Assembly (NCBI GenBank): GCA_020431405.1
Contig: JAGQIK010000362.1
Location: 9,858 to 73,857 of the forward strand
DNA length: 64,000 bases
Direction of reading: 5' to 3'
Source of the DNA: Myxococcales bacterium
GTDB lineage: Bacteria > Myxococcota_A > Polyangia > GCA-2747355
Shown piece after piece: positions 1-64,000 of the stretch. How positions within the stretch are numbered: position 1 is the first letter of the stretch; the number at the start of each line of letters is the position of its first letter. The notes under the pieces were generated by a model. It had not been told where the DNA came from. It was given only the letters and a program-made list of their open reading frames with translations, and ran no database searches. Position numbers and translations under genes: made by a program.

Positions 1-1
1 C

Positions 2-817
2 CAGCCGGAGCCCGAGCCCGAGCCCGAGCCCGAGCCGGAGCCGGAGGAGCCCGAGCCCGAGCCCGCTGCCAGCGTCGCGGAGGCCGAGGAGGCCGCAGCG
101 ACAGCGCCGCCCGCCGATGCCGAAGGCATCGGGGTTCCCGAGGAGCCCGCGCCATCTGCTCGGCCGCCGCTGCGCTCGGGTGGGCTGCAAGCCGTTATCA
201 CCGCCGAGATCCCCCGTTTGCCCAAGCGGCCCGAGCGGTCCGCGGGTGAGCTGTTCGGGTTGGCCGTGCTGTGGCTGCTCGTGGTGGCTGGGGCGGGGTT
301 GGCCGTCTATCGCGTTGCCGCTGGGCATTGGCCTTGGCGTGCCTCGGATGACGGCGCAGCTGCCACCGGCGTTGGCCAGCTGACCATCGACACGGATCCG
401 CCTGCCGCGGCGCTGCATGTCGACCACGTGCTGCACGATCGCCGCACGCCGCTGACGCTCGAGCTGGCGCGCGGCCGCCCCTACGATCTCGCGCTGCACA
501 AGCCTGGCTATCAGCCATGGCGCCAGCGCATCACCTTGCGTGCTGGCGAGTCAAAACGCGTGCTAAGGGTGCGACTCGTGCGCGGCGCGGGGGGCACGCT
601 GCGCGTGACGACGACCAGCAGAGCTGACTTCTATTTGAATTCCAGGCTCATCGCGCGACAGGCGCTTTCGGCCGAGGTGGCGGGGATCAAGGCTGGCGTC
701 GATCACGAGCTGCGCGTCTCGGCGCCAGGCCACAAGACTGTGGTACGCAAGGTGCGAGTCGAGGTAGGAAAGGTGCGAACGATCCCCCTCGAGCTCGAGG
801 TCGAAGGAACGCCATGA
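2..817 (+). CDS. 5'-truncated CDS. The open frame runs from the window edge: a (Pro-Glu)n acidic repeat linker, then a hydrophobic segment, then a PEGA domain at the C-terminus.
   Basis: Frame 2 is open from nt 2 with no stop. It encodes QPEPEPEPEPEPEPEEPEPEP..., then LFGLAVLWLLVVAGAGLAVY (TM-like), then a PEGA-like beta-sandwich sequence. The track's M at 218 is a TTG inside this longer frame. Confidence 0.5.
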   Translation, partial: QPEPEPEPEPEPEPEEPEPEPAASVAEAEEAAATAPPADAEGIGVPEEPAPSARPPLRSGGLQAVITAEIPRLPKRPERSAGELFGLAVLWLLVVAGAGLAVYRVAAGHWPWRASDDGAAATGVGQLTIDTDPPAAALHVDHVLHDRRTPLTLELARGRPYDLALHKPGYQPWRQRITLRAGESKRVLRVRLVRGAGGTLRVTTTSRADFYLNSRLIARQALSAEVAGIKAGVDHELRVSAPGHKTVVRKVRVEVGKVRTIPLELEVEGTP

Positions 818-1626
818 GCCGCAGTCTGTCCCTCATCCCGATCTTCGCGTCGCTGGCGCTCGCGCTCGGCGCCTGCGGCAGCACGACGCAAAAGCGCTCC
901 ACGCGACCGGTCTCGTACAGCAACACCGCGCGCGCCAACTACAAGAAAGGCATGGCGGAGCTCAAGGACGAGAACTTCCTCGAGGCGCTCAAGTACTTCC
1001 GCTTCGTCAAGAACAAGTACCCGTTCTCGCGCTTCGCCACGCTCGCCGAGCTGCGCATGGCCGACGCCTACTACGCGCAGGAGAAGTACCTGCAGGCTGT
1101 CGACGCCTACAAGCTGTTCATCAAGTTCCACCCCACCCACCCGCGCGTGATCGACGGCTACGCCGCGTATCGAGTCTGCGCCGGATACGTCAAACAGATC
1201 CCGAGCGACTGGTGGCTGCTGCCGCCGAGCTACGAGAAGGACCAGTCGTCGACGCGCGACGCCGTGCGCGAGCTCGCGATCTTCTTGCGCATGCACCCGC
1301 GCAGCAAGTACCTCGACAAGGTCAAGAAGCTCTACCGCGACTGCGTACGCAAGCTCGCCGACCACGAGCTCTACGTCGCGCGCTTCTACCTCGCGCGCGA
1401 CAAGCCGAAGGCCACGATCCTGCGACTCGAAGCGGTGCTGCGTCGCTTCCCACAGGCAGGTGTTCACCCCGAGGTGATGCTGCTGCTCGGCAAGACCTAC
1501 ATGAAGCTCAACAAGCGCGACAAAGCGCGCGAGACGTTCGCGCAGCTCGTGGCGAAGTATCCCAAGGACCACTACGCGGCGAAGGCGCGCCTGTACTTGC
1601 GCTACCTGGACCAGCAGAAGAACTGA
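814..1626 (+). CDS. bamD: Outer-membrane lipoprotein with TPR-like repeats, BamD/YfiO-like (outer membrane protein assembly factor).
   Basis: Lipobox signal peptide (LALALGAC). Size is about 270 aa. The YPFSRFATLAELRMADAYY and KYPKDHYAAKARLYL motifs are typical of BamD/ComL. Start overlaps the upstream stop (ATGA). Confidence 0.5.
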   Translation: MSRSLSLIPIFASLALALGACGSTTQKRSTRPVSYSNTARANYKKGMAELKDENFLEALKYFRFVKNKYPFSRFATLAELRMADAYYAQEKYLQAVDAYKLFIKFHPTHPRVIDGYAAYRVCAGYVKQIPSDWWLLPPSYEKDQSSTRDAVRELAIFLRMHPRSKYLDKVKKLYRDCVRKLADHELYVARFYLARDKPKATILRLEAVLRRFPQAGVHPEVMLLLGKTYMKLNKRDKARETFAQLVAKYPKDHYAAKARLYLRYLDQQKN

Positions 1627-1632
1627 CGGGCG

Positions 1633-2418
1633 ATGGACGAGAAGATCAAACACATGCTCTCGCTCGGTAGAGAGCACTTCGAGAGCGGAGAGTACGATCG
1701 GGCGGAGAAGCTGCTCACGCAGGTGATCCGCGAGAACCGCAGCTTCGCAGACGTGCACAACATGCTCGGTGTGATCTTCCACGACCAGGGCCGCTTCACG
1801 CAGGCGCAGGAGTGCTTCGAGCGCGCGCTCGACATCAACCCGTCCTACACCGACGCGGCGCTCAACCTCGCCGTGACCTACAACGACCTCGGTCGCTACG
1901 CCGACGCCAAGCGCGTCTACAGCGCGGCGATGGAGCGCTGTCGCACGCAGCCGCGATCGCTCGACCCGTTTGCCAAGGGCAAGATCGCGAACATGCACGC
2001 CGACCTCGGCGACGCATATCACGGCATCGCGTTCTTCGCCGAGGCCGTGCGCGAGTACAACCACGCGCTCTCGCTCTGCCCGACGTTCGTCGATATCCGC
2101 ACCAAGCTCGCCAACACGCTGCGCGACATGGGCGACCACAGCACCGCGATCAGCGAATACCGCGACGCCGTCGCCACCAACCCCGACTACGTGCCAGCGC
2201 GACTGCAGCTCGGCGTGACGCTCTACTCGGCCGGCGACAAGCAGAAGGCCATCGACGAGTGGCACGCCGTGCTCAAGCGCGATCCCGACAACCGCAACGC
2301 CAAGATGTATCTGCGGATGGTCGGCGAGAGCGACGTGTATCCGGCGGTGTCGGGCGACGCGGGGGCTGGCGACGACGGGGCAGGTGACGACGCGGCAGTC
2401 GAGGGCGACGGCGAGTAG
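1633..2418 (+). CDS. TPR repeat protein.
   Basis: Multiple 34-aa TPR-like repeats (…AxxxYxxAL.xxP…). ATG start 7 nt after the upstream gene. Acidic Gly/Asp-rich C-terminus. Confidence 0.55.
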
Positions 2419-2426
2419 TTGGCGCG

Positions 2427-4216
<1,790 letters not shown>

Positions 4217-4594
4217 TTCCTCGGTTTGACGCTAGCGCGCCTGAAACGTGGCTCTCGGGCCACGCGTGCTCCGCAGCTTGGCTGTGGTGAGCAGCACGCA
4301 AGTCGTGCTGCTGGGCGTCTTCGAGTCGAGCTGCAGGAGATGCCGAAGTGCTCGGCTCGAATTCGACCGCGTCAGCGGGCGAATCAATGTGAATCCGCTC
4401 GGGCGATGCTCAATGCCCAGAGAGCACTGTTCGCGAGGCTCCGCCCCTAACTCCCATCAGAGTGACCCATTGTCACAACCAACGTCAAGACCAGAACGTC
4501 CACACGGCGCTTTTGAGCGGCTCACAGCGTGCTCTGCTGTACAGTTTCAACGGGCTATGGAATAATGGCGCCAAACACCACTCAAGGGGTCTTA

Positions 4595-6649
<2,055 letters not shown>

Positions 6650-6653
6650 GACG

Positions 6654-7526
6654 CTACTTCACGTAGCGCAGCCGGTACTTCGCCGAGCTGCGCACCAGCT
6701 TCGAGCGCGTGGCCTTGAGGATTTGCTGCAAGGCCGCGCGCTGCCGCTTGTTCGAAAAGCCCTGCAGCCACGAGATGGCGTTGGAGCGCGTCGTCTCGCG
6801 GCCCTTGTTGCCGCTGATAAAGCGCACGATCTCCGGTATCACCGATGTCTCGCCGGCGCGGCCGAGCGTCGTGTAGGCGGCGAGACGTGTGTTGCCGTCG
6901 CGGCTGACGCGCGCGATGCGCTTGAGCTGCGCCACGACCGCCGCGCGCGGCGCTGCGCGCTGGCGCAGCGCATCGGCCAGCAGCCACGCTGTCTTGGCGC
7001 AGCGCTGGGTGCAGGCGGCCAGCTGCAGCATCAGCACGCGCGCCACGCGAGCCTCGTCCGAAGCGCCGCGCGCGCGTGCGAGCAGCGCGCGTGCCTTGCC
7101 GAGCAGCGCGCGGTCGAAGCTCGGCGGCGGGTCCTCGGGCGCGACGAGGCTCAGGCCGTTCGATCCGGCGCCCGCGTCGCGCAGCCACACCAAGCGCAGC
7201 GCGCCGACCGGCAGCGGTGCGAAGTGATAGCCGTTGAGCTGCGGCCCGCGCTGCGGCACCAAGGCGAAAGCGCGAAACGTGATCATCCGCCCGCGGCGGC
7301 TGCCTTTCACGGAGAGCTCGACGCGCGCGCGAACCTCGATGGGATAGCGTCCGCCCGCGGTCGTGGGCCCAGCACGTTTCTTGGCGCGGATCGCGACGAC
7401 GGCCACCACGCGCGCGCCGCGCGTCGAGCTGAGGTTGAGCCCCTCGTGAAGGCGGGCGTCGGCGCTGTGTGGGATCGCGACGGCGAGCGCCGCGACGACG
7501 ATGACGACGGGGATGTGACGGGACAT
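6654..7526 (-). CDS. Hypothetical secreted protein.
   Basis: 290-aa ORF with an N-terminal signal peptide (MSRHIPVVIVVAALAVAIPHSADA). No recognised catalytic motif. Confidence 0.4.
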   Translation of the reverse strand: MSRHIPVVIVVAALAVAIPHSADARLHEGLNLSSTRGARVVAVVAIRAKKRAGPTTAGGRYPIEVRARVELSVKGSRRGRMITFRAFALVPQRGPQLNGYHFAPLPVGALRLVWLRDAGAGSNGLSLVAPEDPPPSFDRALLGKARALLARARGASDEARVARVLMLQLAACTQRCAKTAWLLADALRQRAAPRAAVVAQLKRIARVSRDGNTRLAAYTTLGRAGETSVIPEIVRFISGNKGRETTRSNAISWLQGFSNKRQRAALQQILKATRSKLVRSSAKYRLRYVK

Positions 7527-7539
7527 ATTCTGCTGGGCG

Positions 7540-9651
7540 CTAGTTGATCGACTTGCAGGGCAGCGGCGCGAGGGCGGTCTCGTTGTTCATCTCGTCGCAC
7601 TCGTTGATCGCGCCGTTGCCGCTGCCGTCGTCGTCGACGACCACGACGAGATCGATGCTCTGATTGTTGCCCACGCCGGCCGGCCGCGGCACGTCGAAGG
7701 TGACCGTCTCGCTCTGGCCGGGATCGATGGTGGTGGTCGTCTGCACCGTCGCCAGCGCGGCGCGCGTGCCGCCGCTCTGAACGTGATAGAGCGTGACGTT
7801 GACGCCCGGCGTGACGCGCGCGGCGCCGCGGTTTTGCACGTCGAAGCTGACCGTCACGCGCGTGCCGCACTGCGACGCGCCAGCGCTGCCGCTCAGATCC
7901 GGTGCGTCGAACAGCCCGCCCGGCTGCACGTTCTGGCGGAAGTTGTTGAGGTGCGGGTTTGCCCAGTTGCGGTCGGGTTTGGCCGGGATCGTGCCATCCT
8001 CGTTGACGTTGGTGACGTGGTAGGTGTGCTGATTCCAGATGCGGCGCGTGCGAACCCAATTGTTCTTGCTGTCGCCGAAGACCTTGATGCCCGTCGACGA
8101 GGGTTTGCCGTCGGAGCAGGTCTTGAAGGCGTAGTTGTTGTTTGCGACGACGATCTCGGCGTGGTCGTCGTTGTCGACGTCGACGATCAGCGGATACTCG
8201 CGCAGCGTGCCTGACGTGTTGCAGGTCGACCACAGCACCTTGCCGGTCTTGCCCTCGTAGATGCGCAGCTCGTGCTCGTCGGAGTAGACCACCTCGGCGC
8301 TGCCGTCGCCTTCGAAGTCGAACACGGACGAGCCGGTCACGCGCGAGCTGAGGTCCTTGGTCGCCTTGAACCACTTCGGTGATCCGTCGTTTTCGAAGAC
8401 GACGTAGCCCCAGCCGCCGGCGGTGGCGATCTCGGGCTTACCGTCGCCGTCGAAGTCGGCGATGGTGGGCGGTCCGCCGCCGCAGTGATCGCACTTGTCG
8501 GTGCCGGTGGCCTGGCCCTGGTTGATGTCCACTGGTCCCCACACCGCGCTGCCGTCGCCGCGATGTGCATAAAGCGCGTGCTCCGAGTTGACCGCGACGA
8601 CGATCTCGGGTTTGCCGTCGCCGTCGAGGTCGGCGATGGCGGGGAAACCGTCGGCGTGGGCCGTGGTCTCCCACTGCACCTTGCCGTCGTGCGAGACGAT
8701 GGCGTTGCCGCCGACGATCTCGGGCATGCCGTCGTGGTCGACATCGGCCACGGCGGTGTAAACGCAGCCGGCGCGTGCGGTGAAGATCGTCGCGCCGGTG
8801 GCGCCGTCGAGCGCGCTGTAGCAGGTCACGACCTCGGGCTTGCCGTCGCCGTCGAGGTCGGCGATGGCGGGTGCCGTGCAGGCCAGGTCGCTCTGCCACT
8901 TGAACGTGCCGTCGTTTTCGAAGGCCAGCACGCCGCCGCCCGAGCGGCAGGCGACGATCTCGGGCTTGCCGTCGCCGTCGATGTCGCCGATGGCGATTTC
9001 GGTGCCGGGCGCCGTGCGATAGGCGGCGGCCGTGATCGAGAAGTGGTCGCCTTTGCCGTCGCCGCTGATCACGCGCAGCACGCCATCGGACTTGTAGTTG
9101 CCGCCGGCGAAGGTGTGAAAGACGATGTCCGGCACGTCGTTCTGGTCGATCTTGCCGTCGTTGTTGTCGTCGGTGAGGTTGGCCACCATCGGCGTCATCA
9201 TCACTTGGTTGTAGGTCGGCGCCGCGTTGCTGCCGGTCCAGGCCCATTTGAGCTTCGGCGCGAAGACGCCCGTAGGTGGCCGGTACTCGCAGACGTTGGC
9301 GCCGGGCACGCAGCGGCCGCGCGTGTCATCGCAGAAAAAGCCCGTCGGGCAGGGCCACAGCGGTCCGCACTGCGGGCCGAGGGTCTCGCACTTGTCGGCA
9401 ACGCAGGCCTGGTCGGCCGTGCAGCAGGTGTTGCCGCAGGTCGGTGGCCCGCCCTGGCAGCTGGCGCCGCCGCCGTCGCCCGCGCCGCCGTCGCCGACGG
9501 GGGTCAGGCCGTCTTGGAACCCGACGCCGCCGTCGCCGTTGCCGCCGCCATCGGGGCAGCTGGGGCCGCTGCAGGTGTTGACGGTTCCGCTGTCGCAGGC
9601 CGGCAGGCACAGCAGCGCAGCGAGGACGAAGCAACCCAGCGTAGCTCGCAT
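7540..9651 (-). CDS. FG-GAP repeat (integrin-alpha-like beta-propeller) lipoprotein with a Cys-rich N-terminal region.
   Basis: Lipobox LLCLPAC. Repeated IADLDGDGKPEIV / FDGDGKPE motifs. AGAGGA Shine-Dalgarno before the ATG at 9651. Confidence 0.6.
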   Translation of the reverse strand: MRATLGCFVLAALLCLPACDSGTVNTCSGPSCPDGGGNGDGGVGFQDGLTPVGDGGAGDGGGASCQGGPPTCGNTCCTADQACVADKCETLGPQCGPLWPCPTGFFCDDTRGRCVPGANVCEYRPPTGVFAPKLKWAWTGSNAAPTYNQVMMTPMVANLTDDNNDGKIDQNDVPDIVFHTFAGGNYKSDGVLRVISGDGKGDHFSITAAAYRTAPGTEIAIGDIDGDGKPEIVACRSGGGVLAFENDGTFKWQSDLACTAPAIADLDGDGKPEVVTCYSALDGATGATIFTARAGCVYTAVADVDHDGMPEIVGGNAIVSHDGKVQWETTAHADGFPAIADLDGDGKPEIVVAVNSEHALYAHRGDGSAVWGPVDINQGQATGTDKCDHCGGGPPTIADFDGDGKPEIATAGGWGYVVFENDGSPKWFKATKDLSSRVTGSSVFDFEGDGSAEVVYSDEHELRIYEGKTGKVLWSTCNTSGTLREYPLIVDVDNDDHAEIVVANNNYAFKTCSDGKPSSTGIKVFGDSKNNWVRTRRIWNQHTYHVTNVNEDGTIPAKPDRNWANPHLNNFRQNVQPGGLFDAPDLSGSAGASQCGTRVTVSFDVQNRGAARVTPGVNVTLYHVQSGGTRAALATVQTTTTIDPGQSETVTFDVPRPAGVGNNQSIDLVVVVDDDGSGNGAINECDEMNNETALAPLPCKSIN

Positions 9652-9727
9652 GGCGGTCCTCTTTGCACAGCTGGGGCCAGTCAAGCCAGCCTTAAATGCG
9701 TGAAATCGCGCAGGCCGGTCGGGTCAG

Positions 9728-10942
9728 CTATCCCCCCTGGGGCTTGGACAACGCACCCCAGAGGATCTCGTAGAGCGCTGGATTCGTTTCGTGAAGCAGC
9801 CGCGGGTCGCCGAGCTTGTGCACGCTCGTCGGGTAGATGACCTCGCAGTCGACCTCGCGCAGGTAGTAGTGCGGGCGCCGAATGTCGGGTCGCGCGGTCC
9901 ACGTCGTCTCGTCGTTGGGGTTGTAGTAGACGCTGGCCACGCGGATGCGCTCGTGATCGAGGTTTCGGCGCAGCAGCTCCTTGAGGTGCGTGATGACGTT
10001 GTTGACCAGCCGCCCCGCGCGAAACGTCGTGTCGATGATCAGGATGTTGTCGTCGCGGTTGATGCGCTCTTCGAGGTAGTGCACGCCGACGATCTCGTCT
10101 TGGTAGCTCACGCGCGTCGAGAGCGTGTTGAGCGAGATGTGGTCGGGCGCCGGCCGCGTCGAGCCGCGCTTCTTCTGCGTGTACTTGTAGACCTCGTGCA
10201 CCGGCAGGCCCGCCACCACGCCGCCGGGCCACAGCGCGATGAGGAAGTCGGGGCGCCAGTCGTCGTGGGCGATGTTGACGCCGAGACGAATGCAGTCGTG
10301 CAGCAGCTCGGTGGCTGTGGGCGCGAAGTAGCCGCCGGAACGCTCGAGCTTGGTCGGCGCCGTCGGGCCGGCGCGCAGCAGCTGCCAGATCGTCTCGCTC
10401 TTGGCCTTGATCAGCGCGTCGTCGGGGTCGTCGGCGCTGACCATGTCGGCGAGCTCGTGCGGGTAGTCGATCCAGATCTCGGCGTCGAGCTCGTGCACGG
10501 AGATGATCGGCAGCTCGTCGTACTTCATCGCGCCCGGCTTGTGGTGCACGGTGGCGACGCGAATGTCGCGCGGCGCGTTGGCGCGCGCTCGCTCGCGCAG
10601 CACCTCGACGATGCGCTTGATCGTGTTGCCCGACTCGTAGACGTCGTCGATGATCAGCAGCCCATCTTCGGGGCAGATCACGCGCGCGAGATGCTCGAGG
10701 TTCTTGACGGTGACCTGCCCTTGCTGGCCCATGCCCGTGTAGGACGCCGTAGCGATGGTGGTGTGGCTGATGTGCACCCCGCGGCTGCGGAAGTAGGCGT
10801 CGACGCCGAGACCCACCGGCGTGCCGCCGCGCCAGATCGAGATCGCGTGCTTGGGACGGAACCCCTGCTCGTAGATGCGCTGGCCGAGGCGGAAGGTGTC
10901 GAGGAGAAACTCGTCAGGATCGATGTGCATCATCTTGGGCAT
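9728..10942 (-). CDS. Protein with two tandem phosphoribosyltransferase (PRTase type I) domains.
   Basis: Two PRPP-binding loops, LLIIDDVYESGNTIKR and ILIIDTTFRAGRLVNN. About 404 aa in total. Confidence 0.55.
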   Translation of the reverse strand: MPKMMHIDPDEFLLDTFRLGQRIYEQGFRPKHAISIWRGGTPVGLGVDAYFRSRGVHISHTTIATASYTGMGQQGQVTVKNLEHLARVICPEDGLLIIDDVYESGNTIKRIVEVLRERARANAPRDIRVATVHHKPGAMKYDELPIISVHELDAEIWIDYPHELADMVSADDPDDALIKAKSETIWQLLRAGPTAPTKLERSGGYFAPTATELLHDCIRLGVNIAHDDWRPDFLIALWPGGVVAGLPVHEVYKYTQKKRGSTRPAPDHISLNTLSTRVSYQDEIVGVHYLEERINRDDNILIIDTTFRAGRLVNNVITHLKELLRRNLDHERIRVASVYYNPNDETTWTARPDIRRPHYYLREVDCEVIYPTSVHKLGDPRLLHETNPALYEILWGALSKPQGG

Positions 10943-11113
10943 AGGGTCGGGAGCCTATCACCCCTCAGATTTCCGACGAGCGCGCGCTGCCGCCGCGCGG
11001 AATTTTGACCTGCCGCCCCTCGAAATCACAGCGTTTGTCTGTGCCAGCGCGAAGGTACGGCGCTTGCTTTTTCAACAGCGATGGCACCTTACGAACGCTC
11101 AAGGGGGAAGGCG

Positions 11114-14100
11114 ATGCGCCGGCATAAAGCGAGACGTTATTACCTGCCAGTAGTAGCAGGCCTGATCTTCACGCTCGTCGGGCTCGGCTGCGGCGGAAAC
11201 ATCGGCGACAACGCGCTGTCGCCCGGCCAGACCGACTTCGTCAACAACGAGCCAGGCAACGGCTACGGCAGCCCTGGCGCCTTCAACGGCGCCGAAGATC
11301 GCGGCGCCGGCGGCGCGATGGCCCCCAGCGGCCAGGCCGACTCCAACGCCAAAGGCGCCGAGCCACCCAACGGTCGCACCGGTGACGTCGAAGAAGCTGA
11401 CATCTACCGCATCGACAACAACCGCCTCTTCTACCTCAACACCTACCGCGGCTTCGTCGTCTACGACCTCAACGACCCCAAGAATCCGCGCCGCGTCGGG
11501 CGTCTGCCGGTCTTCGGCTACCCCGTCGAGATGTTCGTCAAGGGCGACACGATCTACGCGCTGCTGCGCGACGCGCTCTACCTCACGCAAGACAAGGGCA
11601 AGCTCAAGTTCGAGCGCCACAACGTCTCGCAGCTCGTCACCATCGACGTCTCCGATCTCTCGAAGCCGCGCGTGCTGAAGAAGGTCGACATCATCGGCCA
11701 GCTGCGCGAAGGCGTCTCGCGCAAGATCGAAGACACCATCTACGTCGTCAGCTACGTGCCGCAGAGCTACTACTGGGGCTGGGGCTACAACCGCAACCAG
11801 GACCAGAAAGAGCAGGCGCACGTCTACTCGTTCAACGTCGCCGACGCCAAGAATCCAGCGCTCGTCGACAAGCTCAAGCTCTTCGAAGGCGGCAGCATCC
11901 AGCTGCAGGACAAGACCACCGGCAGCTACTACACGCGCTCGTTCAACGGCGTCTCGATCTCGGCGACGTCCAACGCGCTGATGGTCGTCGAGAACTGGTA
12001 CAGCTACGGTCGCCAGAGCAGCGGCGGCAACGGCTGCTCGAGCTATCAGAGCAACCAGGACGCCACCGTCTCGATCGTCAACATCAGCGATCCGAGCGGC
12101 AAGATCTCGGTCCACACCAAGTTCCAGACCAAAGGCCACCTCACCGACCAGTTCAAGCAGACGTATATCTACGACGACGCCACCAAGACCGGCACCTACT
12201 ACGGCATCTTCGCGCGCCGCGAGTGGGGCGGATCCAACTGCAACTGGCAGTCGCAGATCCAGAACACCATCGAGAGCTGGGACGTCAGCGACGGCAAGAA
12301 CCCGCAGCGCCTCTCCGAGCTCGCCTTCGGCAAGCCCAACGAGACGGTGCGCGGCTCGACCTTCGATCCCGAGCGCAAGGTCGCCTTCGCCATCACCGCG
12401 CAGCAGATCGATCCGCTCTACGTCATCAGCTTCGCCGACCGCACCAAGCTCAAGGTGCTCTCCGAGATCGACGGCCTCTCGGGTGACATGAATGTCTTCC
12501 GCTTCATCGACAATAAGAAGTTCCTGATGGGCATCGGTCGCGACACCACCGACACCTGCAGCGGCTTCCAGAAGGACGGCGAGCGCAGGGGCACCAACGT
12601 CGCGGTCAGCATCATCGACGTGCGCGACCTCAACAACATCAAGCTCGTGCAGCGCCAGTGTGTCGCCGTGCAGAACGCGAGCTGGGTCAGCTCGGGCGTC
12701 AACAACAACCTCGATCAGGCGCACAAGATGATCGGCATGTTCTCCGACGGCCGCGTCAACGCCGTCACCGTGCCGGTCTACTACTACGTCAAGAACGAGG
12801 ACAACCCGAGCTGGTGGTACTACCGCTACGAGACCGCCATCGGCGTGATGACCTGGGACACGAGCAAATACGATCCCAACAAGAGCCACACCGAGCAGAC
12901 CGTGCTGCAGAACTACGGCACGATCATCCACCACAACGGCCAGGTGCGTCGCTCGATCGTCTTCACCCACAAGGGCCAGAGCGACCGCCGTATGGTGGTC
13001 AACCTCTCCGACACGCACATCTCCATCGCCGACATCGAAGACCTCGATCACCCGCAGGTGCTCTCCACCGTCGAGCTGGCGCCGTACTACTCGCAGCTCT
13101 ACAAGTTCGGCCAGTACCTCGTCGAGCAGGTCACCTCCGGCGCCTACGGCTACGAGGCGCGCACCGAGTTCCGCGTCAAGCGCGCGGGCGCCGACCTCGA
13201 GTCGCGCTCGGTGGTGGCGCGCTTCTCGGTCGGCCAGGTGCAGCGCGCGATCAAGCACGGCGACAACCTGGTGCTCTTCCGCACGGTGCAGGAGAACAAC
13301 AACCAGCCCTACTACTACCGCACCAGCACCGAGGTGCTCGTCTACGATCTGAGCGACCCGGCGGCGCCGCGCCGCGCCGGCTCGGTCAAGCTCACCGGCT
13401 CGATCCTGCCTTACTACTACTACTGGTGCGGCGTGGGCGGCTTCTGGGGCGGCTATTGGTTCGACGACAACAGCCGCAACTGGGTCTCGACCAAGACCGG
13501 CATCACGTTCCTGTCGTACTTCTACGACTACCAGAAGGGCACGTCGTCACGGCGGCTGTACTTCCTCGACCTGCAGAACAACCAGGCGCCGGCCGTCACC
13601 AACTATGCGCTGACCACGGCGCAGAGCTGGTCGTTCCTCGGCCTCGCGCCCGACCCGGTGGAGCCCACCGCGTTCTACCTGACCTACCGCACGCACATCG
13701 GTCAGAACAAGATCGGCAACACCACGTTCAGCGTCTTCAAGTACTACGCGCAGCGCTGGGGACGTCGCGGCGGCAAGTGGACCGGTCTCGAGTCGATCAA
13801 CCTGCCGGGCCGCCTGATCCGCACCTGGGCCACCAAGCAGGGACAGCGCATGTTCTTGGCACACGACTACACCTATCGTCCCTACGTCAACCCCAACAAC
13901 CCGCAGTACACCTCCTGGCAGCCCGACTTCCGTCTGAGCCTGCTGCGCGAGACGCAGCTGCTCGGCCAGCCTGTCGCCGAGCTGCTCGACTGGCACAACT
14001 TCGCCGACTTCTATCTCAAGGATCTGGTCATCGACGGCGACAAGATCTTCGTCAACGCGCACCGCAGCTACAGCTACGCGCAGAAGAACAACCTGCAGTG

Positions 14101-14419
14101 GTACGACCTGTCGGACCATCTCGTGTTTTTCGACACGAGCCTCGGCAAGCTCGCGAAGAAGTACAGCGAGGCCACGGGCACCTACAACGTGCGCCTGATG
14201 GGCACCTACCGCAATCGGCTTTTCCTCAACCTGCCTGGTGACGGCGTGTTGGTGGTCGACGCGTCTAACCCGTCGGTGCCCGTGGGCAAGCAGTTCGTGC
14301 GCACGCTCGGCTGGGCCTCGCACATCGAGTTTGCCGGCGACACGGCGTTCGTCGCCTCGGGCAACTTCGGCATTTACGAGCTGCAGCTCGATTCACCGCT
14401 GGTGATCGCGAATAACTAG
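11114..14419 (+). CDS. Large beta-propeller-domain lipoprotein (1.1 kDa-scale secreted repeat protein).
   Basis: Lipobox LVGLGCGG. DIYRIDNNRLFYLNTYRGFVVYDLNDPKNPRRVG-type LVIVD/beta-propeller repeats. GGGGGAAGG Shine-Dalgarno before the ATG at 11114. Confidence 0.55.
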   Translation: MRRHKARRYYLPVVAGLIFTLVGLGCGGNIGDNALSPGQTDFVNNEPGNGYGSPGAFNGAEDRGAGGAMAPSGQADSNAKGAEPPNGRTGDVEEADIYRIDNNRLFYLNTYRGFVVYDLNDPKNPRRVGRLPVFGYPVEMFVKGDTIYALLRDALYLTQDKGKLKFERHNVSQLVTIDVSDLSKPRVLKKVDIIGQLREGVSRKIEDTIYVVSYVPQSYYWGWGYNRNQDQKEQAHVYSFNVADAKNPALVDKLKLFEGGSIQLQDKTTGSYYTRSFNGVSISATSNALMVVENWYSYGRQSSGGNGCSSYQSNQDATVSIVNISDPSGKISVHTKFQTKGHLTDQFKQTYIYDDATKTGTYYGIFARREWGGSNCNWQSQIQNTIESWDVSDGKNPQRLSELAFGKPNETVRGSTFDPERKVAFAITAQQIDPLYVISFADRTKLKVLSEIDGLSGDMNVFRFIDNKKFLMGIGRDTTDTCSGFQKDGERRGTNVAVSIIDVRDLNNIKLVQRQCVAVQNASWVSSGVNNNLDQAHKMIGMFSDGRVNAVTVPVYYYVKNEDNPSWWYYRYETAIGVMTWDTSKYDPNKSHTEQTVLQNYGTIIHHNGQVRRSIVFTHKGQSDRRMVVNLSDTHISIADIEDLDHPQVLSTVELAPYYSQLYKFGQYLVEQVTSGAYGYEARTEFRVKRAGADLESRSVVARFSVGQVQRAIKHGDNLVLFRTVQENNNQPYYYRTSTEVLVYDLSDPAAPRRAGSVKLTGSILPYYYYWCGVGGFWGGYWFDDNSRNWVSTKTGITFLSYFYDYQKGTSSRRLYFLDLQNNQAPAVTNYALTTAQSWSFLGLAPDPVEPTAFYLTYRTHIGQNKIGNTTFSVFKYYAQRWGRRGGKWTGLESINLPGRLIRTWATKQGQRMFLAHDYTYRPYVNPNNPQYTSWQPDFRLSLLRETQLLGQPVAELLDWHNFADFYLKDLVIDGDKIFVNAHRSYSYAQKNNLQWYDLSDHLVFFDTSLGKLAKKYSEATGTYNVRLMGTYRNRLFLNLPGDGVLVVDASNPSVPVGKQFVRTLGWASHIEFAGDTAFVASGNFGIYELQLDSPLVIANN

Positions 14420-14500
14420 CACGCACGTCCTGCTAGCGAACAACTGACGCCCGCCACGTTTGCTCGGGGAAGACGTGGCGGGCGTCGTCTATGTGAAGCG

Positions 14501-15490
14501 ATGCTTCTGCGCTCATGTTTGGTGTTGGTCGTCTTGCTCGCGGCCTGTGATTCGCGGCCGCCGCTCTCCGCTGATGGCGGCGCGTCCGCCGACGCGAACG
14601 CTTCTTCTGACGGGACCACCGCGAGCCCGACCAAGCGCCCCGAGCTCGAGCGCATGATCGACGCCTGCGTCTACGCCGTCAGCTGCGCGAGCGTCGGCGA
14701 GTGGGGACAGCCGCTGACGATGCAGAGCTGTCTTGAAGAGATGGCCTCGGCGCGGATGCTGCCGCAGGGATACGGCGTGCCGGACGGCGAGGTGATCGAA
14801 CGCTGGTACCGCTGCGCCGAGACGGCCAAGCGCTGTGCCGACTTTCACGCCTGCTACGGCGGCACGTGGCCGGGCACGACGCTCTGTCGCGAGGGCGGCA
14901 GCTGTCAGGACAACAAGCTGACGCTCGGCTTCGGCCAGACGGATGCGCCGTATCTCGACTGCGGACGCTTCGGGGCGACCTGCGTCGACCTGCCCACCGG
15001 CGCGCAGCGCGGCTGCTGCGTCCGCAGCGCCGAGCAGTGCCCGGCCACTTGGGACGTCAAGTGCGACGGCACGCTCAGCGAGACGTGCTTTCTCGGCATC
15101 AACCTGCGCTACGACTGCGCGCGCGTGGGCGGCCGCTGCAATCCGCAGGCGAGCGGGCGCCACGATCTGTGCAGCCTGCCCGGCGAGACGTGCGACGACG
15201 GGACCTTCGCGCGGCGCTGCGACGGCAGCGTGATCGCCCAGTGCGTGGCGAACACGATCTTGCGCATCGACTGCAAGGACACGCTGACGCAGACGGCCTG
15301 CCAGGCGTCGACCTATCCGGCCTGCGCGTTTGCCGGCAGCGAGTGCAAGCGCGGCTCGGCCGACAGCTGCGACGACGACCACACGATCCGATTCTGTCTC
15401 GACGGGCGCCGCACGACGCGCAACTGCCGAGCGCTCGGCTTTTCGCGCTGCCTCGCCACCGACGACGGCCACGCGCAGTGCGTGCCGTAA
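14501..15490 (+). CDS. Cys-rich secreted lipoprotein (hypothetical).
   Basis: Lipobox VVLLAAC. More than 40 Cys in 329 aa. Confidence 0.45.
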   Translation: MLLRSCLVLVVLLAACDSRPPLSADGGASADANASSDGTTASPTKRPELERMIDACVYAVSCASVGEWGQPLTMQSCLEEMASARMLPQGYGVPDGEVIERWYRCAETAKRCADFHACYGGTWPGTTLCREGGSCQDNKLTLGFGQTDAPYLDCGRFGATCVDLPTGAQRGCCVRSAEQCPATWDVKCDGTLSETCFLGINLRYDCARVGGRCNPQASGRHDLCSLPGETCDDGTFARRCDGSVIAQCVANTILRIDCKDTLTQTACQASTYPACAFAGSECKRGSADSCDDDHTIRFCLDGRRTTRNCRALGFSRCLATDDGHAQCVP

Positions 15491-15506
15491 CGCGCAGCGC
15501 CGATCG

Positions 15507-17612
15507 CTAGTCGCCGTGGGCAACGAGCTGAGCTTTGGCGGCGGCCACCACGTTGTCTAGAGTGAAGCCGAACTTCTTGTGCAGCTCCTCGACGGGAGCG
15601 GACGCGCCGAACAGCTCGACACCCATCGTCGCGCCTGTCTTTCCGACGTACTTGGCCCAGCCAAAGGTCGATGACAGCTCCACGGAAACCCGCGCGTGTA
15701 GCTTTGGCGGCAGTACGTGGTCGATGTAGCCCTGATCTTGGTCTTCGAACAGCTCCCAGCAGGGCATGCTCACCACGCGGGCACGAATGCCATCCGCCTC
15801 GAGCTGCTCGTAGGCTGCGATGCACAGCGGCACCTCACTGCCCGTCGCTAGCAGGAGAACCTGCGGCTCGCCGCCGTCGGCATCCGCGAGGATGTACGCG
15901 CCGCGTTGCGCGCCTGTAGCTGGCGCGTACTTGCTGCGGTCGATGGTCGGAACGTTCTGTCGCGTGAGGATCAGCGCCACGGGGCGATGCCGCAGCTGCA
16001 TGATGACTTTCCACATCTCGACAACTTCGTTCGCGTCCCCTGGCCGAATGGTCAGCAGGTGCGGGAGGGCGCGCAATGAAGCAAGGTGCTCGACCGGCTG
16101 ATGGGTTGGTCCGTCCTCGCCGACGCTTATGGAGTCATGCGTCAGGACGTAAACAACTGGGAGCTCCATCATCGCGCTCAAGCGGATCGATGGGCGGGCG
16201 TAGTCGGAGAACACGAGGTACGTCGAGCCGTACGAACGTAGCTTGCAGAGTGACATGCCGTTGATGATCGAGCCCATGGCATGCTCGCGTACGCCGAAGT
16301 GGATGTTGTTTCCGCTGCCGTCGGACTGAAAGTCCGTGTATGCGTCGAGACGCGTCTGCGTCGACGACGCGAGGTCGGCGGAGCCACCCACGATCCAGGG
16401 GACGTTCCTCGAGAGCGCGTTGAGCACTTTGCCCGAAGCCTTGCGCAACGCGATGCCCTCCTGCGATGCCTCGAACGTGGGCAGATCTTTGTCCCAGTCG
16501 TCGGGCAGCTCGCGATGCTGCATCTTGTAGAGTCGGTCGTAGAGATCGGGAAAGGCGAGGCGGTAGCGCTCGACTCGCTCGTGCCACTGTTGGTAGAGGG
16601 CACGTCCGCGCTCACCCATGCCATCGGCAAAATGCTCGACGACACTGCTGGGAACGAAGAATTTGGCTTCTTCGGGCCAGCCGTAGTTCCGCTTGGTGAG
16701 CCGAGCTTCCTCTTCACCGAGCGGCGAGCCATGGGCCGCGGCGCTGTCTTGCTTGTTCGGTGAGCCCCAACCGATATGGCTGTCGACGATGATCAGCGTG
16801 GGACGCGTTGCTTCTGCCTTGAAGGCACGGAACGCTCTCGTCAGCTGTTCGATGTCGTTGGCGTCGTCGACCGACTGCACGTGCCAGCCTAGCGCGGCAA
16901 AACGCCCGACTACGTTTTCGCTAAACGACAGATCGGTGGGACCATCGATGGTGATCCTGTTGTTGTCGTAGATCCAGCACAGGTGGGAGAGGCCCAGATG
17001 GCCAGCGAGGGACGCCGCCTCTTGGGCAACGCCCTCCATCAGACAGCCGTCGCCGCACAGCGCGTAGACGTCAAAATCGATCAGCTCGAAGCTAGGGCGA
17101 TTGAAGTTCTTCGCCATCCAACGTTCTGCGATCGCCATGCCGACGCTGGTGGCCACGCCCTGACCCAACGGCCCCGTGGTGCACTCGACGCCCGACGTCC
17201 ACATGTGTTCTGGATGCCCAGCGCAACGAGAGCTGAGCTGGCGAAAGCTCCTGATGTCATCGAGCCGTACCGAGAGTCGACCTGGGGCCTCGTACTTTGG
17301 GTTCTTGGCCTTGACCTGCGCGAGGTGCAGCACCGCGTAGAGCAGCATCGATGCGTGGCCAATGGACAAGACAAACCGATCGCGATTGGTCCAAACCGGA
17401 TGATCAGGGTCGTAGCGTAGGAACCGCTGCCACAGCGTGTAGGCAACGGGTGCGAGCCCCATGACGGTGCCCGGATGTCCCGAGCTCGCGGCCTCGACAG
17501 CATCGATGCCCAGCGTGCGAATGGTCGTGACAGCCAGCTGCTCGATGGACAGGCGTTGCAGCAGCTCGTCTTCCAGTCGTCTCGCATCTGTCGGCTTCAA
17601 GACATCTTCCAT
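15507..17612 (-). CDS. tkt: Transketolase.
   Basis: 701 aa with a thiamine-diphosphate transketolase signature (…[18 protein letters not shown]…, …[18 protein letters not shown]…). Confidence 0.85.
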
Positions 17613-17839
17613 CGTCGAGCTGCAGCCTGCGGGATTTTTCGCGTCGTCACAGTTGGTTAGGCAGCACGGAATGCGCCCCCGAAATCTTGCGACGAGGATT
17701 TGGTTGACTCGGACACAAAAAGTACCTCACAATTAAAAAACGCGCACAAATATGAGCGAGGTGTCGAAAGCCATCTCGCTCTTGAGTTCCGTCGCTAAGG
17801 CTTTGGCTATGCGATCGAACCCGATACAAGGATCGACAA

Positions 17840-17965
17840 ATGGCGAAGAAGACCAAGAAGACGAAGAAAAAAGTCAGTCTCAAAGTCAAAGAGCTAGAGA
17901 ACGTTCGTACGCCTTTGAAGGCGCGCCAACGTTCGCGCGTGGGTGCCTGGAGCACCAGCTGGTAG
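17840..17965 (+). CDS. Small Lys-rich peptide, copy 1 of 3 (41 aa): MAKKTKKTKKKVSLKVKELENVRTPLKARQRSRVGAWSTSW.
   Basis: Not in the ORF track (below 60 aa). Conserved N-terminus and C-terminus shared with copies 2 and 3. Followed by a hairpin plus T-run terminator. The track ORF 17752..17970 is the wrong frame. Confidence 0.45.
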   Translation: MAKKTKKTKKKVSLKVKELENVRTPLKARQRSRVGAWSTSW

Positions 17966-17993
17966 TCTGAAGAAGAGGATTGCGATGTGCGCG

Positions 17994-18031
17994 TGGCCGG
18001 CCCGCAGTTTTGCGGTGCCGGCCTTTTCTTT
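17994..18031 (+). terminator. Rho-independent terminator after peptide copy 1.
   Basis: GGCCGGCCCGCA-gttt-TGCGGTGCCGGCC followed by TTTTCTTT. Confidence 0.5.
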
Positions 18032-18212
18032 CCAGCTTGATCTTTCTCTGTGATGAAAAAAATCGTTGATCAGCTTACGGGAACCTGGCAACTTGATCGT
18101 ACGCGTACTGTTTCATCAAAAATGGTGGCGATGTACCGAAAGGTATGTCGCCGATAGCACTTCGATCGCTACGGCATCGCGCTATGTGGTCGGACTGCAG
18201 GAGAAGAAGAAC

Positions 18213-18362
18213 ATGTCGAAGAAGACGAAGAAAACGAAGAAGAAGGTCAGTCTCAAGGTCAAAGAGCTCGATAACCTCCGGGCCCCAGCTCCGATGCTGA
18301 AGGCGAGAGCCTCCAAGGCCATCAACCGTAGTCGCGTCGGCGCCTGGAGCACCAGCTGGTAG
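18213..18362 (+). CDS. Small Lys-rich peptide, copy 2 (49 aa): MSKKTKKTKKKVSLKVKELDNLRAPAPMLKARASKAINRSRVGAWSTSW.
   Basis: Internal ATG of the track ORF 18066..18362. Copies 2 and 3 share an upstream element of about 150 bp and the termini shared by all three copies. Terminator follows. Confidence 0.5.
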   Translation: MSKKTKKTKKKVSLKVKELDNLRAPAPMLKARASKAINRSRVGAWSTSW

Positions 18363-18389
18363 TAGGCTAGTGTGTTGCGATGTACGCGT

Positions 18390-18424
18390 GGCCGGCCTGC
18401 GTAGCGCAGGCCGGTCTTTTTTTG
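18390..18424 (+). terminator. Rho-independent terminator after peptide copy 2.
   Basis: GGCCGGCCTGCG-tag-CGCAGGCCGG (perfect 10-bp stem) followed by TTTTTTT. Confidence 0.6.
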
Positions 18425-18589
18425 CCAAGTGTCAAGAAAACTGTTGATCAACTTACGAGACGTTGGCACGATGATCATACGCGTACAATTGAGACTGTGG
18501 CGATGTGCCGAAAGGGACGACGCTTGACAGCATTTCGATCGCTACGGCAGCACCAACTGCTATGCGTACGAATTGCGGGAGTAACAGAA

Positions 18590-18733
18590 ATGTCGAAGAA
18601 GACGAAGAAGACGAAGAAGAAGGTCAGCCTCAAGGTCAAAGAGCTCGACAACCTTCGCTCACCGGCTGCGATCGCGAAAGCGAAAGCAGGCATGAGACGT
18701 AGTCGGGTCGGCGCCTGGAGCACCAGCTGGTAA
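18590..18733 (+). CDS. Small Lys-rich peptide, copy 3 (47 aa): MSKKTKKTKKKVSLKVKELDNLRSPAAIAKAKAGMRRSRVGAWSTSW.
   Basis: Internal ATG of the track ORF 18380..18733. Conserved termini. Terminator follows. Confidence 0.5.
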   Translation: MSKKTKKTKKKVSLKVKELDNLRSPAAIAKAKAGMRRSRVGAWSTSW

Positions 18734-18758
18734 GTTAGCGCCAGCTGAGTGTACGCGT

Positions 18759-18798
18759 GGCCGGTCTGCGAAAGCAGGCCGGCCATTTCTTTTTTCAC
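18759..18798 (+). terminator. Rho-independent terminator after peptide copy 3.
   Basis: GGCCGGTCTGCG-aaa-GCAGGCCGGCC followed by ATTTCTTTTTT. Confidence 0.5.
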
Positions 18799-18831
18799 GC
18801 CTCTTCTTTTCTCACGGAGCTTGCTTCGCGT

Positions 18832-19899
18832 TCATCGCTCGAGACGTTCTGAAACCAGCTTCCTGCACTCACCCGCGATGGCGATTGTCTCTTCGAGCTT
18901 GGCTTTCGACGGACTACTGTCGTTCGGCTCGTAGAGCGCTTGATGCAAGACGTCGAGCTGGGCTTGCATCTCGTCGAGCATCGGCGCGTTGAGCGCGAGG
19001 TGACACCGCTCTTTGACCTGCTGGATCTCCTCGCTGGTCAACGCGGCGGGGACACGCGGCAGCTTGCTGGGCTCCTGCGGCGAGACGGGCTCGTCGCGCG
19101 AATAGCCCAATAGCTCGAGCAATGGGCCTGCCATGGTCGAGATGCCGTGCTTGATGTCGTCAGGCAAGGCTGCTTGCCAACCGCCCGCGCGCCCTTTGCG
19201 AACGTGTCCCGGCGCGGTCTTCTTCATCGACGACACATGAAGCTCACTCGCCATCGCCGCTTTCACGTCGCCCGAGAGCGACACGCCGAGGTAGTCGAGC
19301 AACCGGTCGAGCTCGTTGTCGAAGTCGTGCCGCAGACGCTCGTAGCAGATGATGTGGATATCATGCTGGTCCCTGTGAGCGAGGTAGCCCAAGACGTGGT
19401 TGATCCAGTCCTTAGTCCGCGCCATCCAGCTGTCACGATACTGCTCTTCGATCGACCCCAAGGGGGCGAGGGTGCTGTAGCGCTGTATGTAGGGCATACG
19501 CTGGAAGTGCGCGAACGAGACAACCACATCGCGAACATCGCGCACGATATAGACCGTCTTGTCGAACCGCTCGAGTAGCCGTCCACTCCAAGGGTCCTGC
19601 CACGGCGAGTGGCTCCAGCCATGAGTTGTCTTGCTCGCGAAGTCATCGAGGTCTTCGATGGGCCAGTGGAATATCGCCGGTATCCAGAACCAAATACCGC
19701 GGCGCACGACGCTGATGCAGTCGAGATCTGCTTGGTTTGGAAAGGAGAGATCAGGCCAGGTCTTGAACAGCGGGTAGATCGGCAGCGTGTGGACGTAGCG
19801 CGTGTTGGGCCAACCCGCGCGCTCGACGATCGCGTTGAGCGTCTGATACAGCCAGTAGTTGCCACTCTTCTCGACGCCGATCTGGAGGATCTTGGGCAT
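18832..19899 (-). CDS. Sulfotransferase-family protein (PAPS-dependent). It is a paralogue of the upstream gene.
   Basis: 5'-PSB-like loop IGVEKSGNYWL and 3'-PB motif YIVRDVRDVVVSF. About 355 aa. ATG 4 nt after the upstream gene's stop. Confidence 0.6.
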   Translation of the reverse strand: MPKILQIGVEKSGNYWLYQTLNAIVERAGWPNTRYVHTLPIYPLFKTWPDLSFPNQADLDCISVVRRGIWFWIPAIFHWPIEDLDDFASKTTHGWSHSPWQDPWSGRLLERFDKTVYIVRDVRDVVVSFAHFQRMPYIQRYSTLAPLGSIEEQYRDSWMARTKDWINHVLGYLAHRDQHDIHIICYERLRHDFDNELDRLLDYLGVSLSGDVKAAMASELHVSSMKKTAPGHVRKGRAGGWQAALPDDIKHGISTMAGPLLELLGYSRDEPVSPQEPSKLPRVPAALTSEEIQQVKERCHLALNAPMLDEMQAQLDVLHQALYEPNDSSPSKAKLEETIAIAGECRKLVSERLER

Positions 19900-19903
19900 G
19901 CTA

Positions 19904-20983
19904 TTACTCGACGCCTTCTTCTAGGTCCGATTCAGCTCGAGTGAGCTCCGCAAACGCTTCGAGGCTCGCGACCAGCTTGTCCACCTCGCGCCCTAACACG
20001 CCGCCACCTCTGATCGCAGGAATGTTCGCGAACCACCGCGCCTGCTCGACGGTCTGTGATATGGCGTAGTCGATCGGGACCTCGAGCGCCTCTTCGGTGA
20101 TCTCGGCCAACGCCTCATTGTCTATCTGGTCTGGAACACGCGGCAGCGATGACGGATCGCTCCAGTCCCGCGGAGCGTCATCTAGCGGATAGCCCAGCAG
20201 CTCCAGCAACGGCTCTGCCATATCGGTAATGTCGGCCTTCATCGTGTCCGACAAGCTCTCGCTCCAACCACCGGACTTCCCTGAACGCACATGCGCCGGT
20301 GACGCTGCTTTCATCGTCCTAACAGATACGTCGTCTGCTATTTGGTCGATCTGTGCATCTGACAGAGAGATCTCGAGATAGTCTAGGAGCCTTCGGTATT
20401 CGCTTTGGAAGTCGTACCGAAGGCGCTCGTAGCAGACAAAGTGGATATTGAAACGCTCGCGCTGAGCCAGGTGCTGCGAGACATGTGTTATCCAGTACTG
20501 CGTCCGCAGCAGCCACGCCTTATCGAGGTAGCTGATCGGGTCCTCACTGAGATCGACCATGCTGTAGCGTTGGACAAAGGGCATGAACTGAAAGTGGCAG
20601 AACGACAGCAGTACGTCGCGAGGATCGCGGATGATATAGACGACCTTGTCGAAGCGTTCGAACACCGCCGCGCTTGTTGGTCCAAACCAGTTCGAGTGGG
20701 TCCAAGCGTGGGTCGTCTTGGCCGCAAAGTCATCGAGGTCTTCTATCGGCCAAAAGAAGATCAGCGGAATGTAGTAGAAGACCTTATCGGGCGTGATGTT
20801 AAGAAAGTCGATATCCGGCTGATCGGGAAACGACAGGTCAGGCCACGTCTGGTGTAGTGGATATATCGGGTGGCTACGAGCGTAGCGGCGCCAGGGCAGC
20901 CCGGCAGCCTTGGCGGTCTTGTCGAGGTTGTTGTAGAGCCAGTAGTTACCGCTCTTCTCGACGCCGATCTGCAGGATCTTCAA
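19904..20983 (-). CDS. Sulfotransferase-family protein (PAPS-dependent).
   Basis: IGVEKSGNYWL and YIIRDPRDVLLSFCHF motifs. TTG start. Translationally coupled to the downstream paralogue. Confidence 0.6.
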   Translation of the reverse strand: MKILQIGVEKSGNYWLYNNLDKTAKAAGLPWRRYARSHPIYPLHQTWPDLSFPDQPDIDFLNITPDKVFYYIPLIFFWPIEDLDDFAAKTTHAWTHSNWFGPTSAAVFERFDKVVYIIRDPRDVLLSFCHFQFMPFVQRYSMVDLSEDPISYLDKAWLLRTQYWITHVSQHLAQRERFNIHFVCYERLRYDFQSEYRRLLDYLEISLSDAQIDQIADDVSVRTMKAASPAHVRSGKSGGWSESLSDTMKADITDMAEPLLELLGYPLDDAPRDWSDPSSLPRVPDQIDNEALAEITEEALEVPIDYAISQTVEQARWFANIPAIRGGGVLGREVDKLVASLEAFAELTRAESDLEEGVE

Positions 20984-21069
20984 CAGAGGAACCCTTCTCT
21001 TAGGACGGTAGTCCCACAGGGTGCTACATGTCGCACGCTGGATGCATTACGTAAATCACGCTAGCCCAA

Positions 21070-22605
21070 TTGGTCTCTACACGCAACCTGGCTCGACGGC
21101 AGCTGGAGTTGTTGGAACATAGCGGAAATGCACGATACGAAGCTCCGCGCGAGGAAATAAGACGAATGGTCGATTTCAGGTCAAGCGATCCACGATGGCA
21201 CGAGTTGGCCAAGCACTTCTCTCGGTCGCAGGAGCAGCGCTACCACTTACTTGCTGGACTTCCGGTCGACGCGCAGGTGCGCGCCGTGTCTCTCGCGATG
21301 GTGCGTCGATTGGCCGAGGAGCTGCTCGAGTCTGAAAGCGAACCGCTGGCCCGCGGCACGCTGATCGCATTTCGTCAGTTCGACTATCTCGCTTCGGCAG
21401 AGCGCGACGTCTACGAGTGCCAGAGACGCATCGTTCTCGAGGACTCCGACAGCTCGCGCATCACGCCGCAGGGCATGCAGCCGCGTCTGTACCGCGAGAA
21501 GAGTGCGGCGCGCAGGCAACAGATCGCGCAATGGTGGGCCGATCAGAGCGAACAGGTCGCTGAAGCCGCCACGCGCCGGCGATCGGCGCTCTGGGAGATG
21601 GCGCAGGAGCTCGGTCTCGACCCACTCTCCGACTTTCTCACGACCGAGGCGCTCGACCTCGAGACGATCCGCCACACGATCGAGAGCATCGCCCTTCGTT
21701 GCGGCAGCCTGTTTCAGTCGACCTTCGATGCGCTTCGAGAGCGCGAGTATGGCCAAGAGCTCGCCGAGCCATGGGTCGATCTGTGGGCGTTGTTCTTGCC
21801 AACGGCGCCGCTCCCGACGTCGCTCTCTCCAAGCGAGACGTTTCGCCGACTGGCTGATGGAATGGGATTCGCGACGTCTTCGATCTCGATCGACGAGGAG
21901 GCGCGACCGGAGAAAGCACCCATTCCAACCGTCGTGCCTGTTGGCCCTGGCGACATCCGCGTCGCGTTTCAGCCGTTGGGGGCGCTCGCCGATCTGCGGG
22001 CGCTCTTGCACGAGTGTGGGCACGCGCTCCACTACAGCTGCATGGATCAGACGCTGCTGCCCCCCGATCGGCGTCCCTCAGCTGGCGCTGCTGAGGTTCA
22101 CTCTTACTTGCTCCAGACGCTGTTGCTCCAACGCGATTTTCTGGAGGGATTTCTCCAGTGCCCCACCTCGGCAGTCGACGACGCGCTCACCGTGGAGCGC
22201 TTTTTCAACGTCCGCATGCTGGTGCACTTCAGTGCTGCGGCGTTGACCACCATCGAGTTCTGGACGCGTGGACCACTGTCTCAACAGGTGTTGGAAGAGA
22301 CCTACGCCGAGCACTTGAGTCGCTTCACAAACATCGAGTTTCCAGCTCTGACGGCGCGCACACCTTACCCCGCCCATAGTCAGCACGCCTTCACAGCCAA
22401 CGTACACTCGCTAGGCTATCCGCTTGGATATGCGCGGGTCGGGTGGCTTCTCGAGCAGCTCGAGCTGGCTGACGCACCGTGGTGGGGCAATGCAGATGCT
22501 GTGCAGTCGATCGTCACGCCGCACATGCGCACGGGGCGGAACACGACCTTCCCGTTGGAAGCCCTCTCCGTCGACCGCTGGGCTGAACGTCTGAGCTCGG
22601 TGTAG
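21070..22605 (+). CDS. M3-like zinc metallo-oligopeptidase (PepF-like).
   Basis: LLHECGHALHY (HExGHxxH) with a Glu about 24 residues downstream (AAEVHS). 511 aa. Start is uncertain: TTG at 21070 or ATG at 21163. Confidence 0.5.
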   Translation: MVSTRNLARRQLELLEHSGNARYEAPREEIRRMVDFRSSDPRWHELAKHFSRSQEQRYHLLAGLPVDAQVRAVSLAMVRRLAEELLESESEPLARGTLIAFRQFDYLASAERDVYECQRRIVLEDSDSSRITPQGMQPRLYREKSAARRQQIAQWWADQSEQVAEAATRRRSALWEMAQELGLDPLSDFLTTEALDLETIRHTIESIALRCGSLFQSTFDALREREYGQELAEPWVDLWALFLPTAPLPTSLSPSETFRRLADGMGFATSSISIDEEARPEKAPIPTVVPVGPGDIRVAFQPLGALADLRALLHECGHALHYSCMDQTLLPPDRRPSAGAAEVHSYLLQTLLLQRDFLEGFLQCPTSAVDDALTVERFFNVRMLVHFSAAALTTIEFWTRGPLSQQVLEETYAEHLSRFTNIEFPALTARTPYPAHSQHAFTANVHSLGYPLGYARVGWLLEQLELADAPWWGNADAVQSIVTPHMRTGRNTTFPLEALSVDRWAERLSSV

Positions 22606-22623
22606 TCGCTACGAGCGGTCGGT

Positions 22624-23457
22624 TTAGCCGCTGGTAGATTGATCCACCCCGGCATCCGCGCTGGGGGCGTCAGGGCCAACATCAGGCGAGGCGTCGGGGC
22701 CGACATCAGGCGAGGCGTCGAGCGCGTCGGTTCCGCCGTCAGGCGACGACGGCGCGATTCCATACAAGCCGACCGCGTCGAGGGTCACGTAGTCCGTGAG
22801 GAAGGGTCTGTTCTTGTGCCGGATCTCGGTATTGACGTGCACTATCAGCTTGTCGACGAGCTGAGTCGTTTGCGTTATCGGGATACGGAAGATGCCTGGG
22901 CAAGCGCGTGTCGGATCGTCGCCCTCCCAGACCGTGAAGGGATCTCCGCCGGCAGCTGCGACGGCCTCGACCTTGATCACTGCTCCCGGATTCTCCACCT
23001 CGACGATCTCGATGCCCGTCGCGAACACGGCCGTGCGGTACGAGAGCGTGATGGTTACCACGCCCGCACGCTGGCTGGCCGGAGCCCAAAGCTCGGGAAG
23101 AAACGAGCAAGCTAGGACATCTGGCTCGCCGACGAGCTGCTCGATGCCAAACGGGGTCTCATCCGGTGGTGCCCCCGGCACTTTGAACTCGCTGGTCCCT
23201 TCGCTGCTGGTGGCCCACTGCTTGAGGTTGGGCAGCTCGGCCATGTTGGCTCTCAGTCGTGGATCGATGGAGCAATAGCTCGTCACCCCGTGGCCGAAAG
23301 CGTGAGAGGGACAGATCAGGTTCTGGCTCTTGTCGCAGTCGTCATCAGTCTTGCAGCGCGCTCCGAGGCTGCCGTCGCCGATCGGCTTGCAGCCCGCGAC
23401 AGCGAGGCCGAACAGTAGACATGCCGAGAGGCTAAAATGCGTACTGTAGCGACGCAT
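22624..23457 (-). CDS. Hypothetical Cys-containing lipoprotein.
   Basis: Start taken at MRRYSTHFSLSACLLFGLAVAGC (lipobox) rather than the track start at 23670, which would overlap the upstream gene by 238 nt. Confidence 0.4.
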   Translation of the reverse strand: MRRYSTHFSLSACLLFGLAVAGCKPIGDGSLGARCKTDDDCDKSQNLICPSHAFGHGVTSYCSIDPRLRANMAELPNLKQWATSSEGTSEFKVPGAPPDETPFGIEQLVGEPDVLACSFLPELWAPASQRAGVVTITLSYRTAVFATGIEIVEVENPGAVIKVEAVAAAGGDPFTVWEGDDPTRACPGIFRIPITQTTQLVDKLIVHVNTEIRHKNRPFLTDYVTLDAVGLYGIAPSSPDGGTDALDASPDVGPDASPDVGPDAPSADAGVDQSTSG

Positions 23458-25564
23458 GAAAAGATCGTCCCTGCGCGGGAATCGAGGCTCCCTGAACGCG
23501 ATAGATAGTACTGGCGTTGAGATCTTCGGTGCGATTGTCGAGCAGATTATACCCGCCGACTTGCAGGCGCCAATAACGCCAGGAGAGGGTAACGACCGCG
23601 GTGAGCTCGATCGCCGGCGGAAGAGCAAAAGAAGCGATCTCGTCATTGCCTGCGCCAGCAGTCCCAGCACGGATCGAGACAGGGTAGACGATAAAGCGAT
23701 CGTCGAAGATGCTCATTCGGTTGCGCACCACGAGGCTCATCCACGTCAGGGGCTTCCACATCGCACCCAGCGTGAAGTTTGTTGGCGGTCCAAGGGTCGC
23801 GAAAGGCAAGGACGTTTCATCGGCCCGGTCGTGAGAGAACATGCCAAACAGGGTAATCCGTGGCTTCAAGCGCAGGCGAAAGGTGCCCTGGAAGGAGTGG
23901 ATCGTGTATGCCTCATCCAGCTGAATCGATTGCGTTTGGTAGCTGCTGCCCGTGACCTGGACTTTGCCGAGGACGTTTTCGAGCCGGATGTACGAGTAGC
24001 CCGCCGAAAGCGACAACGACCGCACGAACCGGTCCCCGAACGCGCGTCGGAGGACCAACTGCGTCGAAAGGACGCGGCTGTGCTCGACCGACGGGTCCTC
24101 TAGCCGTCGAAGGAAGCTGGTCGCGGCGCGAGTCGCCGAAAGAAACGGCGGACGCATTCCCTCGTCGTAGTTGACCTTGAGGTGCAATCCTTCGGCGAGC
24201 TTCGCGACCAGCGCTCCCTTGGGGAGGATCGTGGGCTGGTAGTACTGCTCCGAGGCGGCGTTGAGGCGCGCGCCTGCCGACACGATAATGCGACTCCCGA
24301 TACGGAGCTCGTCGAAGACGTAGACTGAACCGATGAGAATGTTCGCCCCGTCTGTGTAGGGAATGGGGGTGGGCGTGCCCGTAGCAGGCGCCGTAAGCGT
24401 CGTGTCGGACGCAGCAACGAGCAGGCCCTCGACGCCTACGGTCAGTTGGTTGTTTGGAAAGATCTTGCTGGAGAACGTGTCGTTTCTCCGGTACTCGCCG
24501 ATCAGGTCGAGGGTCTGGTAGCTACCCAGGATCACGCCTTCATCGACGAAGCGAGATGGCGTTCCACCGCCGAGGCGTCCCGCATACGAGAAGGGTGTGT
24601 AGCGGTACGACGCCTTGAGCAGCAAGCTGCTGGACTGCGTCAGCTCCGGCGTGTAGCTCAGGTGGACCATTTGAAACGGCTGCGACCAGCGCGTGGCGCG
24701 CCCGTCTATCAGTGGCTGCCCCTGACCGGTGAACGTCTTACGATCCACCTCGACCATCAGCCGGCCATACAGCTCCAGATCGTAGGCTCGCGCTCGAAGC
24801 GACAGCGAAGCAAACGAGTCACTGCGGTTGAGCGTTAGCCGGTCTTGAGTATCGAACTGGGGGACCACGTTGAGAACGACTGTTGGCTGGTAGATCAGCA
24901 GGTCACCGCCGCGCCGCAGCGTCAGCGAGGCGTGTCCGTAGACTGACAAGGGGCCATAGGTGCCACCGTGCGACACCGAGTACTTCTGAAGGCCAAATGA
25001 GCCCAGGCGCACACGCGCCTTTGTACCCTTGTTTCGCTGGCCATCCTTCGTGACGATGTTGACGACGCCGAGCCAGGCGTTGGCACCCCAGAGCACGCCT
25101 CCAGGGCTCGCAAAAATCTCAATGCGGTTCACGACGTCGAGGTCGAGCTGATACTCGATCGGCGTGCTGGCCTGAAACAGATTGTTGATCGGCGTACCGT
25201 TGATCATGATCAACGCCGCGGCGGGCACGCCGCGGGTACGCGCGTTGTCGTGCTCTACGAAATACGCGTAGGTGTAGCCGAAGCCGGGCGTGTTGCGCAG
25301 AACGTCAGCGACGGTGCGGTATCCCAGCGTGACGAGCTCATCCGCCGTGATGACGGTGACGATCGCCGGTACATCATCGACGCTGGCCGCTTGCGGGGTG
25401 GACTGTAGGATCAGGGAGGCGATTTCGTCTTCGCGGGGCCCACTACGCGTCTTGTTGGCCTCCGACTCGACGGTGGCGGGCGGCTTCGCGAGCGCGGTAG
25501 GCAGCAGCAACCCAGTTGCGAGGATTGCTGCCGACCACCGTGCCAGAAGCCTTAGAGGCAGCAC
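23432..25564 (-). CDS. TonB-dependent outer-membrane receptor-like protein.
   Basis: Signal peptide. Plug-domain-like TVITADELVTLGYRTVADVLRNTPGF. 710-aa beta-barrel length. C-terminal aromatic residue (…LQYAF). Confidence 0.5.
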   Translation of the reverse strand: MLPLRLLARWSAAILATGLLLPTALAKPPATVESEANKTRSGPREDEIASLILQSTPQAASVDDVPAIVTVITADELVTLGYRTVADVLRNTPGFGYTYAYFVEHDNARTRGVPAAALIMINGTPINNLFQASTPIEYQLDLDVVNRIEIFASPGGVLWGANAWLGVVNIVTKDGQRNKGTKARVRLGSFGLQKYSVSHGGTYGPLSVYGHASLTLRRGGDLLIYQPTVVLNVVPQFDTQDRLTLNRSDSFASLSLRARAYDLELYGRLMVEVDRKTFTGQGQPLIDGRATRWSQPFQMVHLSYTPELTQSSSLLLKASYRYTPFSYAGRLGGGTPSRFVDEGVILGSYQTLDLIGEYRRNDTFSSKIFPNNQLTVGVEGLLVAASDTTLTAPATGTPTPIPYTDGANILIGSVYVFDELRIGSRIIVSAGARLNAASEQYYQPTILPKGALVAKLAEGLHLKVNYDEGMRPPFLSATRAATSFLRRLEDPSVEHSRVLSTQLVLRRAFGDRFVRSLSLSAGYSYIRLENVLGKVQVTGSSYQTQSIQLDEAYTIHSFQGTFRLRLKPRITLFGMFSHDRADETSLPFATLGPPTNFTLGAMWKPLTWMSLVVRNRMSIFDDRFIVYPVSIRAGTAGAGNDEIASFALPPAIELTAVVTLSWRYWRLQVGGYNLLDNRTEDLNASTIYRVQGASIPAQGRSFHASLQYAF

Positions 25565-25567
25565 TGA

Positions 25568-26215
25568 TTAACCGCCTGAGCCTGCGTCCATGCCACCGTC
25601 ACCCGTCGAGGGCGGCGGGCGGCCGATAAGAATATCGGGGACGGTCGCGGTTCCACCGGCCGTCACAGTGACTTCTTTGAGGCCAGCGTTGGGTCCGGCT
25701 GGCGGAATGCTCAGGTCGTTGGCGCCCGGCGGAGGCGTTGGCGGAGGAGTCTCCTCCATCCACGCGCCGACGTACACTTTCACGCCGGAGGGAACACCGG
25801 TGACGGTGAACGCGACTGCGGAGGCCGCGGTGCTGAGGTCGGCATTGGGGACGTCGATGGTCGCCACGGTCTGCGACAGCGGCGGAGAGCTATTGGCATC
25901 CTGAACGAAGATGCGGATCGTGCCCTTGCAGTCTGTGTCCGCCGTCGTGCCGCACACGAGGTTCGGCGTGGGTTTGACCATACCGGTGAGGGTGCCTGTT
26001 GCGGCGGCTTCGCCGACGGCATCCGGGGCGGTGTCTGGCGAAGCATCGGGCGCGACGTCGGGAGTGGCGTCTGGAGGCGCAGCTTCTTTCGCCGCGTCCT
26101 TGCCCATGTCGGTGCCCGCTTCTGGCTTCGCCGGGTCGTCGTCGCTGCATGCGCCCACGACAAGCAGCAAGCTGAGGGCAGCTAGACAGGTTACAGCATG
26201 ACGTAAGATTCTCAC
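25568..26215 (-). CDS. Pro/Ala-rich lipoprotein (hypothetical).
   Basis: Lipobox LLVVGAC. PDATPDVAPDASPDTAPD repeats. Confidence 0.4.
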   Translation of the reverse strand: MRILRHAVTCLAALSLLLVVGACSDDDPAKPEAGTDMGKDAAKEAAPPDATPDVAPDASPDTAPDAVGEAAATGTLTGMVKPTPNLVCGTTADTDCKGTIRIFVQDANSSPPLSQTVATIDVPNADLSTAASAVAFTVTGVPSGVKVYVGAWMEETPPPTPPPGANDLSIPPAGPNAGLKEVTVTAGGTATVPDILIGRPPPSTGDGGMDAGSGG

Positions 26216-26253
26216 TTGTTTGTCCTCCTATGCGCGGTCAGAGCCGCTTCGAG

Positions 26254-27042
26254 TCATTGCGTCTTACAGCTGGTGCCGTTGGGACAGCAGAGGTGGTAGT
26301 CGTAGCCGAGGCCGCTGATGAAGTTGAAGCACTCGAAGCCTGCGTCGCAGGGCGTCGTGTTGGCGCCGCCGGGATAGGTATCGCACGGGGCGCGGCACAC
26401 GCCGGTCCCCTGACCGCCGTCGGGCACGCAGCGGTGGGGGTATTCGCAGAGCTCGTCTGGGTCGTTGATGTTAAAGACGGCACATGCTTCGCCCAGCTTC
26501 TTGGGTCCAGTAAATGTGCAGGACTTCCCGCCGCTGGCCGGTGAACAGTAGCTGCCTGGCGGGCAGTTGCTGGCGTCGGTGCTCGTGCAATCGATGTTCT
26601 TGAAGCAGCCGGCGGAGAGCAGGTTGGGCGTAGGCAGCTTGATCTGAGTTCCGGCGCAGTCGCCGCCCTTGGTTGGCGACGGGACGCAGGTCTTGATGCA
26701 CGTGAAAATGAACTCGGTCGCTTCGAAGCAGACCTCGGTCGGCCCACAATCCGCGTCCGTGTTACAGCGCTTGCGGGGCACTGTGTGGAACGGCATCGGA
26801 GGCTCCCAGGTGTTGTCGAAGTAGCCGGTCTTCTCGAACTCCGCGCACGTCAGGGGCGTGAACACGTACGCGTCGGGCCGTGGCCCGTCGACGTCTGAGC
26901 CCACGTCCTTGGGCGGCGGTAGGTCGGGACGTAGGATGTCCAAAGCGGTGTCGCCGCGCAGCGGCGCCGCGCGTTTGTCACGATCGCAACCAGCGGCCAT
27001 GCTGATCACGACCGAGAGGAGCAGAATGCGGGACGCAACCAT
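26254..27042 (-). CDS. Cys-rich secreted lipoprotein (hypothetical).
   Basis: Lipobox ISMAAGC. About 28 Cys in 262 aa. Confidence 0.45.
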   Translation of the reverse strand: MVASRILLLSVVISMAAGCDRDKRAAPLRGDTALDILRPDLPPPKDVGSDVDGPRPDAYVFTPLTCAEFEKTGYFDNTWEPPMPFHTVPRKRCNTDADCGPTEVCFEATEFIFTCIKTCVPSPTKGGDCAGTQIKLPTPNLLSAGCFKNIDCTSTDASNCPPGSYCSPASGGKSCTFTGPKKLGEACAVFNINDPDELCEYPHRCVPDGGQGTGVCRAPCDTYPGGANTTPCDAGFECFNFISGLGYDYHLCCPNGTSCKTQ

Positions 27043-27152
27043 GGCGTAAATACTCTCAAAGTTGGGGCAAGCCTGTCAACAATTTGGGGTCTGCGGTGCG
27101 TGCTCGAGCAAGTTGACCGGCGTGCTTTTCGTAAGTCGTGGTACGAACGCGT

Positions 27153-28694
27153 TCAGTAGCTTAACAGCAGGTAGCCCTTCTCCTCGAACCAGCCAAGCTC
27201 GCCCATCTCGAGCTCGTACAGGTACTCGTTGCCGGTCATGTTGCGCTCGACGTTGCGTCGCATGTCCGGCACCAGATCGCGCGCGAGGTAGCGCAGCTGG
27301 TAGAAGCGCTTGACCATGTCAGCGGGCGTGCTGTTCGTGTTGATGTGGGTGAGGTATTCGCGCGGCTTCGCGGCGAACTCCTCCTCGGTGACATATCGCT
27401 TGCTCAGCTGGCTCCAGCGCTGCCAGCCCTCGAGCGTATTCACAAGCACGTCGATGTCGTAGGCGCTCGGGTCGTCCGCAAACTTCGTACCAGGCGTCAC
27501 CATCAGATTCTCGATCCAGTAGATCTGACCGCCGAGCGCGACGACCTCGCGCATGGCTTCGTACGTCTCGCGAAACTCGCTGGCCGTCTCGCCAGGAAGG
27601 TTCGCGATCCAAGCCGTCAGCACCATGCCGCCCATGTCGCTGATCAGTCGCACGGCGTCCAAGATCTGCTCGCGCGACGAGCCGCGTCCAGTTCGCTTGA
27701 GCACCGACTTGGAGGCGCTCTCGCAACCCATCGTGAAGCGGACGAAGCCTCCATCGACCAGATTGCGTACGAGCTCGGGTCGCTTGAACAACACCGGGTG
27801 CGTCTCGAGGCGCACCGTGATGTCGAGGCCTGATGCGGCGAGCGCTTCGGCGAGCTGGCCGACGTAGCGCGGGTAGACGAACTCGCTCTCGCCGAGGAAG
27901 ATCTCTTTGAAGCCCAGTTTCTCGTAGGTGCGGATCTGCTCGATGACCCTGTCTACCGAGACGGTAGAGAGAGGTCGACGAAAGAACGACTGCCGATTGG
28001 CGACGCAGTAGCCGCATTGAAAAGGACAGAGCCCTCGCGCGATGTTGATGAACGCGCCGTAGCCCCACGTCACGTCGTCGAACGGTGGCGCGTCGGCGTT
28101 AACGATGGGCAGCTCCTCCATCGGCACGAGCGATCCGTCAGCCGGTTCGATGTAGCGTGTTCCCTGCGGGGTGCGGTGCCAGGCGCCCGCGACGGTCGTG
28201 TGGTCCTTGCCCGCGAGGGCAGCGCGGGTCAGCTCGAGCGCGGGCACCTCGCCCTCGCCCTGCACGAGCCCGTTGAGCGACGGATAGGTGGCGAGGAACT
28301 TCTCGGCGAAGCACGCACCGAAGATCCCGCCCAGATAGATCAGCGAGTCTGGATGTAGCCGGCGGTACCGCTCGGCGATCTGCGGAGCGCCGTTGCTATA
28401 GAGGTGCCAGTGCGCTTGGATGCCGACCCACGCAGCGGGATGGGCGGCGAGAATCGCGTCCAGGTCCCACTCGAGGTCGTTGTCCTCGACGAACAGGCGC
28501 TCCGAGTCCATGTGCAGCAGCTTCACGCGCAGGCCGTTGTCGTGAAGAAACTGCGCGATCGACAGCATCCCTATCGGTGCGTTCGACTCGAGGGTGAGGC
28601 CCGAGTCTCGAGGTGTTCCATCGGCCTCGTAACCGTGATGGGGTGCGATGAGCAGAGCGTCGTACTCGCCGCCGCGTCCATGAAATGCGACCAC
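27153..28694 (-). CDS. B12-binding (class B) radical SAM enzyme, a putative C-methyltransferase or similar maturase.
   Basis: CPFQCGYC (CxxxCxxC). A …FTMGCESASKSVLKR… radical SAM core. A Rossmann-like N-terminal domain (LTVVAFHGRGGEYDALLIAP…). Start taken as the GTG at 28694, which is preceded by AAGGA. The track ORF extends to 28898, overlapping the YcaO gene. Confidence 0.65.
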   Translation of the reverse strand: MVAFHGRGGEYDALLIAPHHGYEADGTPRDSGLTLESNAPIGMLSIAQFLHDNGLRVKLLHMDSERLFVEDNDLEWDLDAILAAHPAAWVGIQAHWHLYSNGAPQIAERYRRLHPDSLIYLGGIFGACFAEKFLATYPSLNGLVQGEGEVPALELTRAALAGKDHTTVAGAWHRTPQGTRYIEPADGSLVPMEELPIVNADAPPFDDVTWGYGAFINIARGLCPFQCGYCVANRQSFFRRPLSTVSVDRVIEQIRTYEKLGFKEIFLGESEFVYPRYVGQLAEALAASGLDITVRLETHPVLFKRPELVRNLVDGGFVRFTMGCESASKSVLKRTGRGSSREQILDAVRLISDMGGMVLTAWIANLPGETASEFRETYEAMREVVALGGQIYWIENLMVTPGTKFADDPSAYDIDVLVNTLEGWQRWSQLSKRYVTEEEFAAKPREYLTHINTNSTPADMVKRFYQLRYLARDLVPDMRRNVERNMTGNEYLYELEMGELGWFEEKGYLLLSY

Positions 28695-28717
28695 CGTCAG
28701 TCCTTTTGATTCGTCAT

Positions 28718-30850
28718 CTACACGACGGGGGGAGGTAACCAACCCCTGCTCGGCAGCGACGCAACGCCGTGACGCCACAGTCGGGACCGTCCAAGGCGTG
28801 GCGTGCCGAAGTGCAGTGGTAGAAGTCCCGGTACCAACGCCCGCACGACGCGCAGTGACGTGTTGTGCGAAATGTCGGTCGTCGTGATGTCGACCCACTT
28901 CACAGTATGCCCGTGGTCAGCGAGGAAGGCCACGAGTTCGTCCAAGGTGAGCGTACGCGAGCGGCGCGATGAAAAAGCTCCACCTGCTCCACGACCAAAC
29001 CAATCCGCGGTGGAGTGGTGGCCGGGTGTCGCGTAGAGCTTGAGCACTTCCGCCGGCCGTGTCGGATGCTCCATGAGCGGCACCTCGTCGAGAATGCCCG
29101 CGGTAAACAGCCTGCCTACGCTTTCGAGCTCGTCGAGCACATGCTCGATGGCTCCCTCCACATCAGCGCGTGCCGCAGAGGCCAGCCAGCATGCTGGTCC
29201 CGCTGGTGAGTCGATCGGCACGAAGACGAGCGCTCCGAGCACCGTCACGACATCGAGCTGCGTGGTCAAGTCGAGCAGGCGCACGTCCGCGTTCAGCGAC
29301 TGTTCCAGCTGTCGCAGCCGTTGCAGCGCGCCGCCTGGTAACGTTTCGGCGACGATGGTCGGCGGAGCTTTGCCCCGAAGCCACCAGTACAATATGGCGT
29401 CGCGTTCGAGGAGCTCGAGGACAGCGTTTTGGATGGCCGCAGCGAGACGCGTGTGGGCGGCAACGCCGCTGCTCGTGTTGAGCACCATCGGTCTCTCGTG
29501 CCATGGCACTAAGCGCACGAAGTCGTGCGGTACGAGCTGCGCCCCGTCATCGGTCAAGTCGAAACACCAGTTCCAGTCGTAGCCTCGAAGCGGGTCGAAC
29601 GGCTGAGCCAGCAGTTGGGCGCCGTACTGAGATTGGTGATAGAGGGTCAGCTCATCGGGGTCGATGGCTTGCCCTGCCAGTGATTTTTGCGTGTGTGCAC
29701 GCACCGCCGGTGGGACGGAGAACATGCAGTAGCGCTCGACCGCTTCGGCCGCCGCCAGCAACGAGGCGCGCGCCGCGGGAGTGGCGTCGTTCGAGCTCAC
29801 CAGCGGGCCCTGCCAGGTGTTGACTTCGATGTGGTAGCCACTCGCGTCACGCACCGCGGCGTTGAAGATGCCGAGAGCAGGGGCGACCAGCCGCTCGACT
29901 TGACGCTGAACCGAGCGTGGGGGCGCTGCGGGGTCAGTGGGTGTGGCGTACGCGCGAAGTTGTCGTTGGGGCGAAGGCGGGGTCAGCTGATCTGCTCCAC
30001 GGCAAGCGGTGCATAGCGGATGTGAGATCAGGCTGGACACTGATCGCGCGCCATCGATCAGTCGTGTCACTGTCACACGGTCGCCCGGTTGCGCTGAGCA
30101 CGCCCATTGGAGCGTTGCTTCGGCGACGACAAGGCTCGCCATCATCGCCGCTGGTGTGGGGAGCTGTGGCTGTTGCAGCTCCTGGCACAACCCCCAGCGG
30201 AACCATCCCGTCCGAAGCGCGAGACATTCGAAGCAGGTGGGCGTCTTGTCCGTGACGAGCGGACCGACCCATACCTCGCTTCCGACGACGGCGGCAAACA
30301 GCACGCGGGCACGTCCCTGACGCGCCGCGCGGTTTAGCACCAACATCTTTTCGAGCACGGCGGTGTCAGGCGTGGCGAGGATCGCGAGGACCCGTCGCCC
30401 GAGCTTGGTCGAGGTCAGCGAAGCGGTGGCGATTTCCATCGACCCTCGCAACGCCTCCGCGACGCTCTGCGCGATGCGCTCGTCGTCTGCCGCGATGTGC
30501 ACCGTGCCACTGGTCGACCGCGATCTAGTGTCCGGAACCAGATGCCAGTAGGGCGCGGGGCGCTTGACGAGCTGAGCCGAGCCATCGACGGGCAACAACA
30601 CACCCAGCTCGGCGAGCTCCTCCAAGAAGGCTGAGACTTCGTCCGCTGGCAGACCGACACGGCGCGCCGCCACGTCCGCGTTGACCGGCCGTCGCGTGGC
30701 CTGCAGGACGCTCCATAGCGTCTGCACCTGCTGTGCGTCGTCGACGACCATCTCGCGTCCAGGCAGCGCGATCAGCAATTGATTGCCGCTGTGCTCGACA
30801 CATGGCCGCAGCGATACGCGAACGTCGCCTGCCAATCGATAGGTTTGCAT
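28718..30850 (-). CDS. Fused E1-like (leader-peptide-binding) / YcaO-domain protein, PatD/TruD-type cyclodehydratase-like.
   Basis: N-terminal RRE/E1-like region with a CFEC motif. C-terminal YcaO signature SSGVAAHTRLAAAIQNAVLELLERDAILYWW. About 710 aa from the ATG at 30850, which lies 17 nt after the upstream stop. Confidence 0.65.
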   Translation of the reverse strand: MQTYRLAGDVRVSLRPCVEHSGNQLLIALPGREMVVDDAQQVQTLWSVLQATRRPVNADVAARRVGLPADEVSAFLEELAELGVLLPVDGSAQLVKRPAPYWHLVPDTRSRSTSGTVHIAADDERIAQSVAEALRGSMEIATASLTSTKLGRRVLAILATPDTAVLEKMLVLNRAARQGRARVLFAAVVGSEVWVGPLVTDKTPTCFECLALRTGWFRWGLCQELQQPQLPTPAAMMASLVVAEATLQWACSAQPGDRVTVTRLIDGARSVSSLISHPLCTACRGADQLTPPSPQRQLRAYATPTDPAAPPRSVQRQVERLVAPALGIFNAAVRDASGYHIEVNTWQGPLVSSNDATPAARASLLAAAEAVERYCMFSVPPAVRAHTQKSLAGQAIDPDELTLYHQSQYGAQLLAQPFDPLRGYDWNWCFDLTDDGAQLVPHDFVRLVPWHERPMVLNTSSGVAAHTRLAAAIQNAVLELLERDAILYWWLRGKAPPTIVAETLPGGALQRLRQLEQSLNADVRLLDLTTQLDVVTVLGALVFVPIDSPAGPACWLASAARADVEGAIEHVLDELESVGRLFTAGILDEVPLMEHPTRPAEVLKLYATPGHHSTADWFGRGAGGAFSSRRSRTLTLDELVAFLADHGHTVKWVDITTTDISHNTSLRVVRALVPGLLPLHFGTPRLGRSRLWRHGVASLPSRGWLPPPVV

Positions 30851-30867
30851 CGAGCAGCTACGAAGCG

Positions 30868-33447
30868 TTAGCTCAGCATCCGTGCGAGCAGCTCCTCGCA
30901 GCCTGTGACCTCGTGCCCCTCGTTGCCCATGAACTCGTCGACCTGCGACACGGAATAGCCTCGCTGCCGCATCTCGCAATACTGCGCGAGCTCTGGCGAG
31001 ATCTCGAACACGCGTAGGGTCAGCGCGGCGCGCATGCAGTACTGGTCGCCGCTGCGCCAGACAGAGTACGGATTGCTGGTGTTGATGGGTTCGGCTGGCG
31101 GACCGCACTGCTCTACCGCGTCGTCGAACGTCAATCCGGCGTTCGCGACGAAGGGAATAGAGATCTCGAAGTTGTCGGTTGGCGCGCCGTCCTGCATGTG
31201 ACGATGAAGGTCGATGTAGATCTCGTGGCCGGTGTGGAACGCTTCTACGACCATGCTGCGCGTTGCCCGACGCCGTTGCAGGTCACAAAACTGCTCCTCG
31301 GAAAGCGGCGCCGTACACAGGCAGCGCGAGCATCGCTCGAATGCGACGCACGACTCGCAGCCTCTGCGTGCGGTCGTCTCGTTCAGGATCCGCTCGAACG
31401 CCTGCCCTACGGCGTCCATGCTCGGCGTGGTGGCATCGACCAGACCGCAGCCGCTCATGCATGGCGAGAAGCGCCCGCTGTCGTCAGAAAGGGCGACGAC
31501 AAACCCTTGCGTCGAAGGGCAGGGCTCGGCCGCCCAGCGGCAGCTGTCCAAGAACAAGAACCACGATTCTGTCAGCCAGCCAGGCATTCTGAGGTAGCCG
31601 GTACGAGCCGCGCGCGCGTTGAGTCGATCAAATGCCTCGAGGTCGTGCTCGTTGGCGACATCCAACAGCCATATGCAGTAGCGGTTGGAGCTGCGTGGCA
31701 GCGTCGCGGGCGGCTCGTCGACAAGCTCGCCATCGCCGTTTTCGATGAGCCTGATGCTGATCGTGGGGCTGTCACAGACCGCGTTGAGCGGGTCCTCCTT
31801 GCCGCGTGGCGCCGGAGTCTCGCTCGAGCGAGGCTTGCCGCCGAGGACCGTGACGTGCAGCGGGCTTGCTTCGAGCCAGTGCTCGTACGTGCTCAGTGGC
31901 TGTTCGGCGAAGCGGAACATCGGCGCAGTCGCGGGGGCGATGTCCATCAACGGTGTCGGATTGGTGACGGAGGCAACGGCCGGCATCATCAGCGTGTCGA
32001 GGTCGAGCGTGGGAGCGTGCAGTAGCGTTCGAACGCCAGGGATGATCAGTCCAACCATAGGAGCCGGATCCCATCGGTTCTCTATGACCTCCCAGACGTC
32101 ACCGATGTCGTATTCGGCGTCATGGATCTGCAGCAGGCTCTTCTCGAGACGCGGCAGGTATTCGTCTCGCCGCTGGTCGAACAGGAGGAGCCCTGGCACT
32201 AGGGCCAGCAGATTCTGGTTGGTGTCGTCTGCGCCGATCGATTTGGCGAAGCGCACCGTTTCGCGAAACTCGTCTGCGCTTTGGTCGGGAATGCCAAACA
32301 TCATTCCGCAGCCAGTATGAAACCCGATCTCGTTTGCTGTCGTCACGACGCTGCGAAGGCGCTCGAGGTAGCCTTCTTCGCGCTTGTACTCGCCGTCGAT
32401 ACCTCTCTTGTGCACGACCTTGCCGAGACGACGTAGCGTTTCGGGCCCCGACGACTCGAGACCGAACGTCACCATGCGGAAGCCGGCATCAAAGAGGTGC
32501 TGCAGCATCTCGCCATTGATGCTCTCGGCTCGCGTCTCGAAGCCGAAGTGGAGCGCGAACTGTTCGGCAGCCATTCGGTCGAGCAGCTCGTCGAGCTTGC
32601 TCTTTGGTCGAGCGGTGAAGAGCAGGTCCATCAAGAACATGATCTTCAGCTCGTGAAGGCCGGTGGTCTTGTCGATTCCCCGGAAGAGGCCGTGGTCTGC
32701 TTCGCCGCGCTTGTCAGCCGCGACGAACACGTCGTTGATGTGGCTGAGATCGTCGATGACCCGGTCGGTGGAGAAGTAGCGCATGCTCGCGACGTAGTTT
32801 CTGCAGTGGCAGAACCCGCACTTGTACGCGCAGCCGATGGAGGTCGTGTAGTAGTACGGATGGTGTCCATCATCTGCGCCGTACTTCCAAGGCGGTGGGA
32901 TGATGTCGAGCTCGGCAAATCGCTCGCACGCTGGCCACGGCTCCGCTGGCGTCTCGACGTATTCGGCCCCCTTGGGCTCGGTTCGAAATACTAAGCTGCC
33001 GACGCGGTCGAGCAGCCCACGCTTGGCGTCGGCGCGTTCGAATAGCGCAAGCACGGACCAGTAGGGGTCGTAGCGAACGCAGGCGTCGAGCGGCGGGTTG
33101 TTGTCGAGGAACCAGGCAGGTTCGTGGGTCGCGTAGTCGCCCGACGCGATCTGCAGGATGTCCGGGCGACGCTCTCGCAACCCAGCGCCGAGCCATTTCA
33201 TCAGAAAATACAGCTGGGTTCCGGATGGTTGCCGGGGCGATTCGACGAAGAAGTGAACCACCTTGAGGTTGCGGTTCTCGCACAGCTCGTCGAGCAGCGC
33301 CCGTCTCGACTGGTGCAGCGACAGCACGACGCAGCCGGCTGTCCGGATCCCGCGGCTTTCGAGGATGCTTCGGCAGAAGCTCGCCTCGCGCAGACTGGCC
33401 GCGACGGTGCCGGCCCCGTCAGTAACTGCGAGGTATGTGCATGTCAT
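30868..33447 (-). CDS. B12-binding radical SAM enzyme with a C-terminal Cys-rich extension of about 350 aa.
   Basis: SIGCAYKCGFCHC (CxxxCxxC). An …FGLESSGPETLRRLGK… core. C-terminal CESCVAFERCSRCLC cluster (SPASM/twitch-like). Start is uncertain: ATG at 33447 or GTG at 33483. Confidence 0.65.
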   Translation of the reverse strand: MTCTYLAVTDGAGTVAASLREASFCRSILESRGIRTAGCVVLSLHQSRRALLDELCENRNLKVVHFFVESPRQPSGTQLYFLMKWLGAGLRERRPDILQIASGDYATHEPAWFLDNNPPLDACVRYDPYWSVLALFERADAKRGLLDRVGSLVFRTEPKGAEYVETPAEPWPACERFAELDIIPPPWKYGADDGHHPYYYTTSIGCAYKCGFCHCRNYVASMRYFSTDRVIDDLSHINDVFVAADKRGEADHGLFRGIDKTTGLHELKIMFLMDLLFTARPKSKLDELLDRMAAEQFALHFGFETRAESINGEMLQHLFDAGFRMVTFGLESSGPETLRRLGKVVHKRGIDGEYKREEGYLERLRSVVTTANEIGFHTGCGMMFGIPDQSADEFRETVRFAKSIGADDTNQNLLALVPGLLLFDQRRDEYLPRLEKSLLQIHDAEYDIGDVWEVIENRWDPAPMVGLIIPGVRTLLHAPTLDLDTLMMPAVASVTNPTPLMDIAPATAPMFRFAEQPLSTYEHWLEASPLHVTVLGGKPRSSETPAPRGKEDPLNAVCDSPTISIRLIENGDGELVDEPPATLPRSSNRYCIWLLDVANEHDLEAFDRLNARAARTGYLRMPGWLTESWFLFLDSCRWAAEPCPSTQGFVVALSDDSGRFSPCMSGCGLVDATTPSMDAVGQAFERILNETTARRGCESCVAFERCSRCLCTAPLSEEQFCDLQRRRATRSMVVEAFHTGHEIYIDLHRHMQDGAPTDNFEISIPFVANAGLTFDDAVEQCGPPAEPINTSNPYSVWRSGDQYCMRAALTLRVFEISPELAQYCEMRQRGYSVSQVDEFMGNEGHEVTGCEELLARMLS

Positions 33448-33507
33448 GGGGAATACAATACGACATCCCGCAGTAAGATCCACGCGCAGTGTGCGTCACA
33501 GAAAAAA

Positions 33508-33545
33508 AAAGGCCGCGGCAGTGTGCCGCGGCCTTTTCTTCTTTA
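33508..33545. terminator. Strong bidirectional rho-independent terminator.
   Basis: AAAAAAAAA-GGCCGCGGCA-gtg-TGCCGCGGCC-TTTTCTTCTTT. Perfect 10-bp GC stem flanked by an A-run and a T-run. Confidence 0.65.
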
Positions 33546-33562
33546 GCGGAGCCTAGCGGAGC

Positions 33563-35149
33563 TTAGTGTCCGCAGTTTCCGTGGCCCTGCTTCTTCGGCA
33601 GGCGATCGCGGCCCACCTGGGCGAGCGAGTCGAGCACGGTCGCTTGGGTCGCAGAGAGCGCGCCGTGTTGCTTGAGCCGCTTGACGCGGCGCTGGTACGA
33701 CTTCAGCACCGCGCTGGCTGCGCGGTAGCGGCCGTGGTCGGCGTGCTTGATGGCGAGGTTGATCTTGAGCTGCAGCAGGTTCTGCGTCGAGCCGGACGTG
33801 AACAGAGCCGTGTAGTCGCTCAGGCCCGCATCAAACGCGTCGACAAGGTGGTCCTTCGTCGCGACGCTGCCGCGGAAGGGGCCCTGCAGCACCGGGCCGA
33901 TGGGCGTGAGCGTGTTGCTGGCGAACGACCAGTTGGTCGCGGCGGCCGGCGGCGTGGGGAACGGCTTGCGCGGGTGCACGGCGACGAGCGTGGTGTTGTC
34001 AGGCGTGACGTCCGCTTCGGACGGACCGCTCGCGTAGTTGCTGGCAGGCGTGACCGTGACCGTCACATTGCTGAAGGTCGGATCCGACAGGCCGCTCACC
34101 ACCGCGAACACGCCGGTGGAGTTCATCACCGCGCGATCGCAATCGGGGGCCACAGCGACTTGGACCAGCTCAGGCGGAACGCCGTCGGCGGGGCCGAGCG
34201 TCTTGACGATCTGCAGGTTGCCCGACTTGATTCCCTTGATCAGGAAGATGCGCGCGTCGGGGCTGGATACGGGCGGCGTGAAGACGCCGGAGACGGGCAT
34301 GATGGCCGAGTCGCCGTCGCAGAGCAGCGCGGCCTCGCCGAGAGCCTTGCCGGTCGGCTGTCCAGCGAACTGGGGTAGCGGCGGCAGGGCGGGGTTGGTG
34401 TCGGGCAGAAGCAGGTTGCCGGTGACGACGGGCGTCGAGTCGGGGTGCACGTTCTCGAGGACGAGGAGACGACGCTCCTGGCCGAAGATGACGCCGGGAG
34501 GCGGCCCACCCGGATACGTGCCAACCGTTGCCAAGAGCTGCTTGCCGTCGTGGCTGAACTGCTGGCTCTCGACCACTGCCGCGGAGGCAGCGCTCACGCC
34601 GAGGTTGAACGTGTAAGCGACAGTGGGGTTGTTGGGTAGGCCGGAGATGACGGTGATCTTGGCGTCGGGCACGAAGTCGTAGCCAACGCTCAGATAGGTG
34701 CCGTCCGGTGAGAAGGCGAACGAGAGCGTCGGGTGCGGCAGTGGAACTGCAGCAATCTCATGGGGGTTACCCGACTTCAGGCCACCGATGATGATCGCGC
34801 GATTGCCACTGGGGCCGCGGCCAGCCATCACTGCGGTGTCGCCATCGGGCGAAACCTCGAGGGCGCCAACGAAGCCGCCCGCGGGCTGGAACACGTTGGC
34901 CACTGCCAGAGTGCTCTTGATGCCCGAGAGGGTGATGAACGAGTCGTTGCCGGGGGGCGGTGACTGAGTGAACTGGGCGTCTACGGCGTAGACGTGGTCG
35001 GAGTCGTGCTTCTTGAGGAAGTCCAGGATACCCGCCGATGACGAGTGTACCGCCTGAACTTCACGTCCGATCTTGTTCTGTTGCGGGTGAGAGCAGCCCA
35101 GGAGCCCGATCGGGGCAAGGAGGGCCAGAGAGAGCAATCCCTTGTGCAT
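33563..35149 (-). CDS. Lipoprotein with beta-propeller-like repeats (hypothetical).
   Basis: Lipobox LLGCS. Repeated …SPDG… blade-like motifs. GAGGA Shine-Dalgarno before the ATG at 35149. Confidence 0.4.
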   Translation of the reverse strand: MHKGLLSLALLAPIGLLGCSHPQQNKIGREVQAVHSSSAGILDFLKKHDSDHVYAVDAQFTQSPPPGNDSFITLSGIKSTLAVANVFQPAGGFVGALEVSPDGDTAVMAGRGPSGNRAIIIGGLKSGNPHEIAAVPLPHPTLSFAFSPDGTYLSVGYDFVPDAKITVISGLPNNPTVAYTFNLGVSAASAAVVESQQFSHDGKQLLATVGTYPGGPPPGVIFGQERRLLVLENVHPDSTPVVTGNLLLPDTNPALPPLPQFAGQPTGKALGEAALLCDGDSAIMPVSGVFTPPVSSPDARIFLIKGIKSGNLQIVKTLGPADGVPPELVQVAVAPDCDRAVMNSTGVFAVVSGLSDPTFSNVTVTVTPASNYASGPSEADVTPDNTTLVAVHPRKPFPTPPAAATNWSFASNTLTPIGPVLQGPFRGSVATKDHLVDAFDAGLSDYTALFTSGSTQNLLQLKINLAIKHADHGRYRAASAVLKSYQRRVKRLKQHGALSATQATVLDSLAQVGRDRLPKKQGHGNCGH

Positions 35150-35366
35150 GTTGATCCTCAGGTCGTGTGTGATCACCCATAGCAGCGCCTTAGGGTGGCA
35201 CAGAGCTCCGACTAGCTTTCGCTGAGGCGGTGCATCCCGAAGTCGTGTTCGAAGTACGGATCAGACTAGCATGGAAATACAGCCCGTAAAGGGGCAATCG
35301 CAGAAAAATTTGTCTGCTAGATTACGGACGATAGGCGGCGAGAAAGGAAGTCGCGCGCCTGGCGCA

Positions 35367-37160
35367 TCACTTCGTAATCACGATGATTACCACGCGACGA
35401 TTGAGCCGACGGTTGGCGTCGCTGGTGTTGGGCTTGAGCGGACGCGTCGCGCCATAGCCAACGGCCTGAAGCTGCTTGGCGGGGACACCCTGCTTGATCA
35501 GGAAGGCCCGTACGGAAGCCGCGCGTTTGGCGGACAGCCGATAGTTGGTTCGGCGTCGCCCCGACGAGTCCGAGTGGCCCTCGATGCGCAGCAGCGGCTT
35601 GCCCGGATGCGCCTTGATCCGAGCGGCGACCTGCTTGAGGCTCGTCTTGGCCGCGGCGTCGAGCGTGGTCTTGCCCTGATCGAAGTAGTAAATCTCTGGA
35701 ATTGCTAGCGCCTTGACCTGGGGCTTGGGCGGCGTGTCCGGGCAACCGTCAGCATCCTTGTAGCCGTTTACCGTCTCTGGCTCGTTAGGGCACTTGTCGA
35801 CCGAGTCAGCGATGCCGTCGCCATCATTGTCATTGTCCGGGCAGCCATCCTCGTCCTGGAAGCCGTCCTTGTCCTCGGGCTCGGTCGGGCACTTATCGAC
35901 GTTGTCGTTGATGCCATCGCCATCGGTGTCCGAGACCTTCGCCGGGCAACCGTCGGGGGTCTTCGCGTACACGAGCGGGCACTTGTCCTGCTTGTCGGGG
36001 ACGCCGTCGTTGTCGTTGTCAGGATCTGGGCAGCCGTCGTCATCGAGGAACCCATCGCGGTCCTCGGCCTGGGACGGACACTTGTCTACGCTGTCATCGA
36101 TCCCATCGCCATCGGAGTCTTTGAGCGCCTTGGCGCCCACTGCGAAGTCGTAGGTCAGCCCAGCGAATGCGCGTGCTCGTCCAGCGCCGTAGCCGCGCAC
36201 CAGACCAGCACCACCGCCGGCGACCAGACCGAAGTTCTCGGTGGCACGCCAGCGCACGGCGGCGAGCGCCTCGAGGGGGGTCTCACGGGTGCGGCCGTTG
36301 AACGCGAGCAGCGTCGCACCCCAGACCTCGGCGACGATCGTCAGCGATGGCAGCACGCGATAGTCCATGCCCAAGCCGAACAGGAACTCGTTGCCGATCT
36401 TGAGCTCGTCGTCGTCGGGCAGGAACACGAACGAACGTTGGAATCTTGCTCCCAGGTTCGCTGCCACGCGGAACGGGCCAGAGACGAAATCGACCATCAG
36501 GCGCGGAGCGACCGTCACCGCGATCGAGTTGTCTGCGATGTATCGGGTGCTCTCGCCAAAATCATCGGGGGTGTTGTTGTAGCCGCGGAACGGCCCGCCG
36601 CTGTCGATCGGCAACGTCAGGTCCACGCCGACCGCGAGCCCCAGCCCGCCACTGCGGTTCCTCAGAATCGTCCCCTTGAGGGACAGGATCATGTCGTTGA
36701 AGCCGCCACCGTAGAGATCGCTGGCCATGCCGATCTCGCTGTCGGAGCGACAATCACGGTTGGGCGCCCTCAGATTGTCCTCCTTGGGCGGCGGATTATC
36801 GGCCTTCCCGCACACTTCCGTGATCGTGTAGGGGAACGCGACCCCGATCTGCAGTCGGTCGAACAGACCGAACGAAATACCGACAGAGTGGGCGACGAGG
36901 GCCTGCACCCAGCTCTTCTTCGATTCGTTCTTGCCGAACAGACGCAGCGGGCTCTCGGCGTACGTGGCGTAGTACGAGATCGAGAAGCTGAGGTGCTTGT
37001 TGGGGACGGAGGGCTCGACCGTGATGAAGCGGCCCGCGCCCATCGCTTGCGAGAAGCGCTGGATATTGAAGAGACGATCGCGGGAGCTAATCTCCTGCGC
37101 CGAGGCCTCGGACGAGAAAAGCAAAGCCGCGACGAGGCACCAGACGGGCGGCTTAAGCAT
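35367..37160 (-). CDS. OmpA-family outer-membrane protein with TSP3 repeats. It is a paralogue of 4595..6649.
   Basis: Signal peptide. DSDGDGIDDSVDKCP-type TSP3 repeats. C-terminal OmpA domain (…GHSDSSGRRRTNYRLSAKRAASV…). Confidence 0.7.
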   Translation of the reverse strand: MLKPPVWCLVAALLFSSEASAQEISSRDRLFNIQRFSQAMGAGRFITVEPSVPNKHLSFSISYYATYAESPLRLFGKNESKKSWVQALVAHSVGISFGLFDRLQIGVAFPYTITEVCGKADNPPPKEDNLRAPNRDCRSDSEIGMASDLYGGGFNDMILSLKGTILRNRSGGLGLAVGVDLTLPIDSGGPFRGYNNTPDDFGESTRYIADNSIAVTVAPRLMVDFVSGPFRVAANLGARFQRSFVFLPDDDELKIGNEFLFGLGMDYRVLPSLTIVAEVWGATLLAFNGRTRETPLEALAAVRWRATENFGLVAGGGAGLVRGYGAGRARAFAGLTYDFAVGAKALKDSDGDGIDDSVDKCPSQAEDRDGFLDDDGCPDPDNDNDGVPDKQDKCPLVYAKTPDGCPAKVSDTDGDGINDNVDKCPTEPEDKDGFQDEDGCPDNDNDGDGIADSVDKCPNEPETVNGYKDADGCPDTPPKPQVKALAIPEIYYFDQGKTTLDAAAKTSLKQVAARIKAHPGKPLLRIEGHSDSSGRRRTNYRLSAKRAASVRAFLIKQGVPAKQLQAVGYGATRPLKPNTSDANRRLNRRVVIIVITK

Positions 37161-37213
37161 CGCCCCATGATACAGCTGCGGCACCGTGTGTCAAACAAAC
37201 ACGCAGCATTGCA

Positions 37214-37576
37214 CTACTTCGGTTGCTCTCTCGCGCTTCGCTTGAGCTCGCGGACTCTCGACCGCAAAAACTGCTCGAGGTGGGCGCGGTGGGCGTTGCC
37301 AATACGGGTGAGCTCGACGCCGGCTCCTTCTCCAGGGGCAAGCCACGTCACTCTCGCTTCGACCTCGATACGAACCCCCTCAAGATCGATCGACAGCTTC
37401 AGGTTCTGCTTCAGCTCGAGCGCTTGCTCGGTCGAGACGAAGAACCCCGTGCGGCTCAGGTTGGTGACACGACCGGACACCGAATCGTCGATGCGGGCGT
37501 CGTACTCGCCGCTCACACGGACGAGCTCGAGCAGCTCCTCGCTAGGGTCCAGGTCCGAGTTGGGCTGGTCGGTCAT
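37214..37576 (-). CDS. PilZ-domain-like protein.
   Basis: About 120 aa from the internal ATG. DDSVSGRVTNLSRTGFFV resembles the PilZ DxSxGG region. Confidence 0.35.
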   Translation of the reverse strand: MTDQPNSDLDPSEELLELVRVSGEYDARIDDSVSGRVTNLSRTGFFVSTEQALELKQNLKLSIDLEGVRIEVEARVTWLAPGEGAGVELTRIGNAHRAHLEQFLRSRVRELKRSAREQPK

Positions 37577-37662
37577 GGGTCGCTGAGAGAACAGACGCTC
37601 GCGAGTACGATGGGGTACATTCCACCGCTCGCGCTGCGTTTTTGCAGCCTCGAGGAGGCAAC

Positions 37663-38670
37663 ATGGCGATAGTACCACAGTCCGATTCGCGCGCGCCGCT
37701 GGTCGCCGACATCATCGCGACGCTCTCAGCGGCCGCGAAGATGTCGCGAGCTCTGCAACAGGGGGTGGAGCGTTTGCGCGTCGCCCTCAAGGATGACCGC
37801 AGCCCGGTGACTGTCGCCGACCTCGCGGTGCAGGGACTCGTCGCAGCGCGACTCGCATCGAGCGAGGTGCCGATCGTCGGCGAAGAGCGCGCCGACCTCT
37901 TGCGTCGCGCTGAAGCCTCCGCGCTCACCGACGCTGTCGTCGACGCAGTCTCCGGTCCGGGAGGCTTGCCGATCGCACGTGCCGAGCTGCTCGAGGCGAT
38001 CGACTCGGCCTGCCACGATGGCAGTGCCGAGCGCTACTGGACGCTCGATCCCATCGACGGCACGAAGGGTTTCCTGCGTGGCCAGCACTACGCCATCGCT
38101 CTCGCGCTGATCGAGGGAGGCGAGGTCACCCTGGGAGCGCTGTGCTGTCCCAATCTCGGCGTCGACCCCAACGTCGTCGACTCGGCCGGGACGTTGTATG
38201 TCGCCCTGGCGGGCGCTGGTGCTTGGCAGCTGCCGGGCGGGGACGTCGAGCGTGCGGTACGGATCAAAGCCCGCTCGATCGCTTCGGGTGACGCGCTGCA
38301 GGTTTGCGAGTCGGTAGAGTCGGCACACTCGAAGCATGCCGACGCCGCTCGTATTGTGGCTCACGTGCCATTCGTCGCTGGCGAGCCAGTGCGCATGGAT
38401 AGCCAGTGCAAGTACGCGCTCGTCGCGCGTGGGGATGCCCACGCGTACCTACGCCTCCCCACGCGCGCAGACTACCGCGAGAAGATCTGGGATCACGCGG
38501 CGGGTTTGATCGTGGCTCGGGAGGCCGACGCAGTCGTCACCGACGTGCATGGGAAGGCGCTCGATTTCCGACATGGTCGGACACTCGAACAAAATCGCGG
38601 CGTGATCTGCGCCAGTCGCGGTGCGCATCAGCCCTTGGTTGATGCCTGCCAGCAGTTGGGCATTGGGTGA
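37663..38670 (+). CDS. 3'(2'),5'-bisphosphate nucleotidase (PAP phosphatase), CysQ/HAL2 / inositol monophosphatase family.
   Basis: WTLDPIDGTKGF metal-binding motif. About 335 aa. GAGGAGG Shine-Dalgarno before the ATG at 37663. Confidence 0.55.
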   Translation: MAIVPQSDSRAPLVADIIATLSAAAKMSRALQQGVERLRVALKDDRSPVTVADLAVQGLVAARLASSEVPIVGEERADLLRRAEASALTDAVVDAVSGPGGLPIARAELLEAIDSACHDGSAERYWTLDPIDGTKGFLRGQHYAIALALIEGGEVTLGALCCPNLGVDPNVVDSAGTLYVALAGAGAWQLPGGDVERAVRIKARSIASGDALQVCESVESAHSKHADAARIVAHVPFVAGEPVRMDSQCKYALVARGDAHAYLRLPTRADYREKIWDHAAGLIVAREADAVVTDVHGKALDFRHGRTLEQNRGVICASRGAHQPLVDACQQLGIG

Positions 38671-38713
38671 CGGTGGCCCCCACCTGTTGCGTTCCGAGCG
38701 TCCGACTACCACA

Positions 38714-39301
38714 ATGAGACGGATGCCATGGATGTCGCGGCAGACCGCCAGCGCCATAGTTTTCATGGCGTTGGCGTGCCCGTTGTGGGGCTGTGCCTAT
38801 TTCTTCGACGCGGACGCGACCACGCGCGAGTTTCGGCGGGCGTTGCGTCTGCAGCGGCGCGGCCACGACGAAGCGGCCCTCGTTGCCTACGGCGCGCTCG
38901 CGCCGCGCGCTCGCCGGCTCGAAGGCGCGCTCAACAACATGGCCCTGATCTTCGCACGCCGTGGCGACGTCGCTCGGGCCGAGCAGTTGCTGAGGCTCGG
39001 TACGCGTGTTGGCGCTAACAACTGCACCGTTTGGCTGAATCTGGGCCTCGTGCTCGCCACGCGCGGTCAGGTGCGCGAGGCGCGCTGGGCTTGGCAGCAG
39101 GTGCGCGCCGCGCGCGATCGTCTGCTCGACAGCGCGCCAGCGTCGCGCCATCAGATCTACACGTCGTCGATCATGCGGCGCAGCCATGCCGCGATCGCGC
39201 GCGCCGAACGCTATCTCAGGGGCACGCGCGCGAGCACGAGGCCGCGACGCGAGTCCTACGCGCTCGTCTTGCTAACGGCCCAGACTTCGACCTCGCAGTA
39301 G
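38714..39301 (+). CDS. TPR-like lipoprotein (hypothetical).
   Basis: Signal plus lipobox (FMALACPLWGCA). TPR-like helices. Confidence 0.35.
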   Translation: MRRMPWMSRQTASAIVFMALACPLWGCAYFFDADATTREFRRALRLQRRGHDEAALVAYGALAPRARRLEGALNNMALIFARRGDVARAEQLLRLGTRVGANNCTVWLNLGLVLATRGQVREARWAWQQVRAARDRLLDSAPASRHQIYTSSIMRRSHAAIARAERYLRGTRASTRPRRESYALVLLTAQTSTSQ

Positions 39302-41367
39302 TCGAAGAGGTCGGGTGTCGTCAGATCGATCGCGATCAGGTCGGAGACGTCGAGCATCCGAGCTGCTGCAGCACCGTCTTGTAGTGGCGAGAACCGAGGT
39401 CGACCACGGTCCACCGATCGCTCGCCCCTGCTGCCGTCGTACCTTGACAGATCGATGCCCTCGTCGTGCGCGAGCGCGAGCACATCGAGCTCTCGTTTCG
39501 CATTGTCGATGGCGCTTTGCAGCTGCTCGCCGCTTCCGGCAACGATGAGCTCGTCGCCGTCCGATCGCGCTATGCCCACCACGACGCACGTGTCGTCGAT
39601 CGCGACCAGCTCGGGCTCCGATACCCGTGTCGGCTGGCAGAGCCTGCCCCGACGTGTGCCGGCGAGCCATTGGCGACACACGTTCTGTTGCACCAGGCGC
39701 CGCGTCGCTGCTTCGATGGCGTCATCGGCAGATGTGCCCGCGGCGACAGCGCAGGCGAGTGGGCTTTCGAGACGGCGGCAAAGCTCCCTCGCGGTGATCG
39801 TGGTGAGGCTGCCGTCTACGATCGAGCGCGCTCGCACCATCGCCGTGCGGCGCTTGCCGACCTCCCCATGTGGCGCCCACTGCCGGGCGGCGTAGTCGGC
39901 GAGCGCGTCCAGCGCGGTTTGCTGCCAGCGCGCCTTCGCGTCGCTGCCTGCTCCTGCACCTCTCGCGCGCCCCTCCACGTCGAGGGTGTACATCCAGTAG
40001 CCGCGCCGTATCGCTGCAATGGACGCGATCGGCGCGCCTGGGCCACCGATCAGGCTCTTGATGCGGCGCACGAGGCCGCGGGACGTGCCCGCTCGCGCGA
40101 AAGTGCCCGCGTCACCGCGCCGCTTCGGCTGAGCTAGCGCGGCGATGTCGCCAGCGCTCTCGAATGCCGGTCCCTGTCCGCGGGGCCCTGACATGACCTG
40201 CGCGGGCGCCTTGGCCGCCGTCTCCTCGCGAACGTGACGAGCTAGCTGCTCGCGCGTCGCGAACACCTGCGGAGGATTGCATCGTCGACAACGCGGGTGG
40301 GGTAGAAGCGGCCTGGGAAACCCCATCGAGCCGGGATCGCTCTCCACCACACCCAGCGCGCGCCGAAAGTACATCATTCCCGGCGATCTGGAGCAGTAGC
40401 GAGACGCGTACATGGTCATCAGCAAGGCGTTGATGTGGGCGATGCCGTGGGCGCTGCGGCGCAGATCGTCAGGGTGCTGACAGTGCGCCTCGTAGCCCGC
40501 GACGACACCTGGCAGGCGCAGCAGCGTACATTCGAGACAGACCGCTGTGCGATCGAGCGCGACTCCGATCAGCAGCTCGGAGCCGACGAGCACCGAATAG
40601 AGGTAGGGCGAGTCGCCAAGTCGGCGACCGTAGCGCATCGCCACCTCTGCCGTGCTGCTGTCATAGCCTTCGAAGGCGAACAACGTCAGAGGTTTGTTCT
40701 GATCTCGATGGCGCTCCGGCGCGATGTCGCTGTCGCCGACGTCGTGCAGGCTCAACGTCAGCTCGCCGCGCGTCGAGGCGAGCCGCGCCGCGTAGCGGGC
40801 GCAGCTATTGTGGTCGCCGGCGCCGGCCACGCCCGAACAGATCCAGCGCACCCGTCGCGCTCCATAGCGAGCGAGCACGTCGAGTAGCTCGCGCGCGATC
40901 ACACCGTCTCCGAGCACGTGCAGCTCCGTTGTTGCCAAGAGCTCGGAGATGCGCGCCGCCGGCAGCAAGTACGAGCGGTACCCCCGACCGCAGGTGTGCG
41001 GATGAGCGACGAGCAGGACGAGGCCGGCGTCGATCAATAGCTCGAGCGCTTCACGACCAGCTGCGTCGGGCACCGCCTCCTCGGCGGTGCGCGTGCCGTC
41101 ACAACGACGGAGCACTCGCTGTAGGACGTCGCTTTCGATGAGCTCGTGATCGACGGTGACGACTCGTCCGTCATCGAGCGCGACATTGGCTGTGGGCAGC
41201 TCGATCCAGCGCAGGTGATCGAGTCGGCACGGCACGAGGGGACGATGCGCCGGCTGAAAGGCGGAGCTGCGCTGCTGCAGGCTCAGCAAAACGCCGCACC
41301 ACTCGGCTGGAGGCAAACCACCCGCGAACTCGATGGGGGGAACCCACCAGCGACGATGCAAAGCCAT
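39256..41367 (-). CDS. Hypothetical protein whose N-terminal half is paralogous to the RRE/E1-like domain of the YcaO fusion at 28718..30850. The C-terminal half is uncharacterised and may be a degenerate YcaO-like region.
   Basis: Shares the winged-helix/RRE-like pattern, a Rossmann-like HVLGDGVIARELLDVLARYG, and the CLEC motif (compare CFEC). The C-terminus GAGAGSDAKARWQQTALDALADYAAR lacks the ELLERD Mg-ATP motif. Confidence 0.4.
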   Translation of the reverse strand: MALHRRWWVPPIEFAGGLPPAEWCGVLLSLQQRSSAFQPAHRPLVPCRLDHLRWIELPTANVALDDGRVVTVDHELIESDVLQRVLRRCDGTRTAEEAVPDAAGREALELLIDAGLVLLVAHPHTCGRGYRSYLLPAARISELLATTELHVLGDGVIARELLDVLARYGARRVRWICSGVAGAGDHNSCARYAARLASTRGELTLSLHDVGDSDIAPERHRDQNKPLTLFAFEGYDSSTAEVAMRYGRRLGDSPYLYSVLVGSELLIGVALDRTAVCLECTLLRLPGVVAGYEAHCQHPDDLRRSAHGIAHINALLMTMYASRYCSRSPGMMYFRRALGVVESDPGSMGFPRPLLPHPRCRRCNPPQVFATREQLARHVREETAAKAPAQVMSGPRGQGPAFESAGDIAALAQPKRRGDAGTFARAGTSRGLVRRIKSLIGGPGAPIASIAAIRRGYWMYTLDVEGRARGAGAGSDAKARWQQTALDALADYAARQWAPHGEVGKRRTAMVRARSIVDGSLTTITARELCRRLESPLACAVAAGTSADDAIEAATRRLVQQNVCRQWLAGTRRGRLCQPTRVSEPELVAIDDTCVVVGIARSDGDELIVAGSGEQLQSAIDNAKRELDVLALAHDEGIDLSRYDGSRGERSVDRGRPRFSPLQDGAAAARMLDVSDLIAIDLTTPDLFDYCEVEVWAVSKTSA

Positions 41368-41447
41368 CGGACCTAACGAGCGCTAGACTGATCTATAGTA
41401 GCGACGATTCGGGAAATACTGCCCGTCACTCAAGTGCGAGTCAAATC

Positions 41448-43067
41448 ATGCCGATCGCCGATGCATGCGCAGCGTGGGCCGCTGCGCTCGCGCCAGACCG
41501 AGTCTCGCGCGACGCCAACGTCGTAGCGAAGTATGGGCGATCGACGTTGGTCGAAGCACCGCAACCGCTGGCCGTGCTGCGACCGACCTGCCGCGACGAG
41601 GTTGTCGCCGCCGTCAAGATCGCGAGCCAGCACGCGGTGCCGCTCTACCCGATCAGCCGGGGACGAAACTGGGGTTTGGGGGCAGCCTGTCCGCCGACGG
41701 CGGGGCAAGCCGTGCTCGACCTGAGCCTCATGAACAAGATCGTCGAGGTCAACGAGGAGTTGGCCTATGCGGTGATCGAGCCCGGGGTAACCCAGGGGCA
41801 GCTCGCCGAGTATCTGGACGACAACGAGATCGACTTGATGCTCGATTGCACCGGGGCGGGGCGCGACGTGAGCATCGTCGGAAACTGCCTCGAACGTGGT
41901 GACACCTTCGGCGTGTACGCAGACCGGTTCTTGCATTGCTCGGCGTTGGAAGTCGTCTTGCCCAACGGGGACGTGATCACCACCGGCCTCGGTCATCTCG
42001 ATGCGGCCGCGACAAACCTCTACAAGTGGGGAGTTGGACCATCGCTCGACGGGTTGTTCAGCCAGTCGAATTTCGGCGTTGTGACGCGGCTGACATTGGA
42101 GCTGATGCCGGAGCCGGAGACGATGTCGGTCTATTTCTTCGGCGTCGAAGACGAACAGCTTGAAGACCTCATCGAAGCGCTTCGGCCGCTGCGCTTGTCT
42201 GGCGTCATACACACGGCGCTGCACCTGGCCAACGACTACAAGGCGCTGGCCGCCATGGAGTTCTATCCGTGGGACGAGACCAATGGCCAGACGCCGCTGC
42301 CCGAGTCGGTGCGTCGCCGCATGCGCGCGCGGTACCCGTTCATTCAGGGCTGGATTGGCAACAGCGCGTTCTATGGCACCCATGACCAGGTGCAAGCTCA
42401 GCAACGGGAGCTGAAGCGGGCGCTGCGCGGGATCACGCGAGTGCAGTTCGTCACCCCGAGGAAGCTCGAGTGGGGGCTGCGCGCACTTCGTGTGCTCGCG
42501 CGCACCAGGCTGCCAGTGGTCGATCGGTTGGGTACGTTGGTCGAGCGTGCGCGGACGATGCTCACGTTGATGGCCGGGATCCCCAGCAACAACACACTGC
42601 TCGGAACTCAGTGGCGGTTGCGCCGAGAGCCGCACGAGGAGTCGCTGGACCCGCTCGACAATGGCATCGGTATGTACTGGTTCGCGCCGATCTGTCCGCT
42701 TACTGGAGAGCACGTACGAAGGCTGCAGCGTTTGATCGAGGAGATCTCGGCGGAGTACCAGTTCGAGCCGATGCTCAACCTTACGTTGCTGACCGGGCGG
42801 GCAGCGCTGCTGACGAATGTCGTGCTCTACGATCGCGACGATGCGAGCGAGAGAGAGCGCGCGGCGCGCTGCAACAACGCATTGGTCGAGCGCGGGATCG
42901 CCGCCGGCTATCCGCCGTTTCGCTGCAGCATCGATTCATTTCGACACCTCGGCGCGAACGACTCACCGTACTGGCGATTCGTGCGGCAACTGAAGCGTGC
43001 GGCGGATCCGGAGGGCGTTATCGCTCCCGGCCGATACTCGCCGTGGGTCTTCCACGACGCGAGCTAG
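41448..43067 (+). CDS. FAD-binding oxidoreductase (PCMH-type FAD-linked oxidase family).
   Basis: N-terminal FAD-binding region (…AVLRPTCRDEVVAAVKIASQHAVPLYPISRGRNWGLG…). 539 aa. Confidence 0.55.
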   Translation: MPIADACAAWAAALAPDRVSRDANVVAKYGRSTLVEAPQPLAVLRPTCRDEVVAAVKIASQHAVPLYPISRGRNWGLGAACPPTAGQAVLDLSLMNKIVEVNEELAYAVIEPGVTQGQLAEYLDDNEIDLMLDCTGAGRDVSIVGNCLERGDTFGVYADRFLHCSALEVVLPNGDVITTGLGHLDAAATNLYKWGVGPSLDGLFSQSNFGVVTRLTLELMPEPETMSVYFFGVEDEQLEDLIEALRPLRLSGVIHTALHLANDYKALAAMEFYPWDETNGQTPLPESVRRRMRARYPFIQGWIGNSAFYGTHDQVQAQQRELKRALRGITRVQFVTPRKLEWGLRALRVLARTRLPVVDRLGTLVERARTMLTLMAGIPSNNTLLGTQWRLRREPHEESLDPLDNGIGMYWFAPICPLTGEHVRRLQRLIEEISAEYQFEPMLNLTLLTGRAALLTNVVLYDRDDASERERAARCNNALVERGIAAGYPPFRCSIDSFRHLGANDSPYWRFVRQLKRAADPEGVIAPGRYSPWVFHDAS

Positions 43068-43073
43068 CAGCGC

Positions 43074-44945
43074 TCAGAGCACGCAGTTGAGGCGAATGGT
43101 GCGGATCACGCGGCGCAGGATCTGATAGAGCAGCGTGGTCTTGCCGCCATCGATCCGGGCGACACCGGTCATGTCTGGACGAAGGAGCCGCTTGGGGTTG
43201 CTGACGCGGCTGCGTACGACGAGGTAGCGCTTCTTGGTGGTGCTGTCGACCTCGACCTTCGCAGCGATCGCCACGACTTTTCCGGTGAACGATCGCTCCG
43301 GCATGCTCGTCACCTTCAACTCCACCGGCTGGCCAACCTTGATGATGTCGAGGTCCTCCTCGGCGACCTTTACCTCTACATCCATCGTGCTCGAGTCGGC
43401 CACTTCGAACAGCGTTTCGCCTTTCTGAACGCGACTGCCTAGCCTCTCTTTGAGCTTTCGAGTGACGATCGTGCCTTCGATGGGGCTGTAGACCATCGTT
43501 CCCTTGAGCTGGTCCTCGACGAGACGGCGTTTTGCGACCAGCGCGTCACGTTTGGCAGCGAGCTGGGCGAGCTCTTCCGGCGACGGCTTCTTGGTCAACA
43601 CCGAAAGCCGTGCACGCTGCTCCGCTGCCGCCGCCTGACGTTGCCGAAGATCGTCGGTGCAGGTTCGTAGCTTGTCGCGCGCTACCACGCCTTGCCGCAC
43701 CAGCCGTCGCAGGCGTCTGCACTGACCGCGTTTGATGCGCACCGCCAACAACTTGGATCTGACCTCACGCCACGCGCTGACCCGTTCTTCCTTGGTCGCG
43801 CCGCGCTTGAGCCGCTTGATCTCCGCGTCTACCGCCGCGATCTCGGCTACCCCCGACTGCAGCTGTCGCTCGAGATCCGTCTTGTCGAGCTTCACCACGA
43901 GCTCGCCCTTCTTGACACGCTCGCCCTCGCCTTTGAGAACCTCGCCGATCAGCCCGTCGATCGTCGGCCGCACGGCCCGGCGCCTAGCGGGGCGTAGTGT
44001 ACAGTCGTGCTTGGCGCTCAGCTGCACTGGGATGAGCGACGCGATCAGCGCCAGCACGCCGACGACGCCTAGCCGTATTCCCCACTTGAGCAGGCGTCGG
44101 CCAATGGACGGCTTGGGTAGGTGTGACCCAGCCGGTGGCACCGCGTCGTCCTCGTCGTCCTCTTCTTCTTCGTCGTCTTCTTCGTCGTCCTCGTCGTCGT
44201 CTTGCTCGTGCGCGCCGATCTCTCGCATCAGCTCGGATTGCATCGCCTCGAGCGAGGTGGCTCCGCGTCGGCGCATCTCGCCGTTGATGATCTCGAGCAT
44301 CGAGCGGGCCTCGACGTTTTCGGGGTCGAGCTCGATCAGGGCCTTGAGGTAGCGAATCGCCTCGATGACGAGGCCTTGCTTGTACATGACGAGCGCGGCG
44401 TTGAACATCCGCCGGCTCTCGGCGCGCCACGCTGATTCGACGCTGCGTTGCTCCGCGCGGACCATTTCCGTGTGAGGCGGCTCGGGGACCTCGCGGAACG
44501 CATCGTCGCGCATACCGAAGTCGGCCATGCGTGCGTCGAAACGGCGCCGGCCCGCGTCCCGGAGTTGCTGGTCGTGTTCGCCCTCGTCGTCGTCCCACTC
44601 GTGGCCCGTCGTGGCGGACAGGATCGTGTCGTCGTCGTCGTCGTCGTCCCACTCGTTCTCGGGTGCGGTGAACTCCGTGGGCGCAGCAAGGTCGAGGGCG
44701 CCGATGGCGGCTAGCCTCTGCACCACGAACTCGATTTCCGTGGCCTTTAGCGCGATAGAGTGTGCATGCGCAGCTTGCAGCAGCTGGGGCAGGCTCGTTC
44801 GACCATCTAGCTGCCGGGCGAGAAACGCCAAGCGCTTGTCGGCGGAGATCGACTGCTGCGTGTCGAGGTTGCGTACTTCGACGAGGTTGCCATTGAGAAC
44901 AACCCGCGCTCGCTCGCTCAGTTTGGGTTGCGTCGAGTCACCCAT
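43074..44945 (-). CDS. HlyD-family membrane-fusion / secretion adaptor protein with an acidic low-complexity N-terminal region.
   Basis: Biotin-lipoyl-like, coiled-coil and beta-barrel segments (…VVKLDKTDLERQLQ…YSPIEGTIV…). DDDEDDEEDDEEEEDDEDD run. Confidence 0.55.
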   Translation of the reverse strand: MGDSTQPKLSERARVVLNGNLVEVRNLDTQQSISADKRLAFLARQLDGRTSLPQLLQAAHAHSIALKATEIEFVVQRLAAIGALDLAAPTEFTAPENEWDDDDDDDTILSATTGHEWDDDEGEHDQQLRDAGRRRFDARMADFGMRDDAFREVPEPPHTEMVRAEQRSVESAWRAESRRMFNAALVMYKQGLVIEAIRYLKALIELDPENVEARSMLEIINGEMRRRGATSLEAMQSELMREIGAHEQDDDEDDEEDDEEEEDDEDDAVPPAGSHLPKPSIGRRLLKWGIRLGVVGVLALIASLIPVQLSAKHDCTLRPARRRAVRPTIDGLIGEVLKGEGERVKKGELVVKLDKTDLERQLQSGVAEIAAVDAEIKRLKRGATKEERVSAWREVRSKLLAVRIKRGQCRRLRRLVRQGVVARDKLRTCTDDLRQRQAAAAEQRARLSVLTKKPSPEELAQLAAKRDALVAKRRLVEDQLKGTMVYSPIEGTIVTRKLKERLGSRVQKGETLFEVADSSTMDVEVKVAEEDLDIIKVGQPVELKVTSMPERSFTGKVVAIAAKVEVDSTTKKRYLVVRSRVSNPKRLLRPDMTGVARIDGGKTTLLYQILRRVIRTIRLNCVL

Positions 44946-47289
44946 TTCTTCGAGGCACGATCAGGCTAACAGACGTAGGGCCTGGGGCAATCCAGCGCTC
45001 CGCGGCGGCGGCAACGTCGGCTGCCTTCGTCGACCGCAGTCGCTCGATCCAACGACCTGGGCTCAATTGCGCTGAACAGGTCTCTCCGAGAGCCAGCCAA
45101 CTGCTCGCGGTGTCGGGAGAAGACATCGTCGCGACCACGTTTCCGACCGCCCGCGCCCTGGCAAGCTCGATCTCTTTGGTGTGCTCGGCTGCCTCGACAG
45201 CGGCTTCGAGCACGCTCCGCGTCTCCTCGTACACCTCGTGTGGCTGCGCCGGCGTTATCGCAGTGACCAGTAGACAGCCACCCTCGGCGGCACAAATGTA
45301 TTCGGCGCGAATGTCGTACACGAGGCCGAGCATATTGCGCACGCGTTCAAAGAGCCAACCCGATTCGCCACCGAGTAGCCTGCAGAACAGCTCGCATGCG
45401 CTCGCCTCTGCGTCGCCGAGCGTCGGCATCGCGAAGCCAACAGCGACGAAGCCGAGCGGCAGGAAGGGAGATTGCACCACCCGGGGCCGCCAGCTCGGGG
45501 TTCCGAGCACGGTGCGAGCTCGTCGCGTAGGCGATACAGGGTCCAGCGTGAGCTCGGCCAGCTCGCTGCGCTCTTCAGTCGTCACGGCCATGCCGCTGAT
45601 GGCGATGATCGGTGACCGTCCGCTCCATTGGACGGTGCAGTCGCCGAGGGCACCGCGGATGACGGACGCTCGCTGCTCCTCGCGAGCGACCTGTGGCGTG
45701 ACCTCGGCAGGCAGGTCGCTGTCGAGGAGCTCTGCGACGCGAGTGACCAGGTGACGTACCCTCTCGGGCGTGTCGCCATGGCAGCGGGTCGTTACCACCA
45801 GGCCGTGGTGTTCGAGCGTGACGCTCGTCAGTGGATCGCACAGGCCCTCTTCGAAGAGCTCTCTCGCGCGCACCGAGGCATCCCAACTGCCAAACACCCC
45901 CGTAGGAATGACGGCCTCGATGCTCGACGTCATCGACGCGAACGACTCGAGCGGCGCGTAGATGATGCCGTTCTCGAGCCGCTCGACCTCGGGCAGCGCG
46001 CTTCGAACCTTCGGCGGCGGTCTCCGTTTCGCGGCGGCGAGCGGGGGCGTGTGCGGCTCGGGCGTGAGCTGCACCTGAAGTGCGCGCTCTTGTGCAAGGT
46101 ACGCGCTCGTCGTCAGCCGTAGCTCCTCGGCGCCCAGCGATCGCAGGCGCGCCAAGTCGTGCCAGGGCCGCAAAGGCTCGTGGTGAGTCACGATCGCGTC
46201 ACCGAGCCACGCGGGGACGTTGACCGCGTCCAGTGACGTCATCTGCTCGATCTCGCAGGTCCTTCGAAGGTCGTCGATGTCGAAGGTCTCGATGAAGCGC
46301 TCGGGAAGGCTGCGCAGCCGTCTCATTTCGCTGCGCGGGTCGGAAGTGCCAGGCCCGATCAGAACGAAGAGGCTCGAGCCTTTGCGCGGAATATGCACGC
46401 CGAGGGTCTGCGGCGAGCTGTTCGCCAGCAGCTGCCCGATCCCGCGTGCTGCCACCGACAACGGCAGAGATGCGGGCGAGCGCACATCGGGCAAGACCCA
46501 GGCGGCGGCGAGCTGCGGAAACGCACGAGGTGTGCGGCCATCGATGCTCGCGCCGGGCGGGTCTACAGCGAGTCTGTGATGTCGAATGTGGGGCGAATCG
46601 TCGACCTCTGGTCGGGCTCGTGAGCCGCTGAAACAACGCGCTAGCGACTTGGCGTCGACGGGCCCCGCGGCGACGACGACCGTGCGCGAGGGACTGACGA
46701 CGTAGCCGTGAAGGTCGCGAAGCACCGACGCGGAGACGCCTTCCACCGTCTCGCGTGCCCCCAGTGGATCAAACCGATATGGATGACCGTGGGGGTAGAG
46801 TGCGCGTCGGACGGCAAGCACCACAGGGCGCCACAGCTCGCCTTCGCTCTCCATCAGCTCGGCGATGATCACACGTCGCTCATCGCGAACGTCCCCGGCG
46901 TCGATGGTCGGCCACAACGTGTGGTCGGCTAGCACCCTCGCCGCCTCGTGCGTGTGGGCGGCGGGCACCTTGACGGACGTGGCCATCAGATCGAACGCCG
47001 TGAAGGCCTGCACCGTGCCGCCGAGCGCTTCGATCTCGTCGCTGAGGTACCCCGAGCGCCGCGTGGACCCCAAGAACAGCATATGTTCGAGAAAGTGCAG
47101 CGTGCCTGGCGAGCGCTCGACGCACGTGCCGACACTCGACACGATGCCGACGCAAGCGACGGGAAGTGTGCAGGGCAGGACGATCACGCGTAGGCCCGAA
47201 TCGGTCACTGCGGTATCGAGGGTTACGCGAGTGCCAACGAGCGATCGGGACATGCGCCTCAGCATACGGGATGCGCTGGGTGCGTACAC
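44938..47289 (-). CDS. M16-family zinc peptidase (insulinase/pitrilysin-like), a double-domain protein.
   Basis: Inverted zinc motif HFLEHMLF (HxxEH). 783 aa. Start overlaps the upstream gene. Confidence 0.7.
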   Translation of the reverse strand: MYAPSASRMLRRMSRSLVGTRVTLDTAVTDSGLRVIVLPCTLPVACVGIVSSVGTCVERSPGTLHFLEHMLFLGSTRRSGYLSDEIEALGGTVQAFTAFDLMATSVKVPAAHTHEAARVLADHTLWPTIDAGDVRDERRVIIAELMESEGELWRPVVLAVRRALYPHGHPYRFDPLGARETVEGVSASVLRDLHGYVVSPSRTVVVAAGPVDAKSLARCFSGSRARPEVDDSPHIRHHRLAVDPPGASIDGRTPRAFPQLAAAWVLPDVRSPASLPLSVAARGIGQLLANSSPQTLGVHIPRKGSSLFVLIGPGTSDPRSEMRRLRSLPERFIETFDIDDLRRTCEIEQMTSLDAVNVPAWLGDAIVTHHEPLRPWHDLARLRSLGAEELRLTTSAYLAQERALQVQLTPEPHTPPLAAAKRRPPPKVRSALPEVERLENGIIYAPLESFASMTSSIEAVIPTGVFGSWDASVRARELFEEGLCDPLTSVTLEHHGLVVTTRCHGDTPERVRHLVTRVAELLDSDLPAEVTPQVAREEQRASVIRGALGDCTVQWSGRSPIIAISGMAVTTEERSELAELTLDPVSPTRRARTVLGTPSWRPRVVQSPFLPLGFVAVGFAMPTLGDAEASACELFCRLLGGESGWLFERVRNMLGLVYDIRAEYICAAEGGCLLVTAITPAQPHEVYEETRSVLEAAVEAAEHTKEIELARARAVGNVVATMSSPDTASSWLALGETCSAQLSPGRWIERLRSTKAADVAAAAERWIAPGPTSVSLIVPRRNG

Positions 47290-47307
47290 GTATGGCGAAA
47301 CAAAGCG

Positions 47308-49914
47308 CTACATCACACGCCAGAACGTCAGCGAGAAAAAGCGCCGCAGCGGCCGCAGGAAGAGCACGAGCAGCGGCTCGGGTCGGCAAAGGACCTTGCC
47401 AGTGCCGCTAATTCCCGGACGCACCCAGCGCGGAGCATCGACGAGGCGGACGCGTATTGGCAGATCGGTGACTTTGAACCGCTTGCGCTCCACCTGCTTG
47501 ATGGAGTGCGCCAAGCGCGGAGCGAGCTTGTCCACGGTGCCCTTGACGTGGCGCCCGTCTCCGACCTGCAGCACCATGCGCACGGCTAGTCCTCGCCGCA
47601 GGCCGAACAGCTGCTGATCTTCTTCGAGCTTGAGTATCGCGTGCATCGACGACGACAGCTCGAACAGCTTGGTGCCCGGCTCGACCCAGCGTCCGAGCTG
47701 CTCCTCGGGGCGCGTGGTCGTCACGATGCCAGCCGAGGGGGCTCGCACGACCAGCGCGCGCTGCCTGATCGACAGGCGTTCCCGCTTTGCACGATAGCTG
47801 GCGCACTTCGCTTTCTGGGCTGCGACCAGCGCGGGGTTGATGGCCAGGCGTGCTCCGCGAGCGGCCGCCGCCTTGGCCACGCCGGATGCTGCTACCCGCG
47901 AGCTGTCGAGCAGCGCGCGCAGGTCCTCGCGCGGAATCACCGAGGCGAGCTTGCGCGAGCGACGAAGCTTCTCCGCCGCCGAGCGCGCTTTGACATTGGC
48001 GCGGGCAAGCTTGGTGAGCTCCAGCAGCCGCTCTGCGGCCGTCGCGCCGCGGCGAAGCTGCGCGAGCTTCGCTTCGCACTGCCGTGTTTCGGCGGCGGCC
48101 TGCTGGATGTTGGCAGCCAGGGTCGGGTTTTCCAGGCGCACCAGCACCTGTCCCTTGACCACCTTCGCGCCCTCCTTGGTTTTGATCGCCACGACCCGCC
48201 CCTCGACCGTCGCGCTGACGCTATGTGTCGTGTGCTCGATGCGCACCGTCCCGGTGATCATCGGTGACACGTCGACGAGGTAGAACGCCGCAGCGTCGAT
48301 TCCCAGCCATACCAACACGAGCGATGCCAAGCGCAGCCGATTGGCCCACGACTTCTGCTTGAGCGGAGCGAACGTCTCCTTGAGCAGTGAACCGAGGATC
48401 TTGAACAGAAGAAACAGCACCAGCGCGACGCCCAAGCCACCGAAGAAGGGAGTCAGCAGTCCCCACAATGATCCGGCGATACGGACGAGCCACAGGGTGC
48501 GGAACACCAGCGTCGCCACGCCCAGCGCGAGAAGGAGCGTCGCGACGCGCTGCGCGGTCGGTCGCAACGCGCCAACGAAGATCAGCGCGGACACCCCCAT
48601 GCAAGCCGAGATCGCGATCGATACCACGAACATTCCGCGGTTGACGGCCAGAGCGATCAGCAACGGCAGGATCACGAGGTTTGTCAGACCTAGCACGCAG
48701 AACGCGCGGAACGGTCCCGCGCGATAGGCGCGAGTCAAGGGTATGAGGATGCGCCGCTGCAACGCGGCTGTCGCGTCTTTGCTGAGCGATCGCAGATCGA
48801 GCATCCCGGCGAGCACGTGCTGGCCGTCGAGCGGTAGCAAGGGAACGAACTGAAACAGCGAAACGACGCCGGAGACGCTGGCGAGCGCGATGAAGTAGTT
48901 GTGAAGAAGCCCAGGTGCAGTGACGTACCACCCGATGGTCGCCACGATCCACAGGTTGACGGTGATCCAGACGCCGGCGGCCGCGGTGACGACCTTGCCC
49001 TTCCTGCTGAAATGGTGAGCATCGCTCACGTCGCAATAGGCGGCGGGGAGCACGTACATGATCAACATCAGCCCCATGCTCGAAGGACGGCCGCCGAAGT
49101 GCACCGCGGCCAACCCGTGGCCGAATTCGTGAACCACGAGCATGGTGAACATCGCGCCGATGAACAGACCGAACTTCGGCGCGCTCCACGAGGACTGGAA
49201 GAACTCCGCGTAGCGCGTGTAGTCGGCGTAGTAGAGCATCGCGCAGATGGTCGTAGCGACCACCCACACTGCGACCCACCAGCGGCTGAAGAGGAACTTC
49301 GTCGGCTGGTACAGCCGCTGGAGCATCGCTGTGGGGTTGATCAGGTGGAACGTTGGGAATGGAGCTTTGGGCTTGGGCCCCGTCTCGACGACGGCGTCGT
49401 TCAACAGCGTGATGGCTGTGCTGACACGCTCGTTGGACGGATTGACCTCCGCCGCCACGATCAGGCAGCGCGCCGCTTCCACCGGGTCTTGCTTGTTCAG
49501 CCAATCGGCCGCGCGCCACAGAAACGTCAGATCGTCTCGTTGCTCGTTTGCGACGCGTCGAAGTATGCCCGCCTTCTTCCACTTCTTGAGGGCTCTGCGA
49601 GCCGCCTTCGCACGCTCGCGTGAATCCAGCTGGTCCAGCGAGGCGGTGACGAGCAGTCGGCGTCGCTTGAGGACCTCGATGAATTTCCAAAGGTCTCGGG
49701 CGGAGACCCAGGCGTCATACTTGTCACCTAGCGTTTCGGCTATCTCGTCGACGGTACGCTTGCCGTCGAGGTGACGCAGAACGTCAGCCTGGAAAGGGCC
49801 GAGCTCCAAACGCACGTCCGAGATCGGGTCCTTGACGACGAAGGCCCGCCCTTGGTCGACAGGGTGGATTTCGATATCTGGGCGGAGCTCGGGTAGGCTG
49901 ATCTGTTGCGTCAC
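47308..49914 (-). CDS. M50 (site-2 protease family) membrane metallopeptidase fused to a HlyD-like periplasmic adaptor domain.
   Basis: HEFGHGLAAVHFGG within TM helices. The C-terminal 350 aa are HlyD-like (coiled coil plus beta-barrel). GTG start. Confidence 0.55.
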   Translation of the reverse strand: MTQQISLPELRPDIEIHPVDQGRAFVVKDPISDVRLELGPFQADVLRHLDGKRTVDEIAETLGDKYDAWVSARDLWKFIEVLKRRRLLVTASLDQLDSRERAKAARRALKKWKKAGILRRVANEQRDDLTFLWRAADWLNKQDPVEAARCLIVAAEVNPSNERVSTAITLLNDAVVETGPKPKAPFPTFHLINPTAMLQRLYQPTKFLFSRWWVAVWVVATTICAMLYYADYTRYAEFFQSSWSAPKFGLFIGAMFTMLVVHEFGHGLAAVHFGGRPSSMGLMLIMYVLPAAYCDVSDAHHFSRKGKVVTAAAGVWITVNLWIVATIGWYVTAPGLLHNYFIALASVSGVVSLFQFVPLLPLDGQHVLAGMLDLRSLSKDATAALQRRILIPLTRAYRAGPFRAFCVLGLTNLVILPLLIALAVNRGMFVVSIAISACMGVSALIFVGALRPTAQRVATLLLALGVATLVFRTLWLVRIAGSLWGLLTPFFGGLGVALVLFLLFKILGSLLKETFAPLKQKSWANRLRLASLVLVWLGIDAAAFYLVDVSPMITGTVRIEHTTHSVSATVEGRVVAIKTKEGAKVVKGQVLVRLENPTLAANIQQAAAETRQCEAKLAQLRRGATAAERLLELTKLARANVKARSAAEKLRRSRKLASVIPREDLRALLDSSRVAASGVAKAAAARGARLAINPALVAAQKAKCASYRAKRERLSIRQRALVVRAPSAGIVTTTRPEEQLGRWVEPGTKLFELSSSMHAILKLEEDQQLFGLRRGLAVRMVLQVGDGRHVKGTVDKLAPRLAHSIKQVERKRFKVTDLPIRVRLVDAPRWVRPGISGTGKVLCRPEPLLVLFLRPLRRFFSLTFWRVM

Positions 49915-50012
49915 TCTGCCTTCCGCGCAGCGTTGGTCGACCGGTCGTGACGATCATACTGCGTCGGATAGGGCCTCGCAGGTCAAAAGCACGTCGAGTC
50001 CCTGCGCGCAGC

Positions 50013-51788
50013 CTAGATAGGCCATCCCAGCGGCACCAGCCAAACCAGCCCTGCGATCACGAGCGCGGTCAAGGGCAAGCCGAGCCGAAGGTAGTCCGCG
50101 AACGTATAGCCGCCGGGGCCGTAGACCATGATGTTGGTGGCGTATCCCGTTGGCGTCAGAAACGATGTAGCACAGGCGAGGGTCACCGCCGCGGCGATGC
50201 CGCGTGGTTGCAGCGACAGCGTTCGCGCCGCCGTGAGGGCGATGGGCAACACCAGCGCAGCAGCCGCGTTGTTGGTGACCAGCTCTTTGAGTAGCGCAGC
50301 AGCCAAAGCCACACCCAAGAGGACGCCACGCGGTCCAAAACGGCCGAGAGACTGCACGAGCGCGGTCGATAGTCTGGTCGCGAGGCCCGAGTTGTTGACG
50401 CCCGCCGCCAAACCGAATGCGGCGGCGATGGTGACGACGACGTTGGTGTCGATCGCCTGCTGTAGGTCGCTCGCGCCGAGGGCACGGCCAAACACCAACA
50501 CGGCGGCGCCGCCGAGCGCAGCGGTGACCAGTGGCACGACGCGCGCGGCGGACAGCGCTACGATCGCCACGGCGACCACAAACACCAGCCACGCGCGGCG
50601 CGACAGCTGGCGCGGCACCGTGAAGAATGGGGCGATCAACAAGAAGTCCGGCCGGTCGCGCCAGCGGCGGTAGAAGCCCTCTCCCGCGACCATCAGCAGC
50701 GTGTCGCCGGTGCGGATGGTTACCTGGCCTAGCTTGCCGCTGATGCGGTGTCCCGCCCGATGTATCGCCAGCACGGCGGCTTGGTAGCGGCTGCGAAACC
50801 CCGCTTCCTTGAGCGTCTTTCCGACGAGCGGCGAGGCTGCGCCGACCACTGCCTCGAAGTGTTCGACCTCGTCAGTTTCGAGCGTGACGACGTGGTCCTT
50901 CTCGGCAGAGACCAAGCCAGGAAGGCGCTGAAGGTCGACGATGTCGTCGACCTTGCCGGCGAAACGTAGGCGGTCGCCGCCATGGAGGATGGTGTCCGGA
51001 CGCACCGGGGCGATGTGGTGGCCGTCCGCAGCGCGTTGTAGCTCGACCAGAAAGACGCCATTGAGACGCCGCAGGCCGGCGGCCTCGACCGTATGCCCTT
51101 CGAGTTCTTGACCTGCGCTGACCACCATGTCGACGACGTAGTCGCGCAGCTCTTCGACGACCTCGCGTCGGGTCGAGCGCCGCTCGGGCAGCACGATCGG
51201 TCCGACCACGATGATGAGCAGCAGTCCGGCGACCGCGATTGGGACTCCGGTCCGCGAAAGCTCGAAGAAGCCAAATGGGTCGAGCCCCGCATCCTGCATC
51301 ATGCCCGAGACGAGCAAGTGCGTCGCAGTTCCTGCGATCGTGGCGATACCGCCCAGAATTGCCGCGAACGAGAGTGGCATCAGGAACATCGACGCCGGTC
51401 GCTCGTTGCGGGTCGTCCACTGCTGAACCTCGGGCACGAGCAGAGCTACGATCGGCGTGTTGTTGAGGAACGCAGACATTGCCGCGGTGGGAAACAGCAG
51501 GCGCGCCAGAGACGGTCGCAAGGAGCGACCCGATCCCAGCATGGCGCGGACGAGCGGTGACAACGCGCCGGTTCGCTCTACCGCAGCGGCGAGCACGTAC
51601 AAGGCGGCGATGGTTATCGGCGCTGGATTAGCGAAGCCAGCCAGTGCCTGCCGTGGTGTGATGATCTGCGCGCAAAGAAGCGCGATGGTGGCACCGACCA
51701 TCGCGCCCGAGGAGCTGACGCGGTCGCGCACCATCGCGCCGAACGCGATCACCAGAGTTCCCAGAGCAAACCACTCCGACCATTGCAT
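50013..51788 (-). CDS. SLC13/DASS-type anion permease with two central TrkA-C regulatory domains.
   Basis: Polytopic N- and C-terminal halves flanking a soluble about 160-aa TrkA-C-like region. 591 aa. Confidence 0.55.
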   Translation of the reverse strand: MQWSEWFALGTLVIAFGAMVRDRVSSSGAMVGATIALLCAQIITPRQALAGFANPAPITIAALYVLAAAVERTGALSPLVRAMLGSGRSLRPSLARLLFPTAAMSAFLNNTPIVALLVPEVQQWTTRNERPASMFLMPLSFAAILGGIATIAGTATHLLVSGMMQDAGLDPFGFFELSRTGVPIAVAGLLLIIVVGPIVLPERRSTRREVVEELRDYVVDMVVSAGQELEGHTVEAAGLRRLNGVFLVELQRAADGHHIAPVRPDTILHGGDRLRFAGKVDDIVDLQRLPGLVSAEKDHVVTLETDEVEHFEAVVGAASPLVGKTLKEAGFRSRYQAAVLAIHRAGHRISGKLGQVTIRTGDTLLMVAGEGFYRRWRDRPDFLLIAPFFTVPRQLSRRAWLVFVVAVAIVALSAARVVPLVTAALGGAAVLVFGRALGASDLQQAIDTNVVVTIAAAFGLAAGVNNSGLATRLSTALVQSLGRFGPRGVLLGVALAAALLKELVTNNAAAALVLPIALTAARTLSLQPRGIAAAVTLACATSFLTPTGYATNIMVYGPGGYTFADYLRLGLPLTALVIAGLVWLVPLGWPI

Positions 51789-51951
51789 GCGACGTGCTTG
51801 CTAGCTTTCGGTGCCTTGCCAACTGACGTAGCGGGCCGCGTACCTCGCACCATTGTTCGCTGGGCTCCGCACTTGAAACCACATTCGCTGGGCGCGCGCA
51901 GGTCCGTCAAGTAGCCTAGGCATTCAAGCGTCCGCGCACACGACAAGCTCC

Positions 51952-54114
51952 ATGGCCAACAAAGCTCCACTCACCTTCCGTCAGGCCGACGCAGCCGACC
52001 TGGGCTCCATCGCGCGCTTCATCGGGGCGCACCCACATGGATCTCCCGAGCACCTGCTCGTCGGGCTCAGATCAGGTTTCAGGTCGCACGGCGCGATACT
52101 GATCGCCGAGTCCGAGGGCGAGATCGCTGCCATGGCGTCGTACGTTCGACTCGAGCTGCCGCCAAAGGAGGTCAGTGTCGCCAACGGGACGCTGGAGTTT
52201 GCCTCTCGCTCCATACTCGCGCGCGACAGCGACGCCGAGCACGCCATGCTGCGCGAGCTGGTAAGTCGAGCAGAAGCGGACGGCGAGCATCTGATCCTGA
52301 CGGTGTCGGCAGGTCCGCTCAGAGATTGTGTCGAGGCGCAGGCGATAGTGCCTCACTTCACGCAGGTGATCGATCTGCCGCAAGACGAGCAGACATTCCG
52401 CGCGCGCCTGCGCCCTCGCCTGAGAACGAAGCTGCGTGCTTGCGAGCGAGCGGGGATGACGATCGAGTACGGCTCGGCCACGCCGGACGCGCTCGACGGG
52501 GTAGCGGCGATCTACGATGAGGTTCGCCAGCGCAATCCGAACGCGTCTCTTTATCCGATCGCGACGGAACTGCTGGAGGTGGTGTCCGAGACGGAGGGGG
52601 TCGCGGAGGAGTTCGCCGTCGATGTCGTGCGCGTCGTGGCTGACGACGGGCGAACGCTCGGGGCGTACATATGCCTCGCGCTCGGTGACCACGCGGTGCT
52701 GTATCGCGGCGGAGTCGCCGACGCAGGCTTGCGTGGCTACGGCGGGGCGTTTCTGATGTTGGGCGTCGTTCGCTGGGCGATCGAGCGTGGCGCACGGCTG
52801 CTCAACTTGGGGGAATGCAAGCCGCGTACGGGACTGTTCGAGTTCAAGGCCAGCTTTCTCGCCCGCTACGAGGTCAACGACCGAGCGCTTCTGCAGCCGA
52901 GCGCCGCCTACTGCCTATCGGAGCTGTGGTCTCAGAACTGGAAAGTCGAGATCATCGCCAATCCGTGGGCAACGCGCGCCGTGGCTGCTGTCGAAGCGAT
53001 GGCAGGCCCGCCCGCCTCGGGGCCACTGTCTGGAGTGGCGTTCGCGAGTTGCACGCCCGGCGAACACGAGCTCGAGTGGGCTCGTTCGCTTGGCCTCTCG
53101 GTGCTCGCCGTAGACGTTCCGCTCGACCACCACGCGCTGACGTTAGTGCGCGATCAACAAGGCGTGGTGGTCGTCGAGTCGACGCGGTCGGGCGCACGGA
53201 CGCTGCAAGTGGTCGACATGTTGACCCTGACCATGCCCGAGGCGGACCTCGCGATCTCTGTTCATCGCGGTGACAGCGCGGCGGACGAACTGTGCGCCAG
53301 CAGTCAGGCAGCAGATGCCGTGGTGATCGAAGCGGACGACGAGGAGGCGCTGCTCGGTGTGATCGATGTCCTCGGCGACGAAGAAGGGCAGGTCTGTCTC
53401 CCCGAAGGGTTCCGCCCCTCGTGCCTCCCCGCGATCAGCGACGAGTGTCGCTTTTGCGGCCAGCGCTGCCCGGCACGACGTCCCAGAGCCGTGCTCGTCG
53501 ATTCGCGAGGCGACGTGCGCGCGTGCCGCCGCGCTGCGCCGATGGGAAAGGTGGGCGATCCACTCGATGGCATGCCGACCGCGGAGAACCGAGGTTGCGA
53601 GGCGTGCGTCGCCCAGTCGTGGTGCTCGCGCTGCCCGGTGGAGCTCGCCGGTCCCAATGCGGAGCTCTTCTGCGAGCTCACGCGCTCGCGGGTGATGTTG
53701 CGCATCACGGCGCTGCTCCGCTCGGCTCGACTGCTCGCGAGCCGCGGCAGGTTGTCGAATGCTGCGAGTGTGGCTTTGCCGGAGGCGCTGGAGCTGGAGG
53801 AGCCGTCGAGCGAGGTCGAACAGCAGTTGCTGCCGCTTCTCGATGCGGATGTCGGCGTGGTGGAGATCGACGGCGCAGCGTGGGCACACTCCGAAGACGA
53901 GGTCTTCGAGCTCGGAGAGACACTCGTCGATGTGATGGGGCTGCTACGCGATCGTGCGTCGCGGCAGGTGGCCGAGAAGACGTTGGCCGACACCTACGAT
54001 CTTCCCCTTACCGAGGCGGGGGAGCTGCTCGATCAGAGTCTGGAGATTTTGGCGCACCGTTCGCTGGTTCGCTGGCACGAGGAAGGCGACGGCTCCTCCA
54101 GCGCGGACGGATAG
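51952..54114 (+). CDS. Hypothetical protein with an N-terminal FemAB/CelD-like GNAT acyltransferase fold and a Cys-rich C-terminal region.
   Basis: …LGECKPRTGLFEFKASFLARYE… resembles the BioF2/FemAB-like GNAT motif. CRFCGQRCP and CEACVAQSWCSRCP clusters. Confidence 0.35.
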   Translation: MANKAPLTFRQADAADLGSIARFIGAHPHGSPEHLLVGLRSGFRSHGAILIAESEGEIAAMASYVRLELPPKEVSVANGTLEFASRSILARDSDAEHAMLRELVSRAEADGEHLILTVSAGPLRDCVEAQAIVPHFTQVIDLPQDEQTFRARLRPRLRTKLRACERAGMTIEYGSATPDALDGVAAIYDEVRQRNPNASLYPIATELLEVVSETEGVAEEFAVDVVRVVADDGRTLGAYICLALGDHAVLYRGGVADAGLRGYGGAFLMLGVVRWAIERGARLLNLGECKPRTGLFEFKASFLARYEVNDRALLQPSAAYCLSELWSQNWKVEIIANPWATRAVAAVEAMAGPPASGPLSGVAFASCTPGEHELEWARSLGLSVLAVDVPLDHHALTLVRDQQGVVVVESTRSGARTLQVVDMLTLTMPEADLAISVHRGDSAADELCASSQAADAVVIEADDEEALLGVIDVLGDEEGQVCLPEGFRPSCLPAISDECRFCGQRCPARRPRAVLVDSRGDVRACRRAAPMGKVGDPLDGMPTAENRGCEACVAQSWCSRCPVELAGPNAELFCELTRSRVMLRITALLRSARLLASRGRLSNAASVALPEALELEEPSSEVEQQLLPLLDADVGVVEIDGAAWAHSEDEVFELGETLVDVMGLLRDRASRQVAEKTLADTYDLPLTEAGELLDQSLEILAHRSLVRWHEEGDGSSSADG

Positions 54115-54177
54115 GGGGGCTGCTTCGTCAGCTTTCGCGCTGCACCGGTCACGCTGAGAGTGCTAGGCTAGGCGAAA

Positions 54178-56610
54178 GTGACTTCACGAATATCGCCACG
54201 TTGGCGTGAGTTGATCCGTACCGAGCTTCTCGCTGCATCGATCATCGTGTCCCTCTGGACCCCTCGAGCCTCTGCACAAGAACGACACGAGGTACCCAAG
54301 GGTTGGCAAGCATCCCTGGCGAAAGGCCATCAGGCCGAGAAGCGTGGTGATCGCTTGAGCAGGCGAGGGCGCGCGGCGGCGGCCAAAGCGGCGTACCGCG
54401 ACGCGATGTCTGCGTACCTCGAGACGATCTCCAAGCGCCCCAAGGCCGCCGAGGCCTACGCGCGTCTGGGGCGCATGTTCGTCGCGCTGCGTGCATTCAA
54501 CGAGTGTGTTGCCGTTTTCAGCCAAGGGCAGCACCAGCTGCCCAACGATGTTCCCATTCGTCGCTATCTCGGTGTGTGCACCTGGTTCCGCGGCAACAAG
54601 CAGGCCGCTCTGGCGCACCTGATCTGGGTCTCGAAACGCAAGCCCACGGCGGAAGTGCTGTTGCTGGTCGGGCGATATCTCGCGCAGCAGCGACGCTGCA
54701 AGCAGGCGGTCCCGCACCTGTCGGCGCTGCTCAAGCTCGGCGAGCGAGTGGCCGAGCGACGCATGCTTGCTGATTGCCTCATGCGTGTGGGCCGCTTCGC
54801 GGACGCGCGCGAGAGCTACGAGAAGCTCGTCTCGGCGACGGGCGGCAAGCCGTTCGCGCTGTGGGGGCTCGCGCGGGCCTACGAACGGACGGAGGCTCAC
54901 GCCAAGGCAGAGGCGACCTATCGCCGCCTGATGGCGGCGCTCCCGGAGAACAAGAAACCCGACGTGCTCGTGCCGCTCGCCGAGCAACTGCGACGCCAGG
55001 GGCGCTACGACGAGGCGGCAAGACTAGCCCGGCGCTACGTCTCGGCGCGCCCAAAGGCGCCGGGCGGCCATCAAGAGCTTGGCTTGATCGCGTTGTCGCG
55101 ACGCGATTGTCGCGAGGCCCTCGGTCAGTTCGAGTTGGCGGTTGCACGGGGGCACAAGTCGGCCTGGGCGCACTCACTGCTCTCTCGTGCGCTGCGCTGC
55201 GTAAACCAGCCCAAACGCGCGATCACGGCGTCAGAGCGCGCCGCGGCGCTCTCTCGCGATCCCGATATCGCGATGGAGCTGGGCAACGCCTACCGCGCCG
55301 GTGGCAGGTACGAGCAGGCCATCGGCATTCATGATCGCTTGCTGCGCCAACACCCCAAGCGCGTGGCGTTTCGGCTGCAGCTCGCCAACGACTACCTGGC
55401 CGCGCAGAAGCTCGACTCGGCGATTCGCGAGTACAACCGGCTTGTCAAGAACGCTTCGGCACCTCGTTGGGATCGCTGGCGCGCCAAGCGCGGGTTGTCG
55501 GCCTGCTACTACAACATGGGCGTGCTCGCCATGCGCAAAGGGCAGGACGCGGAGGCGAGCCGGTTACTGACGCGGGCGCAGAGCTATCGCAAGGGGCACC
55601 GACGTGCGCGACTAGCGCAGGCTCTGCTGGCGCTTCGACGCAAGGACGGGGTCAGAGCCCTTCAGCTGATCAAGCGCGACAAGAAGTCTGCTCTGGCGCT
55701 GTGGATCCGGGGACGCTTGGCTCTCGACGCCGGCAAATTGAAACAGGCTCGCACCCTTCTGCGTAAGGCTACCCGGGCGAGAGGTGGCCGGCGCATGCCA
55801 CAGATCACCAACGACCTGGCGGTGGCAGATGCCAAGGCGGGCAAGCTCAAGGCCGCCAACGCTCGGCTCGAGTCGCTGCCGGGCGACGTCGCGCAATACA
55901 ACCAGCAGCTCGTCAAGCTGGCGTTGACGCTAGCAGCGCTTCGTCGCCAGCGCGGCGCCCTCGCCAAACACTACATGGACGCTATCGACGTCAAGCGGTT
56001 GGCTCCACGCGAAAAGATGCTGCACGGCGTATTAGCGGCGGCGACGGCGATCGCCACGGGCGCCAAGAAGCGAGGTATCGCCAAGCTGAGCAGACTCGCG
56101 CGCGACCGCAACTTCTCGCAAGTAGCCGCCCCTGATGTTCGACGCTCGGCGGCACGGTTGATCCGAGCAAAGCTCGCGATCGCGACCGGCAAGGGGATCC
56201 CCGCCAGCATGCGCAGCCTCGCCCGAGTGCGCGGCGCCCGCGCTCGTAAGATCGCGCAGCGTCTTCGCATGACGCTGCGGCGCCTGGCATTGCACCAGTT
56301 CTATCGCAAGGGACGATATCGCCGAGCCGCCAAGCTGGCCGGCCCCGGCGCACCCCCCGCGCTCCAACACGATGCAGCGTGCGCCGCCTACCGCTCCGGT
56401 GACAAGGCGCGCGCTCGCGCGGTGTTCGCCAGGCTACAGAGAAAGGTGCCCGAGGCCACGGTCAACCTCGGCATCGCGGTGGACGAGCTAGACAAGAACC
56501 GCCGCCGCGCCTTCGACCTCTACCGTCGCTACCTAAAAGAGAGTGGTGGGCGTGCGAAAGTCGTGCGGCGCTGGATCGAGGCGAAGAAGAGAATCTACGG
56601 CTTCAGATGA
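54178..56610 (+). CDS. Large TPR repeat protein (secreted).
   Basis: More than 15 TPR-like repeats across 810 aa. N-terminal hydrophobic segment. Confidence 0.6.
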   Translation: MTSRISPRWRELIRTELLAASIIVSLWTPRASAQERHEVPKGWQASLAKGHQAEKRGDRLSRRGRAAAAKAAYRDAMSAYLETISKRPKAAEAYARLGRMFVALRAFNECVAVFSQGQHQLPNDVPIRRYLGVCTWFRGNKQAALAHLIWVSKRKPTAEVLLLVGRYLAQQRRCKQAVPHLSALLKLGERVAERRMLADCLMRVGRFADARESYEKLVSATGGKPFALWGLARAYERTEAHAKAEATYRRLMAALPENKKPDVLVPLAEQLRRQGRYDEAARLARRYVSARPKAPGGHQELGLIALSRRDCREALGQFELAVARGHKSAWAHSLLSRALRCVNQPKRAITASERAAALSRDPDIAMELGNAYRAGGRYEQAIGIHDRLLRQHPKRVAFRLQLANDYLAAQKLDSAIREYNRLVKNASAPRWDRWRAKRGLSACYYNMGVLAMRKGQDAEASRLLTRAQSYRKGHRRARLAQALLALRRKDGVRALQLIKRDKKSALALWIRGRLALDAGKLKQARTLLRKATRARGGRRMPQITNDLAVADAKAGKLKAANARLESLPGDVAQYNQQLVKLALTLAALRRQRGALAKHYMDAIDVKRLAPREKMLHGVLAAATAIATGAKKRGIAKLSRLARDRNFSQVAAPDVRRSAARLIRAKLAIATGKGIPASMRSLARVRGARARKIAQRLRMTLRRLALHQFYRKGRYRRAAKLAGPGAPPALQHDAACAAYRSGDKARARAVFARLQRKVPEATVNLGIAVDELDKNRRRAFDLYRRYLKESGGRAKVVRRWIEAKKRIYGFR

Positions 56611-57503
56611 CCCTTCGATACAAAGCACGCTTGCTCGTTGTCGTGGCAGGCCTACTCGTTGGCCACGAGGCCTTGGCTGCCAAGCCGTTGGTCGTGGGCA
56701 TGTTCTGTCCGTCGCTCGCCTTCAAGAACACCGCAGCGCGTGTTCGGTTCGTCAATCGCGTCGCGACACTGATCAGCCAGAAGGTCGGCGCGCCCGTCTC
56801 GGGTCAGGTCTTCGCGACGCCCGCGGTGCTCGATCGTCGACTCGCAAACGGCGCGGTTCAGATCGTGCTAGCCGAGCCCGCATATCTCGCCGCACGGCTC
56901 AAGCGCTTGAAGGTCGTCGCGATCGCCACGTCGTCCGGACGCTCCAGACAGCCCTGGTCGCTCGTCACGAGCAAGCCGATGACGCTGGCGCAGCTCAAGG
57001 GGAAGGTGGTTGCCATCCCTCGACTCGGAGGCGGTCGCAGCATCGTTGCGAACTACATGTTCTACGGCGAGCTGGGACCGAAGTACCTCAAGCTGATCGA
57101 GGTGCCGAACACCGAGGCAGCGCTCGCCACCCTGCGCGTGGGGCGCAGCGAGGCTGCGCTCATACCGAGCCGCAGCGCTGGCGGATTGACGAAGGTTCTC
57201 ACCACACGCAGCATGCCGATGCCGGCGCTGGCTGTCCTCAAAGCGAAGGTCGCGCTCGGCAACGGCATTCGGGCTGCAGTCGCGCGGCTGGTGGCGTCTC
57301 AATTGGGCATCGATGGTTGGCGTGGTGCCTCCGGGGCGTCTGTCCGGGTGGTCTCCAGTCGAACGCGCAAGACCCCGATCTTGTCGCCGATACGACTGCA
57401 CGCGATCGACCTCACCGAGGTCCTGATGGGCCCACGGTCGATGGCCTGGCGACTTTCGAATGTGAAGCAGGTAACGCCTCGTCTGCAGCGCTCCATCAAG
57501 TAA
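56607..57503 (+). CDS. Periplasmic substrate-binding-protein-like (PhnD/SsuA-type fold) protein.
   Basis: Signal peptide. About 300-aa PBP-like sequence. ATGA overlap with the upstream stop. Confidence 0.4.
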   Translation: MTLRYKARLLVVVAGLLVGHEALAAKPLVVGMFCPSLAFKNTAARVRFVNRVATLISQKVGAPVSGQVFATPAVLDRRLANGAVQIVLAEPAYLAARLKRLKVVAIATSSGRSRQPWSLVTSKPMTLAQLKGKVVAIPRLGGGRSIVANYMFYGELGPKYLKLIEVPNTEAALATLRVGRSEAALIPSRSAGGLTKVLTTRSMPMPALAVLKAKVALGNGIRAAVARLVASQLGIDGWRGASGASVRVVSSRTRKTPILSPIRLHAIDLTEVLMGPRSMAWRLSNVKQVTPRLQRSIK

Positions 57504-57511
57504 GCACGCGT

Positions 57512-58624
57512 ATGGAGCGTATCCACTCGGGATCGCCGCCCATCTACGGTGGAAGGGACGCAGCTTCCACGCTCGATGATCTGTGGAGCGATGAGTGGCG
57601 GCAAGCCGCGGTCATCGGCGACTCGAACACGGTTCGGTTTGCCGAGCCCTTGGTCGAGCGGCTGCAGCGGCGCTGCGCAGAGGTCGTGACGCTCAGCTTC
57701 GAGGCAGGCGAGGCCAGCAAGGTGAGGGCCACCAAGCGATACCTCGAAGATCAATTGCTCGCCCGAGCGTTCGAGCGCAGCTGCTGTTTGGTAGCGGTTG
57801 GCGGAGGCGTGACCACAGATCTGGTGGGCTTTGTCGCTGCGACCCTGCTTCGAGGCGTCGCGCACATCAATGTCGCCACGAGCCTTTTGGCGCAGATCGA
57901 CGCTGCGATCGGCGGCAAGTGCGGGGTCAACACGCCGCACGGCAAGAACTTGATCGGTGCGTTCCACTCGCCGGTGGCAGTGCTTCTCGATCTGGCGGCG
58001 CTCGATAGCCTGCCCGCAGCCGAGCTGAGCAACGGATGGGCCGAGGGCGTCAAGCATGCCGTACTCGGAGATAAGGAGCTGTTCGACGAGATCGAGCAGG
58101 CTGTGATCGAGCGACCCGATGGCGCGCTCCCGCTCGAGCCAACGCTCGGTCAGCTGTCGCGCATGGTCGCGATCAAGGCCGATATCGTGGCTCGAGACGA
58201 GCACGAGCGCGGGCGGCGCCAAGTGCTCAACTTCGGCCACACAGTAGCGCACGCTCTGGAGACAGCTTCGGGGCATCGCGTGGCGCACGGGCAAGCGGTT
58301 GCGATCGGTATGCTGGTGGAAGCGGAGCTCGCACGAGCGACCTACGGGTTCCCCGAAGAAGAGATCGCTCGGCTGCGGCGAGTGTTGGCACGGCTCGGTT
58401 TGCCCACGACGTCGCCGCTTTCGTTCTCGGCGCTGCGCCCGCACCTTCGGCACGACAAGAAGAACCGTGGTGGGCGAGTGCAGTGCGCGCTGCCGCTCAG
58501 GATCGGAACCATTGATCAACAGGCGGGCCGCTGGACAACACCGCTAGACGTGCGCGAGTTCGAACGCGCGTGGGGAGCAGTCGCCGAGGATGCTCTGCGT
58601 AACGGGCAACGAGTCGACGATTGA
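57512..58624 (+). CDS. aroB: 3-dehydroquinate synthase.
   Basis: …LVAVGGGVTTDLVGFVAA…, …NFGHTVAHALE… motifs. 371 aa. It is an internal ATG of the longer track ORF 56543..58624. Confidence 0.8.
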   Translation: MERIHSGSPPIYGGRDAASTLDDLWSDEWRQAAVIGDSNTVRFAEPLVERLQRRCAEVVTLSFEAGEASKVRATKRYLEDQLLARAFERSCCLVAVGGGVTTDLVGFVAATLLRGVAHINVATSLLAQIDAAIGGKCGVNTPHGKNLIGAFHSPVAVLLDLAALDSLPAAELSNGWAEGVKHAVLGDKELFDEIEQAVIERPDGALPLEPTLGQLSRMVAIKADIVARDEHERGRRQVLNFGHTVAHALETASGHRVAHGQAVAIGMLVEAELARATYGFPEEEIARLRRVLARLGLPTTSPLSFSALRPHLRHDKKNRGGRVQCALPLRIGTIDQQAGRWTTPLDVREFERAWGAVAEDALRNGQRVDD

Positions 58625-60047
58625 TGTGCTGGCGAGCCGGCTCGAGAGGGCTGGGTCGGAGGACGAGCTCGACGAGGTTCGCTTCGACGCGCTCGAGCCG
58701 ACCGATTGGCAGGCAGCTCTAGCGCTCGTTCGGCGCCACGCCTCGCGCGTCGTCGGGTGTTGTCGCGCGCGTGGCGACGGTGGGGCGTTCAGTGGTTCGC
58801 CGGCGCAGCGCGTGGCGTTGCTCGGTGAGCTCGCGGGCTGCGCCCCGGCAGCCGTCGATCTCGAAGATACGCTCGCCGACTCGGCCATCGCTGCGGTACG
58901 AGCCGCCATTCCCAGCGGCGCGGCGACGCGGCTGGTGCTGTCATGGCACGCTTGGGATCGGCTGCCGTCGGCGCAAGAGCTGCGGCGCCGGTGCGCGGCC
59001 ATGTCGAGGCGTGGGGCGGACGTGATCAAGATCGCCGTGCCCGTCGACGAGCCCTCAGAGCTCGCTTCGCTGCTCGACCTGGCGTGCTTCGAAGGCCTGC
59101 CGACGGTGCTGATCGGCATGGGCTCGGCGGGGATGCTATCGCGAGCTTGCTATCGTCGATTCGGCGCCCCCTGGACATATGTCGCCGCTGACGAGGGTCG
59201 CAGCACCGCGCCGGGGCAGTTTACCCGCGACCAGGCGCGAGCGTTGCGCTTGGCGGACGTCTCCGATAGACCTCTTTTGGTGTTGCTGGGCGGACCACAG
59301 GTTGCGGAGTCTCCAGGGCCGCGCGTGTACAACCGGCTCTTTCAGTCGCGCGGCTCGCGGCTGTGGTACCTGGCACAAGAGACCCGAGAGCTCGCTCCGA
59401 CGGTGGCGCTGCTGCGGCAGCTCGGCGCTCGGGGCGCGAGTGTGACGATGCCTCACAAGCGCGAAGCGCTGCGGCTTGCCGGCGAGGGCGCCGACGACTT
59501 GGCGCGTCGAGCCGCCGCGGCCAACACCTTGCGCTTCGAGAGCGACGGTGTCGCGCTGGCTGGTACCAACACCGACGTTGTCGGAGTGCGCCACCCGCTG
59601 CAGCGTGCGCTGTCGCAGGCGCGCGGGGCGGCGACCGCCGCCTTGATCCTTGGAGCTGGCGGAGCAGCGCGAGCAGCTGCGATCGCCTGCGAGCAGCTGG
59701 GCCTCGACGTAACGGTCGCCGCGCGCAGGCCCCAGGCTGCACGTTCGTTTGCTCGTGCCGTCCACTGGGACCGGCGCGCCGACGTACAGGGCGCTGTGCT
59801 GATCAATGCGACGCCGATCCGTGGAAGCGAGGTATCGCCCTGGCCCGACTCCGCCGTGCTCGATGACCGAGCGGTGGTGTTCGATCTCGCGCTGAGCGCG
59901 CAGCCATCGCTGCTGATCACGCGAGCACGCCTGGCCAACGCGATCGCGATAGACGCCGAGCAGATGTGGCTCGAACAAGGCGCGGCGCAGCTGCGCTTTT
60001 TGTGCGGACTGTCCGTCGACGCCGCGGACCTCGCGCAGCACCGATGA
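58590..60047 (+). CDS. aroDE: Bifunctional 3-dehydroquinate dehydratase (type I) / shikimate dehydrogenase.
   Basis: N-terminal type-I DHQase (…DVIKIAV… catalytic Lys). C-terminal AroE (…SVTMPHKREA…, GAGGAARA Rossmann). Confidence 0.7.
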   Translation: MLCVTGNESTIDVLASRLERAGSEDELDEVRFDALEPTDWQAALALVRRHASRVVGCCRARGDGGAFSGSPAQRVALLGELAGCAPAAVDLEDTLADSAIAAVRAAIPSGAATRLVLSWHAWDRLPSAQELRRRCAAMSRRGADVIKIAVPVDEPSELASLLDLACFEGLPTVLIGMGSAGMLSRACYRRFGAPWTYVAADEGRSTAPGQFTRDQARALRLADVSDRPLLVLLGGPQVAESPGPRVYNRLFQSRGSRLWYLAQETRELAPTVALLRQLGARGASVTMPHKREALRLAGEGADDLARRAAAANTLRFESDGVALAGTNTDVVGVRHPLQRALSQARGAATAALILGAGGAARAAAIACEQLGLDVTVAARRPQAARSFARAVHWDRRADVQGAVLINATPIRGSEVSPWPDSAVLDDRAVVFDLALSAQPSLLITRARLANAIAIDAEQMWLEQGAAQLRFLCGLSVDAADLAQHR

Positions 60048-61861
60048 CAGCAACGGACACCGACGCGAGCAAGGCGCGAGTGCGCTGTCCCGGCAGCAAG
60101 AGCATGACGCAGCGCGCGCTGATCATTGCCGCGCTCGGCAACAGACCGGCGCGCATCGAGGGGGCCCTGTGGTGTGACGATTCGCGCTACCTGAGCGAGC
60201 TGCTGCGGCGGTTGGGCGTTGGCGTCGTATGGAGCGGCGAGCGGGTCGACGTGCAGCCTTCGTCACGCCTTCAGGCAGACGGTGACGCGATCTTCTGCGG
60301 CAACGCAGGTACTACCGTGCGCTTTGCCAGCTGTCTGGCGTTGGTGTGCGGTGGTGTGCTTCACATCGATGGCGACGCGCGTATGCGGCAGCGTCCGATC
60401 GCCCCCCTGATCCATGCGCTCGAATCTCTCGGCGTACACGCACGATTCCATGGCGAGCCGCTGCATGTTCCCTTTGTGCTGCAAGGAATAGAAGGTCAGG
60501 CGACGGCGGCGGGCTGCAGCGTCGACCGGACGAGCTCGAGCCAGTTCGCCAGCGGTCTTCTGATGGTGGCGCCCCGACTTCGGGACGGACTTTGCCTCGA
60601 GCTTCGAGGTGCTCAGGTCTCGCAGCCCTATCTGCAGATGACCATCGAAATGATGATCCGCGCTGGCGCCCGAGTGGAAGCGTCCACCGACGGACGCGAG
60701 ATTCGCGTCGGTGGCAACACGCGCTATTCGGCGGACGTCTACCGTGTGGAGCCGGATTGGTCTGGCGCCGCGTTGCTGCAGGCGGCGGCCTGCGCGGCGG
60801 GCACCGAGATCGACATCGAGGGCTTGGTCTCACCTGACCGGTCGTTGCAGGGAGACGCCCAGTTCGCCCTCATGCTGCGCGAGCTGCGCGCTCCGCGACC
60901 ACATGACTTCGATCTGTCGGACGCCCCAGATCTGATCGCGCCGCTGGTGGTGGCTGCGTTGTTTAGCAGGCATCCGAGTCGCATCTTCAACGTCTCCCAC
61001 GCCCGGGTAAAAGAGAGTGACCGTATCTTCGTGCTTTGTCAGCAGCTGAGCCGACTCGGCCTCGAGATCGAAGAACGCGAAGATGGAATGATCGTGCACC
61101 CGCTGCGCGCAGACGCGGCGGCGCTGAGCCGAGCTGATCCCGTGGCTCTCGATCCACATGGCGACCATCGCATGGCGATGGCCTTCGGCGCGTTGTCGCT
61201 GCGCATCCCCATTATCAGCGTCATGGACCCGTCCTGCGTCAGCAAGTCCTTCCCGAGCTTCTGGGATGAGCTCGAGCGTCTGCGGCCTTTCGCTAAGGCT
61301 CTGTCGCTTGCCGCGGCAGACGCCCCGCGGGCCGCGACGGTGGTGCTCGTCGGGATGCGAGGTTCGGGTAAGAGCACTGTTGCACGCTTGGTCGCTCGCC
61401 GGCTGAAGCTACGTTGCGTCGATGCCGACGAGGAGTTGGCGAGCCTACACGGCTTCGACCACGCGGGTGAGCTGCTCGCCGAACGCGGCGAGCCCGAGTT
61501 CCGTCGCCTCGAGAGCGAGCTGCTCGCAGAGCTGATGGCGCAGGAGGGAATCGTGCTAGCCACCGGCGGCGGGGCCGTGCTCGACGCCGGCACGCGCGGC
61601 GCGCTGCGCGCTCACGCGACGGTTTGGCTCGACGCGCCCTTAGAAGCTCTGGCTGCGCGCATCGGTCGCGACGAGCGCCTTCGCCCTCGTTTGACCGACG
61701 CAGACACGCTGGCGGACGAGCTCGCAGAGCTGCAGGCGCGACGCGCGGCGCTATATGCTGAGGTAGCTTGGTTGAAGATCGACACCGCCGAACGTTCGCC
61801 CGACCAGGTCGCGGACGAAATCGCCGACGCGTTGACTGCCCGAACGTCTTCGCGACTTTGA
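60044..61861 (+). CDS. aroAK: Bifunctional 3-phosphoshikimate 1-carboxyvinyltransferase (EPSP synthase) / shikimate kinase.
   Basis: N-terminal VRCPGSKSMTQRALIIAAL (EPSPS). C-terminal P-loop VVLVGMRGSGKST (shikimate kinase). ATGA overlap with the upstream gene. Confidence 0.75.
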   Translation: MTATDTDASKARVRCPGSKSMTQRALIIAALGNRPARIEGALWCDDSRYLSELLRRLGVGVVWSGERVDVQPSSRLQADGDAIFCGNAGTTVRFASCLALVCGGVLHIDGDARMRQRPIAPLIHALESLGVHARFHGEPLHVPFVLQGIEGQATAAGCSVDRTSSSQFASGLLMVAPRLRDGLCLELRGAQVSQPYLQMTIEMMIRAGARVEASTDGREIRVGGNTRYSADVYRVEPDWSGAALLQAAACAAGTEIDIEGLVSPDRSLQGDAQFALMLRELRAPRPHDFDLSDAPDLIAPLVVAALFSRHPSRIFNVSHARVKESDRIFVLCQQLSRLGLEIEEREDGMIVHPLRADAAALSRADPVALDPHGDHRMAMAFGALSLRIPIISVMDPSCVSKSFPSFWDELERLRPFAKALSLAAADAPRAATVVLVGMRGSGKSTVARLVARRLKLRCVDADEELASLHGFDHAGELLAERGEPEFRRLESELLAELMAQEGIVLATGGGAVLDAGTRGALRAHATVWLDAPLEALAARIGRDERLRPRLTDADTLADELAELQARRAALYAEVAWLKIDTAERSPDQVADEIADALTARTSSRL

Positions 61862-61918
61862 CCAACGCTAGCAGGGGTTTGCTGCAAGCGTGCGATCGCC
61901 GATAATGGCGGGGACTCT

Positions 61919-63235
61919 ATGTCGTCGAATACTTTCGGAGACAACTTTCGCGTTACGACTTTTGGCGAGAGTCACGGCCCGGCTGTCGGTGTGGTAATTG
62001 ACGGAGTTCGCGCGGGCGTGCCCGTCGACGTCGAACACATCCAGCGCCAGCTCGACCGCCGACGTCCAGGGCAGAGCGCGCTGAGCAGCCCTCGCAACGA
62101 GGCGGATCGTGTCGAGGTGCTCTCGGGCGTCTTCGAGGGTCGAACCACCGGCGCGCCGATCGCGTTGCTCGTGCGAAACCAAGATCCGAAATCACGGCAC
62201 TACGAGCACCTCAAAGATCTATTTCGGCCCGGGCACGCGGACTTCACCTGGTGGCGCAAGTTCGGAGTCCGCGACTGGCGCGGAGGGGGCCGCACGTCCG
62301 GCCGCGAAACGGTGTCACGCGTGGCTGCGGGGGCGCTCGCGCAGCAGCTCCTGAGCGGTTTGGGCGTAGAAATCGTGGCCAGTGTGATCCAGGTCGGCGC
62401 CGTTCGCGCCAAGCGGCGCGACGAGGCCGAGATCGAGCACAACCCAGTGCGGTGTGCCGACGCGGAAGCAGCAGCAGAGATGGCGTCGGCGATCAACGCT
62501 GCCCGCAAAGCCGGCGACTCGCTCGGGGGTGTGGTCGAGGTCGTCGCCCGCGGAGTTCCCGCCGGTCTGGGTGACCCTGTCTTCGACAAGTTGGACGCCA
62601 GGTTGGGCGCTGCGCTGCTTTCCATCGGCGCGACCAAGGGTGTCGAGTTTGGCGATGGATTCGCGCTCGCCGCGACGTCCGGGTCGCAGTCAAACGACCC
62701 GCTGGTACCCGAGGGATTTGCGAGCAACCACATGGGAGGGATGCTCGGCGGAATCAGCAATGGCGAGCCGATCGTCGCGCGCGTTGCGGTCAAGCCGACG
62801 TCGTCGATTCGCCGCGAGCAGAACACCATCGACACGCGTGGTCGTCCCGCCAAGATGCGGGTACACGGCCGCCACGACCCCTGCATCTGCCCACGCATCG
62901 TTCCGGTGGTGGAAGCGATGGTGGCGCTGGTCTTGGTCGACGTTTGGCTGCGACAGCAGGCGCTGCTGCGCGCGGGCGACGCCGAGGAAGAACTCGAAAG
63001 CGACCCACTAGAGTTGGCTAACGAGCTGGCGTTTCGTGACGCCGAGGTCCTACGCGCCATCCATCGGCGCCAAGCGATGCAGGAGGCCGCCACCCGAGGA
63101 CGCGCCGACGGCCTGCCGGCGAAGGCCGAAGCGGCCGTCGCGGAAGCGAGGGCGGACTTGGGCCGCGAGCTCGGACTAGCACCTGCGTGGATCGAGCAGC
63201 TGTTCCGCTTGCTCGACGAAAAAGAGCGGACGTAG
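61919..63235 (+). CDS. aroC: Chorismate synthase with a C-terminal extension of about 80 aa.
   Basis: MSSNTFGDNFRVTTFGESHGPAVGVVIDG… signature. 438 aa, compared with about 360 typical. Confidence 0.85.
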   Translation: MSSNTFGDNFRVTTFGESHGPAVGVVIDGVRAGVPVDVEHIQRQLDRRRPGQSALSSPRNEADRVEVLSGVFEGRTTGAPIALLVRNQDPKSRHYEHLKDLFRPGHADFTWWRKFGVRDWRGGGRTSGRETVSRVAAGALAQQLLSGLGVEIVASVIQVGAVRAKRRDEAEIEHNPVRCADAEAAAEMASAINAARKAGDSLGGVVEVVARGVPAGLGDPVFDKLDARLGAALLSIGATKGVEFGDGFALAATSGSQSNDPLVPEGFASNHMGGMLGGISNGEPIVARVAVKPTSSIRREQNTIDTRGRPAKMRVHGRHDPCICPRIVPVVEAMVALVLVDVWLRQQALLRAGDAEEELESDPLELANELAFRDAEVLRAIHRRQAMQEAATRGRADGLPAKAEAAVAEARADLGRELGLAPAWIEQLFRLLDEKERT

Positions 63236-63244
63236 AGGAAACAC

Positions 63245-64000
63245 ATGATCATCGTACTCAAGCCGGGAACCACTGAAGAGCAGGCCGCGGCGATCCAGCG
63301 CCGGATCGAGGAGCTCGGCTGCAAGCCGCTGTGCATGCCTGGCACAGAGCGTGTGGTTCTCGGAGCGCTCGGTGACGAGCGCGTGTTGGCGCAGCTGCGG
63401 CTGGAGGGCCATCCACACGTCGAGAGCGTCAAGCCGATTCTCAGCCCCTACAAGCTGGTCTCGCGCGAGTTCCACTCGCATGACACCACGGTGGATATTG
63501 GCGGCGTGGTCGTCGGGGGCGAGCGCCTCGTGGTCATTGCAGGTCCCTGCTCCGTGGAGAGCTACGAACAGTTCGATGCGACCGCCCGGGCGGTGCGCGA
63601 GGCTGGTGGCCACGCCCTGCGCGGCGGCGCGTTCAAGCCCCGCACCAGCCCCTACTCGTTTCAGGGACTCGGACACGAGGGCTTGAAGATCCTGGAACGG
63701 GTCGGGGCCGAGACGGCGCTGCCAACTGTCACCGAGGTCGTGGAAGGCGCGGATGTCGCGGCGGTCGCCGAGCACGCCAACGTGCTCCAGATCGGCGCAC
63801 GCAACATGCAGAACTACCGACTGCTGCAAGCCGCCGGAGAGAGCGGCAAGCCGATCGTGCTCAAGCGTGGGTTCTCCGCCGAGCTCGAAGAGCTGCTCCT
63901 CGCTGCGGAGTACGTCCACGACCGCGGCAACCCCAACATCATTCTTTGCGAGCGTGGCATTCGCACGTTCTGCAGCGCGACGCGAAACACGCTCGACCTC
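63245..64000 (+). CDS. 3-deoxy-7-phosphoheptulonate (DAHP) synthase, type I-beta, with an N-terminal ACT/ferredoxin-like regulatory domain. It is 3'-truncated by the window edge.
   Basis: …GPCSVESYEQ…LRGGAFKPRTSPYSFQGLG…VLQIGARNMQN… Not in the track because there is no stop within the window. Confidence 0.75.
   Translation, partial: MIIVLKPGTTEEQAAAIQRRIEELGCKPLCMPGTERVVLGALGDERVLAQLRLEGHPHVESVKPILSPYKLVSREFHSHDTTVDIGGVVVGGERLVVIAGPCSVESYEQFDATARAVREAGGHALRGGAFKPRTSPYSFQGLGHEGLKILERVGAETALPTVTEVVEGADVAAVAEHANVLQIGARNMQNYRLLQAAGESGKPIVLKRGFSAELEELLLAAEYVHDRGNPNIILCERGIRTFCSATRNTLDL

Follow-up and report, generated by a model that had tools for sequence, protein, structure and literature searches.

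Three tandem small genes in the window (the whole 64,000-nucleotide stretch of Myxococcota DNA analysed here) encode a family of basic peptides, and the same stretch carries a RiPP-related gene set that the preliminary description of the locus had missed: a radical SAM/YcaO operon, a group of genes at 39–50 kb and a PAP phosphatase (Table 1). We give an even chance to the reading in which the three peptides are leader–core precursors of a new YcaO/radical-SAM RiPP, and consider sulfation a possible but doubtful tailoring step of that RiPP. The locus had been described as RiPP-like, with the peptides linked to two neighboring sulfotransferases. The RiPP-like part is strengthened because the window encodes a fused E1-like/YcaO protein, two B12-type radical SAM enzymes, a PqqD–M50–HlyD fusion and an M16 peptidase. 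The specific peptide–sulfotransferase link, for which adjacency is the sole basis, is not supported. The peptides are probably precursors of a new modified-peptide natural product because their tandem copies adjoin the sulfotransferases and peptide-modifying enzymes are encoded within 10–30 kb.

Table 1. Positions and properties of the features discussed in the text
Feature	Position	Strand	Remarks
Cassette 1	17704..18033	+	promoter-like TTGACT-18-CACAAT at 17704–17733; 5′ leader of ∼100 nt with a GAAA-tetraloop hairpin
Cassette 1 ORF	17840–17965	+	41 aa, MAKKTKKTKKKVSLKVKELENVRTPLKARQRSRVGAWSTSW
Cassette 1 terminator	17995–18024	+	hairpin, then T-run
Cassette 2	18066..18425	+	promoter-like TTGATC-17-CAACTT at 18066–18094; 5′ leader 18098–18212 with two hairpins
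Cassette 2 ORF	18213–18362	+	49 aa
Cassette 2 terminator	18390–18416	+	then T7
Cassette 3	18444..18800	+	promoter-like TTGATC-17-CACGAT at 18444–18472, then 5′ leader
Cassette 3 ORF	18590–18733	+	47 aa
Cassette 3 terminator	18757–18786	+	then T-run
Sulfotransferase 1	18832..19899	-	355 aa; Pfam PF00685 E 5.9e-21
Sulfotransferase 2	19904..20983	-	359 aa; paralogue of sulfotransferase 1, 52% identity
M3-like gluzincin	21166..22605	+	479 aa from probable ATG 21166; HECGH motif
Lipoprotein	22624–23458	-	
TonB-dependent receptor	23432–25564	-	
Lipoproteins (two)	25568–26215, 26254–27042	-	
Three-gene operon	27153..33447	-	radical SAM / fused E1–YcaO / B12–radical SAM
B12-binding radical SAM	27153 to ∼28720	-	
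Fused E1-like/YcaO heterocyclase	28718–30853	-	∼710 aa, winged-helix-like N-terminus
Radical SAM	30868–33447	-	859 aa, orphan; B12-like N-terminus, Cys-rich C-terminus
Terminator upstream of YcaO operon	∼33505–33545		
HAL2-type 3′(2′),5′-bisphosphate nucleotidase (PAP phosphatase)	37642..38670	+	TIGR01330, 276.5 bits (cut-off 267)
E1-like protein	39256–41367	-	
FAD_binding_4 oxidase	41448–43067	+	
HlyD adaptor	43074–44945	-	
M16 peptidase	44938–47289	-	
PqqD(RRE)–M50 metalloprotease–HlyD fusion	47308–49914	-	868 aa

Three tandem genes for basic peptides

A unit of ∼375 bp is repeated three times in tandem on the plus strand (17.70–18.80 kb), and the repetition extends to the non-coding sequence. 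The preliminary description had reported three head-to-tail ORFs of 41, 49 and 47 aa, each with its own upstream element and hairpin/T-run terminator, and these statements hold for all three copies. Each cassette closes with a G+C-rich hairpin and a T-run (two found by scan and 3/3 confirmed by folding, with z-scores of −2.4 to −3.9), and a correctly spaced Shine–Dalgarno sequence precedes each of the three ATGs. The T-run of the last cassette ends at ∼18797 and the stop codon of sulfotransferase 1 occupies 18832–18834, which matches the ∼35 bp separation originally given. The cassette 2 gene appears in the source MAG annotation as a 58-aa hypothetical protein.

Three features mark the ORFs as genuinely coding: synonymous differences between paralogues exceed non-synonymous ones (pS 0.32–0.55 versus pN 0.09–0.13), one Ser codon is TCG in one paralogue and AGT in another, and every indel keeps the frame. 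In their first 23 and last 11 codons, copies 2 and 3 differ by six synonymous changes and by no amino-acid change, and none of the alternative frames is conserved from copy to copy. Judged by these substitution patterns, the three are protein-coding genes under purifying selection at the protein level.

The N-terminal 23 residues, M[AS]KKTKKTKKKVSLKVKEL[DE]N[LV]R, are invariant across copies and comprise a Lys/Thr-rich stretch followed by an alternating, strand-like segment (VSLKVKELDNL). The equally invariant C-terminus, RSRVGAWSTSW, runs up to the stop codon, and the linker between the two modules varies in both length and sequence. The peptides contain no Cys and have a pI of ∼11.6; as had been noted, all three also lack Tyr and end in GAWSTSW, a putative core whose three consecutive hydroxyl residues would be the substrates for azoline formation. 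Searches of 5.8 billion protein clusters, 1.84 billion representatives, 185,579 genomes and 241 million metagenome records returned no relative, and within these collections the peptides are an orphan family; family profiles and protein databases likewise gave no homologue with a known stand-alone function. An intergenic-gap scan of the whole 64 kb identified the three cassettes as the sole credible small genes.

A SULT-like sulfotransferase pair and a divergent gluzincin

The two minus-strand genes had been described as closely coupled and sulfotransferase-like, and both statements are confirmed. Only 4 nt separate the stop codon of sulfotransferase 2 from the ATG of sulfotransferase 1, and the 355- and 359-aa proteins both match Pfam Sulfotransfer_1 (PF00685; E ∼5e-21, 75 bits against a cut-off of 22). 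Hallmarks of PF00685 are a 5′-phosphosulfate-binding loop (PKxGTTW-like), a 3′-phosphate-binding RxxxD...S motif and a catalytic His. In an alignment of 23 clade members that includes both window proteins, GVEKSGNYWL, RD[VP]RDV..S and W-[ST]-HS are invariant. The AF2 model of sulfotransferase 1 (pLDDT 90.2) has the SULT α/β fold, and its top 50 Foldseek matches in the PDB are all PAP(S)-bound sulfotransferases (probability 1.00, TM 0.5–0.65). By profile and modelled fold, both proteins are therefore PAPS-type, SULT-like sulfotransferases, and they are predicted to be catalytically intact, with the clade-invariant residues and the fold retained. The best structural matches of the model are cytosolic SULTs, which are of the small-molecule type and not peptide sulfotransferases. 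The model also has a C-terminal two-helix extension of ∼65 aa (H289–323, H332–354) that is missing or much shorter in most aligned relatives.

The nearest sequence relatives, at ∼90 loci, lie in polysaccharide or glycoconjugate clusters. They are 33–41% identical to the window pair and share with it GxxKSGNxWL, W-[TS]-HS, RDxRD..S and HVRxG, all clade-invariant residues, whereas the window proteins have a longer C-terminus than most of them and diverge in an aromatic-rich segment (alignment columns 73–87). The relatives are surrounded by GT2/GT4 glycosyltransferases, Wzx-like flippases, cytidylyltransferases and epimerases. No gene of these kinds is present in the window, and the ORFs scanned near its sulfotransferases include no glycosyltransferase or sugar-nucleotide gene. 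None of 88 such loci encodes anything related to the peptides, the M3-like protein, the YcaO protein or the radical SAM genes. This context of the relatives points to glycans as acceptors.

The gene divergent from the pair, across a 182-bp gap, had been called an M3 peptidase. Its orientation and zinc-binding motif hold up: the ORF, which opens at TTG 21070 (511 aa), contains HECGHALH and, 28 residues beyond its first His, a Glu within ...GAAEVHSYLLQ. In thimet oligopeptidase, the third zinc ligand is a Glu ∼25–29 residues downstream of HExxH. Membership of the M3 family is supported at the level of the motif and no further: the protein scores far below threshold against both PF01432 (E 0.043, 13.6 bits; cut-off 27) and TIGR02289 (E 4.9e-4, 18.8 bits; cut-off 442). 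No PDB sequence match was obtained at E ≤ 1, and the single-sequence AF2 model, with a pLDDT of 37, is too poor to be used.

RiPP-type enzymes in the window

The fused heterocyclase matches PF02624 (E 1.4e-44), as well as TIGR03604 (E 1.6e-48, 165 bits, under the curated cut-off of 219) and TIGR03882 (E 3.9e-8, 33.7 bits, under the curated cut-off of 36.9). Its best PDB matches are TruD, MusD and LynD. By domain composition it is a TOMM/LAP-type cyclodehydratase, a class defined by the fusion of E1-like and YcaO proteins (PMC4603692). The 859-aa radical SAM protein has no relatives in the databases searched. There is no precursor gene within or flanking the operon, where the flanking gaps are below 120 bp and one contains a terminator. 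Between the peptide cassettes and the closest gene for a core enzyme there are 8.4 kb, a change of strand and a TonB-receptor/lipoprotein operon, and it is uncertain whether the genes at 22624..27042 belong to the system. A motif search found no regulatory motif shared by the cassettes and the enzyme operons, and GC3 gives no island signal across the window.

A second block of RiPP-type genes follows the PAP phosphatase, an enzyme that clears the by-product of PAPS-dependent sulfotransfer. The 868-aa fusion has an N-terminal RRE (PqqD, 27.2 bits; cut-off 23.4) and matches the ‘daptide biosynthesis intramembrane metalloprotease’ model (E 1.7e-33) and the YydH/LiaK family model. The window ORFs scanned gave no match to an FMN dehydrogenase (nitroreductase/SagB-like), and only the FAD_binding_4 oxidase was found. 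TOMM/LAP systems often, though not necessarily, include an FMN-dependent azoline dehydrogenase (B protein). The large ORFs scanned gave no match to an ABC_tran or Peptidase_C39 exporter. Both M50 and M16 families are known RiPP leader peptidases (PMC10885120).

A candidate maturation pathway

The gene structure, the selection on coding sequence, the enzyme families and the lack of other small genes in the window are results of the analysis. In the pathway that we propose, and in which we infer every link between an enzyme and its substrate, the three independently transcribed paralogues would serve dosage, and the genes for maturation would be found elsewhere in the window, at higher coordinates and for the most part on the minus strand. 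RiPP precursors are typically encoded by small genes in several tandem copies. The fused E1-like/YcaO protein would bind the leader and cyclodehydrate at least one residue of Ser-Thr-Ser to a (methyl)oxazoline, and the two flanking B12-type radical SAM enzymes would then act on the core by methylation or cross-linking, with Trp as one conceivable site. Oxidation of the product may fall to the FAD oxidase. The M16, PqqD–M50–HlyD and M3-like proteases would remove or degrade the leader, HlyD-type adaptors would export the product and the TonB-dependent receptor may re-import it. The two SULT-like enzymes are candidates for a tailoring step, O-sulfation of a hydroxyl that is still free; their genes sit between the precursors and the core enzymes and share a divergent promoter region with the M3-like gene, and a PAP phosphatase is encoded nearby.

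RiPP paralogues usually have a conserved leader and a variable core. The peptides show the reverse, an invariant ‘core’ beside a variable linker, which counts against a precursor role. Also weighing against the RiPP reading are the 8.4-kb gap and change of strand, the lack of a shared motif or GC3 island and the glycan-linked relatives of the sulfotransferases. The same applies to the lack of relatives with which to compare the peptides or the 859-aa radical SAM protein, and of an FMN dehydrogenase and an ABC/C39 exporter among the ORFs scanned. A further point on this side is that the contig runs on for 26 kb past the window.

We regard as improbable, taken jointly in all its parts, a more elaborate version in which this is a previously unseen RiPP class of an uncultured Myxococcota bacterium. 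Its precursor would combine a poly-Lys/Thr leader with a Trp-Ser-Thr-Ser-Trp core of five to seven residues at the C-terminus, matured by the fused YcaO heterocyclase and the two B12-type radical SAM enzymes. SULT-like enzymes recruited from glycan pathways would O-sulfate Ser/Thr or a newly installed hydroxyl, the RRE–M50–HlyD fusion would process and export the product and a dedicated TonB-dependent receptor would recognise it. If true, this would yield a sulfated, oxazoline-bearing peptide serving as a metallophore or signal, a methanobactin-like logic with entirely different chemistry.

Alternative explanations

A real but lesser possibility is that the peptides are stand-alone basic proteins that function without modification; stress factors that bind nucleic acids, ribosomes or membranes are one example, and cationic antimicrobial peptides another. 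The sulfotransferases, acting on a glycan or small molecule, and the M3-like and YcaO/radical SAM genes would then be unrelated neighbors. A regulated small protein would be consistent with the Lys-rich composition (pI 11.6), with an autonomous promoter and terminator in every copy and with long, structured 5′ leaders. A protein of two functional modules would account for the conserved ends and the variable linker no less well than a precursor would. The glycan clusters in which the sulfotransferase clade occurs elsewhere and the failure to find shared regulatory motifs favor this explanation too. It is harder to reconcile with a precursor-less TOMM operon and an RRE-protease/exporter within 10–30 kb of the peptide genes; a chance neighborhood is unlikely because two precursor-less RiPP systems lie near the only small genes of 64 kb. 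The scanned surroundings of the sulfotransferases, which hold no glycan-biosynthesis genes, and the lack of any homologue with a stand-alone function also argue against it.

That linear peptides are O-sulfated by the two adjacent sulfotransferases on the Ser/Thr residues of GAWSTSW and trimmed by the M3-like protein, as in a RaxX/RaxST-like system in which the YcaO and radical SAM enzymes take no part, is decidedly improbable. Sulfotransferases that are predicted to be intact do adjoin the peptides, and the oligopeptidase-like gene that diverges from the pair hints at a peptide substrate. The PAP phosphatase, the divergence from glycan relatives in columns 73–87 and the extra C-terminal helical pair are also in its favor, and sulfonation of methanobactin Thr by a PF00685 enzyme has been inferred (PMC3621798). 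However, the peptides lack Tyr, no RaxB-type ABC/C39 exporter was found among the ORFs scanned, the closest structures are small-molecule SULTs and the sulfotransferase relatives never adjoin peptides or peptidases (0/88 loci). The peptide and sulfotransferase genes are convergent and therefore imply no co-transcription, and the precursor-less YcaO and RRE systems would be left unexplained. Finally, a reading of the cassettes as non-coding RNA genes or regulatory repeats with incidental ORFs is scarcely credible. Each unit does conserve non-coding sequence, predicted hairpins and a terminator, and transcripts of 250–300 nt would be expected, but the excess of synonymous changes, the TCG/AGT codon, the in-frame indels, the Shine–Dalgarno spacing and the unconserved alternative frames all speak against it. 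Against Rfam 15 covariance models, the cassettes gave a lowest E of 1.9 (17.3 bits) and a top score of 18.8 bits, all far below gathering scores.

Comparison with known systems

The RaxX/RaxST sulfonatyrotide and the sulfonated lanthipeptides (SslST) resemble the window in that a small ribosomal peptide gene adjoins a PAPS sulfotransferase. Both systems sulfate Tyr, and RaxX uses the peptidase-containing ABC exporter RaxB. The window peptides, in contrast, lack Tyr, and neither a RaxB-type exporter nor LanM was found; RaxST and SslST were compared by description only. The 868-aa fusion recalls the M50 proteases of daptides and epipeptides (DapP, EpeP/YydH) and pearlin TglG through its matches to the daptide and YydH/LiaK models, and such enzymes release C-terminally modified products (PMC10885120). 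Unlike them, it carries a PqqD-like RRE at its N-terminus and a HlyD adaptor at its C-terminus; it lies 29 kb from the peptides, and neither the daptide tailoring set nor PEARL enzymes were seen in the window.

With TOMM/LAP and cyanobactin-type systems (PatD, TruD, LynD, MusD), the window shares a fused C–D cyclodehydratase of ∼710 aa and tandem, multi-copy candidate precursors with Ser/Thr in a C-terminal core. It differs in that an FMN dehydrogenase and PatA/PatG proteases were not found, the core has no Cys, the extremely Lys-rich leader is unrelated to known leaders and the heterocyclase gene is sandwiched by two B12-type radical SAM genes. The candidate precursors are orphan sequences, and 8 kb and a change of strand separate their genes from the heterocyclase operon.

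Sulfated RiPPs are rare (PMC11143521). Sulfation of Ser/Thr had been presented as an unusual chemistry, yet it has a precedent in group II (Methylocystis) methanobactins, in which the Thr of an Ala-Ser-Thr stretch is sulfonated (PMC3621798) and whose operons encode a PF00685 sulfotransferase (MbnS) and a TonB-dependent transporter (PMC3621798; PMC11143521). The window comes from a Myxococcota MAG and not a methanotroph, its core enzymes are YcaO and radical SAM proteins, and MbnB/MbnC (MbnB-type DUF692) were not found among the ORFs scanned. Its peptides contain no Cys, and oxazolone/thioamide copper ligands are therefore impossible. A methanobactin operon encodes, for a RiPP, an FAD enzyme as well as the PF00685 sulfotransferase and the TonB-dependent transporter, and the window combines a Ser-Thr-Ser core with PF00685 sulfotransferases and a TonB-dependent receptor.

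Three tandem cassettes encode small basic peptides

Of the intergenic gaps in the 64-kb window only one, at 17,613-18,831, exceeds about 320 bp, and it contains three cassettes of ∼375 bp each, arranged head-to-tail. Alignment, scanning and folding bear out the preliminary description of three plus-strand small ORFs, each with its own upstream element and terminator. Within each cassette a promoter-like pair is followed by a 5' leader of 100-115 nt, a Shine-Dalgarno-like sequence, the ORF and a terminator made up of a G+C-rich hairpin of 12-13 bp and a T-run (z-scores -2.4 to -3.9). The leader is predicted to form a conserved GAAA-tetraloop hairpin and a second hairpin, with compensatory changes among the three copies at 3 of 26 predicted pairs and folding z-scores of -2.4, -2.4 and -1.0. 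An Rfam search with the cassettes gave no family match and nothing near threshold. For the promoters we prefer a weak sigma-70-like -35/-10 pair to a sigma-54 reading; cassettes 2 and 3 do contain TGGCAC/TGGCAA, but cassette 1 does not conserve the GG and a good -12 element is lacking.

Seven copies of GTACGCGT[AG], a sequence with the palindrome ACGCGT inside it, are present in the window, against an expectation of 1.2. Five of them fall in the cassettes (those at 18099-18108, 18382-18390, 18478-18486 and 18751-18759 among them), near the putative transcription start and directly ahead of the terminator, and could function as an operator or in 5'-3' pairing within the transcripts. An operator common to the cassettes and the enzyme promoters was rejected: in that comparison GTACGCGT and GTTGATCARCTTACG occur only in the cassettes. 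The idea of a compositional island was also dropped as uninformative, because GC content is lower over 17-21 kb but the GC3 of the genes is ordinary.

All three peptides begin with M-[AS]-KKTKKTKKKVSLKVKEL-[DE]-N-[LV]-R and end in an identical RSRVGAWSTSW, and the 7-15 residues that link these ends vary by substitutions and in-frame indels. They have a pI of 11.6, 14-15 Lys+Arg and two Trp, with no Cys and, as originally described for peptides with a conserved GAWSTSW terminus, no Tyr. Nei-Gojobori counts among the three paralogous ORFs give a pS of 0.32-0.55 against a pN of 0.09-0.13. Over the first 23 and last 11 codons, copies 2 and 3 differ by six synonymous and no non-synonymous changes, and one Ser is encoded by TCG in copy 1 but by AGT in the other two copies. 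This substitution pattern argues that the three ORFs are genuine protein-coding genes; two of them are annotated as hypothetical proteins in the source record, a 90,101-bp contig of a Myxococcales MAG.

The preliminary description had called for a search for relatives of the peptides, and we found none in protein clusters, genomes, metagenomes or representatives. Word-indexed phmmer against 5.8 billion clusters returned only self-matches, and back-translated N-terminal patterns gave no confirmed match in 185,579 species genomes or 241 million metagenome records. When the species genomes were scanned with degenerate DNA encoding VGAW[ST]T[ST]W-stop, 25 matches came up, all of them judged on inspection to be chance. 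Searching 1.84 billion representatives with a peptide profile HMM recovered the peptides themselves and P0033, a 662-aa protein from that library, which we rejected as a relative. Its 120 bits are the sum of nine weak matches of only ∼13 bits, one for each of nine identical 73-aa repeats (MALSANQYGLKVQSLENIL...), and the protein is likely to be an artefact of assembly or tandem repeats. By these sequence searches the peptide family is an orphan.

Features of the peptide locus and of the remaining window
Feature	Coordinates	Strand	Remarks
Cassette 1 promoter-like pair		+	TTGACT-18-CACAAT; the only one of three detected by scan
Cassette 2 promoter-like pair		+	TTGATC-17-CAACTT; from cassette alignment, weak
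Cassette 3 promoter-like pair		+	TTGATC-17-CACGAT; from cassette alignment, weak
Peptide ORF 1	17840-17965	+	41 codons
Peptide ORF 2	18213-18362	+	49 codons
Peptide ORF 3	18590-18733	+	47 codons
Sulfotransferase 1 (ST1)	18832-19899	-	355 aa
Sulfotransferase 2	19904-20983	-	359 aa
M3-like protein	21166-22605	+	Probable start ATG 21166
TonB-dependent receptor and three lipoproteins	22624-27042	-	Between M3-like gene and YcaO/radical-SAM operon
Three-gene operon	27153-33447	-	Radical SAM, fused E1-like/YcaO heterocyclase, B12-binding radical SAM
HAL2-type 3'(2'),5'-bisphosphate nucleotidase (PAP phosphatase)	37642-38670	+	Above equivalog cut-off
Second RiPP-type block	39256-49914	mostly -	E1-like-related protein, FAD oxidase, HlyD, M16, RRE-M50-HlyD fusion
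703-aa protein	39256-41367	-	E 3e-5 local similarity to CxxC region of YcaO-fusion E1-like domain
FAD_binding_4 oxidase	41448-43067	+	Adjoins 703-aa protein
HlyD adaptor and M16 peptidase	43074-47289	-	Beside 868-aa fusion
868-aa fusion	47308-49914	-	PqqD-type RRE, M50 'daptide-type' intramembrane metalloprotease, HlyD
DASS/SLC13-type anion symporter	50013-51788	-	With TrkA-C domains
Shikimate-pathway gene run	56543-63235	+	

The adjacent sulfotransferases are related to glycan-cluster enzymes

Both proteins encoded beside the cassettes, whose genes lie 4 nt apart, match PF00685 (E about 5e-21), in agreement with their earlier assignment as sulfotransferases. Both retain all of the clade-invariant residues (GxxKSGNxWL, W-[ST]-HS, RDxRD..S and HVRxG), and an AlphaFold model built from 23 homologues (pLDDT 90) has exclusively PAP(S)-bound SULT-type structural matches. 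The model includes a two-helix C-terminal extension that is missing from most relatives; in ST1 the additional helices lie within residues about 270-355. At columns 73-87 of A4, the alignment of the sulfotransferase clade (ST1 residues about 66-79), both window proteins have aromatic-rich segments, IWFWIPAIFHW and VFYYIPLIFFW, where glycan-cluster relatives have a conserved FYRISSxFR. The divergent segment and extra helices may reflect an altered acceptor.

The nearest relatives have 33-41% identity and a length of about 310 aa. In five of the six contexts inspected they belong to glycan-type clusters, with genes for GT2, GT4, cytidylyltransferase, 2-hydroxyacid dehydrogenase, NKWYS, MptE-like proteins or a Wzt-type ABC exporter. 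At 24 metagenome loci with 138 neighbour ORFs, the families met most often are other sulfotransferases, GT2, GT1/GT4, Wzx-like flippases and epimerases. A tblastn search with all genes of the window locus against 113 loci, 88 of which have a sulfotransferase relative, detected no relative of the peptides or of the M3-like, YcaO and radical SAM proteins. Because their relatives occur in glycan clusters and no peptide-locus relatives accompany them at the 88 loci, the window sulfotransferases appear to be of glycan or small-molecule type by descent. Glycosyltransferase and sugar-nucleotide genes are absent among the window ORFs scanned. One Caldilineaceae locus (L033; JAXLWB010000020.1, 1244-16981) has four or more sulfotransferase genes and many for GT2/GT4 glycosyltransferases, as well as one for a PqqD-domain protein; its small ORFs were rejected as precursors since they resemble gene fragments.

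The neighboring gene described as an M3 peptidase is a 511-aa ORF, probably starting at the internal ATG 21166, and is indeed divergent from the sulfotransferase pair, with HECGH and a Glu 28 residues downstream, as in M3 enzymes. The family match did not hold up: the PF01432 score is 13.6 bits and the TIGR02289 score 18.8 bits, a PDB sequence search gave no match, and a single-sequence AlphaFold model was unusable (pLDDT 37), so that M3-like is a motif-level label. Established leader peptidases of RiPPs include M16 and M50 enzymes, and M3 is not among them (PMC10885120).

RiPP-type genes elsewhere in the window

Beyond the peptide locus the window carries several RiPP-type genes that were not part of the preliminary description, most of them on the minus strand. 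An intrinsic terminator at ∼33505-33545 parts the three-gene operon from an upstream lipoprotein gene. The heterocyclase matches PF02624 (E 1.4e-44) as well as TIGR03604 and TIGR03882; its best PDB relatives are TruD, MusD and LynD, and its N-terminal winged-helix signal is weak. Fused C-D cyclodehydratases of this kind define TOMM clusters and need a precursor bearing Cys, Ser or Thr (PMC4603692). The first radical SAM protein (859-871 aa) is B12-like in its N-terminal region and rich in Cys at its C-terminus, and among 5.8 billion clusters it matches only itself and one 25%-identical sequence. The search yielded no orthologous cluster for a synteny comparison.

In the second block, the 868-aa fusion scores 27.2 bits for the PqqD-type RRE, above the cut-off, and E 1.7e-33 for the M50 domain; together with its M16 neighbor it forms an unusual protease/exporter architecture. 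The separate HlyD protein also has an RRE-like N-terminus by eye. A Pfam scan of the 703-aa protein gave no match, and a listed 427-aa minus-strand ORF at 41430-42713 is probably spurious. We found no small genes beside either RiPP block. The PAP phosphatase and DASS symporter could serve sulfate/PAPS metabolism or, equally, housekeeping. In the shikimate run, fusions (a 693-aa protein whose C-terminal half contains DHQ synthase, a dehydroquinase-shikimate dehydrogenase and an EPSP synthase-shikimate kinase) are followed by chorismate synthase; these genes are ordinary metabolism and probably set the boundary of any biosynthetic cluster on the right.

A possible RiPP pathway and its alternatives

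Since no relatives of the peptides were found, a reading of the locus has to be drawn from gene context, and we infer all enzyme-substrate assignments. The cassettes would encode leader-core precursors in which roughly the first 23 residues form the leader, the linker tolerates variation and the core lies within RSRVGAWSTSW; these would serve a pathway centered on the YcaO heterocyclase and both radical SAM enzymes. The nucleophiles for azoline formation would come from the Ser-Thr-Ser run. If the peptides are precursors, the sulfotransferase pair and the M3-like gene fall within the cluster boundaries as candidate tailoring and leader-degrading enzymes, and the PAP phosphatase would be consistent with active PAPS turnover. 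We consider the chances that the peptides are precursors for the YcaO and radical SAM enzymes to be about even, and sulfation of the peptides to be rather doubtful. The interpretation proposed earlier is partly supported: its RiPP-like reading gains from the two blocks of RiPP-type genes, and its pairing of peptides with sulfotransferases is not seen at the 88 loci of relatives.

The main alternative, that the peptides are stand-alone small basic proteins in a coincidental neighborhood, is somewhat unlikely; their invariant ends and variable middle would suit a precursor and a stand-alone protein alike. It is improbable that the sulfotransferases alone act on the peptides in the manner of RaxX, because the locus falls outside the RaxX definition, with no Tyr in the peptides and no RaxB-type exporter among the window ORFs scanned. 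Given the substitution pattern of the ORFs, a non-coding role for the cassettes is the least credible reading, and very improbable. The locus is best seen as an orphan and probably novel variant among YcaO/radical-SAM RiPP clusters, in which sulfation is possible.

If the peptides are substrates, they would represent a new RiPP family combining azoline formation with B12-radical-SAM chemistry and possibly aliphatic O-sulfation, and a glycan-type sulfotransferase clade would have been recruited to a non-glycan role. Stand-alone proteins would instead constitute a lineage-specific, triplicated small basic protein family of modest interest. The locus is a good lead for genome mining, and similarity-based tools would probably miss the system because its precursors and one core enzyme are without relatives among billions of sequences.

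Comparison with known systems

In its proposed working, the locus is closest to the LAP or cyanobactin-type heterocyclase pathways. It differs from these families in lacking their Cys residues and, among the ORFs scanned, their dehydrogenase and proteases, and in adding two B12-type radical SAM enzymes. To our knowledge, aliphatic O-sulfation in RiPPs is known from methanobactins only, and the responsible enzyme has never been characterized. The PF00685 sulfotransferases, TonB-dependent receptor, FAD enzyme and small precursor with aliphatic hydroxyls recall group II methanobactins, whereas Cys is absent from the peptides and MbnB/C from the ORFs scanned. The group II products have a sulfonated Thr that follows Ala-Ser, and among the proteins encoded is MbnS, which belongs to PF00685 (PMC3621798). 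In sulfonated lanthipeptides, as in RaxX, it is Tyr that is sulfated (PMC11143521). Aliphatic O-sulfation of a RiPP at this locus would therefore be rare, yet it would have a precedent in the Thr sulfonation of methanobactins.

Follow-up and report, generated by a model that had tools for sequence, protein, structure and literature searches.

Analysis of the 64-kb window (the whole stretch of DNA under study, 64,000 nucleotides) revealed a cassette in which a unit of about 375 bp is repeated three times in tandem on the plus strand. In each unit, a promoter-like site is followed by a structured leader (about 100 nt), a Shine-Dalgarno site, an open reading frame (ORF) of 41 to 49 amino acids, and an intrinsic terminator (Table 1). 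At 1219 bp, the intergenic gap that contains the cassette is the largest of the window, which has no other convincing intergenic small-ORF locus; a tblastn search of the 64 kb found no further copies of the peptide. The gene that follows terminator 3 (18832-19899) is positioned on the minus strand, convergent with the cassette. ORF c1 apparently lacks annotation in the public record, and the annotation of c2 (KC503_25085, 58 amino acids) sets the start nine codons too early. The GC content of the region 17640-18800 is 53.6%, compared to 64.8% for the window, so that the drop estimated by eye in an earlier sequence-only reading was roughly right. It is largely explained by the fact that this 1.2-kb stretch is mostly noncoding and contains Lys-rich codons.

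Table 1. Features of the cassette and of the candidate enzyme genes in the window
Feature	Coordinates	Strand	Details
Unit 1 promoter-like site	17704..17733	+	TTGACT, 18-nt spacer, CACAAT; consensus scan; putative function
Unit 1 5' box	17740..17748	+	ACGCGCACA; predicted +1, 7 nt past the -10
Unit 1 leader hairpin 1	17754..17781	+	GAAA loop; fold
Unit 1 leader hairpin 2	17786..17820	+	Fold
ORF c1	17840..17965	+	41 aa, MAKKTKKTKKKVSLKVKELENVRTPLKARQRSRVGAWSTSW; AAGGA Shine-Dalgarno site 7 nt upstream
Unit 1 3' box	17986..17994	+	TGTGCGCGT; abuts terminator stem
Unit 1 intrinsic terminator	17995..18033	+	GC-rich hairpin and TTTTCTTT; seen in unit 1 fold
Unit 2 promoter-like site	18066..18094	+	TTGATC, 17-nt spacer, CAACTT; read and aligned to unit 1; weak -10; putative function
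Unit 2 5' box	18101..18108	+	ACGCGTAC; fold
Unit 2 leader hairpin 1	18126..18153	+	GAAA loop; 12 bp in whole-unit fold
Unit 2 leader hairpin 2	18157..18198	+	Fold
ORF c2	18213..18362	+	49 aa, MSKKTKKTKKKVSLKVKELDNLRAPAPMLKARASKAINRSRVGAWSTSW; AGGAG 9 nt upstream
Unit 2 3' box	18382..18389	+	GTACGCGT; fold
Unit 2 intrinsic terminator	18390..18423	+	12-bp stem, T7; terminator scan and fold
Unit 3 promoter-like site	18444..18472	+	TTGATC, 17-nt spacer, CACGAT; read from sequence; putative function
Unit 3 5' box	18479..18487	+	ACGCGTACA; fold
Unit 3 leader hairpin 1	18496..18529	+	GAAA loop, weaker stem; fold
Unit 3 leader hairpin 2	18530..18576	+	Fold
ORF c3 (KC503_25090)	18590..18733	+	47 aa, MSKKTKKTKKKVSLKVKELDNLRSPAAIAKAKAGMRRSRVGAWSTSW; GGGAG 8 nt upstream
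Unit 3 3' box	18750..18758	+	TGTACGCGT; fold
Unit 3 intrinsic terminator	18759..18797	+	Terminator scan and fold
B12-binding radical SAM protein	27153..28898	-	Candidate modifying enzyme; putative link to the peptides
Fused leader-peptide-binding (TIGR03882-like) and SagD-family YcaO cyclodehydratase	28718..30850	-	710 aa as annotated
Radical SAM protein	30868..33483	-	871 aa; weak class-B (B12) family matches; putative modifying enzyme
HlyD adaptor	43074-44945	-	Possible export module; weak link
M16 peptidase	44938-47289	-	Possible processing module; weak link
PqqD-like RRE, daptide/epipeptide-type M50 HExxH protease, and HlyD fusion	47308-49914	-	Possible processing/export module; weak link
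Whole HlyD/M16/RRE-M50 module	43074..49914	-	25-31 kb from the cassette

The three ORFs are exactly as quoted in the sequence-only reading, and its description of conserved termini around a variable middle was borne out. The peptides have in common the N-terminal part M[AS]KKTKKTKKKVSLKVKEL[ED]N[VL]R and the C-terminal part RSRVGAWSTSW, which enclose the middle segments TPLKARQ (c1), APAPMLKARASKAIN (c2), and SPAAIAKAKAGMR (c3). Comparison of the conserved N- and C-terminal parts revealed about 16 synonymous and 3 conservative nonsynonymous events, where about 80% nonsynonymous changes would be expected at random (P about 1e-7). In the plus frame, these parts contain 29 synonymous and 6 nonsynonymous codon differences, including TCG<->AGT exchanges for Ser, and the ratio in the C-terminal part is 10:0. 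The middle segment accumulated amino acid replacements and in-frame indels between the copies; the ATG, the Shine-Dalgarno site, and the stop codon are conserved across the units. The nearly exclusively synonymous changes at the ends, together with the replacements and in-frame indels in the middle, indicate that the peptides are translated and selected. Thus, c1, c2, and c3 are real genes, with both peptide ends under purifying selection. Gene conversion is unlikely to have caused this conservation because synonymous differences are present, and the identity of the noncoding flanks, down to 57 to 58%, indicates that the duplication is old.

The substitution pattern also bears on the strand. 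It is extremely improbable that the real genes are instead the minus-strand ORFs at 17647-17955, 18182-18478, and 18475-18798, which would encode hydrophobic peptides (...LTLRLTFFFVFFVFF...) resembling a small membrane toxin. The minus-strand frame that shares the wobble positions is open and has a synonymous excess of its own (23 synonymous and 10 nonsynonymous differences), but the plus frame fits better, both overall and in the C-terminal part. Start, stop, and Shine-Dalgarno site are not conserved among the minus-strand ORFs, which extend across the terminator hairpins and are unrelated in sequence outside the shared region. Every promoter-like site and T-tailed terminator is oriented along the plus strand.

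Alignment of the units demonstrated that they are homologous beyond the ORFs, as the sequence-only reading had proposed, with 52 to 78% identity in the 3' untranslated region and terminator. An upstream element of about 150 bp had been assigned to copies 2 and 3. These two do share it (76% identity), but it is not limited to them, since unit 1 carries a diverged version (57 to 58% identity to units 2 and 3). Within the promoter-like sites, all three units have an invariant GTTGA. Attempts by eye to read the upstream element as a sigma-54 or ECF-type promoter were rejected because these readings are not conserved among the units. T-run hairpins were scored as terminators in units 2 and 3, and the hairpin of unit 1 appears in its fold. 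The conserved motif G(A)TGT.CGCGTGGCCGG was found before each terminator, as described earlier. This motif and the upstream 'tacgcgtac' had been listed as two separate boxes ('(a)tgt.cgcgt' being part of the former). They are instead reverse complements, and pairing between them is predicted in the mRNA.

In each unit, the 5' box of 8 to 9 nt at the predicted transcript start is complementary to the 3' box abutting the terminator, and a closing helix of 8 to 9 bp was predicted in the minimum free energy and centroid folds of all three units. The 5' box of unit 1 is a perfect complement of its 3' box; this pair contains one compensatory change, of which the 5' box holds the T->C half. Whole-unit folds gave z-scores of -2.9 to -4.3. 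The leader hairpins are conserved, with four pairs kept through double changes, and a GNRA-loop hairpin is present in each leader. We infer that the transcription start would be the first base of this box, which lies 7 nt past a TTGAyy-17/18-CAnnnT promoter. Pairing of the two boxes would then close each mRNA of about 290 to 320 nt end to end, with the two leader hairpins inside, and such a closed molecule would favor a stable, abundant message.

This architecture resembles the tandem structured units of the hok and ldr loci of Escherichia coli. The ldr/rdl and hok/sok type I toxins share with the cassette repeats of a few hundred base pairs, a small ORF, a structured 5' untranslated region, and predicted 5'-3' pairing. 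A type I toxin-antitoxin-like locus, in which the peptides would be toxic, the mRNAs kept inactive by the 5'-3' helix, and expression controlled by an antisense RNA, would accommodate the intergenic tandem repeats, the long structured leaders, and the closing helix in three of three folds. We nevertheless consider it quite improbable. Unlike such toxins, c1, c2, and c3 are strongly hydrophilic and polycationic and contain no hydrophobic stretch or transmembrane segment. No antisense RNA gene is evident from the promoter scan, which found no conserved minus-strand promoter (one weak match, in unit 3 only). Hairpin 1 could serve as a minus-strand terminator in unit 2 only, and the spacers of 20 to 32 nt leave no room for a separate antitoxin gene.

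Slightly less probable still is that the RNA itself is the functional product, as a small RNA, a cis-regulatory leader, or a Trp-sensing attenuator, with the ORF being incidental or a sensor. The covarying leader pairs and the fold z-scores are compatible with this, as is the placement of two Trp codons no more than five codons from the stop and upstream of the terminator. However, the substitution pattern is that of selection on the amino acid sequence. In contrast to a trpL-type attenuator, the cassette has no plus-strand gene downstream to be controlled, since the next gene is convergent. The Rfam search suggested for the upstream element matched no family; matches in Rfam 15 at E<=10 were noise (best scores of 12 to 19 bits against thresholds of 40 to 398, E>=1.8).

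The peptides have an isoelectric point of 11.6 to 11.7, with 14 to 15 Lys and Arg residues versus 2 Asp and Glu residues and a GRAVY of -0.8 to -1.1. The N-terminal part comprises a Lys-rich run followed by VSLKVKEL[DE]N[LV]R, in which hydrophobic residues alternate. Each peptide contains 8 to 9 Ser/Thr residues and no Cys; S40 and S46-T47-S48 (c2 numbering) are invariant, and clustered Ser/Thr residues are confined to the C-terminal tail RSRVGAWSTSW. AlphaFold2 predicted short helices at low confidence (pLDDT of 60), which is compatible with disorder and otherwise uninformative.

Searches for homologs revealed no relatives of the peptides outside their own metagenome-assembled genome (MAG). 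Among about 5.8 billion proteins covered by a word-indexed search, the two annotated copies of this MAG were the sole matches, and a full HMMER profile search of 1.84 billion cluster representatives found only c3 itself and P0003. The latter was rejected as a relative: it is a 662-amino-acid protein with nine identical 73-amino-acid repeats, and a single repeat scores 21.9 bits, which indicates a chance match multiplied by repetition. A scan of species-representative genomes with the N-terminal motif gave no relatives, and tblastn against plasmids gave no match to the peptides. The back-translated motif VGAW[ST]T[ST]W-stop was matched 5 times in genomes and 10 times in JGI metagenomes, with no match in viral contigs. 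All of these matches lack both the basic N terminus and RSR and were attributed to chance. No peptide match was obtained in Pfam or NCBIfam at E<=10, including known precursor families (NHLP, Nif11, TOMM, and others). PHROGs and PADLOC assigned no family (the sole, negligible PHROGs match, for c1, has E=0.23 and function unknown), and the PDB profile search returned only a designed coil (E=0.25). In the databases searched, c1, c2, and c3 thus appear as orphans with homologs confined to their own MAG.

The sequence-only reading had offered two explanations for the conserved tail, a follower or recognition tail of a ribosomally synthesized and posttranslationally modified peptide (RiPP) precursor or a family of small basic proteins, and both still stand. 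According to the latter, which is the main rival to RiPP precursors and which we regard as somewhat unlikely, the products would be stand-alone polycationic proteins that stay unmodified, have no connection to the YcaO cluster described below, and bind a membrane or a polyanion such as nucleic acid, the ribosome, polyphosphate, or sulfated glycan. The Lys-rich N terminus would give the charge, the Trp tail would provide stacking or anchoring, and the end-paired mRNA would serve stable high expression or autoregulation. The charge and hydropathy of the peptides, the predicted disorder with short helices, and the selection at both ends all fit this explanation. Each gene is, furthermore, an autonomous transcription unit whose immediate neighbors are not RiPP enzymes, and the conserved GNRA-loop leader hairpin could bind the basic peptide itself. 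Against it, a housekeeping nucleic acid- or ribosome-binding protein is normally conserved across at least a family, and no homolog was found in the protein, cluster-representative, and DNA motif searches described above. It also leaves a nearby cyclodehydratase cluster devoid of a substrate unexplained.

This cluster, consisting of the YcaO protein and two radical SAM proteins, lies 8.4 to 14.8 kb from the cassette on the opposite strand. The YcaO protein matches TIGR03604 (E=1.6e-48) and TIGR03882 (E=3.9e-8), and its nearest solved relatives, as best PDB matches, are TruD, MusD, and LynD; a homolog search at E<=1e-20 retrieved only the protein itself. Both radical SAM proteins also weakly match models of RiPP C-methyltransferases, and Pfam detected no B12-binding domain in the 871-amino-acid protein. 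About eight genes lie between the cassette and the cluster. They look unrelated and include two sulfotransferases, an M3-like HExxH protein (21.1 to 22.6 kb), three lipoproteins, and a TonB-dependent receptor. The sulfotransferases were considered as peptide-tailoring enzymes and rejected, since their closest homologs (33 to 41% identity) adjoin genes for glycosyltransferases, cytidylyltransferases, and Wzm/Wzt exporters and thus belong to polysaccharide clusters, not peptide clusters. The ORFs scanned in the window included no subtilisin-type or PatA/PatG-type protease, C39 peptidase, or ABC transporter. The conserved boxes of the cassette were not found elsewhere in the window, which gave no sign of co-regulation.

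The likeliest of these explanations is that the peptides are precursors for this enzyme cluster, and we tentatively favor the view that the cassette comprises three paralogous, independently transcribed RiPP precursor genes. A set of a fused YcaO enzyme and radical SAM enzymes needs a ribosomal peptide substrate, so that the genomic context supports the link to the cassette, as the only convincing intergenic small-ORF locus of the window. A second RiPP-type module, the PqqD-like RRE fused to the M50 protease and HlyD, together with the M16 peptidase, is encoded in the window as well. The occurrence as tandem paralogs, the lack of a Pfam or NCBIfam family, the predicted disorder, and the Ser/Thr residues, which are open to a YcaO cyclodehydratase, are all precursor-like. 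In this way, the architecture seen in the sequence-only reading is retained and joined to enzymes at 27.1 to 33.5 kb and 43 to 50 kb that were absent from it. Its description of the layout as the reverse of the usual RiPP arrangement was overstated, since precursors of the PQQ/mycofactocin, pearlin scaffold, and cyanobactin types normally have a conserved core at the C terminus or conserved recognition sequences flanking it.

As RiPP precursors, the disordered polycationic peptides would carry their leader or recognition sequence in the conserved N-terminal part, which would bind the recognition domain of the TruD/LynD-like cyclodehydratase. The variable middle would be a spacer, and the invariant tail would be the core, cyclodehydrated to (methyl)oxazolines and modified further, for example by C-methylation, by the two neighboring B12/radical-SAM-type enzymes. 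Three genes with one invariant tail would yield one product at high dosage. Removal of the leader and export might involve the M3-like HExxH protein or the RRE-M50/M16/HlyD module; M50 and M16 proteases have documented roles in RiPP maturation (PMC10885120).

Several points argue against the link. The tie to the enzymes would be one of proximity, the nearest radical SAM gene being 8.4 kb away on the other strand, and the real precursor of the YcaO cluster could lie elsewhere, outside the window. A leader as extremely basic as the putative one of c1, c2, and c3 would be unusual among RiPPs, and precursor genes are more commonly cotranscribed than equipped with a promoter and a terminator each. 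No homologous peptides that might co-occur with the enzymes in other genomes were found in the databases searched.

Comparison with known systems revealed partial similarities. Cyanobactin precursors have conserved flanks around a variable segment, which resembles the layout of c1, c2, and c3. Precursors of the PatE/TruE/MusE type and of TOMM/LAP pathways are likewise short peptides whose N-terminal part is conserved and whose conserved tail contains Ser/Thr, and a fused leader-binding and YcaO enzyme related to TruD, MusD, and LynD is in the neighborhood. Unlike these systems, the cassette has no RSII/RSIII motif, no Cys, no precursor HMM match, and no PatA/PatG-type protease among the ORFs scanned; its putative leader is polylysine rich, and the enzymes are 8 to 15 kb away on the other strand. 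Bottromycin pathways combine YcaO enzymes with class-B radical SAM methyltransferases and a precursor with a C-terminal follower. By analogy, the core may be N-terminal and the conserved C-terminal segment may be a follower, and YcaO and B12/radical-SAM-type proteins are present here as well. However, there is no sequence similarity, the YcaO protein is a fused leader-binding heterocyclase and not a stand-alone enzyme, and the remaining enzymes of that pathway were not found. The pattern ...LKVKEL[DE]N[LV]R[AST]P is reminiscent of the helix of double-glycine leader/PCAT peptides but lacks the Gly-Gly of the LSxxELxxIxGG type. In the scaffold peptides of pearlin, PQQ, and mycofactocin pathways, as in c1, c2, and c3, a conserved N-terminal part is followed by a linker that tolerates change and by an invariant tail whose last residue is aromatic. 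In pearlin pathways, C-terminal products are released by M50 enzymes (PMC10885120), and the window encodes an RRE-fused M50 protease. In contrast to these pathways, the ORFs scanned included no LanB-like PEARL, no PqqE/MftC-type SPASM enzyme, and no related family, and the M50 module is distant from the cassette.

At its most specific, and in this form improbable, the interpretation is that the cassette founds a new RiPP precursor family in which a polylysine leader and a tolerant spacer precede an invariant C-terminal core of the AWSTSW type. This core would be converted by the TruD-like heterocyclase and the two B12/radical-SAM-type enzymes into a Trp-flanked, C-methylated oxazoline peptide, or else a modified C-terminal fragment would be freed, as in pearlin pathways, by the M50 protease fused to the RRE. 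Under both versions, each peptide would be expressed from a monocistronic mRNA with its 5' end paired to the foot of the terminator. Such an end-to-end paired mRNA, if real, would illustrate in compact form how the gene for a small peptide can ensure that its message is stable. If the products were stand-alone polycationic peptides, they would represent a lineage-specific curiosity of modest interest. If they are true substrates of the enzyme cluster, they constitute a precursor family that has no relatives in current databases and would point to an uncultured myxobacterium as the source of a new azoline natural product that contains Trp and is free of Cys.

The region at 17.6 to 18.8 kb spans an intergenic gap of 1219 bp, longer than any other in the window. 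This gap contains three tandem units of about 375 bp (units 1 to 3), each with a promoter-like site, a structured leader, a Shine-Dalgarno site, an ORF for a small basic peptide (c1 to c3), and an intrinsic terminator. The ORF sequences exactly match those quoted in the sequence-only reading, which had described conserved ends and a variable middle. Alignment revealed that homology extends past the ORFs over the whole units. Identity between units is 81 to 94% in the N- and C-terminal coding parts and 52 to 78% in the 3' UTR and terminator; the upstream 150 bp are 76% identical between units 2 and 3 and 57 to 58% identical between unit 1 and the other two. A tblastn search of the window revealed no fourth copy.

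Features of the cassette and of the surrounding genes
Feature	Position	Strand	Remark
Transketolase	15507-17612	-	borders the cassette gap on one side
ORF c1	17840-17965	+	41 aa
ORF c2	18213-18362	+	49 aa
ORF c3	18590-18733	+	47 aa
Unit 1 boxes (5' / 3')	17740-17748 / 17986-17994	+	reverse complementary
Unit 2 boxes (5' / 3')	18101-18108 / 18382-18389	+	reverse complementary
Unit 3 boxes (5' / 3')	18479-18487 / 18750-18758	+	reverse complementary
Sulfotransferase	18832-19899	-	borders the cassette gap on the other side
RiPP-type enzyme operon	27153-33483	-	three relevant genes, past the TonB-dependent receptor
Second RiPP-like module	43074-49914 (43-50 kb)	-	HlyD adaptor, M16 peptidase, 868-aa fusion

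Codon comparison between the copies (23 N-terminal and 12 C-terminal codons) revealed that differences in the conserved ends are confined almost wholly to third positions. Pairwise, 29 codon differences are synonymous and 6 are non-synonymous, the latter all conservative (A/S, E/D, V/L). The C-terminal part has no non-synonymous difference, despite a change of one Ser codon from TCG to AGT. Counted as events, the ends show about 16 synonymous versus 3 non-synonymous changes (P about 1e-7, given a random expectation that about 80% of changes are non-synonymous). The middle segment differs between c2 and c3 by 8 non-synonymous and 3 synonymous codons and by in-frame indels. Shine-Dalgarno sites (AAGGA, AGGAG, and GGGAG) lie 7 to 9 nt ahead of the conserved ATG, and a stop codon follows immediately after the last Trp of each ORF. 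On this sequence evidence, c1 to c3 are real genes. Divergence at synonymous sites and flanks near saturation show that the triplication is old, so neither a recent duplication nor gene conversion accounts for the conserved peptide ends, which selection maintains.

Substitution patterns were compared across all six frames. Long minus-strand ORFs (17647-17955, 18182-18478, and 18475-18798) encode hydrophobic ...LTLRLTFFFVFFVFF... segments, which mirror the Lys-codon run in the wobble-sharing frame. This antisense frame is partly "coding"-like (23:10, synonymous to non-synonymous) and poorer than the plus frame. The antisense ORFs were rejected as genes: they have no conserved start, stop, or Shine-Dalgarno site, cross the terminators, and imitate coding conservation, and the antisense reading is contradicted by a tested feature. 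In the public record, c2 is a 58-aa protein with a GTG start (18186-18362), 9 codons before the conserved ATG with its Shine-Dalgarno site; since the copies share no conserved in-frame sequence 5' of the ATG, this start is too early. c1 appears to be unannotated, since just two proteins were retrieved.

The GC content of the cassette is 53.6%, compared with 64.8% for the window. Alone, this is no evidence of foreign origin; it is expected because the stretch is mostly non-coding and rich in Lys codons. Third-position GC of called genes is 0.88 to 0.93 between about 0.8 and 15.5 kb (814-15490), except for one gene (3443-4216; 0.83), and falls to 0.72 to 0.85 from the transketolase gene onward (15507-64000).

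An Rfam search revealed no family match even at E<=10. Two leader hairpins are common to the units; the GAAA loop of the first is invariant, and four base pairs are retained with both sides changed. A 5' box, ACGCG[T/C]AC(A), is positioned 100 to 112 nt 5' of each ATG, and a 3' box, (T)GT[A/G]CGCGT, 18 to 22 nt past each stop, touching the terminator stem. The two boxes, not connected in the sequence-only reading, are exact reverse complements in every unit, and in unit 1 a T-to-C change in the 5' box is compensated by A to G in the 3' box. For every whole unit, the MFE fold and the centroid fold both contain the closing helix of 8 to 9 bp that these boxes form (z = -2.9, -4.1, and -4.3). A covariation control on this helix was not significant with n = 3 sequences (26/27 cells paired, one double change, 173/500 shuffles); the helix is a prediction with one supporting event. 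A consensus scan for unit 1 and inspection by eye for units 2 and 3 revealed a promoter-like layout with a conserved GTTGA(C/T) as -35, a 17- to 18-nt spacer, and a CAnnnT -10. With this layout, +1 coincides with the start of the 5' box in every unit. The cassette would thus yield three monocistronic mRNAs of about 290 to 320 nt, each with its 5' end paired to the foot of its own terminator, a design that should shield both message ends. A tested feature contradicts each of two further readings of the cassette, as a pure RNA or attenuator element and as a type I toxin-like locus.

Searches with the c1 to c3 peptides revealed nothing in Pfam, NCBIfam, or PADLOC, a single negligible match in PHROGs (c1, E=0.23, unknown function), and a designed coil alone in the PDB (E=0.25). 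Among about 5.8 billion proteins, a word-indexed search found two annotated copies (KC503_25085/25090) and nothing else; both are encoded on a single 90-kb contig that belongs to a "Myxococcales bacterium" MAG. When 1.84 billion representatives were searched in full with a HMMER profile, the sole addition was P0003, a library protein of 662 aa with nine identical 73-aa repeats and no internal stop. P0003 was rejected as a relative: a single repeat scores 21.9 bits, so the array just adds up one chance similarity many times. The protein might reflect an assembly that is concatenated or rolling-circle-like, or else a satellite repeat. Scans for the motifs of both termini (species-representative genomes, JGI metagenomes, and viral contigs) and tblastn of the peptides against plasmids gave chance matches only.

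Two PAPS-type sulfotransferase paralogues (18832-20983, minus strand; 52% identical) adjoin the cassette. Their closest homologues (33 to 41% identity) occupy polysaccharide or O-antigen-like clusters alongside GT2 glycosyltransferases, cytidylyltransferases, and Wzm/Wzt exporters, so action on the peptides was judged unlikely. Unlike in those clusters, no glycosyltransferase lies near the sulfotransferases in the window. Beyond them are an M3-like HExxH protein, three lipoproteins, and a TonB-dependent receptor. Three proteins of the RiPP-type operon are relevant. One is a radical SAM protein of 871 aa that weakly matches class-B (B12) families. Another is a cyclodehydratase that fuses a leader-peptide-binding part to a SagD-family YcaO. 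The third is a B12-binding radical SAM protein that weakly matches families of RiPP C-methyltransferases. The nearest solved relatives of the YcaO protein in the PDB are the cyanobactin heterocyclases TruD, MusD, and LynD; a word-indexed search found no close homologues at E<=1e-20.

To act, this set of YcaO and radical SAM enzymes requires a ribosomal peptide. A gene for such a precursor cannot be seen next to the operon, and gaps inside and around it are too small for one. The only other intergenic candidate near the cluster, a Ser/Thr/Cys-rich 35-aa ORF (35190-35297, minus strand) with a TTG start and no Shine-Dalgarno site, lies in the promoter region of the lipoprotein-radical SAM-YcaO operon, within the gap of 190 bp that precedes it. 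Its third-position GC, counted by hand, is 57%, versus 72 to 93% in called genes of the window; it looks non-coding and is probably promoter DNA. In the second module, the 868-aa protein fuses a PqqD-like RRE, a daptide/epipeptide-type M50 HExxH intramembrane metalloprotease, and an HlyD domain; a part in RiPP maturation is documented for both M50 and M16 proteases (PMC10885120). A shikimate-pathway run (58590-63235, plus strand) encodes dehydroquinase/shikimate dehydrogenase, an EPSP synthase-shikimate kinase fusion, and chorismate synthase. These genes and the transketolase gene, all for aromatic-amino-acid supply, flank the locus of the Trp-ended peptides, possibly by coincidence.

The best-supported explanation, which we infer tentatively, is that c1 to c3 are RiPP precursors. 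It fits the orphan status of the peptides, their predicted disorder and tandem paralogy, and their position near enzymes of a rare class for which no other substrate candidate is seen. Recognition would fall to the conserved N-terminal part, in which VSLKVKEL, with its alternating hydrophobic pattern, could join a recognition-element sheet as a strand; the drifting middle would be a spacer and the invariant Ser/Thr/Trp tail the core. Against this explanation, proximity is the sole link and spans 8 kb of unrelated genes, with the enzymes on the opposite strand, the peptides have no Cys, the leader is extraordinarily basic, each gene has its own promoter and terminator, and the searches brought no relatives that could back it by comparison. 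The main rival, which we regard as somewhat less likely, is that they are stand-alone polycationic peptides that bind some polyanion, possibly including their own GNRA hairpin; the pI of 11.6 to 11.7 agrees with this, and the total lack of relatives speaks against a housekeeping role. The earlier description of the cassette is thus confirmed and extended. Its interpretation, a follower/recognition tail or small basic proteins, is supported in part. Either the cassette encodes precursors of a new family, serving a system of known kind (the azoline/radical-SAM RiPPs), or it encodes a lineage-specific small basic protein.

Follow-up and report, generated by a model that had tools for sequence, protein, structure and literature searches.

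A lipoprotein and TonB-dependent transporter gene block within a putative RiPP cluster of a Myxococcales bacterium, and its possible role in outer-membrane transport

Gene organization of the locus

The window analysed here, a stretch of 64,000 nucleotides from an uncultured myxobacterium, carries on its minus strand, between positions 22624 and 27042, a block of four co-directional genes, one for a divergent TonB-dependent transporter (TBDT) and three for lipoproteins with a lipobox (Table 1). The original prediction had placed a co-directional run of Cys-rich lipoproteins and a TonB-dependent receptor behind the maturase genes, and this layout was confirmed, the four ORFs following 110 nt downstream. 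In all four, the in-frame GC3 (0.72-0.83) exceeds the GC2 (0.47-0.59) in a genome of 65% G+C, a periodicity which indicates genuine coding sequences; this GC3 does not set the block apart from the rest of the sequence between 15.5 and 64 kb. From the 262-aa gene through the 215-aa gene and the TBDT to the 277-aa gene, the successive spacings are 38 nt, 3 nt and a 26-nt overlap, an operon-like arrangement. The TBDT start is a GTG which gives a signal peptide, and the maximal ORF of the 277-aa gene extends to 23670. This last gene is convergent with that of the M3-like metallopeptidase, with 18 nt between the stops.

Table 1. Features of the locus, in positions of the window
Feature	Position	Strand	Evidence or remark
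Three tandem cassettes of about 375 nt, candidate RiPP precursors	17840-18733 (small ORFs 17840-17965, 18213-18362, 18590-18733)	+	
Sulfotransferase	18832-19899	-	PF00685; between precursors and four-gene block
Sulfotransferase	19904-20983	-	PF00685; between precursors and four-gene block
M3-like metallopeptidase	21070-22605	+	HExxH (HECGH); weak TIGR02289 match around HExxH
Fourth lipoprotein, 277 aa	22624-23457	-	GC3 0.76
Divergent TBDT, 710 aa	23432-25564	-	PF07715 Plug
Pro/Ala/Asp-rich lipoprotein, 215 aa	25568-26215	-	GC3 0.72
Cys-rich lipoprotein, 262 aa	26254-27042	-	GC3 0.83
Gap from B12-rSAM stop to Cys-lipoprotein ATG, 110 nt	27043-27152	-	sequence
B12-binding radical SAM	27153 to about 28700	-	PF04055 and PF02310
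Fused E1-like/YcaO cyclodehydratase	28718-30850	-	PF02624; TIGR03604 and TIGR03882 matches
Class-B-like radical SAM, 871 aa	30868-33483	-	PF04055
HAL2-type 3'(2'),5'-bisphosphate nucleotidase (PAP phosphatase)	37642-38670	+	TIGR01330, 276.5 bits (cut-off 267)

The block sits in the middle of a larger RiPP cluster extending from about 17.8 to 50 kb. On one flank lie the precursors, the two sulfotransferases and the peptidase, and on the other the maturases (a run from 27153 to 33483, preceded by a terminator-like palindrome at 33507-33537), the PAP phosphatase, proteases and HlyD adaptors, the genes at 41-50 kb being those of an M16 protein, an M50/PqqD/HlyD fusion, an HlyD protein and an FAD oxidase. 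PAP phosphatase is the expected partner of PAPS-dependent sulfotransferases, and here it is found on the far side of the block from them.

The candidate precursors lie 4 kb from the block. In each cassette a Shine-Dalgarno site precedes a small ORF, and a GC-rich hairpin with a T-run behind it lies downstream; the consensus scan lists the hairpins of copies 2 and 3, and that of copy 1 was read from the sequence. The ORFs have a GC3 of 0.71-0.82, compared with a GC1 of 0.42-0.43, and encode Cys-free peptides of the form M[AS]KKTKKTKKKVSLKVKEL[ED]N[VL]R...RSRVGAWSTSW, with a conserved Lys-rich leader, an identical SRVGAWSTSW end and Ser/Thr in the core.

The proteins of the block

The three proteins other than the TBDT all match the PROSITE-type lipobox pattern (LSVVISMAAG-C, ALSLLLVVGA-C and CLLFGLAVAG-C) and, owing to these Sec/lipobox signals, are predicted to be exported and lipid-anchored. 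In the 262-aa lipoprotein, the signal peptide and lipobox (Cys19) are followed by a Pro/Asp-rich linker and a Cys domain of about 170 residues; Asp at position +2 is an inner-membrane retention signal by the E. coli rule. Its cysteines, put at about 28 in the original prediction, number 23, of which 22 come after the lipidated one, and 21 conserved ones make up the domain as three 6-Cys modules and a CC...C tail. The family is tiny (about 260-270 aa): among 1.84 billion representatives the only relatives were P0123 and P0124, the latter having P0126 as its full-length form, which gives two further full-length members. All three members carry the signal peptide and lipobox, and the 21 cysteines are invariant among them at 35% identity, together with conserved Cys spacing, Gly and Pro, so that the region looks like a structural disulfide domain. 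We infer that these cysteines form disulfides, either in the periplasm or on the surface of the cell, and are not azoline precursors.

The 215-aa protein, described beforehand as a Pro/Ala-rich lipoprotein, does deserve the name: its 27 Pro and 33 Ala amount to 28% of the sequence, and lipobox Cys23 and a low-complexity linker precede a beta-rich C-terminal region of about 120 residues. The further Cys-containing lipoprotein was likewise borne out, the 277-aa protein having a lipobox (Cys23), a Cys knot of the CKTDDDC type, a beta-rich middle and a Pro/Asp-rich tail. None of the three lipoproteins matched Pfam, NCBIfam or PDB sequences, and a search of 5.8 billion proteins with the 277-aa sequence returned only itself, making it an orphan. 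Structure prediction for the lipoproteins gave pLDDT values of 38-39, the AF2 model of the 277-aa protein (pLDDT 38) being unusable. The lipoproteins of the block are lineage-specific orphans, or nearly so.

The assignment of the 710-aa protein as a TonB-dependent receptor holds. Its Plug domain PF07715 scores 54 bits (cut-off 23.9), it has a signal peptide and a C-terminus ...LQYAF ending in Phe, and TBDTs bearing PF00593 align with it at 24-29% identity across 73-89% of its length; PF00593 itself was undetected in the protein even at E<=10. All substrate-specific NCBIfam models scored far below cut-off, and an N-terminal signalling extension is absent.

The 110-nt gap upstream of the block

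On the minus strand, the gap between the B12-rSAM and Cys-lipoprotein genes contains TTGACA at 27079-27074 and, after a spacer of 18 nt, GAGTAT at 27055-27050; another 7 nt lead to the ATG at 27042. The sequence put forward as a promoter is therefore present, but GAGTAT matches TATAAT at only three of six positions, for which reason the consensus scan did not list the site, and sites resembling promoters are no more frequent than chance would give: between 17 and 36 kb the scan found 4 sites against 3.0 +/- 1.6 in shuffles, and TTGACA with any weak -10 was counted twice in the window, about one being expected. By sequence alone the gap promoter is not distinguishable from chance; a promoter of their own for the Cys-rich genes is possible. 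No terminator was found in the gap, nor any structured RNA (fold z = -0.06), and no Rfam family, riboswitches including the cobalamin one among them, matched anywhere in the window.

Relatives of the block and comparable systems

The nearest relatives of the TBDT come from six uncharacterised Myxococcota loci. In four of them (L002, L004, L012 and L014) two lipoprotein genes come after that of the TBDT, one for a small product (175-187 aa) and one for a product with Cys (370-395 aa, 9-15 Cys). In L006 the two lipoproteins, one of 309 aa and one of 372 aa with 18 Cys, are encoded upstream of OmpA/TSP3 and TBDT genes, and L013 shows just the counterpart of the Cys-rich gene, since its contig ends there. 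TBDTs of this clade are always accompanied by their own pair of lipoproteins, of which one contains Cys, so that lipoprotein partners are normal for the clade. The block shares this combination but differs from these cassettes in gene order, and its lipoproteins are not homologous to theirs (blastp; hhalign probability below 4%). Radical SAM, YcaO and precursor genes are absent from all six contexts, the neighbours being kinase, VIT1 or OmpA/TSP3 genes in non-RiPP settings. As for the 262-aa lipoprotein, the one homologue with genomic context (L015) has neither YcaO nor TBDT nearby. It is found 283 nt upstream of a radical SAM-SPASM enzyme resembling PapB/QhpD/SCIFF, a thioether-forming group; with the QhpD model this enzyme reaches 174 bits, against a cut-off of 453. 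Taken together, these contexts argue against a conserved link with rSAM/YcaO genes, and genome and metagenome collections yielded no close relative of either the YcaO or the B12-rSAM. The proposed association of block and maturases is reasonable as a grouping (same strand, 110 nt, no terminator, cluster genes on the flanks).

In TbpA/TbpB, SusC/SusD and BtuB/BtuG, a TonB-dependent barrel is encoded beside ligand-capturing lipoproteins. The block resembles these pairs in its general architecture and departs from them in that its lipoproteins have no family match. Closer to a RiPP setting, methanobactin operons encode a TBDT, MbnT, which takes a secreted ribosomal peptide back up, and some of them also encode a PF00685 sulfotransferase, MbnS, for modification of a Thr in that peptide (PMC3621798). 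The window likewise combines a TBDT with a pair of PF00685 sulfotransferases and a core containing Ser/Thr. Unlike methanobactin operons, it showed no match to MbnB (DUF692/MNIO) or MbnC and no FecIR-type regulators among the ORFs scanned, its TBDT lacks the N-terminal signalling extension, and it combines a YcaO, two class-B rSAMs and Cys-free precursors with three lipoproteins beside the TBDT.

Alternative explanations

Because the TBDT relatives occur in non-RiPP contexts, the block could be a mere bystander: a common myxobacterial cassette for the uptake of nutrients or metals, placed beside RiPP genes and without a role in the product. The orphan character of its lipoproteins and the possible promoter in the gap agree with this idea, which we take seriously and nevertheless hold to be unlikely: cluster genes flank the block on both sides, it follows the maturases in the same direction with no terminator between, and dedicated TBDTs are known from other RiPP operons. 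Supply of a cofactor, in which the TBDT and lipoproteins would import cobalamin for the two upstream B12-type radical SAM enzymes, as BtuB does in Bacteroides together with BtuG, a lipoprotein of the cell surface, is suggested by the adjacent PF02310 B12-binding rSAM, by the second, class-B-like one and by weak, non-specific matches of the plug region to BtuB models. The TonB-B12/BtuB models reach only 41-47 bits, however, with cut-offs of 600-836, the window has no cobalamin riboswitch, and the lipoproteins have no detectable family, so nothing ties them to BtuG; we regard this explanation as very improbable. Even less credit can be given to an outer-membrane exit or shield for the cluster product formed by the TBDT-like barrel and its lipoproteins. 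The cluster has HlyD-type adaptors while an outer-membrane channel was not identified within the window, and a secretion role has reportedly been proposed for Oar, a TBDT-like protein of Myxococcus; against this, nearly every TBDT studied is an importer, and the 710-aa protein is without Oar-type domains, PF25183 appearing in a few distant matches only.

The original prediction also regarded the Cys-rich lipoprotein as what the cyclodehydratase would act on. In such a scheme the 262-aa protein would receive YcaO azolines or rSAM methylation or cross-links in the cytoplasm before export and lipidation. Its gene does lie immediately downstream of the B12-rSAM, and both Cys-lipoprotein loci with context adjoin a radical SAM gene, an adjacency in L015 which the transport model does not explain. 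QhpD, a radical SAM-SPASM enzyme, cross-links the Cys-containing periplasmic QhpC (gamma subunit of quinohemoprotein amine dehydrogenase) before export, and the L015 pair recalls it; here, however, the rSAMs are of the B12 type rather than SPASM enzymes, Qhp genes are absent, and the L015 score is far below cut-off. A signal peptide and a large size are compatible with RiPP status, since bufferin precursors carry Sec signals (PMC11626156), DAG-RiPP precursors carry lipoboxes, with related secreted substrates above 30 kDa (PMC13056109), and these Cys precursors are modified in the cytoplasm, then exported or lipidated (PMC11626156, PMC13056109). The layout of a lipoprotein beside maturases is similar, but in those systems the modifying enzymes are MNIO (DUF692) proteins acting with partners, and the conserved Cys motifs are short, whereas the neighbours here are YcaO and rSAM, which PMC13056109 does not name, and the 21-Cys pattern looks structural. 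Moreover, the radical SAM classes of the two loci differ, the homologous locus is without YcaO, an informal reading of the 262-aa sequence noticed no leader-like element common with the three small peptides, and one extra rSAM adjacency would arise by chance in about 1% of cases (a rough post hoc estimate). The cluster offers instead three tandem, Cys-free, classic-looking precursors, which are more likely YcaO/rSAM substrates than this lipoprotein. Its role as substrate thus seems improbable to us.

Proposed role

We lean, with modest confidence, towards reading the block as a transport module of the cell envelope, expressed together with the RiPP cluster and serving it by outer-membrane transport. 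Co-expression with the maturases would come about by read-through and/or by a weak promoter giving a leaderless mRNA. The YcaO and rSAM enzymes would act on the small peptides with the Lys-rich leader and not on the 262-aa lipoprotein. By analogy with MbnT in methanobactin operons, the TBDT would most likely recognise and re-import the mature peptide, possibly sulfated and possibly metal-loaded, and the lipoproteins may be its partners in capturing the ligand or handing it off.

The block and its genomic setting

The block lies on a 90,101-bp contig of a Myxococcales bacterium assembled from a metagenome (NCBI locus tags KC503_*), with a G+C content of about 65%, and since long chance ORFs are common at high G+C, the codon-position composition was checked. 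In frame, all four block ORFs present a GC3 of 0.72-0.83 and a GC2 of 0.47-0.59, and a sliding codon-position analysis tracks exactly their frames: the four ORFs are real genes, and the co-directional minus-strand run of the original prediction is borne out. Their spacing is operon-like, with 38 nt between genes 1 and 2, 3 nt between genes 2 and 3 and a 26-nt overlap between genes 3 and 4. For the 277-aa protein we retained the Met that yields a signal peptide, the same start as NCBI's. The three proteins other than the TonB-dependent transporter (TBDT) all match the PROSITE PS51257-type pattern, a signal peptide whose end forms a lipobox, with Cys at +1, and are predicted bacterial lipoproteins; the same pattern is found in the upstream 537-aa protein and in P0123, a homologue of the Cys-rich lipoprotein.

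Coordinates of the block genes, the candidate precursors and other genes of the surrounding region
Feature	Position	Strand	Remarks
Candidate RiPP precursor ORF, copy 1	17840-17965	+	Shine-Dalgarno site; hairpin and T-run read from sequence
Candidate RiPP precursor ORF, copy 2	18213-18362	+	Shine-Dalgarno site; GC-rich hairpin and T-run listed by scan
Candidate RiPP precursor ORF, copy 3	18590-18733	+	Shine-Dalgarno site; GC-rich hairpin and T-run listed by scan
Two PF00685 sulfotransferases	18832-20983	-	
HExxH M3-like peptidase	21070-22605		convergent with fourth lipoprotein gene
Fourth lipoprotein, 277 aa	22624-23457	-	ORF; maximal ORF to 23670
TBDT, 710 aa	23432-25564	-	ORF
Lipoprotein, 215 aa	25568-26215	-	ORF
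Cys-rich lipoprotein, 262 aa	26254-27042	-	ORF
HAL2-type PAP phosphatase	37642-38670	+	TIGR01330, 276.5 bits vs cut-off 267
703-aa protein	39256-41367	-	no Pfam or NCBIfam match
FAD_binding_4 oxidase, 539 aa	41448-43067	+	GC3 0.81

Downstream, the block is followed by the peptidase gene, beyond which come the two sulfotransferase genes and then the three precursor genes; upstream lie the three maturases, a lipoprotein and an OmpA/TSP3 protein, and further genes on that side encode HlyD, an M16 peptidase and a PqqD/intramembrane HExxH protease/HlyD fusion. PAP phosphatase removes the by-product of PAPS-dependent sulfotransferases. The sulfotransferases on one side of the block and the expected phosphatase on the other provide the best single argument for placing the block inside one functional island, and they suggest a sulfated peptide product and a cluster that extends over 17.8-38.7 kb or more. 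The 703-aa protein, which stands beside protease and export genes, could be another cluster enzyme. A 427-aa ORF (41430-42713, minus strand) is probably spurious, its codon-position composition being wrong for a gene (GC1 0.81, GC3 0.66); the real gene here is that of the oxidase. Further along, a plus-strand run at 56543-63235 encodes the shikimate pathway (DHQ synthase, DHQase/shikimate dehydrogenase, an EPSP synthase-shikimate kinase fusion and chorismate synthase) and is probably housekeeping; aromatic amino acids are products of this pathway, and the candidate precursor core has two Trp.

The Cys-rich lipoprotein and its family

The Cys-rich lipoprotein had been credited with about 28 Cys; the count is 23, of which 22 lie beyond the lipidated residue, enough for 11 disulfides. 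Searches of Pfam, NCBIfam and PDB sequences with the three block lipoproteins returned no match at lenient thresholds: of named Cys-rich domains, Pfam yielded only DX (E=0.038) and Lustrin (E=6.8), both under cut-off, and the curated Cys-repeat models of NCBIfam (Myxococcus cysteine-rich repeat and others) gave nothing at E<=0.1. AlphaFold2 single-sequence models of the Cys-rich and fourth lipoproteins were unusable (pLDDT 39 and 38, respectively). The Cys-rich protein found nothing but itself in a word-indexed search of 5.8 billion proteins, and so did the fourth lipoprotein in the 5.8-billion-protein search.

When 1.84 billion representatives were scanned exhaustively with HMMER, two relatives of the Cys-rich protein appeared: P0123 (274 aa, encoded on a 1.2-kb contig and equipped with signal peptide and lipobox) and P0124 (142 aa). 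A cluster look-up in other assemblies added P0126, an intact 263-aa lipoprotein with the lipobox LLPAAC, and P0125, a matching N-terminal fragment. Together, these searches, in a library that derives from about 15 billion predicted proteins, gave three full-length family members. In all three, a lipobox signal is followed by a linker, acidic or rich in Pro, and by a domain of ~170 aa, in which 21 of 21 Cys (C93 to C259 in the window protein) are invariant at 35% overall identity, alongside several Gly and Pro; this pattern is the signature of a predicted exported, disulfide-knotted domain. P0124, which has no signal peptide, was considered as a cytoplasmic, precursor-like form of the Cys domain and rejected, being a truncated allele of P0126. 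The contigs of four other assemblies all start 57-123 nt upstream of one shared point inside the Cys-lipoprotein gene, which suggests that an insertion or repeat split the homologous gene into P0125 and P0124.

The Cys-rich protein is the basis of a new, very small lipoprotein family that repeatedly adjoins radical SAM genes: both members with genomic context have a peptide-modifying radical SAM gene within 300 nt on the same strand, in otherwise unrelated loci. In L015, the locus of a homologue, the lipoprotein gene lies 283 nt upstream of a radical SAM/SPASM gene whose best matches are the thioether-forming maturases PapB, nif11 maturase, QhpD, SCIFF and CcpM. Radical SAM genes make up well under 1% of genes, and from this fraction the chance of one extra adjacency is, as a post hoc estimate, roughly 1%. 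The gene order of L015 (1-5009) is an ECF-sigma tail, a 272-aa anti-sigma-like protein, a secreted C14 (caspase-like) peptidase, the Cys-lipoprotein, the PapB/QhpD-like radical SAM-SPASM protein and a 323-aa membrane or lipoprotein.

Candidate substrates of the maturases

The proposal that the YcaO cyclodehydratase acts on the Cys-rich lipoprotein is not supported: its architecture resembles that of a disulfide-bonded domain, YcaO is missing from the homologous locus and better precursors are encoded nearby. Neither a YcaO nor a TBDT gene occurs from -2.5 kb to +10 kb in L015 (with the homologue locus L008 for the downstream side). Precursors of TOMMs are short peptides with a leader that the E1-like/RRE domain recognises and a core rich in Cys/Ser/Thr, and several or conserved copies of their genes usually stand next to the cyclodehydratase gene; at 262 aa the lipoprotein is long, it starts with a Sec/lipobox signal, and no leader common to it and other genes was noticed.

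This TOMM pattern fits three tandem peptides, the candidate YcaO substrates. They are encoded by three tandem cassettes of ~375 nt in a low-G+C gap at 17.6-18.8 kb and comprise 41-49 aa, with Ser and Thr present and Cys absent. Their Lys-rich N-terminus is invariant in 3/3 (M[AS]KKTKKTKKKVSLKVKEL; common leader motif MSKKTKKTKKKVSLKVKEL...), their middle varies and their C-terminal RSRVGAWSTSW is identical, which as a predicted layout is the classic leader/core pattern; they are likely to be the real RiPP precursors in this cluster. Since the YcaO has a fused leader-binding E1-like domain (TIGR03882 and TIGR03604 matches), it fits short leader-bearing peptides, and the likely maturase substrates are the three SRVGAWSTSW peptides rather than the Cys-rich lipoprotein. 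Searches of the genome collection with the YcaO and the precursor alignment returned no relative, nor did searches of the metagenome collection with the Cys-lipoprotein alignment and the B12-type radical SAM.

A signal peptide, a lipobox and a large size are by themselves compatible with RiPP status, because bufferin precursors have Sec signals (PMC11626156) and DAG-RiPP precursors have lipoboxes, with related substrates exceeding 30 kDa (PMC13056109). As both family members with context adjoin a radical SAM gene, the 21-Cys lipoproteins might be protein-sized radical SAM substrates, which would receive thioether, methyl or azoline groups in the cytoplasm before export and lipid anchoring. We consider this improbable: DAG-RiPP and bufferin systems, as defined (PMC13056109, PMC11626156), use MNIO enzymes, with a partner protein, beside a signal-peptide precursor with a conserved Cys motif, whereas no MNIO matched in the ORFs scanned in the window, and the radical SAMs of the window and of L015 belong to different classes. 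If true, DAG-RiPPs and bufferins, which MNIO enzymes make, would have in the 21-Cys family their first counterpart made by rSAM/YcaO enzymes.

The TonB-dependent transporter and its relatives

The 710-aa protein contains a Plug domain (PF07715, residues 62-167, 54 bits against a cut-off of 23.9). The PF00593 barrel was undetected by Pfam even at E<=10, and the protein aligns over 73-89% of its length, at 24-29% identity, with PF00593-bearing Myxococcota TBDTs. It starts with the signal peptide MLPLRLLARWSAAILATGLLLPTALA and ends in ...LQYAF, with a terminal Phe; no TonB box was identified with confidence before the plug. Among the substrate-specific TBDT models of NCBIfam (BtuB, FepA, FhuA, MxcH, PqqU and others) the best score was 63 bits against cut-offs of 223-1200, with matches confined to the plug.

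Six contexts of the nearest TBDT relatives were examined. In four (L002, L004, L012 and L014), the TBDT is followed by a 175-187-aa lipoprotein and by one of 370-395 aa that contains 9-15 Cys. L006 has two lipoproteins, one of 309 aa and one of 372 aa with 18 Cys, upstream of an OmpA/TSP3 protein and the TBDT, and L013 is similar, with only the Cys-rich gene visible upstream (17 Cys in 361 aa, truncated where the contig ends). The cassette order in these two loci is lipoproteins, OmpA/TSP3, TBDT, VIT1. None of the six contexts contains radical SAM or YcaO genes. The lipoproteins of these cassettes form two families of their own (alignments A3 and A4), to which the window lipoproteins present no homology by blastp or hhalign. 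In Myxococcota, the TBDT and its two Pfam-less lipoprotein families make up a conserved cassette that is apparently uncharacterised and often has a Ser/Thr kinase as neighbour. Judged from these gene orders, partner lipoproteins are the normal state for this TBDT clade, independent of RiPP enzymes, which explains the lipoproteins around the window TBDT without any cyclodehydratase.

The OmpA/TSP3 gene at 35367-37184 shares 36-37% identity with those preceding the TBDT homologues in L006 and L013, which suggested that an ancestral OmpA-lipoprotein-TBDT cassette had taken up the maturases. This idea was rejected: a second OmpA/TSP3 gene (4529-6649), far from the TBDT, matches the L006/L013 proteins equally well (234 against 227 bits), and the similarity is therefore generic.

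The 110-nt gap and the transcription unit

Between the stop of the B12-type radical SAM gene and the block lie 110 nt on the same strand, in which we found no terminator and no unusual RNA structure (z = -0.06); no Rfam element, cobalamin riboswitch included, was found in the gap or in the rest of the window. A strong terminator-like hairpin, a 14-bp GC-rich palindrome between A and T runs readable on both strands, is located at 33507-33537 between the gene of the 537-aa lipoprotein and the first maturase gene; the palindrome also produces weak spurious Rfam leader/sRNA matches. Because the gap has no terminator and this hairpin precedes the first maturase, everything between 33483 and 22624 could be transcribed as a single unit.

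The Cys-rich genes had also been proposed to have their own promoter. The hexamers are there (TTGACA-18 nt-GAGTAT at 27079-27050), with a perfect -35 and an 18-nt spacing; the -10 is weak, GAGTAT matching TATAAT at 3/6, and the promoter is a putative one. A sigma-70 type promoter should show -35 and -10 hexamers 16-18 nt apart and exceed chance, and promoter-like sites are at the shuffle level: the consensus scan listed four, without TTGACA-18-GAGTAT, against 3.0 +/- 1.6 in shuffles, and a looser count gave two against about one expected. With 7 nt between GAGTAT and the ATG, the mRNA would be leaderless. The same geometry is seen at 37194-37160 (minus strand), where TTGACA-16 nt-TATCAT is followed after 6 nt by ATG 37160 of the OmpA/TSP3 gene, the start that gives this protein its signal peptide. 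The whole window contains eight perfect TTGACA hexamers on both strands.

Proposed function of the block

Grouping the block with the maturases, as originally done, is reasonable: the genes are co-directional, 110 nt and no terminator separate them, and cluster genes lie on both sides. GC3 gives this grouping no support. It is 0.88-0.93 for the genes at 4529-15490 and 0.72-0.85 nearly everywhere from 15507 to 64000, so that an island boundary in GC3 or G+C marking the block was rejected, the whole stretch of 15.5-64 kb being alike; the step at 15.5 kb may mark different gene histories or expression levels. The TBDT relatives whose contexts contain no RiPP enzymes would suit a block that is an unrelated neighbour of the cluster; in view of the sulfotransferases and the PAP phosphatase that flank it, we hold this to be unlikely, while giving it more weight than any other alternative. 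That the block supplies cobalamin to the two B12-type enzymes of the cluster is very improbable, given a TBDT far below the BtuB cut-off and a window devoid of cobalamin riboswitches. Export or self-protection, for which the neighbouring HlyD genes might speak and the nature of the TBDT does not, appears the least probable of all.

We favor a block that would be an envelope transport operon belonging to the cluster and co-expressed with it, by read-through and possibly from an additional weak promoter. Its most likely task would be to recognise the mature peptide and bring it back into the cell, the lipoproteins serving as binding or hand-off partners. The uptake route suggested by the original prediction has a precedent in methanobactin, whose operon is the closest documented analogue: MbnT re-imports the copper-loaded peptide, and in some methanobactin operons a Thr is the target of a PF00685 sulfotransferase (PMC3621798). 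The window shares with these operons only a TBDT and sulfotransferases; the large ORFs scanned in the window gave no match to DUF692 (MbnB/MNIO) or MbnC, so that the window is not a methanobactin operon. The step from a position inside the cluster to re-import of its product is one that we infer.

The arrangement would be that of a RiPP cluster having its own TBDT, here a divergent one accompanied by three lineage-specific lipoproteins. Attention moves from the Cys-rich lipoprotein to the three SRVGAWSTSW peptides as likely substrates, and the surrounding cluster (peptides with a Lys-rich leader, YcaO, two class-B radical SAMs, two sulfotransferases) may be of greater interest than the block. 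If the block serves the cluster, it would represent, after methanobactin, a second kind of ribosomal-peptide system with dedicated TonB-dependent uptake, with a chemistry (YcaO, two B12-type radical SAMs, sulfotransferases) unlike that of methanobactin, and it would suggest that an uncultured myxobacterium secretes a peptide, for example a metal carrier or a signal, and takes it back.

Follow-up and report, generated by a model that had tools for sequence, protein, structure and literature searches.

Three consecutive minus-strand genes in a Myxococcales MAG very probably form a ribosomal peptide (RiPP) maturation operon, which joins a leader-dependent, PatD/LynD-like heterocyclase to at least one class-B radical SAM enzyme, and they belong to a real orphan RiPP-type cluster, without a close relative in public data. 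We give about even odds that the substrate is a set of three tandem peptides encoded at 17840-18733 of the window (the whole 64,000 bp stretch of DNA analysed here). A first-pass annotation had described the operon as two B12-binding radical SAM enzymes (here rSAM-A and rSAM-B) flanking a fused E1-like/YcaO protein, with no precursor beside them; its gene layout, the heterocyclase and rSAM-B held up, the B12 status of rSAM-A did not. All three open-reading frames (27153..28898, 28718..31108 and 30868..33483) were found, and the reported gaps of 17 nt and 23 nt are reproduced using the best start codons: rSAM-A at 30868-33447 (-) from an ATG (859 aa, in a frame which reaches a GTG at 33483), the YcaO protein at 28718-30850 (-) from an ATG (710 aa), and rSAM-B at 27153-28694 (-) (513 aa), its GTG at 28694 preceded by AAAGGA. 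A strong intrinsic terminator at 33507..33537 (-), with a 14-bp stem of 9 G-C pairs and a T-run on both strands, ends the lipoprotein gene that lies upstream and marks the boundary of the operon. The terminator scan found no intergenic minus-strand terminator from 33447 to 22624, the sole minus-strand site in that interval being weak and inside rSAM-B. The absence of an adjacent precursor was likewise upheld, neither 27043-27152 nor the coding strand of 33448-33562 containing an open-reading frame of ≥20 aa.

The 710-aa protein (28718..30850) is a three-domain heterocyclase: a leader-binding winged helix, an E1-like domain and a YcaO domain. The RRE/E1-like N-terminal half and YcaO half with ELLERD, originally read by eye, are borne out by matches to PF02624 (1.3e-44, residues 360-676) and to TIGR03882, the leader-peptide-binding/E1-like domain (above cutoff, residues 183-328), and the protein keeps both ATP/Mg motifs, ExxER and ELLERD, with E369, E372 and R373 and E479, E482, R483 and D484 invariant across 23 relatives. 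The domain matches in the three enzymes far exceed chance. The N-terminal module consists of beta-strands and three helices, with a winged-helix match at residues 44-79, and an AF2 model of the whole protein (pLDDT 73.5, pTM 0.78) gave full-length Foldseek matches to LynD, TruD and MusD (E 3e-36 to 2e-29). Against the SagD family model it scored 166, under the cutoff of 219. The protein ends in LPPPVV and its relatives in PHCFP; a PxPxP C-terminal motif has been linked to azoline formation (PMC12338566), and the departure from the PxPxP-type end of the relatives, like the low SagD score, counts against our preferred scheme. We propose that the N-terminal winged-helix/E1-like module binds the leader of the precursor and that the intact YcaO domain activates backbone amides with ATP. 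As the candidate core described below has no Cys and no SagB-type dehydrogenase lies nearby, it would be expected to yield (methyl)oxazolines at Ser/Thr, or else a different YcaO product, for instance an amidine.

Both radical SAM genes have intact radical SAM Cys triads and differ in how well they fit class B. The 513-aa rSAM-B (27153..28694) is a clear cobalamin-type radical SAM protein, with PF02310 (B12-binding) at 40.8 bits against a cutoff of 32.1, PF04055 at 7e-24, the motif CPFQCGYC and NCBIfam class-B matches that are all sub-threshold; it is probably a methyltransferase and would most likely C-methylate the peptide. The 859-aa rSAM-A (30868..33447) has a radical SAM core (PF04055 at 5.8e-11; CAYKCGFC at residues 206-213) and a divergent, class-B-like N-terminal region. 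Pfam and NCBIfam, including fragments scanned at E ≤ 10, returned no B12-binding domain for it, and its matches to the class-B families PhpK, HpnJ, ApyD and BchE are weak. A local profile built from five class-B enzymes aligned to residues 90-239 and 267-421 (E 3e-21), yet SGDYAT and YDPY stand where GGxHAT and GEGE are usual, so that, with no B12 profile match either, calling rSAM-A cobalamin-binding is unproven; of the two B12 radical SAM enzymes originally proposed, only rSAM-B stands as such. The unusual length (about 860 aa) and the CxxCx5CxxCxC cluster noted earlier are both present, the latter as CESCVAFERCSRCLC at residues 697-711 in a Cys-rich patch (residues 636-721) that precedes a C-terminal tail of roughly 140 aa; no SPASM profile matched. 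With its extra Cys clusters this divergent enzyme may add a cross-link or further methylation.

The first-pass annotation had also raised a full-length protein substrate that is modified post-translationally, as happens during methyl-coenzyme M reductase (MCR) maturation, in which a YcaO installs a thioamide and B12 radical SAM enzymes install methyl groups. We consider this highly unlikely. The operon contains no precursor, and rSAM-B weakly matches the family of MCR glutamine C-methyltransferases (1e-12), as does the YcaO protein the McrA thioamidation family (1.7e-9), but these matches amount to 47 bits against a cutoff of 360 and 37 against 365. The YcaO domain is moreover fused to its own leader-binding RRE/E1-like module, its fold is nearest LynD, TruD and MusD rather than the stand-alone archaeal YcaOs, no TfuA was present among the neighbouring genes scanned, and the neighbouring proteins are secreted lipoproteins.

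For the other option offered there, a distant precursor, a concrete candidate can now be named. A search for small open-reading frames, as had been recommended, recovered three tandem plus-strand genes at 17840-18733, about 8.4 kb from the operon, which the annotation itself had overlooked; they encode peptides of 41-49 aa with a period of about 375 bp. Gene 1 (17840..17965, MAKKTKKTKKKVSLKVKELENVRTPLKARQRSRVGAWSTSW) is preceded by a sigma-70-like site at 17704-17733 and an AAGGA ribosome-binding site, and is followed by a hairpin with a T-run that was read by eye and not listed by the scan; gene 2 (18213..18362, MSKKTKKTKKKVSLKVKELDNLRAPAPMLKARASKAINRSRVGAWSTSW) and gene 3 (18590..18733, MSKKTKKTKKKVSLKVKELDNLRSPAAIAKAKAGMRRSRVGAWSTSW) are each called as a hypothetical protein in the MAG annotation and are followed by called terminators, found after these two copies only, at 18390-18416 and 18757-18786. 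Each of the three is preceded by a ribosome-binding site. The peptides share a Lys-rich leader (KKKVSLKVKELDNLR), a variable linker and the invariant end RSRVGAWSTSW. Between copies, the 11-codon core differs at 2-5 codons synonymously, including a Ser TCG/AGT switch, and at none non-synonymously, whilst the 25-codon leader differs at 6-8 codons synonymously and 1-4 non-synonymously. This codon pattern indicates that the genes are real and under selection, and an invariant aromatic/hydroxyl C-terminus under purifying selection behind a variable linker reads as the leader/core layout of a precursor. The leader carries a net charge of +12 to +13, which is atypical for RiPP leaders and counts against these peptides as the substrate, and the peptides match no NCBIfam precursor family. 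Our preferred scheme takes these three peptides, with their Lys-rich leader and invariant core, as the most likely substrates.

The operon and the peptide genes share one contiguous block, 17.8-33.5 kb, with the peptide genes at its far edge; two sulfotransferases, an HExxH peptidase and a TonB receptor with lipoproteins are encoded there too. The sulfotransferases (18832..20983 (-), 355 and 359 aa) are tandem PAPS-type paralogues, 52% identical, with PF00685 at about 5e-21 each and PDB matches to cytosolic SULT-type enzymes; they adjoin the peptide genes and are transcribed towards them. The metallopeptidase (21070..22605 (+), 511 aa) is weakly M3-like, with a TIGR02289 match (5e-4) spanning its HECGH motif at residue 314 and no PDB relative; it is a possible leader peptidase. 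Directly downstream of rSAM-B follow four minus-strand genes (22624..27042), which encode a Cys-rich lipoprotein (26254-27042), a lipoprotein (25568-26215), a TonB-dependent receptor (23432-25564; Plug domain PF07715 at 2.8e-14 and TonB receptor families) and a secreted protein (22624 to about 23670); these may be co-transcribed with the operon and may have a role in the system. None of the genes between the peptides and the operon is evidently housekeeping or unrelated in kind.

As neither the enzymes nor the peptides have a close homologue, we infer the link between them from position only. The sole reliance on position, the 8.4 kb separation and the opposite strands count against the pairing, and the sulfotransferases and peptidase, being nearest to the peptides, could form a self-contained system with them. 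A second, less probable reading, which we advance tentatively, keeps the RiPP operon, assigns the three peptides to the adjacent sulfotransferase/peptidase genes or to a PqqD-protease/M16/HlyD module at 43-50 kb, and places the precursor elsewhere. Since the window covers 64,000 bp of a 90,101-bp contig, another precursor could sit in the other 26 kb. The window also encodes three distinct proteins with an RRE, which may mean that several peptide systems are present side by side. One is a 703-aa RRE/E1-like protein (39256..41367 (-)), detected by the profile of alignment A2 (residues 63-390, E 5e-17) and by BLASTP against the E1 region of the 710-aa protein (4e-5), with no Pfam or NCBIfam match. 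Within its C-terminal half DLIAIDLTTPD alone matches, at the equivalent position, and this half resembles a degenerate YcaO domain from which ExxER and ExxERD are gone. Another is in a peptide processing/export operon (43074..49914 (-)), assigned from Pfam and motifs, which encodes a PqqD(RRE)-HExxH intramembrane protease-HlyD fusion (47308-49914; NF041824, daptide-type intramembrane metalloprotease, at 1.7e-33, under cutoff), an M16 peptidase with HFLEH (44938-47289) and an HlyD adaptor (43074-44945), and which might be linked to the YcaO operon. Against a precursor elsewhere, the intergenic gaps of the window contain no other precursor-like open-reading frame, the gene block runs unbroken between the peptide genes and the operon, the Ser-Thr-Ser of the core suits a heterocyclase, and the sulfotransferases and peptidase have no recognisable leader-binding domain.

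The cluster is isolated in sequence space. Amongst 1.84 billion representatives the nearest non-self relative of the YcaO protein matched at 1e-33 (29-37% identity), for rSAM-A a word-indexed search across 5.8 billion proteins gave, apart from rSAM-A itself, a single protein (26% identical), and database searches covering billions of proteins placed the YcaO protein, rSAM-A and the peptides in no other genome. Such a singleton, with degenerate class-B motifs in rSAM-A, a clearly degenerate YcaO paralogue nearby (39256..41367) and extremely basic peptides, might be a decaying or inactive operon beside unmodified peptides, for example nucleic-acid-binding or membrane-active ones. We judge this improbable, as the three enzyme open-reading frames are long and intact (with coding-type GC3 of 0.79-0.80 in both radical SAM genes), the Cys triads and ATP/Mg motifs are preserved, and the peptides show the selected leader/core layout. 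Four relatives' loci have a B12 radical SAM gene beside YcaO, and in these the radical SAM gene is immediately preceded by an obvious precursor gene, which fits such enzymes acting on peptides.

MCR maturation resembles the window in using a YcaO together with class-B radical SAM enzymes, with the substrate gene not adjacent, but its YcaOs are stand-alone, unfused to RRE/E1 and paired with TfuA, and the window enzymes score far under the MCR family-model cutoffs. The bottromycin pathway uses stand-alone YcaO enzymes and a follower peptide. The earlier likening to bottromycin and polytheonamide survives as chemical analogy only; neither an NHLP/proteusin leader nor a follower peptide nor a stand-alone YcaO turned up. 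The analogy lies in a ribosomal peptide that undergoes B12 radical SAM C-methylation as well as further tailoring of its backbone or side chains, as in the proteusin (polytheonamide, nostatin A) and bottromycin pathways (PMC11285071; PMC11583998). Proteusin leaders are large and nitrile-hydratase-like (PMC11583998), whereas that of the candidate peptides is short and Lys-rich. TOMM/LAP clusters that combine a B12 radical SAM enzyme with E1-like, YcaO and SagB proteins, such as loci L016 (from an Archangiaceae MAG and thus also myxobacterial), L020 and L038, have, as here, a class-B radical SAM gene directly beside the cyclodehydratase genes. They differ in that a precursor of 123-134 aa, its core being CCCC(T/S)CCPCC, is encoded directly upstream of the radical SAM gene, the enzyme of which is only 21-24% identical to rSAM-B, and in L016 the E1 and YcaO are separate proteins followed by a nitroreductase-type dehydrogenase; the window lacks a dehydrogenase and an adjacent precursor, and has a second, far larger radical SAM enzyme. 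Cyanobactin systems differ in their PatA/PatG-type proteases and PatE-like precursor, none of which occurs among the window genes scanned, and their heterocyclases contrast with the LPPPVV C-terminus, flanking radical SAM partners and Cys-free candidate core seen here. Structure-based identity between the YcaO protein and PatD/TruD/LynD and MusD is just 17-18%, yet these are its best matches in the PDB by sequence (4bs9, 7u58, 4v1t; E 4e-14 to 3e-11) and by structure (full length, TM 0.57-0.68), and they share with it the conserved ATP/Mg motifs and the order of winged helix, E1-like and YcaO domains within a single polypeptide of about 700-780 aa.

Three minus-strand open reading frames fill positions 27153-33483 of the window, in which GC is high (about 0.58-0.70). 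We read the junctions directly: the gene for the upstream radical SAM enzyme (rSAM-A, 859 aa) most likely starts at an ATG at 33447 and stops at 30868, the gene for the 710-aa YcaO protein follows after a 17-nt gap with an ATG start (30850-28718), and that of the downstream radical SAM enzyme (rSAM-B, 513 aa) begins after a further 23-nt gap at a GTG at 28694, with AAAGGA six bases before the start. A terminator at 33507-33537 (14-bp stem, T-runs) lies between the operon and the lipoprotein gene upstream of it. Junctions, gaps and terminator therefore show that the first-pass annotation, which had described three packed genes with gaps of 17 and 23 nt, had the anatomy correct. The source MAG annotates the middle product, encoded on a contig of 90,101 bp, as a 'YcaO-like family protein'. 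No cobalamin riboswitch was detected at the Rfam gathering threshold before the TonB receptor gene or the operon, and a search for tRNAs returned none.

The YcaO protein matches the Pfam YcaO family (PF02624) at 153.3 bits against a cutoff of 25.7 (1.3e-44, residues 360-676). Its ExxER and ExxERD ATP/Mg motifs (E369, E372, R373 and E479, E482, R483, D484) do not vary between the query and 23 fused relatives, and also align with those of TruD and MusD; the ATP-binding residues, on which the first-pass annotation had made its reading depend, are thus all kept. A system fallen inactive is disfavoured by these intact catalytic motifs and by purifying selection. The leader-peptide-binding/E1-like domain TIGR03882 is matched just above its cutoff (38.6 bits against 36.9, residues 183-328), and the SagD family TIGR03604 below its own in NCBIfam (1e-48, 166 bits, cutoff 219.25). 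The top PDB sequence matches are TruD, MusD and LynD. An AlphaFold2 model built on the alignment of relatives (pLDDT 73.5, pTM 0.78) places strands followed by three helices at residues 10-82, with the E1-like and YcaO domains after them, and in Foldseek this model matches LynD, TruD and MusD over the full length (E 3e-36 to 2e-29), whereas stand-alone YcaOs match its C-terminal half only. The protein thus shares with the PatD/LynD type an N-terminal leader-binding winged helix and E1-like domain fused to YcaO, and calling it 'PatD-like' was fair as a description of architecture. PatA/PatG-type subtilisin proteases and a PatE-like precursor were not found among the window genes scanned with Pfam, and the window holds no nitroreductase-type dehydrogenase. 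The YcaO protein ends in ...LPPPVV and its relatives in ...PHCFP, with P706 alone common to both; a C-terminus of the PxPxP type has been linked to azoline formation by YcaOs (PMC12338566).

Modification of a full-length protein, as in YcaO-type protein thioamidation or azoline formation, had been offered as an alternative. It is disfavoured by the fusion of YcaO to a leader-binding module, by a fold closer to the peptide heterocyclases, by the lack of a TfuA partner among the window genes scanned and by scores far below the family cutoffs (37.2 bits against 365 for the McrA-type thioamidation equivalog TIGR03266). The interpretation of the operon as a RiPP system stands.

Both radical SAM enzymes had been described as cobalamin-binding, which can be demonstrated for only one of them. 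In rSAM-B an N-terminal B12-binding domain (PF02310) scores 40.8 bits against a cutoff of 32.1 and the radical SAM core (PF04055) 85.3 bits, with CPFQCGYC as its CxxxCxxC motif; no specific NCBIfam family was reached at its cutoff. In rSAM-A, by contrast, the core motif is CAYKCGFC but searches of Pfam and NCBIfam at E<=10, fragments included, gave no B12-binding (PF02310), SPASM or PqqD profile match. A profile made from five class-B enzymes does align to it from residue 90 through the core (E 3e-21), with SGDYAT in place of the usual GGxHAT and YDPY in place of the usual GEGE; rSAM-A is therefore related to class B, and may or may not bind cobalamin or count as a SPASM enzyme. The Cys cluster previously noticed in this enzyme is present: residues 636-721 contain ten Cys, including a Cx2Cx5Cx2CxC arrangement (CESCVAFERCSRCLC), and the likeness to SPASM/twitch domains is at the level of motifs. 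Because the AlphaFold2 model was too poor for use (pLDDT 35.7), the Rossmann-like pattern at the N-terminus and the winged-helix-like pattern at the C-terminus are hints only.

The operon had appeared to have no precursor. Among all ORFs of at least 20 aa in the window's intergenic gaps, which we listed in full, none adjoining the operon encodes a precursor with a Cys/Ser/Thr core; the list did reveal three plus-strand genes arranged in tandem within a 1.2-kb gap (17613-18831), 8.4 kb from the operon and in the same gene block. The earlier observation, made for the operon and its short flanks, is right, and the three tandem genes are the strongest candidates for the precursor. The three genes, at 17840-17965 (product MAKKTKKTKKKVSLKVKELENVRTPLKARQRSRVGAWSTSW), 18213-18362 (MSKKTKKTKKKVSLKVKELDNLRAPAPMLKARASKAINRSRVGAWSTSW) and 18590-18733 (MSKKTKKTKKKVSLKVKELDNLRSPAAIAKAKAGMRRSRVGAWSTSW), recur with a period of 373-377 bp and encode peptides of 41-49 aa with a Lys-rich leader (KKKVSLKVKELDNLR), a leader-core linker of variable length and an invariant C-terminus, RSRVGAWSTSW, that contains a WSTSW core. 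Each is preceded by a purine-rich ribosome-binding site; GC-rich terminators were called by the scan after genes 2 and 3, and reading by eye shows gene 1 to be followed by a comparable hairpin and T-run. In the last 11 codons the copies differ from each other at 2-5 codons, all synonymous and including Ser TCG/AGT, while the first 25 codons carry 6-8 synonymous and 1-4 non-synonymous differences, a pattern that marks them as translated genes in which leader and core are both conserved. The MAG annotation lists two of the three as hypothetical proteins; no other such precursor-like ORF lies in the intergenic gaps of the window. The peptides match no NCBIfam precursor family at E<=10 and, at only 41-49 residues, lack a nitrile-hydratase-like or Nif11-like (proteusin/NHLP) leader. 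These genes are thus a good, though unproven, solution to the puzzle of the missing precursor, and one that lies within the window.

A 53-nt element recurs ahead of peptide genes 2 and 3 (18056-18108 and 18434-18486), holding TGGCAA-N5-TCGT or TGGCAC-N5-TCAT, partly like a sigma-54 -24/-12 promoter; gene 1 has a sigma-70-like site at 17704-17733 instead. A string shared between the region of the peptide terminators and that upstream of rSAM-A (GCGCGTGG) is too short to carry meaning.

The gene order between the operon and transketolase, whose gene adjoins the peptide genes on their left, makes 17.8-33.5 kb a contiguous block. Next to the peptide genes lie two tandem PAPS-type sulfotransferase paralogues (18832-20983, minus strand, 52% identical), then a HECGH metallopeptidase gene (21070-22605, plus strand) and an unbroken minus-strand run encoding a secreted protein, a TonB-dependent receptor, a lipoprotein and a Cys-rich lipoprotein, in that order (22624-27042). 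A 110-nt gap separates this run from rSAM-B, and a scan from rSAM-B to 22624 found no intergenic minus-strand terminator and one weak site inside rSAM-B. By eye the gap contains TTGACA followed by a -10-like GAGTAT, a promoter-like pair belonging to the Cys-rich lipoprotein gene directly downstream (26254-27042, minus strand, 262 aa), whose product has no family match. All genes of the block belong to types known from peptide natural-product clusters; this is positional evidence only, and the precursor could instead lie elsewhere, with the three peptides tied only to the sulfotransferase/peptidase module. An inositol-monophosphatase-family gene (37642-38670, plus strand) lies 17 kb from the sulfotransferases; family membership suggests that it may encode a CysQ-like PAP phosphatase, and the two could form a pairing of PAPS use and PAP removal, or be a coincidence. 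Composition was also considered as a cluster boundary: GC3 falls at roughly 15.5 kb, from about 0.88-0.93 in the genes to the left to about 0.72-0.85, and stays low to the window end, and therefore fails to mark the limits of the cluster.

Taking the peptides and the operon together, we tentatively propose, as a possibility that falls short of being probable, that the block at 17.8-33.5 kb encodes a RiPP class not seen before, in which a Trp-rich product of about eight residues, VGAWSTSW, would be cut from the Lys-rich leader and would bear one or more oxazolines from a dehydrogenase-free, leader-dependent heterocyclase, C-methyl groups from a B12-dependent radical SAM enzyme, a cross-link or other change from a new hybrid radical SAM enzyme and, possibly, O-sulfation by two dedicated sulfotransferases. 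The N-terminal module of the YcaO protein would bind the leader and its YcaO domain would activate amides with ATP, with cyclodehydration as the predicted result; we propose these steps because the motifs are intact and because leader binding and ATP-dependent amide activation are the established chemistry of the family (PMC11583998). Given the WSTSW core and the lack of a dehydrogenase, oxazolines would be the simplest outcome. By analogy with the class-B enzymes that methylate unactivated carbons in the bottromycin and polytheonamide pathways (PMC11285071), rSAM-B may add methyl groups to such carbons, whilst rSAM-A may make a cross-link, as its extra Cys clusters suggest, or may itself methylate. 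The proposed hybrid character of rSAM-A (a class-B-like N-terminal domain, SPASM-like Cys clusters and a winged-helix-like C-terminal tail) is likewise a matter of hints only. Removal of the leader by the HExxH or an M16 peptidase, and O-sulfation by the sulfotransferases, are guesses from gene content.

The M16 peptidase belongs to a second module at 39-50 kb. Here a 703-aa protein (39256-41367, minus strand) has a heterocyclase-family RRE/E1 half (E 5e-17) and a YcaO-like C-terminal half that has lost the catalytic motifs, leaving only a DLIAIDLTTPD vestige; it has no Pfam or NCBIfam match and adjoins a divergent FAD oxidase. A minus-strand operon at 43074-49914 encodes HlyD, an M16 peptidase (HFLEH) and an 868-aa fusion of PqqD, a HEFGH (HExxH) intramembrane protease and HlyD, the best NCBIfam match of which is a daptide-type intramembrane protease; by size the genes at 43-50 kb had been considered a second copy of the operon, which these assignments reject. 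No small precursor ORF of at least 20 aa was listed in the intergenic gaps beside the module, and a role for it in processing or exporting the same peptides is speculation. Elsewhere in the window are two paralogous outer-membrane proteins with thrombospondin type-3 repeats and an OmpA domain (4529-6649, plus strand, and 35367-37184, minus strand) and a plus-strand shikimate-pathway cluster (58590-63235: fused dehydroquinase-shikimate dehydrogenase, EPSP synthase-shikimate kinase, then chorismate synthase).

Sequence comparison finds no part of the system with a close relative in public data. A word-indexed search of 5.8 billion proteins returned the YcaO protein alone when queried with itself, and rSAM-A with one further protein at 26% identity; the peptide profile recovered the same MAG alone. 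An exhaustive HMMER search of 1.84 billion representatives gave 3,699 YcaO relatives at E<=0.001, just two of them, self excluded, better than 1e-30; identity among the matches listed was 27-40%, and the nearest relatives are metagenomic and bear generic names only. A leader-word scan of metagenomes yielded 600 pattern matches and no relatives, and a core-pattern scan six chance matches, none with WSTSW or a Lys-rich leader, which are spurious because the WSN codes also permit Trp, Cys and Thr. Scanning the family alignment over species-representative genomes gave 80 loci of YcaO relatives, and tblastn with all window proteins found a homologue of rSAM-A, a sulfotransferase or the peptides in none of them. 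Neighbourhoods of homologues, where a co-conserved small ORF was to be sought, thus offer nothing co-conserved for this system, and neither do the protein and metagenome searches.

If the pairing of enzymes and peptides holds, this would be a new RiPP family in which a heterocyclase acts on a Cys-free, Trp-rich core alongside two radical SAM enzymes, one of undescribed architecture, and sulfotransferases, which to our knowledge are rare in RiPP pathways. Natural-product chemists would then have a defined, testable system: three enzymes of an uncultured myxobacterium together with their three substrates. An absent neighbouring precursor can simply reflect precursor genes placed at the opposite end of a cluster; candidates there correspondingly weaken the case for the more exotic reading as protein modification. 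Only four of the 80 loci have a B12-dependent radical SAM neighbour like rSAM-B, and these are members of another TOMM family, rich in Cys. For example, locus L016 (an Archangiaceae MAG, 5639-10771) has the order precursor, B12-rSAM, ThiF/E1, YcaO, nitroreductase, and there, as in L020 (precursor 6832-7203) and L038 (6765-7136), a precursor of 123-134 aa ending in CCCC(T/S)CCPCC(S/T)CTASVV sits immediately upstream of the radical SAM gene, the hosts of the family being the Archangiaceae MAG, an uncultured bacterium and Tateyamaria; the fourth, L048, has another Cys-rich precursor in the same position. As all four have an adjacent precursor, the operon described here truly differs from them: the system is of a known kind, a YcaO and radical SAM RiPP cluster, and within that kind it is a singleton whose enzyme set and precursor are unusual.
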